Notes under the pieces: generated by a model | Told to the model about the DNA's origin: nothing | Seen by the model: only the letters and a program-made list of their open reading frames with translations | Databases searched by the model: none | Position numbers and translations under genes: made by a program | Assembly: GCA_017992575.1 (NCBI GenBank) | Contig: JAGOOJ010000001.1 | Span: 1-44,158 of the forward strand | Direction: 5' to 3' | From: Candidatus Moraniibacteriota bacterium | GTDB taxonomy: Bacteria > Patescibacteriota > Minisyncoccia > Moranbacterales > UBA1568 | Length of the DNA stretch: 44,158 nt | Shown: positions 1 to 44,158 of the stretch, one piece after another | Numbering within the stretch: position 1 is the stretch's first letter | Layout: the number at the start of each line of letters is the position of its first letter

Positions 1-698
1 TTCCGCCGGTTTTTATTAAACCTGAGCCGTTCGAAAGAATGGCGCGTATCAATCCGAAAGATGAGCGCTACTATTTACCAGAAGATGATTCTTTTCTGGT
101 TGGAAGTGCTGAACACACTCTCGGATCTATGCATATGGATGAAATGTTGCCCGAGGCAGAGTTGCCACTGCGATATATAGGCTTTTCCACTGCTTTTCGA
201 AGGGAGGCTGGCGCGTCTGGGAAAGACATGAAGGGTATTCTACGGTTACACCAATTTGATAAATTGGAGATGGAATCATTTACGGTGGCAGAACAGTCGC
301 TGGAAGAGCAAAATTTCTTCGTAGCCATTCAGGAATACCTCGTGCAGTCACTTGGCGTCCCATACCAAGTAGTACAGATTTGTACTGGGGATATGGGAAT
401 ACCTGATGCGCGACAGATTGATATCGAATGTTGGTTGCCAGGGCAGAACAAGTATCGAGAGACACACACCTCCGATTTGATGACTGACTATCAAGCGCGA
501 CGATTGAATACACGAGTTAAACGTGCCTCTGGAGATGCAGAGTTTGTTCATATGAATGATGCCACGGCCTTTGCTATTGGACGAACCCTGATTGCTATTA
601 TGGAAAATTATCAGCAAGCAGACGGGTCTATAGTCATTCCGGAAGTGCTCCGTCCGTTTGTTGGGAAAGACGTGATTCGTCCAAAAAACGAAGCATAG
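1..698 (+). CDS. serS: seryl-tRNA synthetase, C-terminal catalytic part (5' end lies upstream of the window; frame is open from nt 3)
   Basis: Class II aaRS signatures are present: FRREAGASGKDMKGILRLHQFDKLEM (motif 2), DIECWLPGQNKYRETHTSDLMTDYQARRL, and NDATAFAIGRTLIAIMENYQQADGSIVIP (motif 3). The frame continues upstream of the listed Met (PPVFIKPEPFER...). Confidence 0.95.
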   Translation, partial: PPVFIKPEPFERMARINPKDERYYLPEDDSFLVGSAEHTLGSMHMDEMLPEAELPLRYIGFSTAFRREAGASGKDMKGILRLHQFDKLEMESFTVAEQSLEEQNFFVAIQEYLVQSLGVPYQVVQICTGDMGIPDARQIDIECWLPGQNKYRETHTSDLMTDYQARRLNTRVKRASGDAEFVHMNDATAFAIGRTLIAIMENYQQADGSIVIPEVLRPFVGKDVIRPKNEA

Positions 699-725
699 TC
701 TATTGCGTACGATTATATAAAAAAT

Positions 726-757
726 GGGCCACTCACTCGTTCGTGGGTGGCCCTTTT
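726..757. terminator. bidirectional rho-independent terminator between serS (+) and the 797-1249 ORF (-)
   Basis: GGGCCAC (726-732) pairs with GTGGCCC (747-753). It is followed by TTTT and preceded by an A-run (tataaaaaat), so it reads as hairpin plus T-run on both strands. Confidence 0.75.
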
Positions 758-796
758 GGCGGGAGGGTGGTTCGAGGATTCGAACTACGGTGGTGG

Positions 797-1249
797 CTAT
801 TGGCAGAGTTCTTCGGCGTAGCTGAGGACCTGAGGAAAATCAGCAGGATTGTTTAGATCTCCCATGAGGTGACCAGCGTCTCGCATGAAGTTGGGCGGAG
901 GGATGAAGAGAGCCCGTCGCTGAATAGGAAAGAGTTGGCGAAATGTTTCGAAATCTGACAAATCACCGACAATTCCATGGCTCGCGCGCAATTTCCTTCC
1001 ATCTCTATAAGCCGGATGACTGGAAAAGATGAGGCTTCGACGTCCAGAACAGTAGCCATGAGGAGAAATTCTTTCTGGAGTCATGCCAATTCTCGTGTCG
1101 GTGTTGTACCCACGAAAAACATCTTCCATTACGCGTGCTGGTACCACGATGACCGTGTCCTTGTGGAAATCGCAGTACCAGAGACGTTTCGGGATGAAAA
1201 GGTTGAGGTACCACCACCAAACCCACCGTTTGTAAAAGTTCATTTCCAT
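797..1249 (-). CDS. hypothetical protein, 150 aa, Trp-rich N-terminus (KRWVWWWY); no confident family
   Basis: AGGAG sits 6 nt upstream of the ATG (aatacAAGGAGcatggcATG on the minus strand) and an in-frame stop lies 7 codons upstream. The bidirectional terminator lies 40 nt downstream. There is a weak resemblance of LIFSSHPAYRDGRKLRASHGIVGD to the YkuD-type H...SHGC signature, but without the Cys. Confidence 0.6.
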   Translation of the reverse strand: MEMNFYKRWVWWWYLNLFIPKRLWYCDFHKDTVIVVPARVMEDVFRGYNTDTRIGMTPERISPHGYCSGRRSLIFSSHPAYRDGRKLRASHGIVGDLSDFETFRQLFPIQRRALFIPPPNFMRDAGHLMGDLNNPADFPQVLSYAEELCQ

Positions 1250-1426
1250 GCCATGCTCCTTGTATTGGTCTCATAAAAGTCTCTTCCCAGCGCAGTAATC
1301 GCTCGAGGAGAGGGGGATAGACAGGATATATGACCACATGAATCTAAGCACGGAAGAGCATTTTTGTGAATGATAATGAGACGTTTGTCAATAAAATATT
1401 TTTTGACTCCCCTCGGAAGCCAAGCT

Positions 1427-1440
1427 CCTCCCAAGGCGGA
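1427..1440. repeat. left arm of a 14-bp perfect inverted repeat (CCTCCCAAGGCGGA) bracketing the tRNA-Lys locus
   Basis: The reverse complement occurs at 1753-1766. It extends to GCTCCTCCCAAGGCGGA versus GCTCCCTCCCAAGGCGGA (one indel). It lies in the loop of a local hairpin, GGAAGCCAA (1415-1423) / TTGGCTTCC (1447-1455). Confidence 0.8.
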
Positions 1441-1460
1441 TAAAAGTTGGCTTCCTCCTA

Positions 1461-1503
1461 CCACAAAACAAAAATCCCCTAACGGGGACTTTTCGTTTTG
1501 TGG
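1461..1503 (-). terminator. terminator downstream of tRNA-Lys (minus strand)
   Basis: The outer inverted repeat is CCACAAAAC (1461-1469) / GTTTTGTGG (1495-1503). The inner hairpin is TCCCC-taac-GGGGA (1475-1488). On the minus strand the hairpin is followed by TTTTTGTTTTG. Confidence 0.65.
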
Positions 1504-1517
1504 GTGCGGGGGGAATC
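1500..1517 (-). repeat. 18-nt perfect direct duplicate of the 3' end of tRNA-Lys (att-like scar)
   Basis: gtgggtgcggggggaatc at 1500-1517 is identical to 1603-1620, which covers the discriminator, 3' acceptor strand, 3' T-stem and part of the T-loop of the intact tRNA. The surrounding sequence does not fold as a tRNA. Confidence 0.85.
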
Positions 1518-1603
1518 CTCCTCGCTCCGACTCGGAGCCGGGGCGCTACACACAGAATACTCGTTTACTCGTATTCGACTCGCGCCCTTCGATTCCTTAT
1601 GGG

Positions 1604-1676
1604 TGGGTGCGGGGGGAATCGAACCCTCGACCGTTGGCTTAAAAGGCCACTGCTCTACCGACTGAGCTACGCACCC
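1604..1676 (-). tRNA. tRNA-Lys (anticodon UUU), CCA not encoded
   Basis: The minus strand reads GGGTGCG TA GCTC AGTCGGTA GAGC A GTGGC CTTTTAA GCCAA CGGTC GAGGG TTCGATT CCCCC CGCACCC A. This is a 73-nt cloverleaf with one A:C mismatch in the T-stem and G27:A43. Confidence 0.9.
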
Positions 1677-1752
1677 GAATGTTTGTGAGAATTTTATGGA
1701 TGTTCCAACAAACGAGCCCTATCGCTCGTAAGAAGGAGGTCCCGACTGCCTG

Positions 1753-1766
1753 TCCGCCTTGGGAGG
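1753..1766. repeat. right arm of the 14-bp inverted repeat bracketing tRNA-Lys
   Basis: TCCGCCTTGGGAGG is the reverse complement of 1427-1440. Confidence 0.8.
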
Positions 1767-1852
1767 GAGCAGGTACCCGGATATTTCACATAACAGTGTG
1801 TAGTCTAATGAATTTTTGAGAATTCGTCAATTCTCTTGTTGAATAGACCACA

Positions 1853-1881
1853 TTGGAATCCAGTCAGTTTTCTGCTATACT
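1853..1881 (+). promoter_or_regulatory. sigma70-type promoter for the BNR lipoprotein gene
   Basis: TTGGAA (1853-1858), a 17-nt spacer, then TGcTATACT (extended -10, 1873-1881). The ATG is at 1904. Confidence 0.55.
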
Positions 1882-1903
1882 AAGCAGAGAAAATCAAATA
1901 CCT

Positions 1904-3010
1904 ATGTTGAAAAAAATTATAGTATTGGTGGGCGGAGCTGTGCTTTTGTCGGGCTGTACGATTACGGTGCCTGGGACAACCCCGATAGTGGACACTGGAA
2001 CTCCGAATGCTTTCAATCAAAAAGTGCAGGCTGGGAGTATGTGGAAAAGTACTGATGGCGGCCAGACCTTTTCCGTGAAGTCACGGGTTGATGAGAAACA
2101 ATCGATAACCAAAGCTGACGTTTTGGCACTTTCTTTTCATCCGACCGATCACGCAACGCTTTATTTTGGGACGGTAGATAACGGAATTTTCAAGACGGTT
2201 GATAGTGGTGAAACATGGCAACAGATTGTTTTTCCACCCAAGAAAATCTATAGTTTTATCTTGGATAAAAATGATCCTGATAAACGAATGTTTGCCTCGG
2301 GGATGCTCAATAACGTGGGAAAGATATTTCGTACCGATGACGGTGGCGAAAATTGGCGCGCCGTTTACACAGAACCAGTAGCTGAAGTCGTTATTACTCT
2401 TTTGGCTCAGCATCCGCGGGATATAAATGTGTTGTTTGCCGGTACGAGCGCTGGAACCGTGGTGAAAAGTACTGATGGCGGAGAAACATGGAAAAATGTA
2501 GGTAACTCTTTGAGTGGGCCTATTACGGAAATAGTATTTGATGCTACTAAACCACTATCGCTGTATGCCCTTTCCTTCAATAGTAAAGTGTACTATTCAG
2601 ATGACGGGGGAGTGGTATGGACTGAGCCAAAGAGTGATCGTACCGATCAAGGGAGTAGTGAAGCTGTTACTCCTGGACCCTTACTCGCATTGGTTGCCGA
2701 TCCAAGTATCTCTGGGCGAGTGTATGGCAGTAAAAGTGGTGGATTGTATCGAAGTAATAATTTTGCCAAAGATTGGGAGAAGATTAATATTATTGAAAGT
2801 GCTGAGAAATCGCCTGTTCGGGCGATAGCTATCAATCCACACGATTCGAACGAAATCGTTTTTGTCGCCGGAAAAGCCTTTTATAAGTCGAAAAATGGCG
2901 GAGAGACCTGGTCAGTGGTTGATCTGTATATAGATCGAAGTGCGTCAGTGCTTATGTATGATCCAAATAATCCACTCACTTTGTATCTGGCTCTTCGTAA
3001 AACTAATTGA
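1904..3010 (+). CDS. BNR/Asp-box repeat beta-propeller lipoprotein (sialidase/Ycf48-like fold)
   Basis: The start was moved to MLKKIIVLVGGAVLLSGC (lipobox LSGC). Six Asp-box motifs (SxDxGxTW) are present: STDGGQTF, TVDSGETW, RTDDGGENW, STDGGETW, SDDGGVVW, SKNGGETW. Confidence 0.8.
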   Translation: MLKKIIVLVGGAVLLSGCTITVPGTTPIVDTGTPNAFNQKVQAGSMWKSTDGGQTFSVKSRVDEKQSITKADVLALSFHPTDHATLYFGTVDNGIFKTVDSGETWQQIVFPPKKIYSFILDKNDPDKRMFASGMLNNVGKIFRTDDGGENWRAVYTEPVAEVVITLLAQHPRDINVLFAGTSAGTVVKSTDGGETWKNVGNSLSGPITEIVFDATKPLSLYALSFNSKVYYSDDGGVVWTEPKSDRTDQGSSEAVTPGPLLALVADPSISGRVYGSKSGGLYRSNNFAKDWEKINIIESAEKSPVRAIAINPHDSNEIVFVAGKAFYKSKNGGETWSVVDLYIDRSASVLMYDPNNPLTLYLALRKTN

Positions 3011-3031
3011 ATAAGACATAAGGTTACTGAT

Positions 3032-3589
3032 ATGATTAAAGAATTGATTGAAGAAAAGAAGCAGAATTTTGAGAGTGCCGTAGAACATTTCTCCAATGAA
3101 GCATCCAAAATTCGTACGGGCCGAGCCCATCCGGGGCTGGTTGAGAATTTGATGGTGGATTATTATGGTACCCGTACGCCCCTTCGTCAGATTGCCAGTA
3201 TCAGTATTCCAGAAGCACGACAGATTCTTATCTCGCCTTGGGACAAGGGTTCGTTGGTGTTGATTGAGACTGCTATCCGTGAGTCAGATTTGGGGCTCAA
3301 TCCCGGAAATGATGGGGTAGCACTGCGGATTACCCTGCCGGCACTCAACGAGGAAACTCGCAAGAATTTTGTGAAGTCGCTTAATCAGCGTGCTGAAGAG
3401 GCTCGTATTGGCGTGAGGAATGTCCGAGAAGAAATTTGGAAAGATATTCAGGAACGTGAGAAAGCGGGGGATATTTCGGAAGATGACAAATTTTCCGGCA
3501 AGGAAGATTTGCAGAAAGTAGTTGATGAATATAATCAGAAACTCGAGACACTCCGGAAGAAGAAAGAAGAAGAAATCATGACTGTTTAG
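3032..3589 (+). CDS. frr: ribosome recycling factor
   Basis: 185 aa. It has VDYYGTRTPLRQIASISIPEARQILISPWDK and an RNVREE...K motif typical of Frr. Confidence 0.95.
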   Translation: MIKELIEEKKQNFESAVEHFSNEASKIRTGRAHPGLVENLMVDYYGTRTPLRQIASISIPEARQILISPWDKGSLVLIETAIRESDLGLNPGNDGVALRITLPALNEETRKNFVKSLNQRAEEARIGVRNVREEIWKDIQEREKAGDISEDDKFSGKEDLQKVVDEYNQKLETLRKKKEEEIMTV

Positions 3590-3627
3590 TCAGAGAACAT
3601 CCTTTAGTTTTTATCTTTTATCATTTT

Positions 3628-4776
3628 ATGCTGACTATTCTCATTTTTGTCGTACTACTCGGGGCACTAGTGTTTGTCCATGAACTGGGGCATTTCTTGA
3701 CTGCTATACGCAACGGTATTCGAGTGGATGAATTTGGGTTTGGTTTTCCGCCGAGACTGTTTGGCATGGTGAAAGATGAAACGAGTGGAAAGTATAAAAT
3801 AGTGTGGGGGAGTAAAGATATGCCGAGCGGAAAAACGGTGTATTCACTGAACTGGATTCCGTTGGGAGGGTTTGTCAAAATTGCCGGGGAAGATGGCCAC
3901 GACACGACTGATCCGGAGAGTTTTGCTAGTAAATCTGCTTGGATACGAATCAAAGTGCTCGGAGCTGGAGTATTCATGAATTTCTTTTTTGCTTGGTTGC
4001 TTATTTCGGTGGTGCTGATGCTTGGGTTGCCACAGCCGATTGACCAGAGTGATCACGGGAAATACCCTAATGCCAAGATTCAAATCTTGAGTGTTGCTAA
4101 AGGTGCTCCTGCAGAAACAATGGGCCTCAAAATGGGAGATGAGCTTGTGACTATCAATGGTAATGCTGTGACCAGCTTAGAACAGGTTTCGGAGGCAATA
4201 AAGAGTCATAAGGGTCAGTCGATAGCTATTGAGGTGGATCGTTTTGGTCAGTCTCTCACACTTTCAGGTGTGCCAAGAGTAGATGCTCCAGCAACTGAAG
4301 GCGCTCTCGGGATTTCGTTCTCGGAAACAGCAGTGGTGTCGTATCCTTGGTACCAGGCGTTCTACGAAGGAGCCAAAGCGACGTATAACATCACGATTGC
4401 GATTCTTCAGGCCTTCGGTAAAATGATTGCTTCGCTTTGGAGTACGGAAGAGGTAGCACTCGATGTTACTGGACCAGTTGGTATCGTCTACCTCACCAAG
4501 CAGATGAGTGATCTCGGACTTCCATACCTTCTCCAGTTTGCAGCCCTCCTTTCCATCAACCTCGGTATCATCAATATTCTGCCGATCCCGGCCCTTGATG
4601 GCGGACGAATTCTGTTTGTGCTGATCGAGAGATTGAAGGGGAGTCCAGTGAGTCGCAAGATAGAGGGAATGATTCATCAAGTGGGATTTATCCTTCTGTT
4701 GCTCCTCATGCTTTTCGTGACGATTCGGGATTTTTCACAATTTCAGATTCTCGACAAGATTCGCCATATCTTCTAG
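3628..4776 (+). CDS. rseP: RIP (site-2) zinc metalloprotease, M50 family, with PDZ domain
   Basis: HELGHF (HExxH) lies in TM1. There is a central PDZ-like segment (GAPAETMGLKMGDELVTINGN) and the NLGIINILPIPALDGGR motif. Confidence 0.9.
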   Translation: MLTILIFVVLLGALVFVHELGHFLTAIRNGIRVDEFGFGFPPRLFGMVKDETSGKYKIVWGSKDMPSGKTVYSLNWIPLGGFVKIAGEDGHDTTDPESFASKSAWIRIKVLGAGVFMNFFFAWLLISVVLMLGLPQPIDQSDHGKYPNAKIQILSVAKGAPAETMGLKMGDELVTINGNAVTSLEQVSEAIKSHKGQSIAIEVDRFGQSLTLSGVPRVDAPATEGALGISFSETAVVSYPWYQAFYEGAKATYNITIAILQAFGKMIASLWSTEEVALDVTGPVGIVYLTKQMSDLGLPYLLQFAALLSINLGIINILPIPALDGGRILFVLIERLKGSPVSRKIEGMIHQVGFILLLLLMLFVTIRDFSQFQILDKIRHIF

Positions 4777-4800
4777 GTTTCTTTTGCCTTGAAAGAGCGA

Positions 4801-4826
4801 AAAACCCCTTATAGAAGGGGTTTTTC
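4801..4826 (+). terminator. rho-independent terminator after rseP
   Basis: AAAACCCCTT-atag-AAGGGGTTTTT. Confidence 0.8.
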
Positions 4827-4845
4827 TGTTGTCATTCTGTCCCTA

Positions 4846-4874
4846 TTGACAATTCACTCTTTTTTTGGTAATAT
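4846..4874 (+). promoter_or_regulatory. sigma70-type promoter
   Basis: TTGACA (4846-4851), a 17-nt spacer, then TAATAT (4869-4874). Confidence 0.6.
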
Positions 4875-4902
4875 ACAGGGTTCATAAATTGTATGTAAAT
4901 CT

Positions 4903-5568
4903 ATGGGAAATCAGTATTTGCTCTCGACGTTGCGCTCGAAAATCGGTACCCTCCTCTTGTGGGGTGTGCTCTTTGGCGCCTTGGGATTCTTTGGTCTCAT
5001 GGTTACAGAGAAGCCATTCCAGACCAAGATGGATTTTTTGGTTGTTCAGACGAACGCTGGAAATCAGGACTTCTATACTCAGTTCAAATCATCTGAGTAT
5101 TTGGGCAACGTGCTGGGAGAAGCGATCTTTAGTGAGCGCTTTGTCAACGCTGTTGTCGAAACAGGTAAAGTCAATGCAGAATTCCTTCCCTTTAATAAGA
5201 AGGACAAACTGAAGGCTTGGAAAGAAATGGTTGCTGTTCAAAAAAACATGGAGCTTGGTATCATCAGCGTGACTGTTTCCGGCAAAAGCGAACGTGAAAT
5301 TTCCCGGACGATGGATGCTATCGCTGTCGTGTTGGCCGAACGCAACAGTCTCTTCCGTGGTGGTGATGAAAAGAGTGTTGAAATTCGTGTGCTCTCCGGC
5401 CCTATTTTGGAACAGAACCCAACTCTCTCCAAGATAGCCAAAGTAGTGATGGCTGCTTTCTTGGCCGGTGTCTTTGTCGCCACTTTCTTTGTGGTCGTCA
5501 AATCGGAACTGCGTCCAGTAGCAGTAGGGAGAGATGATGAGATTCCTTTCAATGAGATGCTGGTCTAA
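4903..5568 (+). CDS. Wzz/YveK-like polysaccharide chain-length determinant (PCP) protein
   Basis: It has an N-terminal TM (LLLWGVLFGALGFFGLMV), then the KPFQTKMDFLV... periplasmic domain and a C-terminal TM (VVMAAFLAGVFVATFFVVV). This is the typical PCP topology. No cognate BY-kinase gene is nearby. Confidence 0.6.
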   Translation: MGNQYLLSTLRSKIGTLLLWGVLFGALGFFGLMVTEKPFQTKMDFLVVQTNAGNQDFYTQFKSSEYLGNVLGEAIFSERFVNAVVETGKVNAEFLPFNKKDKLKAWKEMVAVQKNMELGIISVTVSGKSEREISRTMDAIAVVLAERNSLFRGGDEKSVEIRVLSGPILEQNPTLSKIAKVVMAAFLAGVFVATFFVVVKSELRPVAVGRDDEIPFNEMLV

Positions 5569-5726
5569 ACGACCAATCCCTTGTACTGAGAGTGGCTCAG
5601 TATCCTGGGAAGAGAGCGGTGCGGCGTTATCGTCATCACTGCTTTCTTCCTAGGATTGTTTCGTCCCTGACCTTTAACAATCCAAAGTGTTCAGTTATTA
5701 ACGTTCGACAACCAGAAGGAGTTTCC

Positions 5727-6755
5727 ATGAACTATCGCATCACCCTGATGCTCATTAGTCTGGCAACTCTCGCGGGTTGCACGACGATGGGGTTTGATCC
5801 GCGCCATGATGCCGCCCTGGCACAGGTGCGGGCCACGGCTCCGCAGAGCCAGTCGGCCGAGGACTTGCGCAAGCAGGACCCACGAGCCAGTCTGGCCCTG
5901 CAAACCGATCCCGTGCTGGTCGAAGGGTACATGGTTTTGAGCATTGCGCTCCCAACCTTGTATCCCGAACTCAGTCGGGAAATCGTTGATTCTCGGCAAC
6001 CGTACCTCCGGTATGTTGCCACCAAGATCGAAACCACCGGATCGGCAGTGAATATTACGCTTGAGTGCAAGCCAGGGAAACCTGCCTGCGCCGACATGAG
6101 CGACACTGCCACGACCAAAGTTCCGCTCCATCGCAAGGTGTGGCGGGCTGGGGTCTATGGTTCGGATGGTCGCATCGAGCGTATGTTCGATGCTGTGTAT
6201 CGCCCGCTCCTTCGGCGCTATGTGGTGCTTGTGCCTCTCTCCGAGTGGCCAAGTGTCATAGGCAAAGAAGTACGCGTCCTCTCGGCCTATGGAGATTTCG
6301 CCATCACTCGTGACGGCGGGCTCCAACGGCTACGGGATGGTGAGGTCGCTGTACTTGCCTCTGGCACCGCAAGGATGCCGGTCAAGTACGACGATCTGGT
6401 GCGGATGTCGCCTGACACACCTGGGGGGAAGTACTTCCTTCAGGTGCTCAGTAGCGAATTCCCGCTCCCGGCGCCGTTTCATAGCGGTGTCGCGCATCCA
6501 GACCTCTACCTCGGTGGAGCCAAGTTGACACGTGAAGAAAACGTGCTCGACTGCTGGACGGGGAGAAACGGCGGTGGCACCATTGTCATCACGCCGGTTC
6601 CGCTCCAGACCACTATCACCTTCGTGGGTTCCCTCCTGTGGAACCTCCCGCGCGTGGCGTCACGTGACTGTGGCGTACACGTACCAGGTTCGAAAGGAAA
6701 GGATGAACAACGCAAAGAAGCTACCCCCGGGTCGCTTCCGAGCGACTCACCCTAA
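5727..6755 (+). CDS. island lipoprotein, unknown function (342 aa)
   Basis: The start was moved to MNYRITLMLISLATLAGC (lipobox LAGC). AGGAG lies 6 nt upstream. It is GC3-rich and matches no recognisable family. Confidence 0.7.
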   Translation: MNYRITLMLISLATLAGCTTMGFDPRHDAALAQVRATAPQSQSAEDLRKQDPRASLALQTDPVLVEGYMVLSIALPTLYPELSREIVDSRQPYLRYVATKIETTGSAVNITLECKPGKPACADMSDTATTKVPLHRKVWRAGVYGSDGRIERMFDAVYRPLLRRYVVLVPLSEWPSVIGKEVRVLSAYGDFAITRDGGLQRLRDGEVAVLASGTARMPVKYDDLVRMSPDTPGGKYFLQVLSSEFPLPAPFHSGVAHPDLYLGGAKLTREENVLDCWTGRNGGGTIVITPVPLQTTITFVGSLLWNLPRVASRDCGVHVPGSKGKDEQRKEATPGSLPSDSP

Positions 6756-6773
6756 CCCTTCTAGGAGCAATCC

Positions 6774-8549
6774 ATGAAAAAATTTCTGTGTTTGTTGCTA
6801 CTCCTTCTCGGAGTAGCGAGCGCCCAGGGAGAGCAATCTCATTGGACGTGGCGTCAGATGGTGAGGTCGATTGACGAGCTGCAAAGCCTGCAAAGCGGTG
6901 TTGCTCCTCATCGGTCCATAGTGGCTGGAGTGGTAACGCAATCGGTTTCCACCGTGAGCGTTCCTGCCTCGGCTCCGACGAGCGTTGCCCCGACCACTTC
7001 GGTCCAGACCTTTTCGCTCAAGTCGGGCGAAACGATGAGCGGTCGCTTCGGGAAGCAGGCGCAAGCGATTTGCGCCTACAACCAGATTGCGAATTGCAAC
7101 ATCGTGCAAGCTGGAAAGTCGTATCGGTTGCTAGGCACTGTGCCTCAGGCGACCAAGATGCAAGCCACAGCGCTTCCGCTCACGGCTCACCTCAGTGCTT
7201 CAACGGCATACCTCGACAACGTGTTCCTTTGGGAGCGTGTTGGTGGGGCGCCGCTTCGGAGTTGCGGTAAGCAAGACGTGGCGACGGTCAACGAGAAGGC
7301 GTGGAACGCACTCATCAAACAAGGCCTCCTCACGGAAGCCGAGCGCGATGAACTGCGCGTGCTTACTAAGGGGTTGACGGAACCGAAAATCGGCCATGCC
7401 GACAACGGAACTGTTCAGCTCACACGGGGCATGCGTCTTGAATCGGTGACGTTTTGCAAGGACGGTCAACCGGTGGTGCGTACCAACGTCAAGACGGCCT
7501 GGGATTTCGGTACGGCGGTGTTCGCTCAAGAGTTCACGCTCAAGAGTGGCAAGCGGGTCCTGTGGGTCCGCAACTGCCTGAACTGGTCTACTCGGTCGCC
7601 GCTTCCTCCGCCGGTGGTTGCAGAACCGCCGGTGGTGGTACCTCCTGAAGCTGCGCCGACGCCGACACCCGCTCCGCCTCCGCCTGCAAAGGTGGTGGTG
7701 CCTACGCCCCGTCCGCCAGCCGAGCAATTGGCTTGCGACGAATGGGATGTGCGGGCCAGTGCCGGTGCCGAGCTCTCGCAAGGCGCGGGGACGAGGACGG
7801 TGGCGCTTTATGGCGACGCTGAAGTTGGTACCTGCCCCTTCAAATGGGAGGACAAGGCAGGCGTTTTCAACGAAGCGCTCATCGCCGGTCGGGTTCATGC
7901 GGCAGACGACGCCTGGCGTGGTTGGGATGGCAAGACGGTCACCGCCATGGCTGGTTTCGGTCTCCGGCGGTCGTTCCCGGACGGTTCCATGGACCTGTAT
8001 CGGCTCATGGCCGGTGTGCGGACGAACAATGGGTCGCAAGGCCTGTACTCGCACGACGCGCGCTGGAAAGTGCTCGGCCTCTATGGCACGCATTACCGGG
8101 TCGAGGACGATGGCACGAACGAAACGCACTACCGCTGGGGCTTGAATGTCCACTTCGGGCAGGCCACAGGTTCTGCTTCCTACAGTGGCTCTTCGCTTCC
8201 GCTTCCGCGTTACAACGGCAGTATCGAAGTAGGAGTCAGGCGCTATGTTGATCCGCAAGGTGAAGACATTCGCCGGTTCTGGGAGTTGAACGCAACAATG
8301 GTGTCGCCGGACTATGCTGGCATCAGCCCTCGGGTTGGTGTCTGCAATGGCGATGACACCCTGTGCGGTCTGGTTGGTGTCAACATCGACGTGCAGAACG
8401 GCGGTGTGGCAGCGATGGTTGGTGTCCAGGTCAACACACCTGGGGTCATCCGCTATAACAGGGATGGTCGAATCATGAAGGACGTCGTCGAGGCCGCCAA
8501 GGTCAACGGCACCACCTTCTCGTTCGCGCCGGCCACCAAGCGCAAATAA
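6774..8549 (+). CDS. island secreted protein: signal peptide, LysM-like segment, Pro-rich linker, beta-rich C-terminal domain (591 aa)
   Basis: The signal peptide is MKKFLCLLLLLLGVASAQG. FSLKSGETMSGRFGKQAQAICAYNQIANCNIVQAGKSYRL (aa 79-119) has LysM-like spacing. SPLPPPVVAEPPVVVPPEAAPTPTPAPPPPAKVVVPTPRPP spans aa 275-315. The C-terminal ~270 aa has alternating hydrophobic/polar residues. It starts 18 nt after the lipoprotein stop. Confidence 0.75.
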   Translation: MKKFLCLLLLLLGVASAQGEQSHWTWRQMVRSIDELQSLQSGVAPHRSIVAGVVTQSVSTVSVPASAPTSVAPTTSVQTFSLKSGETMSGRFGKQAQAICAYNQIANCNIVQAGKSYRLLGTVPQATKMQATALPLTAHLSASTAYLDNVFLWERVGGAPLRSCGKQDVATVNEKAWNALIKQGLLTEAERDELRVLTKGLTEPKIGHADNGTVQLTRGMRLESVTFCKDGQPVVRTNVKTAWDFGTAVFAQEFTLKSGKRVLWVRNCLNWSTRSPLPPPVVAEPPVVVPPEAAPTPTPAPPPPAKVVVPTPRPPAEQLACDEWDVRASAGAELSQGAGTRTVALYGDAEVGTCPFKWEDKAGVFNEALIAGRVHAADDAWRGWDGKTVTAMAGFGLRRSFPDGSMDLYRLMAGVRTNNGSQGLYSHDARWKVLGLYGTHYRVEDDGTNETHYRWGLNVHFGQATGSASYSGSSLPLPRYNGSIEVGVRRYVDPQGEDIRRFWELNATMVSPDYAGISPRVGVCNGDDTLCGLVGVNIDVQNGGVAAMVGVQVNTPGVIRYNRDGRIMKDVVEAAKVNGTTFSFAPATKRK

Positions 8550-8833
8550 CTGAACACGGCTTTATTCTCAATGTCGATAAAAACTGCTTACCACCTGTCT
8601 AAAGACAGGGGACGTCCAGCGTATACGTTGGAATGGAGCAAGCAAGACAGAGCGTCATGAACTCATGACGTCACAACGATACGAAAGTATCGGAGTGAGA
8701 AAAGCGAAATTCAGTTCGATAGAGGCGGAGTATCCCACGTGGATGCCCGCCTTTACCCTTTTCTATGACTATTTTAGGTTTTTTTATAAGAATATATGTG
8801 GGGTTGACCACGTCGGTCGCGACCGGTGGTTGA

Positions 8834-8883
8834 CCCTGTGTAATCTGGCTTTGCCTGTCCGCTTGAAGCGGAATTACACAGGG
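8834..8883. promoter_or_regulatory. 11-bp perfect inverted repeat abutting the -35 of the 8884 promoter (operator-like)
   Basis: CCCTGTGTAAT (8834-8844) pairs with ATTACACAGGG (8873-8883). The 28-nt spacer contains the CCGCT-tga-AGCGG hairpin. GGTTGAC(C/A) boxes occur at 8802, 8828 and 8882. Confidence 0.5.
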
Positions 8884-8914
8884 TTGACAAATTCCGTGGA
8901 TATGCTAGTATACT
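8884..8914 (+). promoter_or_regulatory. sigma70-type promoter for the first Cys-rich secreted paralog
   Basis: TTGACA (8884-8889), a 16-nt spacer, then aTGcTAGTAT (-10 at 8906-8911; alternatively TATACT at 8909-8914). An AT-rich UP-like tract lies at 8772-8800. Confidence 0.6.
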
Positions 8915-9052
8915 CTCTCGTTCCTTTTCATAGGTACGCGGGGGGTGATACTCCCAGTGTATCGGCTTATACCATTTTCACGGAGGTGCATGGGCGGTTG
9001 AGACAGTACTCCTGTTTTAACCGCCGAAGGACATCGGAGTTTCTAGGCGGGT

Positions 9053-9093
9053 GGAAGGCTTACTTTCACTCATGCCTTCCTCCTTTTTCTTTC
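9053..9093 (+). terminator. terminator-like hairpin inside the 5' leader of the 9120 gene (possible attenuator)
   Basis: GGAAGGC (9053-9059) pairs with GCCTTCC (9074-9080) and is followed by TCCTTTTTCTTTC. It lies 27 nt upstream of the ATG. Confidence 0.45.
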
Positions 9094-9119
9094 ACCCCTC
9101 AACATCTACAGGGGGCATC

Positions 9120-9935
9120 ATGCGTCGCTTCATTATCAGCATCATCTCGCTTCTCTTCGCTCTCACGGCGGTTCAAGCCCAAGTGCGGGTCAAGGAGAGC
9201 GACAAACCCGTCGGTTCGGTCACGGCGACCGGCGACCTGTCCTACCAGATCGTGGTGGAAAAGACCGGCGTGGTCGTTCGTCTCGATCTGGGTCAAGTCG
9301 TTCCGGCTGAAACACTGGCTTGGGTTGGCAACGGGCGTCAACCAGGCGCTGTGCGAGCGTTCTGCTCGGCCAACCCCGGCATTTGCCAACAACCGTTCCA
9401 CATGTGGTGTGGGAAGGGGCAGAACGCCGAGGTGTGCCGGCAGGTACAGGATGTGAGCATCTCGTGCCACAACCCGGCCAACCAGTCGTTCTGCAGTTCG
9501 CTCGCCTGGGTTCACCGCGAATCCGATGGCGAGATGAACAAGGGCACGCCCTGGGCCGACGATGCAGTCCTCCTTGACTTCTTGGCCGGCAAGACGGTTG
9601 ATCCGACTCTGGTGGAGAACATCCGCAAGTGCACTTACCGTCCGGCAACCTTCGCGGTGGTCTGCGACGTGGTGGTCAAGCCCGAGCAGAAGGGGACTGG
9701 TCGGTTCCAGTCGCACTTCAGTGCCGTCGACCAGAAGACTGGTGTGGTGTACGCCGGTTACCAACCCCAGCGGGTCAAGGCAGGTTCGCATCCGGTGCAG
9801 GTGTACCAAGACGACGGCCAGGGCAATCCGCACCAGGTCATCGGCACAGGTGCCCAGCAGCCTCGCCTCGACCAACCGTCGACTGAAGCCATTGGCTTCG
9901 CCCCGGCCACTCCGGCCTCGGCGCCCAAGAAGTAA
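9120..9935 (+). CDS. island Cys-rich secreted protein, paralog 1 (271 aa, 8 Cys)
   Basis: The start was moved to MRRFIISIISLLFALTAVQA. It is homologous to the 10197 ORF through TG-V-RLD, GIC, CTY...VC, HFSA, YQPQR and GNPH motifs. Confidence 0.75.
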   Translation: MRRFIISIISLLFALTAVQAQVRVKESDKPVGSVTATGDLSYQIVVEKTGVVVRLDLGQVVPAETLAWVGNGRQPGAVRAFCSANPGICQQPFHMWCGKGQNAEVCRQVQDVSISCHNPANQSFCSSLAWVHRESDGEMNKGTPWADDAVLLDFLAGKTVDPTLVENIRKCTYRPATFAVVCDVVVKPEQKGTGRFQSHFSAVDQKTGVVYAGYQPQRVKAGSHPVQVYQDDGQGNPHQVIGTGAQQPRLDQPSTEAIGFAPATPASAPKK

Positions 9936-9956
9936 GCGCCGACAGCGCCTCACTCG

Positions 9957-10013
9957 CCCCAGAAGGGAAGAATCAGTGCAGTGCACGAGATTCTCCTTCC
10001 GGGGCTTTTTTCT
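9957..10013 (+). terminator. rho-independent terminator after paralog 1
   Basis: CCCCAGAAGGGAAGAATC...GAGATTCTCCTTCCGGGG forms a long GC-rich stem with one bulge, followed by CTTTTTTCTT. Confidence 0.8.
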
Positions 10014-10061
10014 TACCTAAAATATGGCTTTTTTAAGCCAATTCTTATAACCACTAGGGGG

Positions 10062-10090
10062 TTGACAGAATCCACGGGAGGGTGTATAAT
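10062..10090 (+). promoter_or_regulatory. consensus sigma70 promoter for paralog 2
   Basis: TTGACA (10062-10067), a 17-nt spacer, then TATAAT (10085-10090). The spacer begins gaATCCacGG, compared with aaTTCCgtGG in the 8884 promoter. Confidence 0.7.
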
Positions 10091-10196
10091 GGTCTATTCG
10101 GTGGGCGTATGCCCCCGACCCAGTTCCTTGTCACTGTATCCAACCGCCTCCCCACTGCTCGCGGGGATCAAGGCTCATTTTGAAGAGGAGAGCACC

Positions 10197-10739
10197 ATGA
10201 AGACGACTTTCAAGCTTTTGGCCATCTCGGCCACTCTGGCTCTGGCCACCCAGGCCATCGCTGCTCCGACTTGCGCCATGCAGGTGACCGGAAACCAGGT
10301 GAAGGTGATCATCGCCGATACCGGCCTGGTTTACCGCTTGGATCGCCAGCAGATCCCGCCGCAGGGCGCCAAGGTCTATACGGGCACTGGCCGTCCCGAC
10401 GTCGACCGCACCGTGTCCTGCAAGGACGCCAATGGCATCTGCGCTGGCGCCAGCTGGTATTTGCGTTTTGCCGACGCACAGCAGGGCTTCCCGGGCGACG
10501 AAGCACTGGCCTCCGACCCGCGCGTGGTGCCCTGCACCTACGACGCCGGCGCGTTGGCCCAGGTGTGCACCTTTACGCTCAACGACGGCATGAAGACCGA
10601 CCGCGGCGAGGTGCGCATGCACTTTTCCGCCAAGGTGGGCGACCAGGTCCCGGCGGCCTACCAGCCCCAGCGCGGTGGCTGCGCGGTCACCAAGGACGCG
10701 GATGGCAATCCGCACACCACCGTCGCCGTCACGCGCTGA
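10197..10739 (+). CDS. island Cys-rich secreted protein, paralog 2 (180 aa, 6 Cys)
   Basis: The start was moved to MKTTFKLLAISATLALATQAIA, with GAGGAG 7 nt upstream. It shares motifs with the 9120 ORF. Confidence 0.75.
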   Translation: MKTTFKLLAISATLALATQAIAAPTCAMQVTGNQVKVIIADTGLVYRLDRQQIPPQGAKVYTGTGRPDVDRTVSCKDANGICAGASWYLRFADAQQGFPGDEALASDPRVVPCTYDAGALAQVCTFTLNDGMKTDRGEVRMHFSAKVGDQVPAAYQPQRGGCAVTKDADGNPHTTVAVTR

Positions 10740-10776
10740 CGCCTCGGCCGCGGCTGAACCCAGCCGCACCAACCCA

Positions 10777-10807
10777 CCCCCGGAACTCAAAATCCCGGGG
10801 GTTTTTT
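10777..10807 (+). terminator. rho-independent terminator closing the island
   Basis: CCCCCGG (10777-10783) pairs with CCGGGGG (10795-10801), followed by TTTTTT. A ~30-nt polypyrimidine tract follows. Confidence 0.8.
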
Positions 10808-10840
10808 CTTTTTCTCCTTTTTCTTTTTCCACTTTTCTCG

Positions 10841-10852
10841 TATACTAAAGGC
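10841..10852 (+). promoter_or_regulatory. -10 element giving a leaderless or near-leaderless SDR mRNA
   Basis: TATACT (10841-10846) is followed by 6 nt (aaaggc) and then the ATG. There is no SD. The same TATACTAAAGnCATG string occurs at 30130-30144. Confidence 0.5.
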
Positions 10853-11626
10853 ATGATTATGGAAACAGTAGAAACGAAAACACAATCGGTCATCCTTATT
10901 ACCGGAGCTACTTCTGGTATTGGTTTGGCATTGGCGCGACTGTTTGCGCGTGATAAACATGATGTGTTTTTGGTGGCGCGTGATGAGGAGCAACTGAAAG
11001 CTGTCCAGAAAGATTTGTCTCAAACATACGAAGTAACGGTCTATTATGCTTGTGGTGATATGACTGACCGACACTTTGTAGCCACACTCCCGGCATTGGT
11101 GCATGAGAAACAGCTGGTGGTTTCCTGTCTCGTCAATAACGCGGGGAGCGGCGTCCAGGGGGCGTTTGCTGAAACCGATTGGGAGAAGGAAATTACCTCT
11201 TTCGAGCTTATTGCCTATGCGCCTACCTATTTGAGCAAAGTCTTTCTATCTGATCTGATTCAGAATCAAGGAAAAATTTTGAATGTTATTTCTACCTCGG
11301 CCTATGCTCCGGGAAATAATATGGCGGTGTACTCGGCTGGCAAAGCCTATCTGTTATCTTTTTCAGAATCATTGTCTCTCGAACTGGCATCACAGGGGGT
11401 CACGGTAACGGCGCTCGTCCCTGGACCGACTCGTACCGGATTTCAGTCAGCCAATGGCCTCGGAGAACTCCCCAGTTGGCGTTTCCCCAGTGCAGAAGCG
11501 GTAGCTTCATTTGGGTACCGGGCGCTTCAAAAAAATAAAACCGTGGCCATTCATGGGCTACGGAATAGACTCAACTATTTGGTTTTGAAATACACTCCGC
11601 GTTTTATCGTGCGGATGTGTGCTTGA
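10853..11626 (+). CDS. short-chain dehydrogenase/reductase (SDR) family oxidoreductase
   Basis: It has TGATSGIG (TGxxxGxG), NNAG and YSAGK (YxxxK). The listed 10271 start is an out-of-frame-overlap artefact across the island. Confidence 0.85.
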   Translation: MIMETVETKTQSVILITGATSGIGLALARLFARDKHDVFLVARDEEQLKAVQKDLSQTYEVTVYYACGDMTDRHFVATLPALVHEKQLVVSCLVNNAGSGVQGAFAETDWEKEITSFELIAYAPTYLSKVFLSDLIQNQGKILNVISTSAYAPGNNMAVYSAGKAYLLSFSESLSLELASQGVTVTALVPGPTRTGFQSANGLGELPSWRFPSAEAVASFGYRALQKNKTVAIHGLRNRLNYLVLKYTPRFIVRMCA

Positions 11627-13010
11627 ATTCGGGCAGTTGCCGGAAGGCAATGAGGGCCCCGAGCAGGATGAAGAATATCCACTGAAGGGGGGTGTCTTTG
11701 TAGATGTTGTCAGTGAGTGAAGAGAGGAGTAGGAGTCCACTGTAGAGCGAGAAAGCCACCACCAAGCGACGATAAGCAAGCGGGAGGGTCCAGAGGGTAC
11801 GGATTTCGGAGCCAATCAGAGTGAGATAGAGCAAAAAAACAGTCAGGCCGATTACACCTCCTTCAACATAGAATTTGACGAAATCATTGTGAGAATCAGT
11901 GCTACCGAGGCTGGTACCACGCAGACTGTAGGCGTAGGAGCTGAACGTATCGAGTCCGGTTCCATAGAGTCGTCGGCCATCGATGCGCAGTTTGGTCGTG
12001 ACATCATGCCAGATTTCTTGGCGCCACACAATTGAACTATCCGGTTTGGTTTGAAAGCTTTCCAAAATGCGATCATGAATAGTTGGTGAAAAAACAAACA
12101 GTATGGCAGGGATGGCAATGAGTGGAAAGAGGAAGATGCGGGAACGCCAGAGTGCCAAAATGAGGACGTAGAGAAAGAGGGCTACCCAAGCTACTCGGGT
12201 GTAGGTGAGAAGCAGGAGGAAGATCGCAATGAATCCGTAGCAGATGAGGACGAAGGGGAGGAGAGCAGAACGCTCTGTGCGGGCCGTGTCATTTTTCGAA
12301 GGTGGGAGAAAAAAGTAAAACGTCATGATGGCAAAGAGTGAAAAGAGATAGAGGGCCAAGACGTTGGTATGGGCAAACGTGCCATAGATACGAGGGACAT
12401 CGACACTGCTGTCGGTGAGCCCGATGTTGAGGGCGACCTGACGAACTGATTCCATGACGGGCAGGATTGAGGAAAAGAGCAGGATGAGGAGCGCCTGTTT
12501 CATTTTGGTTGTGTCAGTAACGGAGATAAAGGCCAAGAAGCTGATGGAAAAGATAGAGACGAGGCGAGCAATTTCCTCTATGGACTGGAGGGGGTCGACA
12601 CTGTAGGTAGCGGAAACCAGCCCAAAGAGTCCGAGGAGAGCAAAGGGTTTCCAGAGAGGGAAATGGAGCATCTTTTTGATGTAGAGCGCGAAGATGGTAA
12701 CGCTTAGTAAAATAAGAAAGACTCCGAGCGCTTGCGAAAGACTCATCGACACATTCGATCCAATCGAAATATGAATAGTTTCAGAAAGGTAGTCGAGGGT
12801 CATGCGAATGGTAATGAGGATGCCAAGGAGCACGAGGGGTCGTTTCAAAAAAGCAAAAGAAGCGAGTACCACGAACACACCTGGTGCCATGAGCGGACTC
12901 ATACCCAGGATGAGTGAGAGACTCAGAAAGAGGGCAGAGATAAAAAAAAGTCCCACCCAAAAACTTGCTTGTTTGGGCGAAAAGAAGCTGGTTTCAGGAG
13001 TGGTATTCAT
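11604..13010 (-). CDS. O-antigen ligase/polymerase-like (Wzy_C/WaaL family) polytopic membrane protein
   Basis: It has about 12 TM segments, plus GTFAHTNVLALYLF, YTRVAWVALF and HNDFVKFYVEGGVIGL motifs typical of the O-antigen ligase family. Confidence 0.7.
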   Translation of the reverse strand: MNTTPETSFFSPKQASFWVGLFFISALFLSLSLILGMSPLMAPGVFVVLASFAFLKRPLVLLGILITIRMTLDYLSETIHISIGSNVSMSLSQALGVFLILLSVTIFALYIKKMLHFPLWKPFALLGLFGLVSATYSVDPLQSIEEIARLVSIFSISFLAFISVTDTTKMKQALLILLFSSILPVMESVRQVALNIGLTDSSVDVPRIYGTFAHTNVLALYLFSLFAIMTFYFFLPPSKNDTARTERSALLPFVLICYGFIAIFLLLLTYTRVAWVALFLYVLILALWRSRIFLFPLIAIPAILFVFSPTIHDRILESFQTKPDSSIVWRQEIWHDVTTKLRIDGRRLYGTGLDTFSSYAYSLRGTSLGSTDSHNDFVKFYVEGGVIGLTVFLLYLTLIGSEIRTLWTLPLAYRRLVVAFSLYSGLLLLSSLTDNIYKDTPLQWIFFILLGALIAFRQLPEFKHTSAR

Positions 13011-13018
13011 ATAGTTTC

Positions 13019-13048
13019 AGTATACCATTGAATGTTTTTTTGTTACAA
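13019..13048 (-). promoter_or_regulatory. minus-strand promoter for the ligase-like gene
   Basis: On the minus strand: TTGTAA (13043-13048), an 18-nt spacer, TATACT (13019-13024), then 8 nt to the ATG (13010). Confidence 0.5.
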
Positions 13049-13049
13049 T
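13041..13049 (+). promoter_or_regulatory. extended -10 promoter for the GT4 gene (leaderless geometry)
   Basis: TGtTACAAT is followed by 6 nt and then the ATG at 13056. It overlaps the -35 of the divergent promoter on the other strand. Confidence 0.5.
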
Positions 13050-13055
13050 AGATGT

Positions 13056-14300
13056 ATGCGTATCCTTTTGATTCACAAATTTCATCACGCCTTGGGAGGA
13101 GCGGAGCGGGTGTATTTTGATACAGCAAGGTTGCTTCGGGCTGCTGGGCATGAAGTGGCGTTTTTTTCCATGGTTCATCCGAAAAATGAGCCAACACCCT
13201 GGGCCCGCTTTTTCGTCTCGGAGGTTGAGTACGGTGATGCTGGGAAAAGCTTCCGCGACAAGCTTCGTATCGCCACTCGCATCATATGGAATCATGAAGC
13301 CAATCAGAAATTAGAGGCTCTCATTGATGAATTTCAGCCCGATGTGGCTCATGTGTTTAACCTGTATCATCAACTCTCCCCGTCGATTTTGTGGGTATTG
13401 AAACGGCGCCACGTTCCTGTGGTACTGACACTGTGTGACTTCAAGGTTGTATCGCCAAACTATTTCCTCTACCATTTTGACGAGCGAAGAATCTGGAGGA
13501 GTACCTCTGGTTTTCGTTGCATCATCGATAAAGCTGTTAAAAACTCATACAGCAAGTCTTTCGTGTGTGCGTTAGAGCTTTGGCTTCATCGGCTTTTAGG
13601 GAGCTATAGGACTGTGGCACTCTTTCTGTCCCCCAGTCAGTTCCTCATTGATACGTACCGGTCGTTTGGTTTTCGGGGGAAGGTGCAGTTAGTGCATCAC
13701 CCGGTGGTCACAGGAGAAGTGAACATCCCTGAAAAAGTGATCCCTCTAGCAGAACGTCCGGAGGAGTACCTCTATTTCGGTCGTTTTTCGCCTGAGAAGG
13801 GGGTGGAAACGGTTATTCGGGCTTTCGGACAGTTGCCTCATAAAAAGCTCCTTTTGGTAGGGTATGGGCCGGAAGAAGAGCGTTTGAAACGGTTGGTTAC
13901 GGAGCTCCATTTGGACGAACGAGTGGCTTTTTTGGGCGGGGTGTACGGTGAAGATCTCGAACATATTATCCGACGAGTGCGAGCGGTTATCATGCCACCG
14001 GTCTGGTATGAGAATCAGCCGTTTGTCATGATGCAGACACTCCTCTCAGGGACACTCCTCATTGCCTCACGTATCGGAGGCATTCCTGATATCGTGAAAG
14101 ACACAAAAAACGGTCTCTTGTTTGAGCCGGGGGATGTAGCAGATTTGGTTCGAGTGATGGAAACACTTCCCTGGGAAACCTATGAAACGATGACAGCGCA
14201 AGCGCATGCCACCGTTCTACCCTATACAGAAGAATGTTATCTGAAAGAGGTAGAAGAAAGCTACGCCAAAGTTTTGGGAGAAGCGTCCCGCAGGGTATAA
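13056..14300 (+). CDS. glycosyltransferase family 4 (GT-B, retaining)
   Basis: It has MRILLIHKFHHALGGAERV, GRFSPEKGVE and the E-x7-E region ENQPFVMMQTLLSGTLLIASRIGGIPDIV. Confidence 0.85.
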   Translation: MRILLIHKFHHALGGAERVYFDTARLLRAAGHEVAFFSMVHPKNEPTPWARFFVSEVEYGDAGKSFRDKLRIATRIIWNHEANQKLEALIDEFQPDVAHVFNLYHQLSPSILWVLKRRHVPVVLTLCDFKVVSPNYFLYHFDERRIWRSTSGFRCIIDKAVKNSYSKSFVCALELWLHRLLGSYRTVALFLSPSQFLIDTYRSFGFRGKVQLVHHPVVTGEVNIPEKVIPLAERPEEYLYFGRFSPEKGVETVIRAFGQLPHKKLLLVGYGPEEERLKRLVTELHLDERVAFLGGVYGEDLEHIIRRVRAVIMPPVWYENQPFVMMQTLLSGTLLIASRIGGIPDIVKDTKNGLLFEPGDVADLVRVMETLPWETYETMTAQAHATVLPYTEECYLKEVEESYAKVLGEASRRV

Positions 14301-14302
14301 CC

Positions 14303-15103
14303 TTAGAATCTGGGCAGTTGAAAGATAGAGCGCCAAGCTCCACTGGGATCGTGTTTTTTCCAGAGGGTTACGAAGCTCTCCCCAAGACACAGGAGTGAGA
14401 ATATCACGACGTAATTCCAGGTGCGTTTCATCCGGCGAGGATGAAGCAGGAGTCGCCAGAGCCATTCCAATCCGAACTGACGTACGAGCTTGGGAGCTCG
14501 TGTTTGTTTGTGAGTGTAAAAGTCAAAAGTACCCCCGACGCCCATGACGATCCGGGCCCCACTTTCGGGATAGGAACGGAGGCGTGCGAGGAACGTATCC
14601 TGAGTAGGGGCGCCGAAATTGGCGAGGACGAGAGCCCCGTGGACATGTTCGAGTGCTGTGGTCATGGATTGTTCGGAGTGAATATCAACATTGTCACCAT
14701 GAACGACGAGGTTCGGGAAACGATGAAGGAGGGCGGCGCGTGTTTCTTCGTACGAACTCAAGCCGTCGGTGCGGGCGAGCAGATAGACATCATGATGATG
14801 TTCTTGGGCATACGCCAGCAGGTATTCAGTCAAATCAGAACCAGGGATGCGTTCAATCAATTCTTTGCCCTGCAAGAAGGCAGGCAAGTGAATACCGACA
14901 CCATCAGCCAGTGACAAGTCGGCAGTGTTGATGATTTCTTGGAAGTCTTCCTTTTTTCGTGCCACCATAACGAAATCGGGGTTTACTGTGGCAATCTGAT
15001 GAAAACGATCGGAAGCGAAAAATTCGGCGAGGCGCAAACGCACGTCAACCAAGGAAAGATTGTCGATTTTGAGTCCGAGGGCATTGATAGTTTGCATAGG
15101 CAC
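14303..15103 (-). CDS. WecB/TagA/CpsF family glycosyltransferase (N-acetylmannosaminyl/ManNAcA transferase type)
   Basis: It has VNPDFVMVA, LSLADGVGI, GAPTQDTFLARL and GVGGTFDF motifs. Confidence 0.85.
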   Translation of the reverse strand: MPMQTINALGLKIDNLSLVDVRLRLAEFFASDRFHQIATVNPDFVMVARKKEDFQEIINTADLSLADGVGIHLPAFLQGKELIERIPGSDLTEYLLAYAQEHHHDVYLLARTDGLSSYEETRAALLHRFPNLVVHGDNVDIHSEQSMTTALEHVHGALVLANFGAPTQDTFLARLRSYPESGARIVMGVGGTFDFYTHKQTRAPKLVRQFGLEWLWRLLLHPRRMKRTWNYVVIFSLLCLGESFVTLWKKHDPSGAWRSIFQLPRF

Positions 15104-15123
15104 TTTTCAATAGATAACCCGTA

Positions 15124-15152
15124 ATTATACTCCTAAAATGGAGAAATGTCAA
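15124..15152 (-). promoter_or_regulatory. consensus sigma70 promoter for the TagA-like gene (minus strand)
   Basis: On the minus strand: TTGACA (15147-15152), a 17-nt spacer, then TATAAT (15124-15129). The ATG is at 15103. Confidence 0.7.
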
Positions 15153-15173
15153 GAGGAAAAGTGTTTTCTGGTA

Positions 15174-15202
15174 TTGACAGAAGAGTAGAAATAGTGTATG
15201 GT
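15174..15202 (+). promoter_or_regulatory. sigma70-type promoter for the epimerase gene
   Basis: TTGACA (15174-15179), a 17-nt spacer, then TATGGT (15197-15202). Confidence 0.55.
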
Positions 15203-15233
15203 GTTTAGTTAATCGCTAGAGTGAGCCTTTTCT

Positions 15234-16259
15234 ATGACATCTCTCCAAAAAACTCTGGAACCCAAAAAGTGTCTGGTTTTGGGTGGGGACAGCTTTATGG
15301 GTAGTCATCTCGTCGATGATTTGCTTGCTCGTGGGCATGATGTGCGGGTTTTCGATATTTTTCCTCTGGGTAAAATAAAGAATATTCGTCATCTCAAAGG
15401 AAAAATTCCTTTTTATAAAGGTCATTTATTGGAGCGTTGGCGTTTAGCTCGGGCCCTACGTGGCGTTGACGTAGTGTTTCATTTTACTTCGCTCAGTACC
15501 CCAGCATCAACAGCTCATAATCCTCAGGAAGAAATTCGCTTGAACCTGAAGGGAACGTTGCAACTCTTAGACTTATGCGTTAAAGAAGGGGTGAAACAAA
15601 TCGTTTTTCCGTCTTCTGGGGGTACCGTATATGGCAATGCCTTGGAAGAAGTAGCCAGTGAAACAACGCAGATGCGACCACTGTCGCCCTACGCTGTGAC
15701 CAAATTAACGATCGAGGAGTATCTGCATTTCTATCGCCGTCAGTATGGGCTCGACTTCATCATTTATCGGATTGCCAATCCCTATGGGGAACGACAGGAT
15801 CCTGATGGTATACAGGGTGTTATCCCGATTTTCATGAAACACATGATGAAGGGAGAAACCATCACGCTCTATGGAAATACAGTCCGTGACTATGTGTATG
15901 TGAAGGACGTGACTGGTTTCATAGCGGAGAATTTCAGTCATCCGCATAAGAATACAACCTATAATATTGGGAGCGGTCGGGGAGTGGCGCTGTTCGAGCT
16001 GATCCTCATGCTAGCCAAGACAACCGGATCCATGCCGAAAATCAAACGTTTAGAAAAACGGCCGTTTGATGTTCAAAAAATCGTGCTTGATATTACCCGG
16101 GCGAACGAAGAGTTTGGTTACTATCCTATGACCAGTCTGGAAGTGGGGCTAGAAAAGACATACGTTGTCCTAAAAGAAAAATTGATGCACGAGCCGTTAG
16201 CTCGGACGTCTTGGTTTGACATGGACTTCATTAAGTTCATAAAATGGAACAGGGTCTGA
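15234..16259 (+). CDS. NAD-dependent nucleotide-sugar epimerase/dehydratase (extended SDR)
   Basis: It has the Rossmann motif VLGGDSFMGSHLV and the catalytic motif YAVTKLTIEEY (YxxxK). Confidence 0.85.
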   Translation: MTSLQKTLEPKKCLVLGGDSFMGSHLVDDLLARGHDVRVFDIFPLGKIKNIRHLKGKIPFYKGHLLERWRLARALRGVDVVFHFTSLSTPASTAHNPQEEIRLNLKGTLQLLDLCVKEGVKQIVFPSSGGTVYGNALEEVASETTQMRPLSPYAVTKLTIEEYLHFYRRQYGLDFIIYRIANPYGERQDPDGIQGVIPIFMKHMMKGETITLYGNTVRDYVYVKDVTGFIAENFSHPHKNTTYNIGSGRGVALFELILMLAKTTGSMPKIKRLEKRPFDVQKIVLDITRANEEFGYYPMTSLEVGLEKTYVVLKEKLMHEPLARTSWFDMDFIKFIKWNRV

Positions 16260-16306
16260 TATACCCTGTAAGATGTTCGTTTGTAGAAACCTCAAAGGAG
16301 AGAGAG

Positions 16307-16777
16307 ATGAAGGTTTGTGCTGTTCTCTGTGGAGTACTGCTCCTCGCATCAGGAGCGCATTCGCAGGACGGAGTGGATTCGACGATTTTTGTCCCGAGAC
16401 AGGGCGTCGATCAGGTGCCCATCGAAATCGTCTTTCCGCTCAAGGAGCATAAGGACGCTTATGCCAAAGCGGTGGCTCTTCGGCGTCTGATTGAACGTCG
16501 TTTGCGTCCCCAGCGAAACGGTGATGGGCGTTCGTATTTGGGCAAGTGCATGGTTGAACCCTACCAGCTCGAGCTGGGGTTGGCCACACTGCGTATCGAA
16601 TGTTGGTCGTTAGGCCTCTGGCCAGGCGACGAGGCCTTAGCCGCTATCGGTGCTCCGGAGACGGTAGAAGAAGCCATGGTCTTCATCGAGGCCTTTCTCG
16701 CCAAGCATCGCGAGCGTTTGGCTCGGCCGGTGCCACCTCCAGCGCCTACGCGTTCCCAGATGGTCCGCATGGCCTGA
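16307..16777 (+). CDS. small GC-rich secreted ORFan (156 aa)
   Basis: The start was moved to MKVCAVLCGVLLLASGAHS (signal peptide), with AGGAG 6 nt upstream. G+C is visibly higher than in the flanking genes. The C-terminus is Pro-rich (PVPPPAPT). Confidence 0.65.
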   Translation: MKVCAVLCGVLLLASGAHSQDGVDSTIFVPRQGVDQVPIEIVFPLKEHKDAYAKAVALRRLIERRLRPQRNGDGRSYLGKCMVEPYQLELGLATLRIECWSLGLWPGDEALAAIGAPETVEEAMVFIEAFLAKHRERLARPVPPPAPTRSQMVRMA

Positions 16778-16801
16778 CACGCCGTTTCCACACCCACCGT
16801 A

Positions 16802-16832
16802 CAGCCCCCAGAACTCTGGCCGGCTGTTTTTT
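16802..16832 (+). terminator. rho-independent terminator after the 16307 ORFan
   Basis: CAGCC-c-CCAG-aact-CTGG-cc-GGCTG followed by TTTTTT. Confidence 0.7.
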
Positions 16833-16871
16833 CTTTTGCCACTTTTATATTCAGATTCTTGCTTCAAAAAC

Positions 16872-18980
16872 TTAAGAAGAAGATACCAGTGTGATACGGG
16901 CATCGAGGACTCGGAAGGCCGGACCATTTTTGAAACAGAGGAGTGGATTGATATCGAGCTCTGCAATGTCAGGGAAGTCCTCTATCAAGAGTGAAAGACG
17001 GCCGAGAGCGTCGACGAGAGTGTCCATATCGATCCCATCTTGTCCGCGTGTGCCAGTGAGGAGCGGGAGACTTTGGAGTTCACTCGTCATTTCTCTTGCG
17101 TCTTCTTTTGTGAGCGGGGAGAAGCGGAAGGCGACATCTTTGAATGTTTCGACGAAGATACCACCGAGTCCCACCATGAGGAGTTTACCAAGACCGACTT
17201 CGTGTTTCATGCCGAGAATAATCTCGCGTCCACCAGCAGGGGCCATCTCTACGAGGAGCGCTCCTTCGAGTCTGGCCTCTGGGACACGTTCGTGTACGCG
17301 TTTAAGGAGTGCTTCGTACTTTGGTCCAGCGTCTTCGGGTTTCACGTTGAGCAGTACTCCTCCTGCATCGGATTTATGAGTGATATCGGGAGAAATAATT
17401 TTCATGGCTACTGGTCCGCCAAAAGAACGAGCAACTGATGTCGCTTCTTCGACATTCTTTACGACACGACTTTTGAGAAAATGAAAGCCGTAGGCAGAAA
17501 GTATTTCCCATACTTCCGTTTCGTAGAGCGTGGTGCGGTGCTGTGCTTGTGCTTTTCGTATGATGAGAGAGGCTGTTTCTCGGTCGATATCATTGAAGGA
17601 AAACAATGTGGAGATGTGACTGTTGCGCCACTCGGCTACCTGTGCCAACGCTGAGAGGGCTTCGGCACCGGCTTCAGGATACGTTACGCGGGCCACGCTA
17701 TTTTTTTTCAAGACAGCTATCCCTTCCTCGAGAGCTGTTCGTCCGGAGAATACGGCAACCACTGGCTTTCCGCAGTGGTTTTTGGTATCAGCAATAGCCT
17801 CGGCTGTTTCTTTGGCTTGCGTCATCGATTGGGGGGTCACAATGACGAGAAGCATATCAACCTGCGAATCAGTACTCAGTGCCTCGAGAGCGAGTCGGTA
17901 GCGATCGGCGAGGGCATCTCCGAGTACATCAACAGGATTATTGTGTCCGGCGGCAGCGGGGAGTGCTGAAAGCTTAGCCTTTGTTTCCGGAGAAAGAGAG
18001 GCGATCTTGAGACCGTGTTTGACCGAAGCGTCAGTGGCGAGTACGCCCAGTCCTCCCGCGTTGGTGATAATGCCGATACGTTTTCCCTGAGGGAGCGGGT
18101 TTTGAGAGAAGACACTGAGCATGTGTGAGAGTGTTTCGAAGTGTTCGGCTCGGATAATACGGGCTTGTCTGAAGAGAGCTTGGTAGGCGCGATCGCTTCC
18201 GGCCAGTGCCCCAGTATGGGAGCTTGAAGCAACGGTACCGGCGTCAGTTGTTCCTGATTTGAGAGCAACGATGGGTTTGGGTTCAGGTCGTGCCAATATG
18301 GCTCGCCCTGTTTCAATAATTTTTTTTGCTTCTTTAAGGTCCTCTGTATAGAATCCGATGACTTTTGTTTCGTCGTCGGAAGCAAAATAGCGAAGCATTT
18401 CATTTTCTCCTAGTACCGCTTTGTTTCCATCGCTGACAAATGATGAAAATCCCAAATCACCGAGTGAGAGGTCAAGGAGAGCGGTACAGAGGGCTCCACT
18501 CTGTGAAAAAAAGGCGATAGTGCCTCCTTCGGGCATACCATTAGCAAAGGAAGCGTTCAGACCAATTTTTGGGTGAAGAAAACCGAGACAATTCGGGCCA
18601 AGGAGGGCAATATCGTATTGTTTGGCGACGCGTATGATTTCTCGTTCTAGTGTCTCTCCGGCGATGCCCGTCTCTTTGAATCCGGAGGAGATAATGATGG
18701 CAGCTTTGATACCTTTGGTACCGGCATCAGCGAGAGCCTCTGGCACAGAAAGAGCCGGAATGATAATGATGGCCAGATCAATATCGTCTTTGATGTCATG
18801 AATATGTGGATAACAGCGACGGCCGAAGAGAGTGTCAGTTTTCGGATTGACGGGGTATACTTTCCCGGCATATCCGTAGGAGAGGAGATTTTCTGTGACG
18901 CTGTATCCGACGCTCCCTGGTTTGGTGGAGGCGCCGATGACGGCGATAGAACGAGGGGAAAAAAGTGAGGGAATATGCAT
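16872..18980 (-). CDS. acetate--CoA ligase (ADP-forming), fused alpha/beta (CoA-binding, CoA-ligase and ATP-grasp domains)
   Basis: 702 aa. The N-terminus is SPRSIAVIGASTKPGSVGYSV...VYPVNPK, the SHTGALAG phosphohistidine loop is present, and the C-terminus is an ATP-grasp domain. Confidence 0.85.
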   Translation of the reverse strand: MHIPSLFSPRSIAVIGASTKPGSVGYSVTENLLSYGYAGKVYPVNPKTDTLFGRRCYPHIHDIKDDIDLAIIIIPALSVPEALADAGTKGIKAAIIISSGFKETGIAGETLEREIIRVAKQYDIALLGPNCLGFLHPKIGLNASFANGMPEGGTIAFFSQSGALCTALLDLSLGDLGFSSFVSDGNKAVLGENEMLRYFASDDETKVIGFYTEDLKEAKKIIETGRAILARPEPKPIVALKSGTTDAGTVASSSHTGALAGSDRAYQALFRQARIIRAEHFETLSHMLSVFSQNPLPQGKRIGIITNAGGLGVLATDASVKHGLKIASLSPETKAKLSALPAAAGHNNPVDVLGDALADRYRLALEALSTDSQVDMLLVIVTPQSMTQAKETAEAIADTKNHCGKPVVAVFSGRTALEEGIAVLKKNSVARVTYPEAGAEALSALAQVAEWRNSHISTLFSFNDIDRETASLIIRKAQAQHRTTLYETEVWEILSAYGFHFLKSRVVKNVEEATSVARSFGGPVAMKIISPDITHKSDAGGVLLNVKPEDAGPKYEALLKRVHERVPEARLEGALLVEMAPAGGREIILGMKHEVGLGKLLMVGLGGIFVETFKDVAFRFSPLTKEDAREMTSELQSLPLLTGTRGQDGIDMDTLVDALGRLSLLIEDFPDIAELDINPLLCFKNGPAFRVLDARITLVSSS

Positions 18981-19102
18981 AGAGATGAGTATTTTTTGTT
19001 TTTTTATGGTTGTAGTGGCGCGGGCGGTAGTGAAGAGAGAAACAGTGTTAGAAACACTTAAAATATGGCTTGAATAATATTATTTTAGCGGAAATTCGTG
19101 CT

Positions 19103-19131
19103 CTTGACAAAATTCGCAAAATTTGCTACGA
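19103..19131 (+). promoter_or_regulatory. sigma70-type promoter for the beta-helix gene
   Basis: TTGACA (19103-19108), a 17-nt spacer, then TGcTACGAT (-10 at 19126-19131). Confidence 0.6.
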
Positions 19132-19163
19132 TGGAAGGTCTAAAAATTGATGTCTGAAATAGT

Positions 19164-20117
19164 ATGCAAACTCGTAATTTTTGGCTTTCCAAAGAGTTTA
19201 TGCTTGGTGTGGCATTCGTAGTACTCATTGCTGTACCAGCGATTGTTTTTGGTGGAAGCAAGCAGGTGTATGTCGATAAGAATGCCAATGGTTCCGAAGA
19301 TGGGAGCTATGATCATCCGTATCACAGTCTTGGCCGGGCACTCAATCATGCCAAAGAGGGCACTGATATCCGTATCGCCAAAGGGACATACAAAGAAAAC
19401 ATCACTATTCCAAAAGGGGTGAAGCTCTTTGGAAAGAAGAATGATATTGGTGGTGTGGTTATCAAGGGCGACAGTGATAAGCCGACGGTATCGATGAAAC
19501 ATAAAACAGAACTCAATTATTTGACGATTGAAGGTGGTCGTCATGGAGTTCGCATACTCGAAAATGCCAAGGCCGGTTTGTACAAAGTGAGTATCAAGAA
19601 GAGCAATCGTGATGGTATCCATATTGATTCAGCTTCTCGTGACAAAAAATATCAGGCGCTGATAAATGATGTCGAGATTGAAGGTAGTGATCGTGCCGGT
19701 ATCTTTGCTGAAAAGCGCGATATCATGATTATCAATAGCGATATCCACAATAATAAAAGCGACGGTGTTGACCTCGCTGCCGGTATGAAGGGATGGCTGG
19801 AGGACAATCGTTTCAGTAATAATGGCGGGAGTGGTCTGAAAATGATTCTTGACGGAGCGTATCTCAGCATGAAGACAAACAGTGTCCGCAATAATAAGCG
19901 GGAAGGTGTTGAGATCAATGCCTATGGAGCCTCTGGGAGCATCACTTTGAAAAAGGTGTCGTTTATCGGGAATGGCCGATATGGTATTGCTCGTGTCGCT
20001 CGCACTGGTGCTGGCTTGAAATCATTTGGTGGGTTGTATCTTGGTACCGGAGTCAATATCAACCATATCGAAGGAAATGGCGTAGCGAGCACCTCTCCTG
20101 TATTACGAGGGTTCTAA
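19164..20117 (+). CDS. right-handed parallel beta-helix repeat protein (DUF1565/pectate-lyase-like), membrane anchored
   Basis: It has an N-terminal TM, then GSYDHPYHSLGRALNHAKEGTDIRIAKGTY, followed by repeated NxxxDGI/GV PbH1-like turns. Confidence 0.7.
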   Translation: MQTRNFWLSKEFMLGVAFVVLIAVPAIVFGGSKQVYVDKNANGSEDGSYDHPYHSLGRALNHAKEGTDIRIAKGTYKENITIPKGVKLFGKKNDIGGVVIKGDSDKPTVSMKHKTELNYLTIEGGRHGVRILENAKAGLYKVSIKKSNRDGIHIDSASRDKKYQALINDVEIEGSDRAGIFAEKRDIMIINSDIHNNKSDGVDLAAGMKGWLEDNRFSNNGGSGLKMILDGAYLSMKTNSVRNNKREGVEINAYGASGSITLKKVSFIGNGRYGIARVARTGAGLKSFGGLYLGTGVNINHIEGNGVASTSPVLRGF

Positions 20118-20157
20118 TTCGAAGAGAGACGTTCGCTCTCGATAACTCACTCCTTCT

Positions 20158-21312
20158 ATGAAGATCGCCTTTATTGGACAAAAGGGGATTCCGGCGTTGC
20201 ATGGTGGCGTGGAGAAGCATGTAGAAAAGTTGGCCACCACTTTGGTGACTCGGGGACATGAAGTGACGGTGTATGTACGATCATCCTATACGCCTGCTTC
20301 CATGACAGCGTTTGAAGGAGTGACCCTCGTTCATATCCCATGTATTCAGACAAAACATTTGGAGGCGTTGTCATATTCACTCGGCGCCACACTGCACGCA
20401 CTGTTCACTCCGTTTGATGTCATCCATTTTCAGTCGCTTGGGCCAAGTATTTTTTCTTGGATTCCGCGTGTGTTCAAACCAAAAACACGAGTGATAGCGA
20501 CCTTTCATAGTCGGGAGTATACGCACTCCAAGTGGGGGCGAATGGCCCGTATGTTTTTACGAATAGCGGAGCAGATTATCTGTACCGTACCGGAACGTAC
20601 TATTGTCAGTGATGAAGCGTTGATTCCCTATATCTGTGAGACGTATGATCGTGACGGGACTTTTATTCCGAGTGGGCCAGAGATTACCCCTTGCAATGAT
20701 GTCACTTTTCTGACGCAGTTGGGGTTGCGGCCACAGCGTTTTGTGTTGGCTGTGCAGACAGGAGCGACGCAAGAAGGTATGCACTATCTCATCAAAGCGT
20801 TTAAAGATCTCGAGGATACCAATAGACTCCCTAATAACTTTAAGCTCGTTATTGTGGGAATATCTCGGGTACCGATTGAATATAGTCGCTTCCTTCATCA
20901 TTTAGTGGAGGGTCGTCCGAATATACTTTTAAGAGAGGAAGAAACGATGGAGATGCTCTATAGTCAGGCATATATGTATGTCGAACCGAAAGAGCAGGAG
21001 GGCTATTCGCGAGCGCTCATGGAAGCGATGGGACAGGGGTTGATGCCACTGGTGAGCGAAACACTCACACATCGGGAAATGGTGGCCAATACCGGAGCGT
21101 ATTTCCCATTGAGAGATATAGAGAAACTGAAGAGTGAGCTGGCCTACTATATCAACCGCAGTGATGAAGTAATAGCCTTAGGTAACACCGCTGAAGAACG
21201 GATACGAGAATACTACAGTTGGGATGCTGTGACACAAAAAACGCTTGAAGTGTATCAGGAAGTAGCTTTTCAGAATCATAAAGAACACTATGCCTCTCTC
21301 CGCAGTAAATAA
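20158..21312 (+). CDS. glycosyltransferase (GT4/GT1, DUF1972-type N-terminus)
   Basis: It starts MKIAFIGQKGIPALHGGVEKHVEKLATTLVTRGHEVTVY and has a C-terminal GT-B domain with the EGYSRALMEAMGQGL (E-x7-E) region. Confidence 0.8.
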   Translation: MKIAFIGQKGIPALHGGVEKHVEKLATTLVTRGHEVTVYVRSSYTPASMTAFEGVTLVHIPCIQTKHLEALSYSLGATLHALFTPFDVIHFQSLGPSIFSWIPRVFKPKTRVIATFHSREYTHSKWGRMARMFLRIAEQIICTVPERTIVSDEALIPYICETYDRDGTFIPSGPEITPCNDVTFLTQLGLRPQRFVLAVQTGATQEGMHYLIKAFKDLEDTNRLPNNFKLVIVGISRVPIEYSRFLHHLVEGRPNILLREEETMEMLYSQAYMYVEPKEQEGYSRALMEAMGQGLMPLVSETLTHREMVANTGAYFPLRDIEKLKSELAYYINRSDEVIALGNTAEERIREYYSWDAVTQKTLEVYQEVAFQNHKEHYASLRSK

Positions 21313-22396
21313 TTTTTTTCTCCCATCAGTATCCTGGCGTCGCTCTTTTTTTGTGACGTTGTTTTTTGTGACGCTGGCGGCACTTCTGTTCTGGCTCGAT
21401 GGGTTTCGTTCGTATGAATCAGAAGTTCGTGTGCTTGTCATTGGGAAATCGGCCGGGATAGCAACAGACCAGGTAGTGGAAAATCTTGCTGTCTTAACGA
21501 GTAACCTATCCTTCTACGAGCGCGTGTTGTCCGGAAACGACCTCATTGATGATGATTTTGCTGGATTTTCACCAGATAAACGGAAAACACTGTGGAATGA
21601 AGCAGTGACCGCCAAACGGAGCGAAGGGAGTAGTATACTGGTGATTACCGCCAGACAGGAGAGCGCAGAAAAAGCCAAACTGTTAGTAGAGGAAACAGTC
21701 AAGACACTTTTTTCTGTGGCGAGTTTCTACTATACTATACAGGCTGATGTCGACATGCGGATCATTGATGGAACCATTATCAAAACGACGCTTCGTAGTC
21801 CGTTTCAGTATGTTCTTACAAGTTTCGGAAGTGCTCTTGTGTTGACGTCATTGTTCTTTGCTCTTCTTTCAGTGGCTCCGGTTTTGTTTGGAGAACACCG
21901 AAGTATTGAGAGACGGTCAATGAAAGTGCCGTCGGAGAGTTCTCCAGAAAAAGAATATCAGGCCTCCGCTCTGGGTTCTGCTGTTCCCTACATCGATCCT
22001 CGCAAGTTTGTCCCGGCTCGTCCGAAAACACTCTCTTTTGAATCGAGTCATGAGGAGCAGTTGATTCGAGAGGAAATACTGGCGCCATTGGCGAATCAGG
22101 TTTTAGAGGAAAAAGGAATAGTGGTGGAGGCTTCAAGTGAGCGAATGTTGCCCGGAATGGATGTAGAAAATTTACCCTTTGAATTCGAAGAGATACCTCA
22201 TACGGAAGGAATGATACGCAATACTGATATGCCGGACGAGGCGCTCATTTTTTCGAGTGTAGAAGCTCCTGTTGGAGAAAAAGCGCTTCCGGTTCAGGAA
22301 GCAGTGGAAGAAATTGTTTTGCCAGTGAAGACCGGGGAACCGACTATTGAAGAGTATAAGCGTCGTTTGAATGAATTGTTATCGGGAGGGAAATAA
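21290..22396 (+). CDS. second Wzz-like membrane protein with a long acidic C-terminal tail
   Basis: It has an N-terminal TM (FFVTLFFVTLAALLFWL), a YESEVRVLV... PCP-like domain, a second TM (ALVLTSLFFALLSVAPVLF) and an E/P-rich tail. It overlaps the upstream GT gene by 23 nt. Confidence 0.55.
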   Translation: MPLSAVNNFFLPSVSWRRSFFVTLFFVTLAALLFWLDGFRSYESEVRVLVIGKSAGIATDQVVENLAVLTSNLSFYERVLSGNDLIDDDFAGFSPDKRKTLWNEAVTAKRSEGSSILVITARQESAEKAKLLVEETVKTLFSVASFYYTIQADVDMRIIDGTIIKTTLRSPFQYVLTSFGSALVLTSLFFALLSVAPVLFGEHRSIERRSMKVPSESSPEKEYQASALGSAVPYIDPRKFVPARPKTLSFESSHEEQLIREEILAPLANQVLEEKGIVVEASSERMLPGMDVENLPFEFEEIPHTEGMIRNTDMPDEALIFSSVEAPVGEKALPVQEAVEEIVLPVKTGEPTIEEYKRRLNELLSGGK

Positions 22397-22412
22397 TTGT
22401 AATAAATTGTTT

Positions 22413-23783
22413 ATGAAGCAACATTCGAAAAAGTTTTGGTTCATCTTCAGTACCGGAGCAATTCTTTTTCTTCTGGGATGGTTTGTTTTTTGGGAGGTGC
22501 GGACGAATGGGCTAGAAAGCCTCAAACGTTTGCTTGGATTACTTCCTGTCAAACAAGAAATGAAAACGGATCTCGATACAGTGATTTCGTTGGCAGATTC
22601 GCTCCTTCATACTGATGGCAAGGAAAAAGTCTTTTTGATTCTCTTCCAGAATAATTTGGAGTTGCGACCGGGAGGGGGATTTATCGGTTCTTTCGGTGTG
22701 CTCAAGGTGCGAGATGGTAATATTACCAATTTTGCGGTTCACGATACAGCCAACTTTGATGGACGCATTCCCGATACAGTATTGCCTCCCTATCCTATGC
22801 AGGAGACGCTCAAGATTCCTTCATGGAAGTTTCGTGATTCCAATTATTCTCCAGACTTTGCAGAAAACGCCAAGTGGGCAGAAGAATTTTATAAAATGGG
22901 TCAGGGACAGGAGCAGTTTGATGGGATTGTGGGTGTGACTACCAACGTCCTCACCTCTTTCTTGCGTGTGACCGGACCAGTAGAGATTGCCGGATATCCT
23001 GGAATCTATGGAGCGGACAACGCTATACTCGATTTGGAGTATCAGGTGGAAGAGGGATATAAGAAACAAAACATTGCGCTGGGGGAGCGAAAGTCAATGA
23101 TGAATATTTTGGGTCGAGAAATTTTACAGCAAGTGAAGGCGTTACCATTGACAAAAAAATACGAACTTTTTCAAGTCGTGCTTGACGATCTCCACCGGAA
23201 GGATATCCAGTTGTTGTTTCGAGATGAGAACTTGCAGGCGGATGTTGTGGCTTCCGGGTGGGACGGAACGCTTGACAGTACGTGGCACAATGACTATTTG
23301 ATGTTGGCCGATGCGAACCTCAATTCTTTCAAGAGTGACTATTACATGAAACGGTCGTATCAGTACACGGTTGATTTATCTAAAGATATTCCCGAAGCTA
23401 CGCTGGCAGTGACATACAAACATACTGCTAAAGAAAAGAGTTGGTTGACCAAAGATTATCAAACGTATCTACGGGTGTATGTACCTAAGGGAAGTTTTTT
23501 GACCGAGGTGACTAATACGGCTACAAAGCCGGTTTTTGGTGAACTCCTCAATAAAAAATATTTTGGAGTGCTTATCCATGTACCGCTCGGTACTGAGAAG
23601 ACCGTGGTGTTCCATTACACAATCCCGAAGGATATCGAGCGTCAATGGTATGATTTGAAAGTGGAAAAACAGCCCGGATTGAATGATGTTCCGGTGAGCG
23701 TCACCGTCATCAAAACAGATGGGGTAAAAGAAGAAAAAACATTCACCCTGAACAGAAACACGGTTTTGAGTACTCTTGAGTAA
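22413..23783 (+). CDS. DUF4012 domain-containing membrane-anchored protein
   Basis: The start was moved to MKQHSKKFWFIFSTGAILFLLGWFVFW. The LFQNNLELRPGGGFIGSFGVLKV motif is characteristic of DUF4012. Confidence 0.7.
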   Translation: MKQHSKKFWFIFSTGAILFLLGWFVFWEVRTNGLESLKRLLGLLPVKQEMKTDLDTVISLADSLLHTDGKEKVFLILFQNNLELRPGGGFIGSFGVLKVRDGNITNFAVHDTANFDGRIPDTVLPPYPMQETLKIPSWKFRDSNYSPDFAENAKWAEEFYKMGQGQEQFDGIVGVTTNVLTSFLRVTGPVEIAGYPGIYGADNAILDLEYQVEEGYKKQNIALGERKSMMNILGREILQQVKALPLTKKYELFQVVLDDLHRKDIQLLFRDENLQADVVASGWDGTLDSTWHNDYLMLADANLNSFKSDYYMKRSYQYTVDLSKDIPEATLAVTYKHTAKEKSWLTKDYQTYLRVYVPKGSFLTEVTNTATKPVFGELLNKKYFGVLIHVPLGTEKTVVFHYTIPKDIERQWYDLKVEKQPGLNDVPVSVTVIKTDGVKEEKTFTLNRNTVLSTLE

Positions 23784-23819
23784 GATAAAAACTGTTTCGA
23801 AGACCTCTTGGTGCTTCGA

Positions 23820-23878
23820 GGCAGTAGCCAAGGGGTATCCCTGCATGTGCCTGATACCCCTTCACTACTGCCTTTTTG
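23820..23878 (+). terminator. long-stem rho-independent terminator after the DUF4012 gene
   Basis: GGCAGTAG-CCAAGGGGTATC...GATACCCCTTCA-CTACTGCC followed by TTTTTG. Confidence 0.8.
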
Positions 23879-23955
23879 TTTGCGGGTAGTACGCAAGTCC
23901 TTTAGAAAATCTCTCTGGTGTAACCTATCGTCGCCTTTGGGCGCAAGGAGGAATC

Positions 23956-24375
23956 TTGGATACGGCGATGTCATTTGTTAGGAATCTGCCCATAGACGGT
24001 TTATTCGTTCTGGGGGCTCATGTTGTGGCATGGCTCTACTGTGCACAGAGCCTGTGGAACATGGGCGACATGCCCCCGAGTGAACTGGCCGATATTCGCT
24101 TGAAGTTTCACTCGTCGGAGATTTCGAAGCCGTTGATTCTGGTCGCCAATACTTGGTGGCGACGCCTGCTTCGTGAAGGGGCACTTGTTTTTTGCTTCTG
24201 GGCACTCGTTTCCAATTACATCCAGGACCATAAGTCCTTGGGGGTAGCAGTGACCTTCTTGGGGGTTGCGATTCTGGGAGTAGAAGCGTTCAGTCGTTTC
24301 AATCGTCGGCGCTATCGGCACAATCTGTACGTCTGTGATCAGACATACAAAGCCCAGGCGACATCAATGAGCTGA
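23956..24375 (+). CDS. small membrane ORFan (3 predicted TM segments), moderately GC-elevated
   Basis: A TTG start lies 5 nt after AAGGAGGA; an alternative ATG is at 23968. The hydrophobic segments are LFVLGAHVVAWLY, ALVFCFWALVSNYI and VAVTFLGVAILGV. Confidence 0.55.
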   Translation: MDTAMSFVRNLPIDGLFVLGAHVVAWLYCAQSLWNMGDMPPSELADIRLKFHSSEISKPLILVANTWWRRLLREGALVFCFWALVSNYIQDHKSLGVAVTFLGVAILGVEAFSRFNRRRYRHNLYVCDQTYKAQATSMS

Positions 24376-24391
24376 GGGCTTTGCCTCTTTG

Positions 24392-24420
24392 CCACGGACA
24401 GCGTTTCCGTGGTTTTTTCT
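24392..24420 (+). terminator. rho-independent terminator
   Basis: CCACGGA-cagcgtt-TCCGTGG followed by TTTTTTCTTTTT. Confidence 0.8.
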
Positions 24421-24443
24421 TTTTGTAAAAGCAAAATGAGCCG

Positions 24444-24452
24444 TGCTATAAT
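24444..24452 (+). promoter_or_regulatory. extended -10 promoter upstream of trmD
   Basis: TGcTATAAT. Confidence 0.5.
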
Positions 24453-24503
24453 GAAAGTCAACGAAGCTAAGGAGGGCTAATAAGTACTCATAAAATTAAT
24501 GTT

Positions 24504-25172
24504 ATGCGTTTTGACATCATTTCGTTGTTTCCTGAGAGTTTTATTTCTTATCTCACTGCATCAATTTTGAAGAAGGCCCAAGAAAAAAATCTGATTGAAA
24601 TTCATAGACATCAACTGCGTGATTTCACTCATGATGCACACAAGACCGTGGACGACACTCCCTATGGCGGTGGAGCGGGTATGGTGCTCAAGGTCGAACC
24701 TATTGCTGAAGCCCTCAGCTATGTAAAATCCTTGGTTCCAGAGAAAAGCACGCGGACCATTCTTTTTTCTGCAAAGGGGAAAGTCTGTACCCAGGAAGAT
24801 ATGAAGCGTCTCTCTGGCTATGCACGTCTGATACTCTTGTGCGGGAGGTATGAGGGGGTTGATGAACGAGTGGCGGAATATCTGGTAGATGAAGAGCTTT
24901 CTATCGGTGAATATGTGCTGACAGGAGGTGAAATTCCAGCCCTGGTTGTTGTGGATGCTGTTTCTCGGTTGCTTCCAGGGGTGTTAGGAAATTCAGCGAG
25001 TGCCATAGATGAATCACATAGTGTTCTCGGTACCCTCGAGTATCCTCAGTATACGAAACCGGAAATCTGGAAGGACAAGCGGGTTCCAGAAGTGTTGCTC
25101 TCCGGCCATCATAGTGAGATAGAAAAATGGCGTGCCGCTCAGTCGACCAAACCACGCTCTTTTACAGTATGA
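24504..25172 (+). CDS. trmD: tRNA (guanine37-N1)-methyltransferase
   Basis: It has MRFDIISLFPESF, DDTPYGGGAGMVL, CGRYEGVDERV, and GGEIPALVVVDAVSRLLPGVLG (SPOUT knot). Confidence 0.95.
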   Translation: MRFDIISLFPESFISYLTASILKKAQEKNLIEIHRHQLRDFTHDAHKTVDDTPYGGGAGMVLKVEPIAEALSYVKSLVPEKSTRTILFSAKGKVCTQEDMKRLSGYARLILLCGRYEGVDERVAEYLVDEELSIGEYVLTGGEIPALVVVDAVSRLLPGVLGNSASAIDESHSVLGTLEYPQYTKPEIWKDKRVPEVLLSGHHSEIEKWRAAQSTKPRSFTV

Positions 25173-26278
25173 AAGAATCAGGTCATCATCTCGACCGCCC
25201 GCTCCTCTCCGCTCTCGTGGCTCTTTTAGGTATTGGTATTATTATGGTAGCCAGCGCCGGGGTAGTGTATGGTAAGGTACGTTTTGGTGATGATTACTAT
25301 TTTCTGAAGCAACAGTTATTGGGACTCGGTGTCGGGGTGGCGCTACTCTTTATTTTCCAAAAAATTCACTACACGGTTTGGCAACGATTTGTTTTGCCTA
25401 TTTTTCTTTTGGCCCTAGTACTGTTGATACTGGTATTTATCCCTGGATTTGGGACAACAGTGTATGGAGCAGCGCGTTGGATACAATTAGGCCCCCTCTC
25501 TTTTCAACCATCGGAGGTTATGAAATTTTCCATAATTTTGTATCTTTCGGCTTGGTTGTCAGGTAAAGGGACGGTTAAAACAGCTGATTTCTTCGAAGGA
25601 CTCGTTCCTTTTCTGGCTCTTATTTCTGTGGTTGGATTTCTCATTATTAAACAACCGGATACTGGGACTCTCGGGCTTATTTTTCTCATTTCATTGGCTA
25701 TCTTTTTTGCCTCCGGAGCAAATATTACCCATATTTTTTCGCTCTTTTTAGGAGGGTTGCTTTTTCTGTTCGTGTTAATTAAAATAGCGCCCTATCGGAT
25801 GCAGCGTTTTCTGGTTTTTATGAATCCGGATCATGACCCACTGGGTTTTGGGTATCAAATGTCACAGGCGTTACTGGCTATCGGTTCTGGAGGGGTACTG
25901 GGTGTCGGTTTGGGACAGAGTCGTCAGAAGTTCAATTATCTGCCTGAACCAGTCACTGATTCTATTTTTGCTGTCCTTGGAGAGGAATTGGGCCTGTTGG
26001 GAACGGTAGTAGTCGTTGGACTTTTTTTGTTTCTTGCTTGGCGCGGGGCACGAATCGCTCTTCGAGCGCCGGACGAATTTGGTCGTTTGTTAGCTGTCGG
26101 GATAACTTCTTGGATTGTTTTTCAGGCGTTTATTAATATTGGAGCTATTACTGGACTTATTCCACTGACCGGTATTCCGCTTCCTTTTATTAGCTATGGA
26201 GGAACGTCACTGGCGGTGTTATTGGCAGCGATGGGGATATTGCTAAATATATCCAAACATTCTACACTGAAGGGGTAA
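25169..26278 (+). CDS. ftsW: SEDS-family peptidoglycan glycosyltransferase FtsW
   Basis: It has an ATGA overlap with the trmD stop, about 10 TM segments, and PEPVTDSIFAVLGEELGL and ISYGGTS motifs. It lies immediately upstream of murG. Confidence 0.85.
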   Translation: MKESGHHLDRPLLSALVALLGIGIIMVASAGVVYGKVRFGDDYYFLKQQLLGLGVGVALLFIFQKIHYTVWQRFVLPIFLLALVLLILVFIPGFGTTVYGAARWIQLGPLSFQPSEVMKFSIILYLSAWLSGKGTVKTADFFEGLVPFLALISVVGFLIIKQPDTGTLGLIFLISLAIFFASGANITHIFSLFLGGLLFLFVLIKIAPYRMQRFLVFMNPDHDPLGFGYQMSQALLAIGSGGVLGVGLGQSRQKFNYLPEPVTDSIFAVLGEELGLLGTVVVVGLFLFLAWRGARIALRAPDEFGRLLAVGITSWIVFQAFINIGAITGLIPLTGIPLPFISYGGTSLAVLLAAMGILLNISKHSTLKG

Positions 26279-26300
26279 ATAAGGGAAAATATCTGCACCT

Positions 26301-27422
26301 ATGTCTCTTCCTCGTGTGGTATTGTCGGGCGGTGTTTCGGGTGGTCATACGTTTCCGCTTATTGCGGTAGCGCGAGCATTGCGGACACAGTTTCCTCAAG
26401 GTATCGAATTTCTTTTCATTGGTTCCAAAGGACACTTTGAAAGTGAATCCATGGCAGCCGAAGGTATTCCAGCTCAGTATGTATTAACCGGAAAAATGCG
26501 ACGGTATTTTTCACTTCTTAATTTTATTGACCCCTTCAAGGTTCCGATTGGTTTTATCCAGTCTCTCTGGAAATTATTTGTGTTCATGCCAGATGTCGTC
26601 TTTGCGAAGGGTGGATCCGCTTCGGTTCCCGTAGTATTGGCTGCTTGGGTATATCGGATTCCTGTGGTTATTCATGATTCTGATGCTGTAGCTGGTCGGG
26701 CGAATCGTTTTTTGGCTCGTTTTGCTACTCGTATCGCGATTGCCTATTCGAGTGCACGAAATTATTTTCCGGAGGAAAAAACAGCGCTCACCGGAAATCC
26801 CGTGCGGGAAGAGATTTTGAGGGGAGACGCTACACGAGGAGCAACACAGCTCGGTCTTTCTCTTGAAAAGCCGGTGCTGTTGGTGTTGGGCGGGAGTCAG
26901 GGGGCGACACTTTTGAACGAATCCCTGCTTCATATTTTGCCAGAACTTTTGAAAGCCGGCATTCAGATTGTTCATCAAACAGGACGGGAAAATTATGATG
27001 CGCTGAATCGAATTCGAACAGAACACGGATTGGATCAACCAGGGAGCGGGTATGTGATTCGTGATTTTTTTCCAGTTACAGAGTTGGCAGACGTGTTAGC
27101 ATTGGCATTAGTGGTGCTTTCACGAGCAGGAGCTTCATCTATTTCTGAATTAGCAGCAACAAAAAAGGCTTCTATTCTGGTTCCTCTGGCGAGTGCTGCG
27201 AATGATGAACAGCGTATGAATGCGTATGATATTGCCAAGATTGGTGGAGCAGAAGTGTTGGAGGAAGCTAATTTAGGGGAGCATATTCTGCTTCAAAAAA
27301 TTATTGAGTTGATGCGAGATGGTAATTTACGTTCCCAGTTAGGGGAGCATATGTATCAGTTTTACCACCCGGATGCTTCGGCAGCTATCGCTACGGGTAT
27401 TCGGACACTTATGAATCGTTAG
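26301..27422 (+). CDS. murG: UDP-GlcNAc:lipid I N-acetylglucosaminyltransferase
   Basis: It has GGVSGGHTFPLIAVARAL, LVLGGSQGA and SRAGASSISELA motifs. Confidence 0.9.
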   Translation: MSLPRVVLSGGVSGGHTFPLIAVARALRTQFPQGIEFLFIGSKGHFESESMAAEGIPAQYVLTGKMRRYFSLLNFIDPFKVPIGFIQSLWKLFVFMPDVVFAKGGSASVPVVLAAWVYRIPVVIHDSDAVAGRANRFLARFATRIAIAYSSARNYFPEEKTALTGNPVREEILRGDATRGATQLGLSLEKPVLLVLGGSQGATLLNESLLHILPELLKAGIQIVHQTGRENYDALNRIRTEHGLDQPGSGYVIRDFFPVTELADVLALALVVLSRAGASSISELAATKKASILVPLASAANDEQRMNAYDIAKIGGAEVLEEANLGEHILLQKIIELMRDGNLRSQLGEHMYQFYHPDASAAIATGIRTLMNR

Positions 27423-27426
27423 TTCT

Positions 27427-28842
27427 ATGCCTTCGCTTCATCTATCGCGCTTCAAACACGTTCATATGATCGGTATCAAAGGTGCCGGTATGACCGCTTT
27501 AGCAGAGTTTTTGTTACGGCAGGGTGCACAAGTGACTGGGTCTGATACGGACGAGATCTTTTTTACCGATGCTATTTTGCAACGTTTGGAGATACCCGTA
27601 AAACACCCTTTTGCTGTAGAAAATATTCCTAAAAAAGCTGATATAATCATTTATTCTACTGCTTACACCAAAGAGCAGAATCAAGAATTGGCGGGGGCGT
27701 TCGTTGTCGGGGTTCCGGTTTTGAGCTATCCTGAGGCACTTGGTGCTTTGACAGAGGAAAAGTTAACGTTGGCGGTGTGTGGTACTCATGGTAAAACAAC
27801 CACCAGCGCTCTTTTGGCAGATACGCTTGAATACTGTGGCAAGAACCCTTCTGCTATTGTGGGGAGTCGGATAATGAGTTGGGGAGGAAATTCCCTTTTC
27901 GGTACGGGAGAGTATTTGGTAATCGAGGCCGATGAATATCAGAATAAACTTGCTCAGTATCAACCATTTGCGGTCATTCTTACGAGTATTGATTTTGATC
28001 ATCCGGATTACTTTGTTGATAGAGAAAGTTATGAACAGGTGTTTTCAGATTTTGTTGCCAAAATTCCAGCGCATGGGATACTTGTGTATTGTGCTGACTC
28101 TGCAGCTGTAGCTCGTGTGGCAACACGGGCTCGCTGTCGTACGGTGTCTTATGGCACGTTGGCGCCGGCGGATTTTCAAGTTATTGAATACACTCCGGAG
28201 AAAATAGGATTTCTTTCCGAAAAGGAAATGATCTGCCAGTCTTTCTCTGTCATTCATCAAAACGAAAAGAGAGGGCCGTTTCGACTCAAATTAGCGGGTG
28301 TTCATAATGCTCTCAATGCCACTGCTGTTTTGGCACTCCTCTCAACGCTCGGGGTAGAAGCGACTCGCTTGAAGGCTGGCGTAGAACGGTTTACCGGAAC
28401 AGAACGTCGCTTTGAATATATTGGTGAACGGTACGGAGCGCTCCTCTACGATGATTATGCTCATCACCCAGAAGAAATTAAAGCGACTCTGCGAGCGTTT
28501 CGAGATTTATATCCGAACAAGAGATTAACCGCTTTGTTTCATCCTCATACGTATACCCGTACTAAGGCACTTCTTTCTGATTTTGCACAGAGTTTCGATG
28601 AGGCTGATCGGGTGATTATCCTTGATATCTATGGCAGTGCTCGAGAAGAACAAGGCGGGGTTACTTCACAAGACCTGGTGGACCAAATTCAGCGTTATTT
28701 TCTCGGTAAAGCTGAAGTGGCACATGACACGAGTATTCTGACTACTGAATTAGAGAAGACAATGGGTCGACAAGATGTTATTATTACGCTTGGAGCTGGG
28801 AATGTATGGGAAATATCCCATACATTGGCTCGGGCAAAATAA
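27427..28842 (+). CDS. murC: UDP-N-acetylmuramate--L-alanine ligase
   Basis: It has IGIKGAGMTALAEFLLRQGAQVTGSD, the GTHGKTTTSALLA P-loop and YAHHPEEIKATL. Confidence 0.9.
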   Translation: MPSLHLSRFKHVHMIGIKGAGMTALAEFLLRQGAQVTGSDTDEIFFTDAILQRLEIPVKHPFAVENIPKKADIIIYSTAYTKEQNQELAGAFVVGVPVLSYPEALGALTEEKLTLAVCGTHGKTTTSALLADTLEYCGKNPSAIVGSRIMSWGGNSLFGTGEYLVIEADEYQNKLAQYQPFAVILTSIDFDHPDYFVDRESYEQVFSDFVAKIPAHGILVYCADSAAVARVATRARCRTVSYGTLAPADFQVIEYTPEKIGFLSEKEMICQSFSVIHQNEKRGPFRLKLAGVHNALNATAVLALLSTLGVEATRLKAGVERFTGTERRFEYIGERYGALLYDDYAHHPEEIKATLRAFRDLYPNKRLTALFHPHTYTRTKALLSDFAQSFDEADRVIILDIYGSAREEQGGVTSQDLVDQIQRYFLGKAEVAHDTSILTTELEKTMGRQDVIITLGAGNVWEISHTLARAK

Positions 28843-28858
28843 TTGGATTTTTCATCAT

Positions 28859-29785
28859 ATGTTTCTTCGAGAAAATATTCCACTCGCGCCACTATCGACA
28901 TTTCAGGTTGGTGGCACGACTCGGTACTATACGGAAGTGTCGGGTGCTCTGGAACTAGCAGAAGCGTTCGAATATGCAGAAAAGCACAAACTCCCATATT
29001 TTGTTTTAGGAGGAGGGAGCAATATTTTGTTTGCCGATCAAAGATTTGAAGGTCTCATTATTCATATGGTGGGCGGAAGTGTGAATACAACGGGTGAGAA
29101 AGTGGTCGCTAGCGCTGGTGTCCCTCTTGCTCGGGTAGTTCAGAGAGCTCAGGAAGCTGGGTTGGCAGGCATAGAAAAATTGGCTGGTATCCCAGGTTCA
29201 TTTGGTGGCGCTATTCGAGGCAATGCTGGAGCCTTTGGGGTAGAGATTGGCACCCTGGTACTTTCAGTGAAAACATTGGATCGCTATTCTGGTATGGTGC
29301 AGGAGCATCGACAGGAAGGGTGTAACTTTCAGTATCGAAACAGTCTTTTTAAACGGAATCCGAAGCTGGTAGTTCTTTCGGCTGAGCTCCAGTTGGAGCC
29401 CGGTGATACAGTAGCCCTGAAGCGTGTTATGGATGAGACTATGGCTATTCGTGAGTCGAAACATCCTCAAGATGCCAAGTGTGCTGGATCATTCTTTATG
29501 AATCCTCTCGTAAAAGATGAACAGTTACTGAAGGAATTTGAAAAGGATACGGGGAACACCTCGAAGGATGGTAAACTGCCGGCCGGTTGGCTCATCGATC
29601 ATGTCGGATTGCGAGGGAAAAAGATCGGAGGGGCACAGGTCAGTCCAATTCATCCGAATTATCTTTTGAATACTGGGACAGCTACAGCACGTGATATCGT
29701 GATGTTGGCGAGTTTGATCAAAACGCGGGTCCGAGACGAACTTCATGTACGGCTCAAGGAAGAAGTACAGTTCGTTGGATTTTAG
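28859..29785 (+). CDS. murB: UDP-N-acetylenolpyruvoylglucosamine reductase
   Basis: The start was moved to MFLRENIPLAPLSTFQVGGT. It has GGGSNILF, IPGSFGGAIRGNAGAFG and SKHP motifs. Confidence 0.9.
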   Translation: MFLRENIPLAPLSTFQVGGTTRYYTEVSGALELAEAFEYAEKHKLPYFVLGGGSNILFADQRFEGLIIHMVGGSVNTTGEKVVASAGVPLARVVQRAQEAGLAGIEKLAGIPGSFGGAIRGNAGAFGVEIGTLVLSVKTLDRYSGMVQEHRQEGCNFQYRNSLFKRNPKLVVLSAELQLEPGDTVALKRVMDETMAIRESKHPQDAKCAGSFFMNPLVKDEQLLKEFEKDTGNTSKDGKLPAGWLIDHVGLRGKKIGGAQVSPIHPNYLLNTGTATARDIVMLASLIKTRVRDELHVRLKEEVQFVGF

Positions 29786-29821
29786 GTTCTTTAGGATGTT
29801 GGATCGGAAAGCGAGGTAGAT

Positions 29822-30058
29822 ATGAGAGCATTGCTACAATGCTTTCGGTGCGGAGTACAACTTTCGGTCATTTGTTCTGCCTGGGAGTATGGCTCCTATT
29901 GCTCCGAGTGGTGTAGTAGTCAGCCTAAGGGCAGACAGGAGGTCTTAGCGGCTGGTGCTGATACACAATCCTCAGACGATGCTGGCATGAATGCTTTTCG
30001 TCGTGGACAACTTCAGCTTGACGCTGGCGATCCGCAAGAACGCCAGTTGGTCGATTGA
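29822..30058 (+). CDS. 78-aa ORFan with an N-terminal CxxC...CSxxC zinc-ribbon (TRASH/YHS-like) motif
   Basis: It has C7-x2-C10 and C27-x3-C31 (YCSEWC), followed by an acidic, disordered-looking tail. It is GC-elevated relative to murB and hpf. Confidence 0.45.
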   Translation: MRALLQCFRCGVQLSVICSAWEYGSYCSEWCSSQPKGRQEVLAAGADTQSSDDAGMNAFRRGQLQLDAGDPQERQLVD

Positions 30059-30126
30059 GGCTTTTTGTAAGCGGGTTTCTTGGATAAGAGACACGCTTTT
30101 TTCTTTGTTCCCATAGCAAACAGATG

Positions 30127-30135
30127 TGCTATACT
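30127..30135 (+). promoter_or_regulatory. extended -10 promoter giving a leaderless mRNA
   Basis: TGcTATACT is followed by 6 nt (aaagcc) and then the ATG at 30142. Confidence 0.5.
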
Positions 30136-30141
30136 AAAGCC

Positions 30142-30339
30142 ATGGATATAGAACTCTTGCAAAAATTGCAGGCACAGGATGAAAAATTGGAACAGATTTA
30201 CCGGTCTGTTGAGAAAACACGTCAGTATTTTCTGTGGACTCTGATTGGTTCGGTTGTTATGTTTGTTTTACCTCTTATCGGACTAGTTTTTGCGGTGCCT
30301 TTTTTTCTGAGTACTTTGTCGACAGCTTACGGACTCTAA
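30142..30339 (+). CDS. 65-aa small membrane protein (coiled N-terminus plus 2 TM segments)
   Basis: The start was moved to MDIELLQ because the listed upstream Met overlaps the -10 element. The hydrophobic region is FLWTLIGSVVMFVLPLIGLVFAVPFFL. Confidence 0.5.
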   Translation: MDIELLQKLQAQDEKLEQIYRSVEKTRQYFLWTLIGSVVMFVLPLIGLVFAVPFFLSTLSTAYGL

Positions 30340-30358
30340 TTTCTTAATTGAAACGAAT

Positions 30359-30709
30359 ATGAATACACGATTCTTGTTCAAAGGAGTAGAGATCGATGAA
30401 CGGACGAATGCCTATATAGTAAAGCGCCTCGGGCGAGTAGAGAAACTAGTAGACCCGGTGAGTGAATTTTCTATTGAAATCGATCAAGACAAAAAAGGGA
30501 AATTTCGGGTGGAAATCATGGTCAAGACCCCGCATAATCTGTATCGGGCAGAAGAAGTATCGGAAAGTATTGAAGGTTCTACTGATATCGTCATCGACGA
30601 ATTAGAAATTCAAGTCGACAAAAAGAAAAATAAGAATCGCGATCTAAAACTGCGTGGTAACCGTTCCATCAAAAAGAAATTGGTGGTTGACGAATCGGCT
30701 CGATTTTAG
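30359..30709 (+). CDS. hpf: ribosome hibernation promoting factor / RaiA (S30AE family), short form
   Basis: FRVEIMVKTPHNLYRAEEVSESIEGSTDIVIDELEIQVDKKK matches the S30AE core. It sits directly upstream of secA, as in Firmicutes. Confidence 0.7.
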   Translation: MNTRFLFKGVEIDERTNAYIVKRLGRVEKLVDPVSEFSIEIDQDKKGKFRVEIMVKTPHNLYRAEEVSESIEGSTDIVIDELEIQVDKKKNKNRDLKLRGNRSIKKKLVVDESARF

Positions 30710-30725
30710 GCTTAGAATAAGGAAT

Positions 30726-30755
30726 AATCCTACTCCATGAGTGGGATTTTTCTTT
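30726..30755 (+). terminator. rho-independent terminator after hpf
   Basis: AATCCTACTC-catg-AGTGGGATT (one mismatch) followed by TTTCTTTT. Confidence 0.65.
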
Positions 30756-30881
30756 TGACGGCGAGCAGTCTTTTTGTTACACTGGAATAGTTCTTGGCTT
30801 AAATAAAAGGACACTTGTTTGATTTTTAACTTCTGCTCCTAGTTAAAAGCTATAAGCTGATAGCTAAAAGCTACCCTGACT

Positions 30882-33539
30882 ATGTCTTTTTTGGAAAAAT
30901 TGTTTGGTTCGAACGAACGTGAGGTCAATCGACTTCGTCCTTTGGTTGAAAAAATCAATACTTTTGATAGTGCCATGCAGGCGTTATCACTCGATGAATT
31001 GAAGAGCAAGACGGTGAGTTTCCGTGAGCGTCTTGCTTCGGGTGAAACATTGGATGAGTTGTTGCCGGAGGCCTACGCAGTGGTGCGGGAAGTAGCCAAA
31101 CGAGTCATTGGTGAACGTCACTATGATGTTCAGCTACTCGGCGGTATCGCGCTTCATCGTGGCAAGATTGCAGAAATGAAGACAGGCGAAGGGAAAACAC
31201 TGACGTCGACACTGCCGATATACTTGAATGCTCTTTCGGGGAAGGGAGTTCATGTGGTGACGGTCAATGATTATTTGGCCAAGCGTGACTGTAATTGGAT
31301 GGGCAAGGTCTATGAAGCCCTTGGGCTCTCGACCGCCTGTATTGTTGGTCAGGGTGTGTCGTATCGCTATACGTCCAATGTAGAGGATCACGATGAGACC
31401 ACGGTTGAGATGGAGAATCTCGTGACGATTACCCGTCATGAAGCCTATAGAAGCGACATTACCTATGGGACGAACAATGAATTTGGTTTTGACTATCTGC
31501 GTGACAATATGGTGCCGACGCTTGAAGATATGACTCAGCGGAAACTCCATTTTGCCATCGTTGATGAAGTGGATTCGATTCTCATTGATGAAGCCCGTAC
31601 GCCACTTATCATTTCGGCTCCAGATAGTGAGTCGACCAAGCTCTATGAGCGTTTTGCCAAGATTGTTCCCATGCTCAAACCAGAAGTGGATTATGCGGTT
31701 GATGAAAAAATGAAAGCGGTGACACTGACCGATGAGGGCATGAATTCTGTCGAACGGTTGTTGGGTATGGAAAATATTTACGCTTCAGGTAATGTTCAGT
31801 ACGTTCATCATTTGGAGCAGTCACTCAAAGCCAACATCATTTTTAAAATCGATCGTGACTACGTAGTGAAGGATGATCAGGTTATTATCGTTGATGATTT
31901 TACCGGGCGTATCATGCCGGGACGACGCTATAGTGAGGGTCTCCACCAGGCTATTGAAGCCAAAGAAGGCGTAACCGTGCAACGAGAATCGCGGACCTTG
32001 GCAACCATTACGTTCCAGAATTATTTTCGCTTGTACGAAAAATTAGCTGGTATGACTGGAACAGCCACTACTTCTGCTGAGGAATTGGCTAAGGTATATA
32101 AACTGGATGTTTTGGAAATTCCGACTAATCGGCCGATGACTCGCAAGGATCTCCCGGACATTATCTACAAGACGGAAGAAGCCAAGTTTCGTGCTATTGT
32201 CGAGCATGTCAAAGAAGTTCATGAGAGCGGACAGCCTATTCTCATTGGTACGGTGGCAATTGAAAAATCAGAATACTTGAGCGCTCTTCTCGGACAGGAG
32301 GGTATCGTTCATGAGGTGTTGAATGCCAAGAATCATGAACGGGAAGCGCATATTATCGCCAATGCCGGTCAAAAAGGATCGATTACTATCGCTACCAACA
32401 TGGCTGGTCGTGGGACTGACATCAAACTCGGTGACGGAGTGCGTGAGGTTGGAGGGCTACTTATTGTTGGTACGGAGCGTCACGAAGCCCGGCGGATTGA
32501 TAATCAGCTTCGTGGTCGTGCTGGACGGCAGGGTGATCCTGGAATGTCCCAGTTTTTCGTGTCACTCGAGGATGAACTGATGCGTCGTTTCGGGGGTGAA
32601 AAGATGAAAAGTATGATGACGACGCTAGGGCTTCCTGATAATGAACCGATTCAAAACACAATCATTTCGAAAACCATTGAGAGTGCTCAATCGAAGATTG
32701 AAGGGTTTAACTTTGATATCCGCAAACACGTTCTTGACTACGATGACGTCATGAACAAACAGCGTGAAGTGGTGTATCGGAAACGTCGGACAGTACTCGA
32801 AACGAGTGATTTTGAAAATGAGACGTTGCGTCTCATCTCTGAAGAGCTTGATCATGTCATTGGGTTTCATACTGCGGTAGAAGAGAGTGAGTGGAATATG
32901 GTGGAAATTGTCAACGAAGCCAATGCCATGTTTTCGAGCCTGAACGAGAAAGAAGCTCTCAAGAAACTAGAGACTATGCGGGATGATCGTTCCAAAGATG
33001 AGATTGAAAAGCGTGGGCTGATACTGGAATACCTTATTGGTGAAGCAAAAAAAGTATATAATCAGAAGGAGGTTGTCATAGGTAAGGATGTCTGGAACAT
33101 GATTCAGAAATCGCTCTATCTTCGTTCACTTGATACCCTTTGGATGAATCATCTCGACGAAATCGACTATCTGCGTCAGGGGATTGGACTGCGTGGGTAT
33201 GGTCAGCGTGATCCGCTTATCGAATATAAACGGGAAGCTTTTGATCTGTTTCTTGGGCTGATGGATACGGTGCGTAAGACGTATCTCATGACCATTTTGA
33301 AGGTAGAACAAAAAATTGAAGCCTTAACCGAAGAAAAGCCTCGCGAAATGCAGTTTCGGGGAGCCAGTGAAAATATCGAGTCGTTTGCGACGCTCAAGGG
33401 TGAGGCGCGGGCAGGTGGTGGCAGTGCGGAGGGCGAGGCGCCCAAGCAGAAGCCGATTGTCAATGATGCGGTAGTTGGTCGGAATGACCCTTGTCATTGC
33501 GGGAGCGGAAAAAAATTCAAAAAATGTCACGGTGCCTAG
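30882..33539 (+). CDS. secA: preprotein translocase ATPase SecA
   Basis: 885 aa. It has MKTGEGKTL (Walker A), DEVDSILIDEARTPLIIS, TNMAGRGTDI and the C-terminal zinc finger CHCGSGKKFKKCHG. Confidence 0.97.
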   Translation: MSFLEKLFGSNEREVNRLRPLVEKINTFDSAMQALSLDELKSKTVSFRERLASGETLDELLPEAYAVVREVAKRVIGERHYDVQLLGGIALHRGKIAEMKTGEGKTLTSTLPIYLNALSGKGVHVVTVNDYLAKRDCNWMGKVYEALGLSTACIVGQGVSYRYTSNVEDHDETTVEMENLVTITRHEAYRSDITYGTNNEFGFDYLRDNMVPTLEDMTQRKLHFAIVDEVDSILIDEARTPLIISAPDSESTKLYERFAKIVPMLKPEVDYAVDEKMKAVTLTDEGMNSVERLLGMENIYASGNVQYVHHLEQSLKANIIFKIDRDYVVKDDQVIIVDDFTGRIMPGRRYSEGLHQAIEAKEGVTVQRESRTLATITFQNYFRLYEKLAGMTGTATTSAEELAKVYKLDVLEIPTNRPMTRKDLPDIIYKTEEAKFRAIVEHVKEVHESGQPILIGTVAIEKSEYLSALLGQEGIVHEVLNAKNHEREAHIIANAGQKGSITIATNMAGRGTDIKLGDGVREVGGLLIVGTERHEARRIDNQLRGRAGRQGDPGMSQFFVSLEDELMRRFGGEKMKSMMTTLGLPDNEPIQNTIISKTIESAQSKIEGFNFDIRKHVLDYDDVMNKQREVVYRKRRTVLETSDFENETLRLISEELDHVIGFHTAVEESEWNMVEIVNEANAMFSSLNEKEALKKLETMRDDRSKDEIEKRGLILEYLIGEAKKVYNQKEVVIGKDVWNMIQKSLYLRSLDTLWMNHLDEIDYLRQGIGLRGYGQRDPLIEYKREAFDLFLGLMDTVRKTYLMTILKVEQKIEALTEEKPREMQFRGASENIESFATLKGEARAGGGSAEGEAPKQKPIVNDAVVGRNDPCHCGSGKKFKKCHGA

Positions 33540-33543
33540 TTTG

Positions 33544-33744
33544 ATGTGTATGGATCAGGAAATTTTTGAAAAAGAGCTTGGTATGTGTCGCAAGCTTCAC
33601 CATGAAAAGAAAGGTTGTCATTGGGGGAAGTGTGCTACGTGTGGGGTGATACCATCTCTCTACAAGCTTCACAAGGGCGTGGTACTTGAGAGTGAAGAAG
33701 ATATTAGAAAGGTGAAGGAGGAAGTTTTTGGAGAACCAATATGA
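33544..33744 (+). CDS. 66-aa Cys/His-rich small protein, translationally coupled to the downstream Nudix gene
   Basis: The sequence is MCMDQEIFEKELGMCRKLHHEKKGCHWGKCATCG..., with C15, H19/H20 and C25-x4-C30-x2-C33. It has an ATGA overlap with the 33741 start. Confidence 0.5.
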   Translation: MCMDQEIFEKELGMCRKLHHEKKGCHWGKCATCGVIPSLYKLHKGVVLESEEDIRKVKEEVFGEPI

Positions 33745-34196
33745 AAAAATCGTTTGATCTCAAAAAAGGAGTCGACTTTATCGGGGTGACCTGCGTGTTT
33801 TTCTGTCACGATGGGCGAGGGAATCTCCTCATGCACAAGCGGAGCAAGAACTGTCGTGATGAAATTGGGCGTTGGGATACCGGATCGGGATCAATGGAGT
33901 TCGGCGAAACGCCTGAAGGGGCAGTGGTGCGGGAAATTCAGGAGGAGTACAGTGTACAGCCGAAAAATTTACAGTTCTGTGGCGTGCGCAATGTCCTCCG
34001 TATGAATGGTGCTGTGCAGACGCATTGGGTCGCCTTTGTGTTTGTGGCACAGGTCAACCCAAAAAAAGTGAAGATTGGTGAACCGGAAAAAATGGAGGAG
34101 CTTTCTTGGTTTCCTCTGTCAAAGCTTCCGAAACCACTCCATTCAGCTTTTGGTGCTCAACTCAAGATGATTCGAAAGTTCGGGGTAAAAATATAG
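33741..34196 (+). CDS. Nudix hydrolase
   Basis: The Nudix box is GSMEFGETPEGAVVREIQEEYSV (Gx5Ex7REUxEExGU). Confidence 0.85.
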   Translation: MKKSFDLKKGVDFIGVTCVFFCHDGRGNLLMHKRSKNCRDEIGRWDTGSGSMEFGETPEGAVVREIQEEYSVQPKNLQFCGVRNVLRMNGAVQTHWVAFVFVAQVNPKKVKIGEPEKMEELSWFPLSKLPKPLHSAFGAQLKMIRKFGVKI

Positions 34197-34202
34197 TTTT
34201 TT

Positions 34203-34757
34203 ATGAAAAAAGAAGTCAGAGAGTATACTCAAAAGATTTGGGATTATCATCTGATGCATCAGAAAATAGAGAAAGCTGATGCCATTTTTGTTCTTGGTAG
34301 TAATGATATTCGGGTTGCCGAAAGAGGAGCGGAGCTGTACCTGGCTGGTTTGGCACCACTCTTGATATTTTCCGGTGGATTCGGAACTCGGGCATCGGGT
34401 GTACACCAGTTTACCCGTCCTGAGGCGGTGGAATTTTCGGAAAGAGCAAAAAGTATGGGTGTCCCGGAGAAGGCTATTATCATCGAGGATCAGTCTACCA
34501 ATACGGGGGAGAACATCTCTTTTACGCAGAAACTGTTGAATGACAAGGGGATTTTTCCCAAAAGCATGATTCTAGTCCAGAAGCCCTATATGGAACGTCG
34601 TACGTATGCCACATTCTGTAAGCGGTGGGAGGGGATCTCTTTTTCTGTGACTTCACCGAAGATACCTCTGGAATCTTATCCTAACGAAGATATTTCCGAA
34701 GAACGGATGATAAACGCCATGGTAGGTGATTTACAAAGAATAAAAGAATACCCCTAA
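34203..34757 (+). CDS. YdcF/DUF218 (ElyC/SanA-like) family protein
   Basis: It has DAIFVLGSND...LIFSGG...EA...GVPEKAIIIEDQSTNTGENISF. Confidence 0.75.
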   Translation: MKKEVREYTQKIWDYHLMHQKIEKADAIFVLGSNDIRVAERGAELYLAGLAPLLIFSGGFGTRASGVHQFTRPEAVEFSERAKSMGVPEKAIIIEDQSTNTGENISFTQKLLNDKGIFPKSMILVQKPYMERRTYATFCKRWEGISFSVTSPKIPLESYPNEDISEERMINAMVGDLQRIKEYP

Positions 34758-34858
34758 TAAAGGATTCCAAATTTTTCAAGAAATTCCTGATGATGTTTGG
34801 ATGGCCTACGAGAAACTTGTGGCTCTTGGGTATAATAAAAAACTTATTAAAGAATAGT

Positions 34859-35131
34859 ATGGCACGGATTGAGAAAAAATTGTGGTCAGAGTACTTCGAT
34901 CAAGTGGCATCGGGCAAAAAGAAGTACGAGCTTCGTTTGAATGACTTTGATGTGGCAGAAGGGGATATATTGGTACTGCGAGAATGGAACAAAGAAACCA
35001 AGGAATATACAGGGAGAGTGCTTGAAAAAACAGTGACCCGAGTGAATCGATTCAAAATGGATGACCTGTATGCCTTTTGGTCCAAAGAAGAAATAGAAGA
35101 AAAGGGGATTCAGATTATTTCTATGGAATAG
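34859..35131 (+). CDS. ASCH/DUF3850-like small protein
   Basis: LWSEYFDQVASGKKKYELRLNDFDVAEGDILVLREW matches the ASCH/DUF3850 beta-barrel N-terminal pattern. TATAAT lies at 34832-34837. Confidence 0.6.
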   Translation: MARIEKKLWSEYFDQVASGKKKYELRLNDFDVAEGDILVLREWNKETKEYTGRVLEKTVTRVNRFKMDDLYAFWSKEEIEEKGIQIISME

Positions 35132-35133
35132 TT

Positions 35134-35721
35134 ATGCTTCAGAAGTTGCTTGGCTTTGCTCGGATGCTCAATGAACTGCAGGCGGTAGAGCGGGTTATCC
35201 GGGTGAAGAATGCCGACCGGTGGGAGAATGATATGGAACATTCTTACCATTTGGCCATGCTTGCTTGGTATATTATTGACTCACAACAACTCGCTCTGGA
35301 TAGGGAAAAAGTTTTGCGTTATGCTCTGGCTCATGATTTGGTAGAAGTATATGCCGGAGACACCTATCTCTTTAGCAAAGATAAGGAACTTTTGGATTCG
35401 AAACCAGAGCGGGAACGTCTGGCAGCCGAGCGTCTGGCGAAAGAATTTCCAGAGGTACCAGAGATGCACGACGCCATTTTTCGTTATGTCAGAAAAGATG
35501 ACCCCGAAAGTCGCTTTGTGTATGCTTTGGATAAGATTGAACCGATTATCAAGCTTTATCTTGATGGTGGCCGAACGTGGAAGGAAATGCACGTGACACT
35601 CGATATGGCCTATGAGAGCAAAAAAGACAAAGTGGCGCTGTCACCGGAAATCAAAGCGTATTTCGATGAAATGATGGTACTGCTTCGCAAAGAAGAGCGG
35701 ACACTGTTTCCAGAAAAGTAA
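35134..35721 (+). CDS. HD-domain phosphohydrolase (YfbR-type 5'-deoxynucleotidase-like)
   Basis: It has ENDMEHSYHLAMLAWYI and ALAHDLVEVYAGD (H...HD...D metal ligands). Confidence 0.8.
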   Translation: MLQKLLGFARMLNELQAVERVIRVKNADRWENDMEHSYHLAMLAWYIIDSQQLALDREKVLRYALAHDLVEVYAGDTYLFSKDKELLDSKPERERLAAERLAKEFPEVPEMHDAIFRYVRKDDPESRFVYALDKIEPIIKLYLDGGRTWKEMHVTLDMAYESKKDKVALSPEIKAYFDEMMVLLRKEERTLFPEK

Positions 35722-35929
35722 AAAGCCGAGGAGGGTAAGTCCAAGGCTGGGAGGTTCCGCAGTTGCGGATGGGCGGCTGGGTGGCGATCTGAAGGGAGAA
35801 GGGGCGGGAGGAGAAAGGTGGTACAGAGTGTTATCATGTATTTTGTGGTGTTCAAGCGAACACCAGCTTCCTCTCACATCCCCCAGCCCCGTGCCTCGAA
35901 TATAGCATTACTGGCACATGCTGGCAAGG

Positions 35930-36214
35930 CTATTCTTGTTGAAAGGCCCTTCCCAGGTTGAAGACAGCATTGAGCACTTCCTCGAGTTTTTCTGGCCCAT
36001 CCACGGATCGCAATTGCTCAAAGTGTTCTGCTGTCTCACTAGAAACTTCAAGCGGGACAAACGCGACAACGATGCTTGTGGATTCATCTACTGGCGCCCA
36101 GTATTCTCTGGCGGATTCGAGGGAGTAAACCTCAGCTGGGGCGAGCTCTAGGACGATGGCATCTGGAGGGCAGTTATGGCCGGGGCCCGGTTGTAAAAGG
36201 ACGACGTGGATCAT
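35930..36214 (-). CDS. 94-aa acidic GC-rich ORFan on the opposite strand to its neighbours
   Basis: AGAGGTGA lies 7 nt upstream of the ATG. A TTGACA box lies upstream on the minus strand (36264-36269). No family is recognised. Confidence 0.5.
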   Translation of the reverse strand: MIHVVLLQPGPGHNCPPDAIVLELAPAEVYSLESAREYWAPVDESTSIVVAFVPLEVSSETAEHFEQLRSVDGPEKLEEVLNAVFNLGRAFQQE

Positions 36215-36281
36215 TATCGGTCACCTCTTTTTGGGGTATGCTAAAATAATCATAGAAACATCCAGGTGTCAATATATTCGT

Positions 36282-36749
36282 ATGAAAAAAATACTCACAC
36301 TCTGTTTAGTCATCGAGGGGGAGAAGATTCTTCTCGGTATGAAGAAACGGGGATTTGGCGCGGGTCGGTGGAATGGTTTTGGAGGGAAAGTTGAGGGAGG
36401 GGAATCGATTGAGGAGGCAACTAAGCGAGAGACGTTTGAAGAATGTGGAGTGGTTATCACTGAAATGGAGAAAGTAGGCATTCACGAATTTGAGTTTGCT
36501 CATGATCGTGGCAACATCCTTGAAGTGCACGTATTTCGCGTTAGTGAGTGGACAGGTGAGCTTATTGAAACTGAAGAGATGCGACCGCAGTGGTTTACCA
36601 CTGATGCCATACCCTACGATGAAATGTGGCCAGACGATATTCATTGGATCCCCGTGTTTTTGACCGGCAAGAAATTCCGTACCAAGTTTTTGTTTGGTCA
36701 GGGTGATAGCGTATTAGAAAATCATGTCGAAGAAGTGTCCGAGCTTTAA
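36282..36749 (+). CDS. MTH1/NUDT1-type Nudix (8-oxo-dGTP diphosphatase-like)
   Basis: LLGMKKRGFGAGRWNGFGGKVEGGESIEEATKRETFEECG, then EMRPQWF...IPYDEMWPDDIHWIPVFL and KKF...F.FQG. From memory these are near-identical in pattern to human MTH1 over the full length. Confidence 0.85.
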   Translation: MKKILTLCLVIEGEKILLGMKKRGFGAGRWNGFGGKVEGGESIEEATKRETFEECGVVITEMEKVGIHEFEFAHDRGNILEVHVFRVSEWTGELIETEEMRPQWFTTDAIPYDEMWPDDIHWIPVFLTGKKFRTKFLFGQGDSVLENHVEEVSEL

Positions 36750-36761
36750 GGCGTATTCCAT

Positions 36762-37754
36762 ATGAAAAAACTACGCGTTGGTATTTTGTTCGGCGGTAAA
36801 TCAACCGAGCATGAGGTGTCACTTCAATCAGCCAAAAACGTCATTGCTCATCTGGACCCGGAAAAGTTTGAATCGGTACCGCTTCTTCTTAATAAAGAGG
36901 GAGAAGGTGTTGCGACTGAAAAGAGTATTGTAGAATTGCGCCAGATAGTGGACGTGATATTCCCTGTACTTCATGGGGGCTCTGGTGAGGATGGTACTGT
37001 GCAGGGTCTGTTGAAGCTGTCGGGTATTCCTTTTGTGGGAGCGGGAGTGCTTGGATCGGCTATCGGGATGGATAAAGACGTGATGAAGCGCCTGCTTCGT
37101 GATGCTGGAATTCCGATAGCTCAGTTTTTGACTATACAGGAAAAGACGGCTCCTTTGTATGAGGAAGTGGTCAAAGTACTGGGGATACCGTTTTTTGTAA
37201 AGCCAGCCAATGCGGGTTCATCGGTAGGGGTGCACAAAGTAGAGAGTGCCACGGGATATACTACAGCTCTTAGAGATGCGTTTCTCTATGATACCAAGGT
37301 ATTGATAGAAGAGACTATCGTGGGACGTGAAATAGAAGTAGCAGTACTTGGCAATGAGAACCCACAAGCCTCGGTGCCGGGAGAAATTATTCCCAAAAAC
37401 GGATTTTATTCGTATGAAGCCAAATATCTTGATTCTGATGGTGCAAAATTGAGGGTACCTGCTCAATTAGACGCTGAAACTTCCAAGAAAATACAGGAAC
37501 AAGCAAAGCAAGTATTTCAGGTGCTTTCTTGTGAGGGAATTGGTCGGGTAGACTTCTTTCTTCGCGAAAATGGTGATATCCTGGTCAATGAGATCAATAC
37601 ACTCCCGGGGTTTACTGCTATCAGTATGTATCCTAAACTATGGGAAGCAAGCGGGGTATCGTATACTGCCCTTGTCACACGTCTCATTGACTTGGCGCTT
37701 GAGCGCCATGAACGAGAGCAACAGTTGAAGACAGTATATCAAAGCGGAGAGTAG
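36762..37754 (+). CDS. ddl: D-alanine--D-alanine ligase
   Basis: It has MKKLRVGILFGGKSTEHEVSLQSA, HGGSGEDGTVQGLL, FFVKPANAGSSVGV, and NEINTLPGFT (ATP-grasp). Confidence 0.95.
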   Translation: MKKLRVGILFGGKSTEHEVSLQSAKNVIAHLDPEKFESVPLLLNKEGEGVATEKSIVELRQIVDVIFPVLHGGSGEDGTVQGLLKLSGIPFVGAGVLGSAIGMDKDVMKRLLRDAGIPIAQFLTIQEKTAPLYEEVVKVLGIPFFVKPANAGSSVGVHKVESATGYTTALRDAFLYDTKVLIEETIVGREIEVAVLGNENPQASVPGEIIPKNGFYSYEAKYLDSDGAKLRVPAQLDAETSKKIQEQAKQVFQVLSCEGIGRVDFFLRENGDILVNEINTLPGFTAISMYPKLWEASGVSYTALVTRLIDLALERHEREQQLKTVYQSGE

Positions 37755-37828
37755 TACGCGATAAAGAGCCTGTAGTTATCCGCCGGCTGGCGGAGGTACA
37801 GCGCTGCACGCGCCCCGTTAGACAATAT

Positions 37829-37866
37829 GGGTCTATGGTCTAGTGGTAGAACAGTGCATTTTTACC
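37829..37866 (+). pseudogene. tRNA 5'-half fragment (acceptor 5' strand, D-arm, 5' anticodon stem and a loop with UUU)
   Basis: It reads GGGTCTA TG GTCT AGTGGTA GAAC A GTGCA TTTTTAC. No complementary 3' anticodon stem, T-arm or acceptor 3' strand follows. It lies 22 nt upstream of tRNA-Ala. Confidence 0.45.
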
Positions 37867-37888
37867 CCGTACCAAAACTTCTTTTTTT

Positions 37889-37962
37889 GGGCTTGTAGTA
37901 TAGTGGTAATACGCTGCATTCGCATTGCAGAGACGCGAGTCCGATTCTCGCCAAGTCCACCA
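37889..37962 (+). tRNA. tRNA-Ala (anticodon CGC), CCA encoded
   Basis: It reads GGGCTTG TA GTAT AGTGGTA ATAC G CTGCA TTCGCAT TGCAG AGAC GCGAG TCCGATT CTCGC CAAGTCC A CCA. The G3:U70 Ala identity pair is present. Confidence 0.9.
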
Positions 37963-38016
37963 GTATTTTCTTAGCCGATGCCGATTTTGGCAGGGTTATT
38001 TATTATAAATATGTAT

Positions 38017-38646
38017 ATGGCACAACTCATTTTGGTGCGACATGGGAAATCAGTGTGGAATAAACAGGGATTATGGACTGGCCACACTGATATTGATTTG
38101 GATGAAGATGGAGAGCGCGAGGCTGAACAGGCCGGAGAATTGCTTCATGATATCGATATTCATCGAGCCTATGTTTCTGATCTGAAACGGACTCACCAGA
38201 CACTTTCGGGGATAAAGCGTGGCCGAGGCTTGCCAGAAAATGAATTGGTACCAATCAAGCACGTCGCCTTGAAGGAACGTCATTACGGAGTTCATACCGG
38301 AAAAAATAAGTGGGAAATCCAAGCTTTGGTAGGGGAAGAAGAATTCATGAAAATAAGACGGCACTGGAATCATCCGATTCCCGAAGGGGAGACGTTGAAG
38401 GATGTACATGATCGGGTGGTGCCCTACTATGAATCTGTTATTAAAGCGGACTTGCTGGCCGAGAAAAATGTCATTGTTGTGTCCCATGGGAATACACTCC
38501 GGGCATTAATAAAATATCTTGATGTTATGTCTGAAGAAGCCGTGGCTTCTCTGGAAATAGCCACGGGTGAAGTGTATTGTTATCAGTTTGATTCGACTGG
38601 TCAAATCTGCGGTAAAGAAATTCGTCTTAGAAAAAGTGAGAAGTAG
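38017..38646 (+). CDS. gpmA: histidine phosphatase family protein, 2,3-BPG-dependent phosphoglycerate mutase-like
   Basis: It has LILVRHGKSVWNKQGLWTGHTDIDL (RHG motif), ERHYG and VSHGNTLRALI. The start could be 38011 or 38017. Confidence 0.75.
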   Translation: MAQLILVRHGKSVWNKQGLWTGHTDIDLDEDGEREAEQAGELLHDIDIHRAYVSDLKRTHQTLSGIKRGRGLPENELVPIKHVALKERHYGVHTGKNKWEIQALVGEEEFMKIRRHWNHPIPEGETLKDVHDRVVPYYESVIKADLLAEKNVIVVSHGNTLRALIKYLDVMSEEAVASLEIATGEVYCYQFDSTGQICGKEIRLRKSEK

Positions 38647-38743
38647 TGATCCGGGTTTTTTTTCGGTCACTTTCGGGCGTGATGGTTTTTTACTCGAAAG
38701 ATGATGGGGGATGATTTGATTGAAGGAGTAACAGAAAAAAACT

Positions 38744-39547
38744 ATGAATCTCTTTCAGAAATTGTTAAGTATGGTTCTTCATTCTCGGTGGCGGGTTGCC
38801 CTGAATACTGTTCCTTTTGTGGTGGCGATAGTGGTGATTAAGTTTGTTGTTCATTCCCTCGGGTATGAATTTTTAACCCTAAACTCCTTGTTTACGGCCA
38901 TTATATCGGCCAATATTTTTTTGATTGGATTCTTGATATCAGGAACCCTCGTTGACTACAAGGAAAGTGAAAAATTACCGGGTGATTTATCAGCGAGTCT
39001 CGAAACCATGGTCGACGAGGGATTAATCCTCTACGCCAGTAAAAAGAGCCAGGTGGCAAAGAACTTTCTCTTAAAGCTGTCACAGTTTAATGCTTCGCTT
39101 ATTGATTGGTTTTACAAAAGAGAGCGCACCAACGCGCTTATGGAAAAAATTCTCTCGTTCAACGATGACTTCTTGGCTTTTGAAAAAGAGACACAGCCGA
39201 ACTTTATCGTTCGCCTAAAACAAGAACAAAACTTGATGAGGAAGATGATCAATAGAATTCATACCATTAGAGAAACGTCATTTTTGGGAACCGGCTATGC
39301 TATTGCAGAAATTATCACATTTATCCTTGTATTCGGATTGATTTTTATAAAGATGGACCCGTTCTATGAGGGTATCTTCTTTGTTTCTTTTGTGAGCTTT
39401 ATTTTAATTTATATGATCTATTTTATCAAAGATCTTGATAATCCGTTTGGATACAACGAAACGGATAGTTTAGTGGAGGAAGTGTCGCTTAAACCGATTC
39501 TTGATAGCCAGAAAAGAATCGAGTCTTACTGTGAAAAACTGAACTAA
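38744..39547 (+). CDS. hypothetical 4-TM membrane protein
   Basis: Two TM pairs flank a ~100-aa soluble segment. No confident family is recognised (possibly DUF4239/bestrophin-like topology). Confidence 0.6.
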   Translation: MNLFQKLLSMVLHSRWRVALNTVPFVVAIVVIKFVVHSLGYEFLTLNSLFTAIISANIFLIGFLISGTLVDYKESEKLPGDLSASLETMVDEGLILYASKKSQVAKNFLLKLSQFNASLIDWFYKRERTNALMEKILSFNDDFLAFEKETQPNFIVRLKQEQNLMRKMINRIHTIRETSFLGTGYAIAEIITFILVFGLIFIKMDPFYEGIFFVSFVSFILIYMIYFIKDLDNPFGYNETDSLVEEVSLKPILDSQKRIESYCEKLN

Positions 39548-39558
39548 AAAATAAATAC

Positions 39559-40770
39559 ATGCAAAAAAAGACCCTGGGGATTCTGTTTGTGACGCTTCTG
39601 ATTGATATGATTGGAATAGGGATGATTATTCCTATCATCCCTATTATCTTTACTGATCCAACATCGCCTTCATTTTTGTTGTCAGGGTACTCGCAACAGG
39701 AGCAATACTTTTTTGCCGGTCTCTTGACTGCTTTTTTTGGTTTGATGCAATTTTTCAGCGCTCCGCTCCTTGGCGAACTTTCGGATGTGTATGGAAGAAA
39801 GAAGCTTCTCACCCTTGGTGTGGGAATTTTAGCTTTTTCACAACTGTTATTTGGATTCAGTATTGAAATTGGGTCACTCTGGCTCCTTTTTTTCAGCCGT
39901 ATCATAGCGGGAATAGCTGGTGGAAACTTTAGTATCGCTCAGGCTAGTATCGCTGATATTACTGACCCTCAGGATCGGGCCAAGAATTTTGGTTTGATTG
40001 GAGCTGCTTTTGGTATCGGGTTTATCCTGGGGCCAACATTGGGTGGTTCTATCGCTCATGTGTTTAACAATGCTGCCGTACCGTTCTGGGTAGCTTCGGC
40101 ACTCGGGGTCATTAATGTTATTTCAGTATCACTCTTTCTCCCTGAAACACATCAGCACCGGAAAGTGGAACATAATTTCCATTTTTTGAAAGGTATTCAC
40201 AATATTGTGACCGCCTGGCGAGATCATGATGCTCGGCCGGTATATCTATCAAGCTTCCTCTATACGTCTGGCTTCACTTTTTTTACCTCATTTATTGGTA
40301 TTATGCTAGTTGCCCGCTTTGGATTGGATGAAAAAGCCATCGGTACCTTCTTTGGTGTCGTCGGAGTGTGGATTGTCGTGACGCAACTTTTTATATTGCG
40401 TGTTTTGACCAAAAAGTATAATGAGAAGACAATCCTTAGAGTGTCGTTGCTTGTGTTAGCAGGAACGTTGCTTGTGTATCCCTTTATCCCTTCAGTTTTT
40501 CTCCTCTATGCCTTGGTACCACTCCTTTCTATCCCCAACGGTCTTTCTATGGCCAACATGAGCGCTTTGGTGAGTAAGAGTGTTTCGCCACAGAGACAGG
40601 GGGCAGCACTCGGTATTAATGGATCGCTTATGGCCCTCTCCCAGGGTATTATTCCTATTACGGCTGGAGCTTTTTCGGGCCTGCTTGGTATTCGGGCTCC
40701 GTTTATTGCCGGGGCTTTGCTAGTGGTAATGGCCTGGTTTATGCTGTTTGTATTTTTAAAGCGTTCGTAA
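39559..40770 (+). CDS. MFS transporter (Tet/TCR-like drug:H+ antiporter type)
   Basis: It has 12 TM segments, motif A GELSDVYGRKKLL, and RIIAGIAGGNFSIAQA. Confidence 0.85.
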   Translation: MQKKTLGILFVTLLIDMIGIGMIIPIIPIIFTDPTSPSFLLSGYSQQEQYFFAGLLTAFFGLMQFFSAPLLGELSDVYGRKKLLTLGVGILAFSQLLFGFSIEIGSLWLLFFSRIIAGIAGGNFSIAQASIADITDPQDRAKNFGLIGAAFGIGFILGPTLGGSIAHVFNNAAVPFWVASALGVINVISVSLFLPETHQHRKVEHNFHFLKGIHNIVTAWRDHDARPVYLSSFLYTSGFTFFTSFIGIMLVARFGLDEKAIGTFFGVVGVWIVVTQLFILRVLTKKYNEKTILRVSLLVLAGTLLVYPFIPSVFLLYALVPLLSIPNGLSMANMSALVSKSVSPQRQGAALGINGSLMALSQGIIPITAGAFSGLLGIRAPFIAGALLVVMAWFMLFVFLKRS

Positions 40771-40779
40771 AAAAAGCGT

Positions 40780-42018
40780 ATGCATAAATATTTTTTCAGG
40801 TACGTTATCGCAGTGGCTTTTTTTGCTATGACTTTTTGGGTGCCAATAGCGAAGGCTGAGAATACTCCAGCTAGCACGGTGTTGGTTGAAGTCTTTGAAC
40901 GACAGGATTGCGCTCACTGTCAGGCAGAAAAACGGTTTTTGAACCAGTTGACTGTTTTTGGGACGGATGTATCAGTGCGTTTTGTTGATATCGATACTGA
41001 GGAAGGAAAGAATCTGTTTATACAATTTACTGAACACCAAAACCTTTCACAGGCGACGCCGATCACGGTGATTGGTGCCTCGATACTCCAAGGATTTGAT
41101 TCAGCGGAAACAACAGGTAAACGTATTGAATCACTCATTACCGCCTATCAGGGACAATCGGCTATCGGTATAGCTGGGATTCTTGGTGGGACACAGAGCG
41201 AGCTTGATGAATTAAAAGGTGCCCTATGTGGCTCCACCCTTGGTGAAGAATGTACGGTTCTGGATGAAAACATTACAGTGAGTGTCCCTTTTATTGGAAA
41301 AGTCATTCAAACAAGTGAGTATTCGTTGCCGGTATTGGCAGGAGTACTTGGATTGATCGATGGGTTTAATCCCTGCGCTATGTGGGTACTAGTGACGTTT
41401 CTCTTAGTACTCCTTCAAATGGGGACCAAACGTCGTATGTGGGTAGTGGCTGGATTGTTTATAGCTGCTGAGACTGTGATGTACTATCTTATTTTGAACG
41501 TTTGGTTTACTACCTGGGACTTTGTCGGCCTAGATCGTATTGTGACTCCTATTGTTGGAGTGCTAGCCCTCGGGGGCGGTGTGTTTTTTCTCTATGAGTG
41601 GTACGCCTCAGATGGTACCTGCAAGGTTGTTAATCTTGAACAGCGTTCCAAAATCTCAGGGAGAATTCGAAAGCTGGCGACGGAGCCATTTACTTGGGTG
41701 ACCGCTCTTGGGGTTATAGGACTAGCATTCTCTGTGAATATCATCGAGTTCGCCTGTTCTATTGGTATCCCTCAGGCTTTCACGAAAATTATAGAACTGA
41801 ATAATTTGGGATTTTGGCAGACACAAGGATTGATGCTTAACTATATATTTTTCTACATGATTGATGATTTCTTAGTGTTCGGTATCGCCCTCTGGGGCTT
41901 TGAAAAGCTCTATCTGACAGAACGTTATGCGAAGTGGTCCAATTTGTTAGGTGGCGTACTCATGCTCATTCTGGGAGCACTTCTCATTTTTGCACCGCAG
42001 TTCCTACGTTTTATTTAA
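40780..42018 (+). CDS. fusion of an exported glutaredoxin/thioredoxin-fold domain with a CcdA/DsbD-like membrane thiol-disulfide transporter domain
   Basis: It has a signal/TM segment, VEVFERQDCAHCQAEKRFL (CxxC), and a C-terminal 6-TM region with GLIDGFNPCAMWVL and EFACSIGIPQ motifs. Confidence 0.65.
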   Translation: MHKYFFRYVIAVAFFAMTFWVPIAKAENTPASTVLVEVFERQDCAHCQAEKRFLNQLTVFGTDVSVRFVDIDTEEGKNLFIQFTEHQNLSQATPITVIGASILQGFDSAETTGKRIESLITAYQGQSAIGIAGILGGTQSELDELKGALCGSTLGEECTVLDENITVSVPFIGKVIQTSEYSLPVLAGVLGLIDGFNPCAMWVLVTFLLVLLQMGTKRRMWVVAGLFIAAETVMYYLILNVWFTTWDFVGLDRIVTPIVGVLALGGGVFFLYEWYASDGTCKVVNLEQRSKISGRIRKLATEPFTWVTALGVIGLAFSVNIIEFACSIGIPQAFTKIIELNNLGFWQTQGLMLNYIFFYMIDDFLVFGIALWGFEKLYLTERYAKWSNLLGGVLMLILGALLIFAPQFLRFI

Positions 42019-42035
42019 CGAAAAAAGAATAAAAG

Positions 42036-42064
42036 AAATCCCGGTTACAAGCCGGGATTTTTTG
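42036..42064. terminator. bidirectional rho-independent terminator between convergent genes
   Basis: AAATCCCGG-ttacaag-CCGGGATTTTTT, with an A-run upstream. Confidence 0.85.
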
Positions 42065-42080
42065 TTGCTGTGGTGTAAGC

Positions 42081-44006
42081 TTATACTCCATCAGCAAGAA
42101 GGGTCTTGAGAAGTTTGGGCAGGTCGATACTCGCTACGCCAATCACTTTGTCGGCTCCACCATAGTAGGTGATGAGCTTATTCTTGCGAACAATGGCTCC
42201 GCAGGGGAAGACGACGTTAGGAACAACGCCTACGCGCTCATACTCCGTTTCTGGACTAAAGAGTGGATAGCGACTCCGCCCGATAACTTTTTCTGGGTGT
42301 TCGAGATCAAGAAGAAGTGCTCCGACGCGGTAGTGGCCGTCATATTCTGAAACGCCATGGTAGAGAATGAGCCAGCCTTTGTTGGTACGGAGTGGGATGG
42401 TATTGATGCCGATTTTGCGACTATCCCACATACCCCGCCGTGGGAAAATAAACGGCTGGTGAGTGAGAAAATTCGTTTGGCCATCGAAGTGGTCGAGGCT
42501 ATCTAAGAAGTTGATGTCGATAGCGGGCTGAATACGGTGAAGAATAACATATTTTCCGCCAATTTTTTCTGGAAACAGGCAAGCATCCTTATCGTCGATG
42601 TTTGGTTGAGAAATAAGGGTTGGAGGGCTGAATTTATCAAATTTTCCGGAAAGAAAATCATCAGACGAAATAGTAGTGAGCGCTACTCGTGGTGGTGTGA
42701 CGGCATCGACGGCGGTGTAGAGCATGTAGTAGGTATCATCAAATCGCGTCAGGCGTGGATCCTCGACACCAGAGTTGCCAGGTGCTTGTTTTTGTTCAAA
42801 AGGAGCGCGCGGAACGTAGACTGGATCTCTCAGTCGTTTGGTAATTTTGAAGCCATTTTTACTCTCAGCATAGCCAAAAACAGAGGTGTCATCATCGGAT
42901 ACGGCGCGATAGAGGATATGGACTGTGCCATTGACGTCAACAGAGGCAGGATTAAACACGCCTTTTGATTCCCATGGATGCTCGGGCTTGGGTTCTAGAA
43001 TTGGATTTTTTCGGTAACGGGTAAAGGTAGGGCGTTTATCCTTTTTCTCTTGCATTGATTTGAGCAGATCCTTGAGACTTCCTGTAGCTACACAGGTAGT
43101 CGTATCAGCAGCGCCGTAGTAGAGATAAATAGTATCACCACGCACCACCGCACCACTAGGGAAAACGATATCTTTTACTTTTCCGTAGTATTCATACTCT
43201 TCCTCAGGTACTAGAAGAGGTCTATCTGTTCGGGCAACAATTTTTCGAGGATTATTCAAATCGAGCAGGACAGCTTCCACGGTAAAGATAGGATTAGGTG
43301 AATGATACTTTTGGATATAAGAATACAGGAGAAGCCAACCATCTTTGGTTTTGATAGGCTGAGTCCCGATTTCTACGTGATCATCTTCACTGCGAGAGAG
43401 TTCAAGCCCATGTTTATCGAGGTTCTGATACCAGGTGTTCCAGCGCTTGGTATCCCATAGGTCAGACTCGGTTTCAAATGAGGCGAGAGCAATAGTGGAT
43501 GGTGGGCGGTCGGTATTGGCAGAAAGGATAGCCCAAAGTTTTCCATTGATTCGTTCTGGAAAGAGTGTCATGGCCTTGGCATTGAATGGTGTGATATGAT
43601 GCTTCTCGACGTGTTTAAAATTTTTGGTGATGGCGAGACCAACTGAAATGCCTTCAGCGCGAAAAGGAAATTCTGAAAGAGCAGTATAGAAGAGATAGTA
43701 TTTCCCGTCACATTTAGTAATACGCGGATCCTCACAGCCAAAACGCTCCCAGGAAAATTCTGGCTCGATAAATAAGCGGTGTTGTTTGAAATGGATACCA
43801 TCGGTACTTTCGGTTTGACCAATCGTGGAGATTGAGAGCCAAGGACCATCTTCATGAAGGAGAGGGAGCGATTGAGCACGATAAAAAAGCCGAGTTTTCC
43901 CTTTTTCTCGTATAGCAGAACCATTGAAAGCGCCTTCAAGTTCCCAGGGAAGGTTGCTTTCTGGAACAAGAATAGGATTTTCGAAGGAGCGTTTAAAAAA
44001 GGACAT
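42081..44006 (-). CDS. tandem double GH130-family glycoside phosphorylase/hydrolase (two complete five-bladed-propeller-type domains in one 641-aa protein)
   Basis: Both halves carry NPIL-P...PWE--G-FN, EDPR(I/L)T...YY(L/M)(F/L)YTA, (D/K)GWL(L/I)LY, LLLDL--P-K and YYG(A/G)AD motifs. Confidence 0.85.
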   Translation of the reverse strand: MSFFKRSFENPILVPESNLPWELEGAFNGSAIREKGKTRLFYRAQSLPLLHEDGPWLSISTIGQTESTDGIHFKQHRLFIEPEFSWERFGCEDPRITKCDGKYYLFYTALSEFPFRAEGISVGLAITKNFKHVEKHHITPFNAKAMTLFPERINGKLWAILSANTDRPPSTIALASFETESDLWDTKRWNTWYQNLDKHGLELSRSEDDHVEIGTQPIKTKDGWLLLYSYIQKYHSPNPIFTVEAVLLDLNNPRKIVARTDRPLLVPEEEYEYYGKVKDIVFPSGAVVRGDTIYLYYGAADTTTCVATGSLKDLLKSMQEKKDKRPTFTRYRKNPILEPKPEHPWESKGVFNPASVDVNGTVHILYRAVSDDDTSVFGYAESKNGFKITKRLRDPVYVPRAPFEQKQAPGNSGVEDPRLTRFDDTYYMLYTAVDAVTPPRVALTTISSDDFLSGKFDKFSPPTLISQPNIDDKDACLFPEKIGGKYVILHRIQPAIDINFLDSLDHFDGQTNFLTHQPFIFPRRGMWDSRKIGINTIPLRTNKGWLILYHGVSEYDGHYRVGALLLDLEHPEKVIGRSRYPLFSPETEYERVGVVPNVVFPCGAIVRKNKLITYYGGADKVIGVASIDLPKLLKTLLADGV

Positions 44007-44018
44007 AGTTTCAGGGTA

Positions 44019-44158
44019 TTAGGATTTTCGGGTGACGTTCATTTTTTCCAACGTAGGGGCTTTGTTTTTAAGGAGATCTTGTAAAAAAGTTTCCAAGTTC
44101 GCGCTGGCAACGGCCGAAGTGCGATCGGCAGCTCCGTAGTATACGAGGAGTTCCTTTT
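44019..44158 (-). CDS. C-terminal end of a further GH130-like paralog (5' part lies beyond the window)
   Basis: The minus-strand translation is KELLVYYGAADRTSAVASANLETFLQDLLKNKAPTLEKMNVTRKS*. It matches the YYGAAD...VA...L..LL C-terminal pattern of both domains of the neighbouring gene. Confidence 0.75.
   Translation of the reverse strand, partial: KELLVYYGAADRTSAVASANLETFLQDLLKNKAPTLEKMNVTRKS

Follow-up and report, generated by a model that had tools for sequence, protein, structure and literature searches.

Inverse autotransporters (type Ve), such as intimin, invasin and YeeJ, carry a signal peptide, an N-terminal LysM domain and then a 12-stranded β-barrel (PMC4943183). In classical autotransporters (type Va), including Hbp, BrkA, NalP, AIDA-I and EspP, a variable N-terminal passenger precedes a C-terminal barrel. 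A third group, represented by OmpA and by OmpM and SlpA of diderm Terrabacteria, tethers the outer membrane to peptidoglycan by means of single chains in which a wall binder is joined to a barrel through a spacer (PMC10628300, PMC9388160). Composite translocons of OPX proteins and β-barrels are also known (PMC9601211, PMC9603273, PMC12819527). Candidate Phyla Radiation (CPR) bacteria are viewed as having no outer membrane (10.1101/2021.05.31.446380; PMC12102498), and loss of the OmpM system has been reported for the monoderm clade to which they belong (10.1101/2021.05.31.446380).

The window analyzed here is a stretch of 44,158 nucleotides from a Candidatus Moraniibacteriota bacterium (contig JAGOOJ010000001.1), in which a G+C-rich block (positions 5569-10810) contained four ORFs, all on the forward strand, as are the other features described below. 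ORF A (5727-6755) encoded a predicted lipoprotein of 342 residues with the lipobox LAGC, and ended 18 nt 5' of ORF B (6774-8549), whose 591-residue product had a signal peptide ending in ASA before QG; the two genes overlapped in the related locus L004. ORF C (9120-9935) encoded a secreted, Cys-containing protein of 271 residues (signal peptide ending in VQA before QV), and ORF D (10197-10739) a secreted protein of 180 residues with six Cys (AIA before AP). As the preliminary description of this DNA had stated, all four ORFs were exported, with one lipoprotein and three AxA-type signal peptides. It had also regarded them as ORFans, which did not hold; homologues of all four were found in relatives, and a LysM domain was found in B.

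Protein B led to 13 loci (L001-L013) in which the block had the same neighbors, the Wzz-like gene on one side and glycan genes on the other. The usual order was a BNR lipoprotein gene, frr, rseP, the Wzz-like gene, A, B, small ORFs and glycan genes, the last of which included SDR, Wzy_C, GT4 and WecG where present. This order was found in L001-L007 and L009-L013, several of which were incomplete, and L008 retained the core of Wzz-like, A and B genes beside other glycan genes. The glycan neighbors in the window were Wzy_C, GT4, WecG and an epimerase. All of the metagenome loci that extended 2.5 kb or more 3' of the Wzz-like gene (19 of 19) had a B-family gene at that position, and the named members of the B family belonged to Candidatus Moranbacteria. 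The block is thus probably not an acquired island but a cell-envelope module that is native to Moranbacteria and passed on vertically.

The order of elements in B was a signal peptide, a variable spacer, a LysM domain, a middle domain, a Pro-rich linker, a 12-stranded β-barrel and a short C-terminal tail. The LysM-like domain (7002-7133; residues ~77-120) was identified by family-profile matches; the B-family profile matched Ecp6 (2.6e-6) and LytE (1.1e-17) in the PDB, and Pfam LysM was matched by 24 of the 47 family members, while the match of the window B alone was below the Pfam threshold. The middle α/β domain (7224-7604; residues 151-277) was modeled by AlphaFold2 with per-block pLDDT values of 43-89, low only at residues 203-210, and was represented by another allele in L002 and L003. 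It was followed by the linker (7605-7739; residues 278-322), which was delimited by sequence, showed pLDDT values below 50 and was predicted to be disordered; Pro-rich stretches occurred at the equivalent position in many family members. The N-terminus of B resembled an uncleaved membrane anchor in about one third of the family.

The C-terminal domain (7740-8441; residues 323-556) was predicted by AlphaFold2 and Foldseek to be an outer-membrane-type, antiparallel 12-stranded β-barrel. Its best Foldseek matches in the PDB were the β-domains of the classical autotransporters Hbp, BrkA, NalP, AIDA-I and EspP (E of 4e-7 to 1e-5, target TM of 0.36-0.55); intimin (4e1s) was also matched (E of 1.2e-4), and the best matches in BFVD were autotransporter β-domain proteins. 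Upon comparison with the classical autotransporters, B was similar in having a C-terminal barrel preceded by a variable part, but it showed no PF03797 match, the disordered Pro-rich linker took the place of the pore-filling α-helix, and the would-be passenger was a LysM and a small α/β domain instead of a β-helix. B shared the domain order of the inverse autotransporters but differed in lacking a PF11924 match, in having approximately 200 residues (the middle domain and linker) between LysM and barrel, in ending with a tail of only 35 residues instead of a C-terminal Big-domain passenger, and in belonging to a phylum that is regarded as having neither an outer membrane nor BAM. Passenger-less, barrel-only forms occur in the inverse autotransporter superfamily. 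Compared with OmpA, OmpM and SlpA, the wall binder of B was LysM and not SLH or OmpA_C, the barrel had 12 strands, and the domain order was reversed relative to OmpA.

The barrel derives from one AlphaFold2 model, with an overall pLDDT of 64, and the shallow alignment behind it (11 sequences) leaves room for a modeling artefact. B would then be an ordinary LysM-anchored wall protein whose C-terminal domain is β-rich and of an S-layer-like or adhesin type, and the block as a whole would be a usual example of the variable surface-protein loci of bacteria with a single membrane, which agrees with the description of the phylum as monoderm (PMC12102498). The sequence data point partly in this direction; the window B matched no outer-membrane family, and hydrophobic/polar alternation across the 47 family sequences was clear in strands 8-12 only. 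However, PF13505 (OMP_b-brl) was matched by 2 of the 47 members, the only such match in the B family, the twelve long strands had per-block pLDDT values mostly of 74-92, and Foldseek gave a probability of 1.0 for many independent 12-stranded barrels from two libraries. We consider an artefact unlikely.

The neighborhood of B raises a second alternative, in which the Wzz-like protein, A and B would form an envelope-glycan export or attachment machine comparable to the translocons of PCP, OPX protein and β-barrel in the Wzx/Wzy pathways of Gram-negative bacteria, and would pass on or anchor a polymer made by the Wzy_C, GT4 and WecG neighbors. In such translocons, as here, the genes of a Wzz-like protein, a lipoprotein and a barrel are adjacent in a glycan locus (PMC9601211), and the linkage of these three beside glycan genes was invariable. 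The Wzz-like gene (4903-5568; promoter-like site nearby at 4846-4874) had backbone G+C and encoded a short polysaccharide co-polymerase-type membrane protein of 221 residues. PF02706 (Wzz) was weakly matched by 6 of the 8 members of its family, the best at 8.2e-6, below the Pfam threshold, and the C-terminal part weakly resembled Wzc. PelBC and PgaA-type barrels were among the weaker fold matches of B, but its barrel was closest to the autotransporters and had 12 strands, as against 16-18 in polysaccharide porins and 18 in the composite translocons. Protein A does not fill the role of the OPX lipoprotein well. It showed no Poly_export or SLBB match, searches of Pfam and PHROG and of the PDB by sequence and by fold gave no match, its AlphaFold2 model was poor (pLDDT of 49), and its homologues formed only seven clusters, all within its own lineage. 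Moreover, a single-membraned cell has no need of an outer-membrane channel, and such a machine would explain neither the hypervariable N-terminal half of B nor the strong bias of the C and D genes. We regard it as unlikely.

C and D were found to be paralogues (BLASTP E of 2e-10). Homologues of C formed three clusters, and D-like orthologues with 50-55% identity were present in L004 and L010-L013. No recognizable fold or family was found for A, C, D or the B middle domain, and A, C and D showed neither sequence nor fold relationship to described S-layer or pilin families. The D promoter (10062-10090; TTGACA-17-TATAAT) matched the consensus at 12 of 12 positions and was followed by a leader of ~100 nt; TTGACA-N17-(TG)TATACT was kept 5' of the D-like genes in L010-L013. 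The control region of C (8802-8911; leader of ~205 nt) contained three copies of GGTTGAC[CA] (at 8802, 8828 and 8882), the palindrome GGTCGCGACC (8815-8824), an inverted repeat (8833-8851/8866-8884) and the promoter TTGACA-16-TAGTAT (8884-8911). Both genes ended in intrinsic terminators with U runs, at 9955-10016 for C (-29.7 kcal/mol, z of -5.8) and at 10770-10812 for D (-16.1 kcal/mol), which had the motif CCGGGG(C/G)TTTTTTCTT in common. As described previously for this block, it has promoters and terminators of its own. Both genes preferred NNC, GGC/GGT and CGC/CGT codons and avoided A-ending codons, CGA and AGR; the bias was extreme in D, with 52% C and 2% A at third positions. The codon bias and promoters suggest high expression of C and D, in a window that has no ribosomal-protein genes for codon calibration.

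The break in composition at 5569-10810 was evident from sliding-window G+C, GC3 and tetranucleotides alike. G+C was 0.590 in the block and 0.461 in the remaining window, where 5.2-kb windows did not exceed 0.499 (n=285, mean of 0.460, sd of 0.016). Tetranucleotide correlation was 0.48-0.63 between block and backbone, but at least 0.67 among backbone segments, and GC3 was 0.65 (A), 0.68 (B), 0.76 (C) and 0.85 (D), compared with 0.37-0.60 in backbone genes. The hand counts of the preliminary description correctly found the block G+C-rich but overstated the contrast; the backbone is ~46% and not 40% G+C, and the block averages 59%. Nor was the rise unbroken, as it held for the coding parts only; the spacers (5569-5726, 8550-9119, 9936-10196 and 10740-10852) resembled the backbone, with G+C of 0.47-0.53 each and 0.498 combined. 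Approximately half of the excess reflected amino-acid composition (+0.056 to +0.073) and half C-ending codons (codon choice, +0.069 to +0.130), which the block coding sequences strongly preferred; its proteins were high in Ala, Pro, Val, Gly and Arg and low in Ile, Leu, Phe, Lys and Glu. B exceeded the G+C of its own backbone in 26 of 28 loci (means of 0.57 and 0.49).

The strong G+C and tetranucleotide deviation, the barrel fold typical of diderm bacteria and the independent promoters and terminators could together suggest an island that came from a G+C-rich, probably diderm donor and entered at the junction of the Wzz-like and SDR genes. We judge this highly improbable. A donor-composition remnant would not give an excess that is confined to coding sequences and shared by 26 of 28 loci, and its persistence at saturated synonymous sites indicates that it is maintained and is not a donor legacy. 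The neighboring genes included no integrase or transposase families, no direct repeats flanked the block, and no tRNA was nearer than 1602-1676, as the preliminary description had observed. The uninterrupted junction of Wzz-like and SDR genes that it proposed to look for was not found; no empty site was present among the relatives or the 19 metagenome loci, and no B-family member examined lay outside the Moranbacteria-type gene order. Homologues at the same locus, with B identity down to 31%, largely contradict a foreign block. A self-contained exported set among envelope-glycan genes is supported, and its foreign origin is not. A recent event is already contradicted; any transfer would have to be very ancient and to date from the origin of the lineage. 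An assembly chimera, in which a G+C-rich fragment of another organism was joined to a Moranbacteria contig, has only the abrupt composition change in its favor and was excluded with virtual certainty, as both junctions were present in independent assemblies of other samples (L001, L002, L003 and L006; SRR34217543, JGI 3300056625, SRR26424591 and SRR31521331) with flanks of 90-100% nucleotide identity, and also in more distant relatives.

The block was also set apart by its variability. Except for a few flank genes, backbone proteins shared 99-100% identity with their counterparts in L001, L002, L003 and L006, whereas the identities to the same four strains were 87-92% for A, 62-90% for B, 94-95% for C and 70-78% for D. 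The block proteins thus differed by 5-38% between near-identical strains, in mosaic tracts; nucleotide identity was 53-57% in bins over 6751-7500 and 98-100% from 7751. In the block, dN/dS was 0.13-0.30 (up to 0.68 for B against L002) and dS was 0.17-0.45, compared with 0-0.07 and 0.01-0.18 in most backbone genes. Such mosaic divergence on a near-identical backbone suggests recombination and diversifying selection. S-layer and major outer-membrane protein genes are variable surface loci kept by recombination, and the block resembled these in the strength of its promoters and terminators, in its long leaders and codon bias, and in carrying allelic mosaics upon an otherwise clonal backbone. Recombination and diversifying selection are to be expected in exposed proteins that encounter hosts or phages. 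The host-interaction or adhesion role proposed earlier is compatible with this hypervariability within a species, which would fit a surface or interaction role.

The native envelope module that we favor, at the surface or across the envelope, would consist of the Wzz-like protein, lipoprotein A, B and between one and four small secreted proteins. In the window these are the paralogues C and D, and each of their genes has a strong promoter, a long leader and a terminator. All four block proteins are exported through Sec, as their signal peptides show. A would be lipid-anchored at the outer face of the cytoplasmic membrane, as its lipobox suggests, and the LysM of B, by family-level homology, would hold the cell's own peptidoglycan. 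The linker would take the predicted barrel to the far side of the wall, where it may be the outermost anchoring or pore element; from their sequences, the anchor-bearing third of the B family would span the envelope. Promoter strength and codon bias suggest that C and D are abundant surface subunits. The coding composition would be kept by selection across the whole lineage, with the module as a recombination hot spot under diversifying selection. The barrel has no known membrane, since CPR bacteria are regarded as lacking an outer one, and may be located in an unrecognized outer layer, a partner-cell membrane or a surface layer. The presence of LysM and a predicted outer-membrane-type barrel in one protein is unexpected for a phylum regarded as single-membraned.

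The block at 5569-10810 was found to contain four exported open reading frames on the + strand, as the preliminary description had stated: ORF A (5727-6755), which has the lipobox LAGC, and ORF B (6774-8549), ORF C (9120-9935) and ORF D (10197-10739), each of which begins with an AxA-type signal peptide. The claim that the block carries its own near-consensus promoters and strong terminators was likewise confirmed by sites at C and D. D is preceded by a perfect TTGACA-17-TATAAT promoter (10062-10090) and C by a TTGACA-16-TAGTAT promoter (8884-8911), and both genes end in a strong hairpin-plus-U terminator. C and D are paralogues (E 2e-10). They have in common a promoter-proximal motif, GGGTTGACA.AATCC (window 8881-8895 and 10059-10073), and a terminator motif, CCGGGG.TTTTTTCTT (window 9999-10014 and 10795-10810); these common motifs (repeats D9 and D13) indicate that a whole cassette of promoter, gene and terminator probably underwent tandem duplication. 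The D-like genes of distant loci have retained a TTGACA-N17-TGTATACT promoter followed by a ~100-nt leader. The leader of D showed no unusual structure (z -0.32), Rfam at the gathering score returned nothing but two distant tRNAs, and a relaxed Rfam search of 5400-11000 gave a single chance miRNA match. Upstream of C (8802-8911), GGTTGAC[CA] occurs three times, GGTCGCGACC (8815-8824) forms a perfect palindrome of 10 bp, and a 19-nt inverted repeat (8833-8851/8866-8884) directly adjoins the -35 hexamer; together these elements look like an operator or multiple-promoter arrangement.

The block proteins had been described as ORFans, but homologues exist; those of B show 31-90% identity, and all of them occupy the same genomic place. 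The usual order, present in most loci, is BNR lipoprotein, frr, rseP, Wzz-like, A-like lipoprotein, B, one to four small ORFs and then glycan genes, which include Wzy_C and GT4, with SDR and WecG in many loci. This order was observed in loci L001-L006, from independent assemblies of other samples, and in L010-L013, from four GTDB species representatives. It is kept in the remote family members L007 and L009, and L008 retains the Wzz-like, A, B core with other glycan genes adjoining. When metagenome contigs were scanned with the Wzz-like protein, 31 loci were found, of which 19 had at least 2.5 kb of downstream sequence, and a B-family gene was located ~1-1.3 kb after the Wzz-like gene in 19/19 of these. 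By this linkage, the Wzz-like gene belongs to the module despite its backbone composition. Its family matched PF02706 in 6/8 members (best 8.2e-6), all under the curated cut-off, and the protein showed a weak match to Wzc (E 0.046). A, a lipoprotein, was restricted to this lineage in the homologue search; its AlphaFold2 model was poor (pLDDT 49), the Foldseek matches of that model were meaningless (best E 0.12), and PDB sequence searches with A and with D returned nothing.

Several other features of these loci were noted. A BNR/sortilin-type lipoprotein gene (window 1904-3010, lipobox LSGC) lies upstream of frr and is kept beside the module in most loci that extend that far upstream. In L007, the gene for the A-like lipoprotein is broken into two ORFs, 9025-9231 (68 aa) and 9259-9867 (202 aa), possibly by a frameshift or as a pseudogene. 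The window is an entire contig of 44,158 bp, and its source MAG is labelled Candidatus Moranbacteria. L007 (GCA_041730415.1, JBGSBW010000017.1), L011 (CAYRWQ010000016.1) and L012 (CAYOHD010000010.1) show the full Moranbacteria-type order from serS onward, and their source MAGs are labelled Undibacterium sp. and, twice, uncultured Bdellovibrionales; these labels reflect either mis-binning or mislabelling, or else co-abundance with Gram-negative organisms. Elsewhere in the window, an apparent 1.3-kb non-coding gap (28843-30123) is mostly filled by a 336-aa ORF (28775-29785), which we read as a putative murB, judging by its sequence and by its location behind murC.

B is the largest of the four proteins, and its N-terminal part is of the LysM type. 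Profiles of B matched the LysM structures Ecp6 (2.6e-6, from 11 sequences) and LytE (1.1e-17, from 47 sequences), and Pfam LysM (PF01476) was matched by 24/47 B-family members; the window B by itself fell under the PF01476 threshold. Pfam and PHROGs gave no matches for A, B, C and D of the window, NCBIfam gave LysM-type matches only across the 47 members, and Pfam gave nothing for seemingly barrel-only members, most of which are fragments of full-length proteins. The AlphaFold2 model of B, built from an 11-sequence alignment, was of low confidence in two stretches, the spacer at the N terminus and the proline-rich linker (residues 278-322). An alpha/beta domain in the middle (residues 151-277) was modelled with moderate to good confidence, and residues 325-554 were modelled as twelve long antiparallel strands with a per-block pLDDT of mostly 74-92. 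Foldseek matched this predicted barrel to the 12-stranded autotransporter barrels of Hbp, BrkA, NalP, AIDA-I and EspP (E 4e-7 to 1e-5, target TM ≤0.55) and more weakly to intimin, FapF, OmpG and porins, and autotransporter beta-domain proteins also ranked first in a viral structure library. Additionally, strands 8-12 showed clean hydrophobic/polar alternation across the family, and two members reached PF13505 (OMP_b-brl). No BAM/Omp85 genes were found within the 44-kb window.

An exhaustive search with the B profile through 1.84 billion representative proteins yielded 44 at E ≤1e-30 and 174 at E ≤1e-10; many of the weaker matches were LysM-only proteins, and the named members of the B family were Moranbacteria. 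About half of the family begins with a cleavable signal peptide and about one third with a cytoplasmic tail that leads into a membrane helix, which suggests that proteins of the latter type are held at the cytoplasmic membrane and that their barrel points outward. In some relatives, one more gene lies directly upstream of the Wzz-like gene (L021, 1964-2866; L022, 2076-2978; L010, 3-695; L013, 2308-3072; L024, 3608-4330) and encodes a membrane-anchored LysM protein without the barrel. The window lacks this gene, which is paralogous to the N-terminal half of B; its L021 and L022 copies also carry the middle domain.

We compared B with known systems and found partial similarity to each. Classical autotransporters (type Va) share with B a C-terminal 12-stranded beta-barrel, on the B side as a predicted fold only, and a variable N-terminal part. 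In contrast to these proteins, B lacks PF03797 and TIGR01414 (Pfam and NCBIfam, 0/47 members), its linker is proline-rich, disordered and placed before the barrel whereas theirs is alpha-helical and lies in the barrel pore, and its N-terminal part consists of LysM and a small alpha/beta domain instead of a beta-helical passenger. Inverse autotransporters (type Ve) resemble B in placing LysM at the N terminus, ahead of a 12-strand barrel (PMC4943183), and the fold of the intimin barrel 4e1s was matched at E 1.2e-4; however, B is without PF11924, Big_1 and Big_2 (Pfam), and only 35 residues follow its barrel, with no Big-domain passenger. The architecture of B also resembles the single-chain wall-to-outer-membrane tethers OmpA and OmpM (PMC10628300). 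Because B fails the signatures and several defining features of each of these classes, we did not file it under any of them.

The best-supported interpretation, in which we are confident, is a native envelope module of exported, exposed and rapidly diversifying proteins that are partly anchored to the wall and membrane. A serious rival, drawn by analogy, is that the module may act in glycan export in the manner of PCP/OPX/beta-barrel translocons (PMC9601211). The invariant gene linkage favours such a role, but the OPX component carries Poly_export and SLBB, whereas lipoprotein A has no OPX domains and no Pfam or fold match, and the barrel of B falls in the wrong size class.

The block deviates strongly in composition, as first described, although the flanks proved to be 46% rather than 40% G+C and the internal spacers resemble the backbone. 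In particular, 5569-10810 has 59.0% G+C compared with 46.1% in the rest of the window, where 5.2-kb windows reach at most 49.9% (mean 46.0%, sd 1.6), and the composition-normalised tetranucleotide correlation was 0.48-0.63 between block and backbone and at least 0.67 within the backbone. The spacers inside the block have 0.47-0.53 G+C (0.498 overall), so the deviation is limited to coding sequence. Across loci, the B gene exceeded its own backbone in 26/28 (mean 0.57 vs 0.49), with the backbone at 36% and likewise at 57%. In the window, amino-acid usage contributed +0.056 to +0.073 of the excess (more Ala, Pro, Val, Gln, Thr, Cys, Gly and Arg; less Ile, Leu, Glu, Phe and Lys) and synonymous codon choice +0.069 to +0.130, an about equal split. 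C and D favour NNC, GGC/GGT and CGC/CGT; A-ending codons, CGA and AGR are avoided in both, and the third positions of D are 52% C and 2% A. This pattern looks closer to the effect of translational selection on strongly expressed genes than to that of a uniform G+C pressure. L004, with the same gene order and backbone proteins 47-75% identical to the window, has a backbone G+C of 0.57 compared with 0.46, and the backbones of loci L038-L040 are at 0.38; genomic G+C thus varies widely in the lineage, with the module at ~0.57-0.62 in most members. Outside the block, a 177-aa ORF of no recorded family (16244-16777), whose start overlaps the end of an epimerase gene by 16 nt, also lies above its neighbours (G+C 0.57, GC3 0.59).

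Synonymous sites are saturated between the window and distant loci, and the recurrence of the excess despite this saturation indicates that the signal is maintained and not a donor relic. GC-biased gene conversion acting on the whole region would also raise G+C; it is less likely, since the internal spacers are not enriched. The same observation makes a foreign block a poor explanation, and the inserted island proposed at first is rejected, at least as a recent event: among the usual marks of a genomic island only deviating composition was found, with no integrase, transposase, flanking direct repeat or adjacent tRNA, as already described, and no empty site. An uninterrupted Wzz-like to SDR junction, looked for in relatives, was found neither in the 19 Wzz-scan loci nor in those found through B, and the site is occupied in all relatives with enough sequence. 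An assembly chimera is excluded, as the locus recurs in independent assemblies from other samples.

The module was highly variable among close strains. The backbone proteins of L001, L002, L003 and L006, loci of near-identical strains, were 99-100% identical to the window with the exception of a few flank genes, whereas identities were 87-92% for A, 62-90% for B, 94-95% for C and 70-78% for D. Nucleotide identity was mosaic in L002 and L003, at 53-57% in the first half of B and 98-100% in the second half and next spacer. The dN/dS values were 0.13-0.30 in the island, up to 0.68 (B vs L002), compared with 0-0.07 in most backbone genes; the island dS was 0.17-0.45, and that of most backbone genes 0.01-0.18. 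Within species, spacer residues 20-76 of B were the most variable and the barrel the most conserved. Such a pattern characterises a locus that recombines and is under diversifying selection. The SDR of L006 (11382-12152; dS 0.29, dN 0.057) and the Wzz-like gene of L001 (3089-3754; dS 0.36) were also unusually divergent, and recombination tracts seem to reach past the four island genes in individual strains. Nothing pointed to a diversity-generating retroelement: no reverse transcriptase family occurred among the annotated window and neighbour genes, no repeat exceeded 31 nt in 5000-11500, and no template/variable repeat pair was seen.

The foreign origin originally suggested is thus dropped, and the role as a surface or host-interaction module is kept as plausible. 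The surprise is the predicted outer-membrane-type barrel in a Candidate Phyla Radiation phylum treated as monoderm (10.1101/2021.05.31.446380; PMC12102498; PMC8871954). In the literature, we found no co-mention of Moranbacteria and LysM, and Moranbacteria and outer membrane were co-mentioned only in a review of prokaryotic phyla. Candidate placements of the modelled barrel are an unrecognised outer layer, the host membrane and a surface lattice, and it may also be a modelling artefact. A possible but rather doubtful combined reading is that a whole order of these supposedly single-membraned bacteria has, at a fixed core locus, the gene for an envelope-spanning protein ending in a genuine outer-membrane-type 12-stranded barrel. 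A membrane anchor or LysM domain would hold such a protein at the cytoplasmic membrane or peptidoglycan, and its barrel would either sit in an unrecognised outer lipid layer or serve as a pore for attachment or uptake in a Gram-negative host's outer membrane. Partner specificity would be tuned by the hypervariable N-terminal half together with abundant C and D proteins.

What is new here is an undescribed, lineage-wide family combining LysM, a proline-rich linker and a predicted 12-strand barrel with fixed partners, and a gene-confined, maintained anomaly of G+C and codon usage in the block. The block shows that even a striking G+C anomaly confined to genes of a reduced genome need not mark transfer and can instead be a property that native surface genes maintain, which is a useful caution for island predictors. 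The hypervariable alleles can serve to mark host or phage interactions at strain level. Should the barrel prove real and membrane-inserted, it would bear directly on the form of Candidate Phyla Radiation envelopes and on how putative episymbionts attach to their hosts and draw resources from them.

Follow-up and report, generated by a model that had tools for sequence, protein, structure and literature searches.

Strain-variable paralogs with predicted export signals in a putative cell-envelope glycopolymer locus of Moranbacteria

Introduction

In cultivated bacteria, the genes for flagellins, pilins, S-layer proteins, porins and O-antigens form strain-variable surface-antigen loci that are exchanged by homologous recombination. 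S-layer genes of Gram-positive bacteria are monocistronic: transcription starts from a very strong promoter and ends at a strong terminator, the 5' leader is long and structured, and the genes adjoin those for the synthesis of secondary cell-wall polymers and vary between strains. In the intimin/invasin inverse autotransporters (type Ve), a periplasmic LysM domain and a 12-stranded barrel are combined with a passenger of Ig-like beta-sandwich type, and in the OmpM/SlpA-type proteins, which tether the outer membrane to peptidoglycan, an extended linker joins a wall-binding domain to a beta-barrel.

A large part of bacterial diversity belongs to the CPR/Patescibacteria, which apparently live attached to other cells and whose surface molecules are almost entirely uncharacterised; our literature search found nothing specific on a Moranbacteria S-layer or on CPR beta-barrels. 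Here we analyze two neighboring genes, A and B, on a contig of a Candidatus Moraniibacteriota bacterium, the whole of which (44,158 nucleotides) is referred to as the window. Between near-identical strains, the coding sequences of A and B are replaced by deeply diverged alleles, and the surrounding regulatory DNA is conserved. We propose, with a probability of roughly 45%, that their products are strongly expressed, strain-variable cell-surface proteins that work with the LysM-barrel protein encoded next to them. All features given below lie on the + strand, and L and P numbers denote related loci and proteins.

Results

Gene A (9120..9935; 271 aa; MBP6929310.1 / KBB77_00050) and gene B (10197..10739; 180 aa; MBP6929311.1 / KBB77_00055) had been taken for a paralogous pair in a sequence-only reading of the window, and comparison of the two proteins bore this out. 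BLASTP aligned them at E=2e-10 (27% identity, 233 columns), the profile made from B-type relatives alone matched A at E=3.8e-25, and an A-only profile matched B at E=1.5e-9. Judged by these alignments, A and B are true paralogs; a profile search of the window gave no third copy. The ordered motifs that the same reading had listed as shared (TG-V-RLD, G-GR, CxY...VC, HFSA, YQPQR and GNPH) are present and aligned, and YQPQ is conserved in the family, but the proposed pairing of the GIC motifs was wrong: the NPGIC of A sits within a segment specific to A, and the equivalent in A of B's NGIC is QSFC. Cysteine counts of eight for mature A and six for mature B (158 aa; the mature proteins of the pair span 158-251 aa) were correct as first given. 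A cysteine-rich insertion in A does exist, although it is not of ~60 aa as had been estimated but of 34 aa with four cysteines (A residues 76-109, nt 9345-9446), and several smaller indels together with a Pro/Ala-rich C-terminal tail of ~30 aa in A account for the remainder of the 91-aa difference in length.

Relatives of the pair are few. Word-index matches among 5.8 billion proteins numbered three for A and six for B, and an exhaustive scan of 1.84 billion representative proteins yielded 12 real relatives, the named records being Candidatus Moranbacteria / Moraniibacteriota. Two further hits, P0020 (2599 aa) and P0021 (721 aa), were repeat proteins matched many times over short stretches, and were discarded as artefacts of repeat inflation. 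The most divergent member, P0019, is 19-29% identical to the others. The first impression that the proteins belong to no characterised family was confirmed: A had no match in Pfam-A, NCBIfam or PHROGs, B matched in these only TGBp3, at E=0.17 and within its signal peptide, and the family had no significant match among PDB sequence profiles (best E=0.23) or, by structure, in the PDB and BFVD with Foldseek. No domain common to the family and either the neighboring 591-aa protein or the lipoprotein was detected with hhalign (probability about 1% or less). A and B thus appear to be members of a very small orphan family, found only in Moranbacteria-like (CPR) genomes.

Structure prediction returned an all-beta sandwich for mature B (AlphaFold pLDDT 89.3, pTM 0.85). 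Against the PDB and BFVD, this model gave no Foldseek match at E<=1e-3 and no TMq above 0.38, where likeness of fold was taken to mean E<1e-3 and TM>0.5. The top non-significant rows were fimbrial lectin and Ig-like adhesins (FedF, ACE and SiiE), which could not be superimposed on B (FedF 4w6y, TMq 0.17 and rmsd 16 A; ACE19, TMq 0.20). Since the fold of B has no structural relative, no binding function can be borrowed for it. In the family alignment, cysteines are lost strictly in pairs: Cys1 and Cys6 jointly in the A-type proteins, P0019 and the B protein of L002; Cys2 and Cys3 in P0016 and L002-B; and Cys4 and Cys5 in P0009, P0014, P0015 and L002-B. This pattern supports three disulfides, and together with the all-beta model it suggests a B sandwich stapled by Cys 1-6, 2-3 and 4-5. 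In A, the 1-6 pair would have been lost and the four-cysteine insertion gained, the latter being lost as a set in P0003. Both proteins probably fold as a compact beta-sandwich.

Both proteins begin with a canonical signal peptide ending in AxA, read from the sequence as residues 1-20 of A (9120-9179; junction ...TAVQA|QVR) and 1-22 of B (10197-10262; ...QAIA|APTC). Because pairwise cysteine loss is what would be expected for real disulfides in an exported protein, it adds support to the secretion that had been proposed for the pair, and A and B are likely exported through Sec and cleaved after AxA. We detected no lipobox (L-[AS]-[GA]-C) at either cleavage site, the first cysteine of B lying at +4 and not +1, and no transmembrane segment in mature A or B (sequence and domain scans). 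Pfam gave no wall-anchoring module (SLH, CWB2) in A or B, and neither C-terminus carries a sortase signal (LPXTG-type motif, hydrophobic segment, basic tail): A ends in ...QPSTEAIGFAPATPASAPKK, with no hydrophobic segment, and B in ...TTVAVTR.

The description of A and B as independent promoter-gene-terminator cassettes held up in the promoter scan and in the folding of the hairpins. Gene A is preceded by TTGACA-16-TAGTAT with an extended -10 TG (8884-8911), kept in L002, L004, L007 and L012, and gene B by TTGACA-17-TATAAT, with 12/12 matches to consensus (10062-10090), kept in L002, L004, L007 and L011; the chance expectation for such sites in the region is only 0.8. Downstream of A, a long GC-rich hairpin is followed by UUUUUU (9956..10011; fold z=-4.4) and is almost invariant across five loci, and downstream of B a CCCCCGG...CCGGGGG hairpin is likewise followed by UUUUUU (10776..10808; z=-3.9). 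The two genes are accordingly read, from these predicted signals, as separate transcription units, each starting at a near-consensus promoter, carrying a long leader and ending at a strong terminator. The similarity noted between the promoter spacers of A and B is real in the window but fails as a shared motif: the spacer bases vary among the orthologous promoters of both genes, so the likeness is most likely chance, and a shared operator in the spacers was rejected. Co-regulation through such a motif also finds no support in the 5' leaders, which are unrelated; only GGGTTGACA is common to the two upstream regions.

The leader of A (8915..9119, about 205 nt) is highly structured (z=-5.5). It comprises a covarying hairpin, with compensatory changes at alignment columns 76-109, an invariant 25-nt core (GGGCGGGTGGAAGGCTTACTTTCAC), a terminator-like hairpin with a U run, and a hairpin that pairs with the Shine-Dalgarno sequence, and its conservation exceeds that of the coding sequence, even in L001. 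A widespread riboswitch-like class was considered for this leader and rejected, as a metagenome scan found its exact, invariant 21-mer solely upstream of close A-type genes; a permissive Rfam search of 8400-10900 gave only a chance mir-204 match (E=0.34) upstream of the A promoter. The leader of B (10097..10196, about 100 nt, with Shine-Dalgarno GAGGAG) is kept in sequence, and its structure is not unusual (z=0.16).

Comparison of the window with L002 revealed a sharp local break in similarity. At the DNA level the flanks are 97-100% identical, the A leader is 95% identical, A is 65-75% identical and B is unalignable; the proteins of the flanking genes are 98-100% identical, compared to 59% for A and about 23-36% for B. 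Synonymous divergence follows the same boundaries, with dS at 0.01-0.18 in the flanks and at about 1.0 (saturated) in A and B, which indicates that old alleles were swapped in and that the genes did not evolve fast in place. In-place positive selection was rejected as the source of the divergence, given that dS is saturated alongside dN and that comparisons with close alleles gave dN/dS of 0.13-0.17 for A and 0.12-0.20 for B. By these estimates A and B are real genes under purifying selection, and their old alleles are, as far as the alignments tell, exchanged by recombination. The mosaic in L004 is different: there the replaced part is the N-terminal half of the LysM protein. The alleles of A and B assort independently of those of the barrel gene.

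The genes upstream form a conserved module that begins with a CpsC/Wzz-type polysaccharide co-polymerase-like protein (4903..5568; 221 aa, two transmembrane segments), matched by NCBIfam TIGR01006 at E=1.8e-10, under the curated cut-off. It is syntenic in L001, L002, L004 and L009, and L003 has a 251-aa form. Next lies a lipoprotein of 342 aa (5727..6755; likely true start 5727) with the lipobox LATLAGC, for which Pfam, NCBIfam and PHROGs gave no match, CsgG included. A curli-type CsgA/CsgB pair was rejected on this lack of a CsgG match and on the pair itself, A and B having no amyloid repeats (Q/N-X10-Q/N) and B being predicted as a globular, disulfide-bonded sandwich.

Directly upstream of the family gene is an exported protein of 591 aa (6774..8549), laid out as a signal peptide, a LysM domain (~78-119), a middle domain, a Pro-rich linker (278-320), a predicted 12-stranded beta-barrel (323-554) and a short tail. 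LysM is supported by Pfam in 3/10 homologs (best 8.5e-7) and by PDB Ecp6 at 1.3e-6. The AlphaFold model, based on a 10-sequence alignment, has a pLDDT of 80-94 in the barrel region and of only 65.7 over the whole chain. With Foldseek the barrel model had 74 PDB matches at E<1e-3, led by the translocators NalP, BrkA, Hbp and EspP, and the model superimposed on these and on the intimin barrel with probability 1.00 and TMt 0.44-0.55. Pfam Autotransporter and other sequence searches gave no match to the barrel. The C-terminus is thus predicted to be a 12-stranded barrel that resembles autotransporter translocators.

The sequence-only reading had raised the co-occurrence of the family with an upstream lipoprotein and LysM-like pair. 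A ~600-aa gene (561-623 aa) of LysM type lies directly upstream of the family gene in 11/11 loci with enough flank, a count in which homology to the 591-aa protein was aligned in L002, L004 and L007 and LysM was recorded for L004 and L013; it is also present at the locus of the divergent P0019. The position of the lipoprotein gene is kept in L001, L002, L004, L009 and L010. Gene order is strictly maintained: the family gene follows the LysM-barrel gene and precedes those for Wzy_C, GT4 and WecG, within a cell-envelope glycopolymer locus.

Discussion

The A/B locus resembles the surface-antigen loci of cultivated bacteria in having diverged, saturated-dS alleles between near-identical flanks, purifying selection within an allele class, a fixed position in the genome, and predicted export and strong expression. 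The swapping of alleles by otherwise near-identical strains typifies molecules that are seen by hosts, phages or predators. A and B have no sequence or fold relationship to the families of those loci; they are also far smaller than typical S-layer proteins or flagellins, and come from an uncultured CPR bacterium. Like the S-layer genes of Gram-positive bacteria, the genes are predicted to be monocistronic, with very strong promoters, a long structured leader and strong terminators, and they adjoin genes for a WecG/TagA-type glycosyltransferase and Wzy_C and vary between strains, but the mature proteins, at 158-251 aa, lack SLH, CWB2 or any other anchor.

Our preferred interpretation is that A and B may be abundant, surface-exposed envelope proteins, adhesin-like or coat-like, with the LysM / Pro-rich linker / beta-barrel protein as their working partner. 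Phage, host recognition or grazers could keep them diverse through frequency-dependent selection, and homologous recombination would shuffle their alleles, using the conserved promoter, leader and terminator on either side as anchors. It is gene order that points to a physical partnership with the barrel protein, and the alleles of the two assort independently.

It is conceivable, if unlikely, that A and B are instead accessory factors (plugs, chaperones, or assembly or regulatory subunits) that are not displayed but work within the wall or a periplasm-like space, where their clients could be the LysM-barrel protein or the glycopolymer export machinery (the CpsC/Wzz-like protein, the lipoprotein and Wzy_C). 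The strict gene order, the small size of both proteins with no anchor, and the YQPQ motif, which could be a docking site, would all be compatible with such a role. However, housekeeping subunits are not normally swapped at 23-59% identity between strains that are ~99% identical, and neither do the alleles of A and B co-vary with those of their putative client; moreover, monocistronic consensus promoters with their own terminators suggest very high, independent expression and not a stoichiometric supply of subunits. Somewhat less probable again is that A and B diffuse away as secreted effectors acting on hosts or competitors, such as toxins, bacteriocin-like proteins, lectins or nutrient scavengers, diversified by an arms race. 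Their signal peptides, disulfide stabilization, small size, lack of an anchor, strong expression signals and hypervariability would suit effectors as well. Yet there is no immunity-like gene nearby and no toxin or enzyme domain, selection within allele classes is purifying, and in every genome the genes hold a fixed position within an envelope-biogenesis locus with no sign of a mobile element.

A further possibility, that the pair is of no particular importance to the envelope of Moranbacteria and belongs to DNA recently acquired from a high-GC donor, arises from codon usage. Across the block of lipoprotein, LysM protein, A and B, GC3 is 0.62-0.85 (lipoprotein gene 0.62, A 0.76, B 0.85), as opposed to 0.37-0.58 (about 0.45) in the rest of the window, and G-ending and C-ending codons are both enriched. 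We regard this explanation as highly improbable, and recent horizontal transfer was rejected as the cause of the high GC3. Neither protein set, of 5.8 billion and of 1.84 billion, held a homolog from outside the lineage; the module keeps its synteny in genomes where protein identity has fallen to 22-55%, and is therefore ancient in the lineage; the GC3 excess is still seen among alleles whose dS is saturated, and so is maintained and not decaying; and the intergenic DNA within the block is host-like (GC 0.48-0.53). Nor is the excess intrinsic to the A/B family, since the two lineages that diverge most, L013 and L015, lack it. Most simply, the high GC3 of A and B would be a by-product of frequent recombination, through GC-biased gene conversion, or of codon-use selection in highly expressed genes, and this gene-specific excess would offer a way of testing for biased gene conversion in a genome that is reduced.

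The locus provides candidate surface molecules, in the form of an orphan, predicted disulfide-stapled beta-sandwich family with very strong predicted expression signals, genetically linked to a wall-binding protein with a predicted outer-membrane-type barrel. As in type Ve, LysM and a predicted 12-stranded barrel occur together in the 591-aa neighbor, Foldseek matches include the intimin beta-domain 4e1s, and small predicted beta-sandwich proteins are encoded beside it. The A/B sandwiches, by contrast, are not covalent passengers, each being encoded by a gene of its own with its own signal peptide and promoter; the barrel is C-terminal behind a Pro-rich linker with classical type Va translocators as best matches, and no Ig-like or Big domain is significantly similar to B (TM below 0.4). 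With its wall-binding LysM, Pro-rich spacer of ~45 aa and predicted C-terminal barrel, the protein also recalls the OmpM/SlpA tethers, but it has LysM in place of SLH and 12 strands, no homology was detected, and its N-terminal half is strain-variable, which is unexpected for a buried tether. CPR bacteria described so far are monoderm (PMC8871954), and if the barrel prediction is true, the assumption of a simple monoderm envelope for these organisms would be challenged. A scan of 20 window proteins gave no OMP85, Lpt or Lol genes, a result that covers the 44-kb contig only. More speculatively, and in our view doubtfully, the lipoprotein, the LysM/linker/barrel protein and the hypervariable A and B could together form an unrecognised cell-surface apparatus of Moranbacteria, either an outer-membrane-like layer in a presumed-monoderm lineage or a pore-and-adhesin device for contact with, or insertion into, the host envelope in episymbiosis, with A/B alleles setting host or phage specificity.

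The locus also offers a clean natural case of alleles exchanged in cassette-like fashion, the regulatory DNA on either side being conserved. A highly structured non-coding stretch (8550..8883) with several hairpins (RNA fold z=-6.4) and no Rfam match separates the LysM-barrel gene from the A promoter; it is about 97% identical in L002, L004 and L007, and is missing from L001. Single-copy family genes in L003 and L008-L010 are also preceded by comparable consensus promoters, long leaders and strong Shine-Dalgarno sequences.

Paralogy and family range

By sequence comparison, genes A (9120..9935, + strand; 271 aa, MBP6929310.1) and B (10197..10739, + strand; 180 aa, MBP6929311.1), both annotated 'hypothetical protein', are homologous paralogs, as the sequence-only reading had proposed. 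They share 27% identity (BLASTP, E=2e-10), a profile from B-type relatives alone matched A at E=3.8e-25, and a profile from A-type sequences alone matched B at E=1.5e-9; a profile search of the window recovered no third family copy. The ordered motifs listed in that reading were correct, except that 'NPGIC' of A falls within an A-specific insertion and 'NGIC' of B pairs with 'QSFC' of A. The Cys-rich insertion, formerly estimated at ~60 aa, spans 34 aa with four cysteines (A residues 76-109), and the rest of the length difference is made up by lesser indels and by a C-terminal tail of A that is rich in Pro and Ala. Several database entries for B of 215-225 aa (family proteins P0004, P0052, P0054 and similar) begin at an upstream GTG or ATG inside the promoter and leader ('MVYSVGVCPRP...'; window 9981-10739). 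These gene calls are over-extended; translation truly begins with the ATG at 10197, which is preceded by a GAGGAG Shine-Dalgarno sequence.

The suggestion that A and B belong to no characterised family withstood searches of Pfam, NCBIfam and PHROG, which returned nothing for either protein, and a PDB sequence profile gave no significant match. Mature B was modelled as an all-beta protein (AlphaFold2, pLDDT 89.3, pTM 0.85, from nine sequences only), for which Foldseek found nothing in PDB and BFVD at E<=1e-3 (TMq <=0.38). The family is an orphan, with no known relative in sequence or fold. A word-indexed search of 5.8 billion proteins recovered three relatives of A and six of B, and HMMER, run exhaustively against 1.84 billion cluster representatives, gave 14 matches, 12 of them real family members (146-261 aa, including 10 full-length B-type proteins of 176-212 aa); the other two were rejected as repeat-inflated artefacts. 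All named records are from Moranbacteria/Moraniibacteriota, bar two GTDB representatives labelled 'uncultured Bdellovibrionales' (loci L008, CAYRWQ010000016.1, and L010, CAYOHD010000010.1), whose gene order is identical to that of the Moranbacteria locus and whose labels are probably wrong. Most genomes carry one B-type gene, and A-type genes are confined to the window's sub-clade. At L001, the locus of a Moraniibacteriota MAG, the order is reversed, with the short paralog (9112-9702) preceding the long one (9980-10786). This short paralog, P0015 (196 aa), clusters with members of the A lineage and has the A-like motifs VNEADKPS and WVEDADI, yet retains Cys1 and Cys6, a combination suggestive of a third subtype or of gene conversion among the paralogs.

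Cysteine content is 3.1% in A and B together versus 0.6% elsewhere in the window, and across a 20-sequence alignment cysteines were lost strictly in pairs. Numbering the six cysteines of mature B in order, Cys1 (APTC) and Cys6 (C-terminal GxC) are both missing from all A-types, P0019 and the B allele of relative locus L002; Cys2 and Cys3 from P0016 and the L002 allele; and Cys4 and Cys5 from P0009, P0014, P0015 and the L002 allele. In P0003, all four insertion cysteines are gone together. Because of this pairwise loss, we infer that disulfides 1-6, 2-3 and 4-5 are real. Such a signature argues for an exported protein, and A and B are probably exported via Sec.

Gene neighborhood

The sequence-only reading asked whether homologs always occur with the upstream gene pair. 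They do: wherever a locus has sufficient flanking sequence (the window, L001-L004, L007-L010, L013 and L015), the family gene lies directly 3' of a ~600-aa gene (561-623 aa), and this linkage holds even for P0019, the furthest diverged of the family at 19-29% identity to the other members. Homology of the upstream gene to its counterpart in the window was confirmed by alignment for L002, L004 and L007, and a LysM domain is on record for that of L004 and L013. This gene and the family gene are preceded by genes for one or two lipoproteins and for a CpsC/Wzz-like protein that has two transmembrane segments, and followed by SDR, Wzy_C, GT4, a WecG/TagA-type GT, a beta-helix protein and more GTs. 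Farther downstream, a 177-aa ORF (16244-16777) between an epimerase and an ADP-forming acetyl-CoA synthetase-like gene had no Pfam match, raised GC (0.57) and 100% identity in L002.

In the window, the upstream gene (6774-8549) encodes 591 aa. Its N-terminal LysM was matched by Pfam in 3 of 10 homologs, and its PDB profile matched Ecp6 at 1.3e-6. After a ~45-aa Pro-rich linker, AlphaFold2 predicted twelve long antiparallel strands (residues 323-554, pLDDT 80-94). Foldseek gave 74 PDB matches at E<1e-3, led by the 12-stranded autotransporter translocator barrels of NalP, BrkA, Hbp, EspP and AIDA-I (TMt 0.37-0.55, probability 1.00) and including the intimin beta-domain and porins. From this shallow alignment, and with no sequence-level support, a transmembrane-type beta-barrel of 12 strands is predicted at the C-terminal end of the protein. 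Should this hold, a barrel of outer-membrane type would be unexpected in a CPR genome, given that the few CPR cells characterised to date are monoderm (PMC8871954). The C-termini of this protein (...TFSFAPATKRK, window 8517-8549) and of A (...IGFAPATPASAPKK, window 9888-9935) have a similar aromatic-APA-basic pattern, also present in L002, which could be a common sorting or wall-binding tag, or coincidence.

Allelic divergence and codon usage

Compared with the window, L002 is 97-100% identical in flanking DNA (1850-5500 and 11150-20000), 95% in the A leader and ~87% across the A terminator and B promoter/leader region; the A coding sequence is 65-75% identical and that of B unalignable. At the protein level, identity is 98-100% for flanking genes, 93% for the LysM-barrel protein, 59% for A and, for B, 23% over the full length or 36% over a 118-residue local alignment. 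Synonymous divergence amounts to ~1.0 in A and B as against 0.01-0.18 for the flanks, and closer alleles (L004, L007, L011) gave dN/dS of 0.12-0.20. On these values, A and B are real genes under purifying selection, whose deeply diverged allele classes are swapped by recombination. The hypervariable region is mosaic and extends beyond A and B, because L004, in which A is 90% and B 85% identical to the window, has an unalignable replacement allele for the LysM-barrel protein's N-terminal half, comprising the LysM and the middle domain (L004 1904-3637 versus window 6796-7606), and the barrel half is still 89% DNA-identical.

Four consecutive genes (5727-10739) form a codon-usage island, with GC3 of 0.62 in the lipoprotein gene, 0.68 in the LysM-barrel gene, 0.76 in A and 0.85 in B, compared to 0.37-0.59 in the other 26 scored genes. 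C-ending and G-ending codons are both enriched (C at NNY codons 0.78 vs 0.30; G at NNR codons 0.79 vs 0.47), and intergenic DNA within the block has a host-like GC of 0.48-0.53. The excess recurs in L001, L002, L004 and L007-L010, is weaker in L003, and is absent from the most divergent lineages, L013 and L015. Raised GC3 might indicate decaying foreign DNA, but this is unlikely because the excess is kept in alleles whose dS is saturated and no donor lineage was found; a better explanation would be codon selection or, at a recombination hot spot, GC-biased gene conversion. That A and B are passive foreign cargo is accordingly very improbable.

Interpretation

Each gene has its own expression signals, as previously claimed: consensus-like sigma-70-type promoters at A (8884-8911, TTGACA-16-TAGTAT with an extended -10 TG) and B (10062-10090, a perfect TTGACA-17-TATAAT), for a chance expectation of 0.8 such sites in the region, a Shine-Dalgarno sequence, and a strong terminator made of a hairpin and a U run (fold z=-4.4 for A, -3.9 for B). 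We propose, with a probability of about 0.45, that A and B would be abundant, Sec-exported, disulfide-stapled proteins that may be displayed on the cell surface and act with the LysM-barrel protein, their diversity kept by frequency-dependent selection and their alleles shuffled through the conserved regulatory flanks. The analysis shows the paralogy, the orphan status, the expression signals, the gene linkage, the allele swapping and the codon bias; from these we infer export, disulfides, exposure at the surface, a joint role with the barrel protein, and which agent selects. The same proteins might instead be accessory factors internal to the wall, which we consider unlikely, and a role as a diffusible effector seems slightly less likely still. 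Strain-variable exported proteins swapped as cassettes are a phenomenon of known kind; that the locus marks a genuinely new CPR surface apparatus around an outer-membrane-type barrel is doubtful.

Leader RNAs and adjacent non-coding DNA

The resemblance of the two promoter spacers, once read as a possible sign of co-regulation, is treated as chance, since these bases vary across orthologous promoters, and the leaders of A and B are unrelated to each other. The A leader (8915-9119, ~205 nt) is exceptionally structured (z=-5.5) and better conserved than the A coding sequence, even when compared with the L001 ortholog, which is 59% identical, and one of its hairpins has compensatory changes in two lineages. 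An invariant 25-nt core, found in exact form solely upstream of A-type genes in the metagenome scan, is able to fold into a hairpin that resembles a terminator and leads into a U run. The Shine-Dalgarno sequence is paired in another hairpin, which L001 retains through different sequences (CCCCU/AGGGG against CCUCA/UGAGG). Rfam gave no match for this leader, a candidate new cis-regulatory element. The B leader is conserved in sequence and not unusual in structure.

Between the LysM-barrel gene and the A promoter lies a 334-nt non-coding stretch (8550-8883) that is ~97% conserved among close relatives and missing from L001. Its folding is much stronger than that of shuffled sequence (z=-6.4), and it contains several palindromes, one with a 12-bp arm immediately 5' of the -35 box. 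Candidate roles are those of an sRNA, a 3' UTR, or an element for recombination or regulation.
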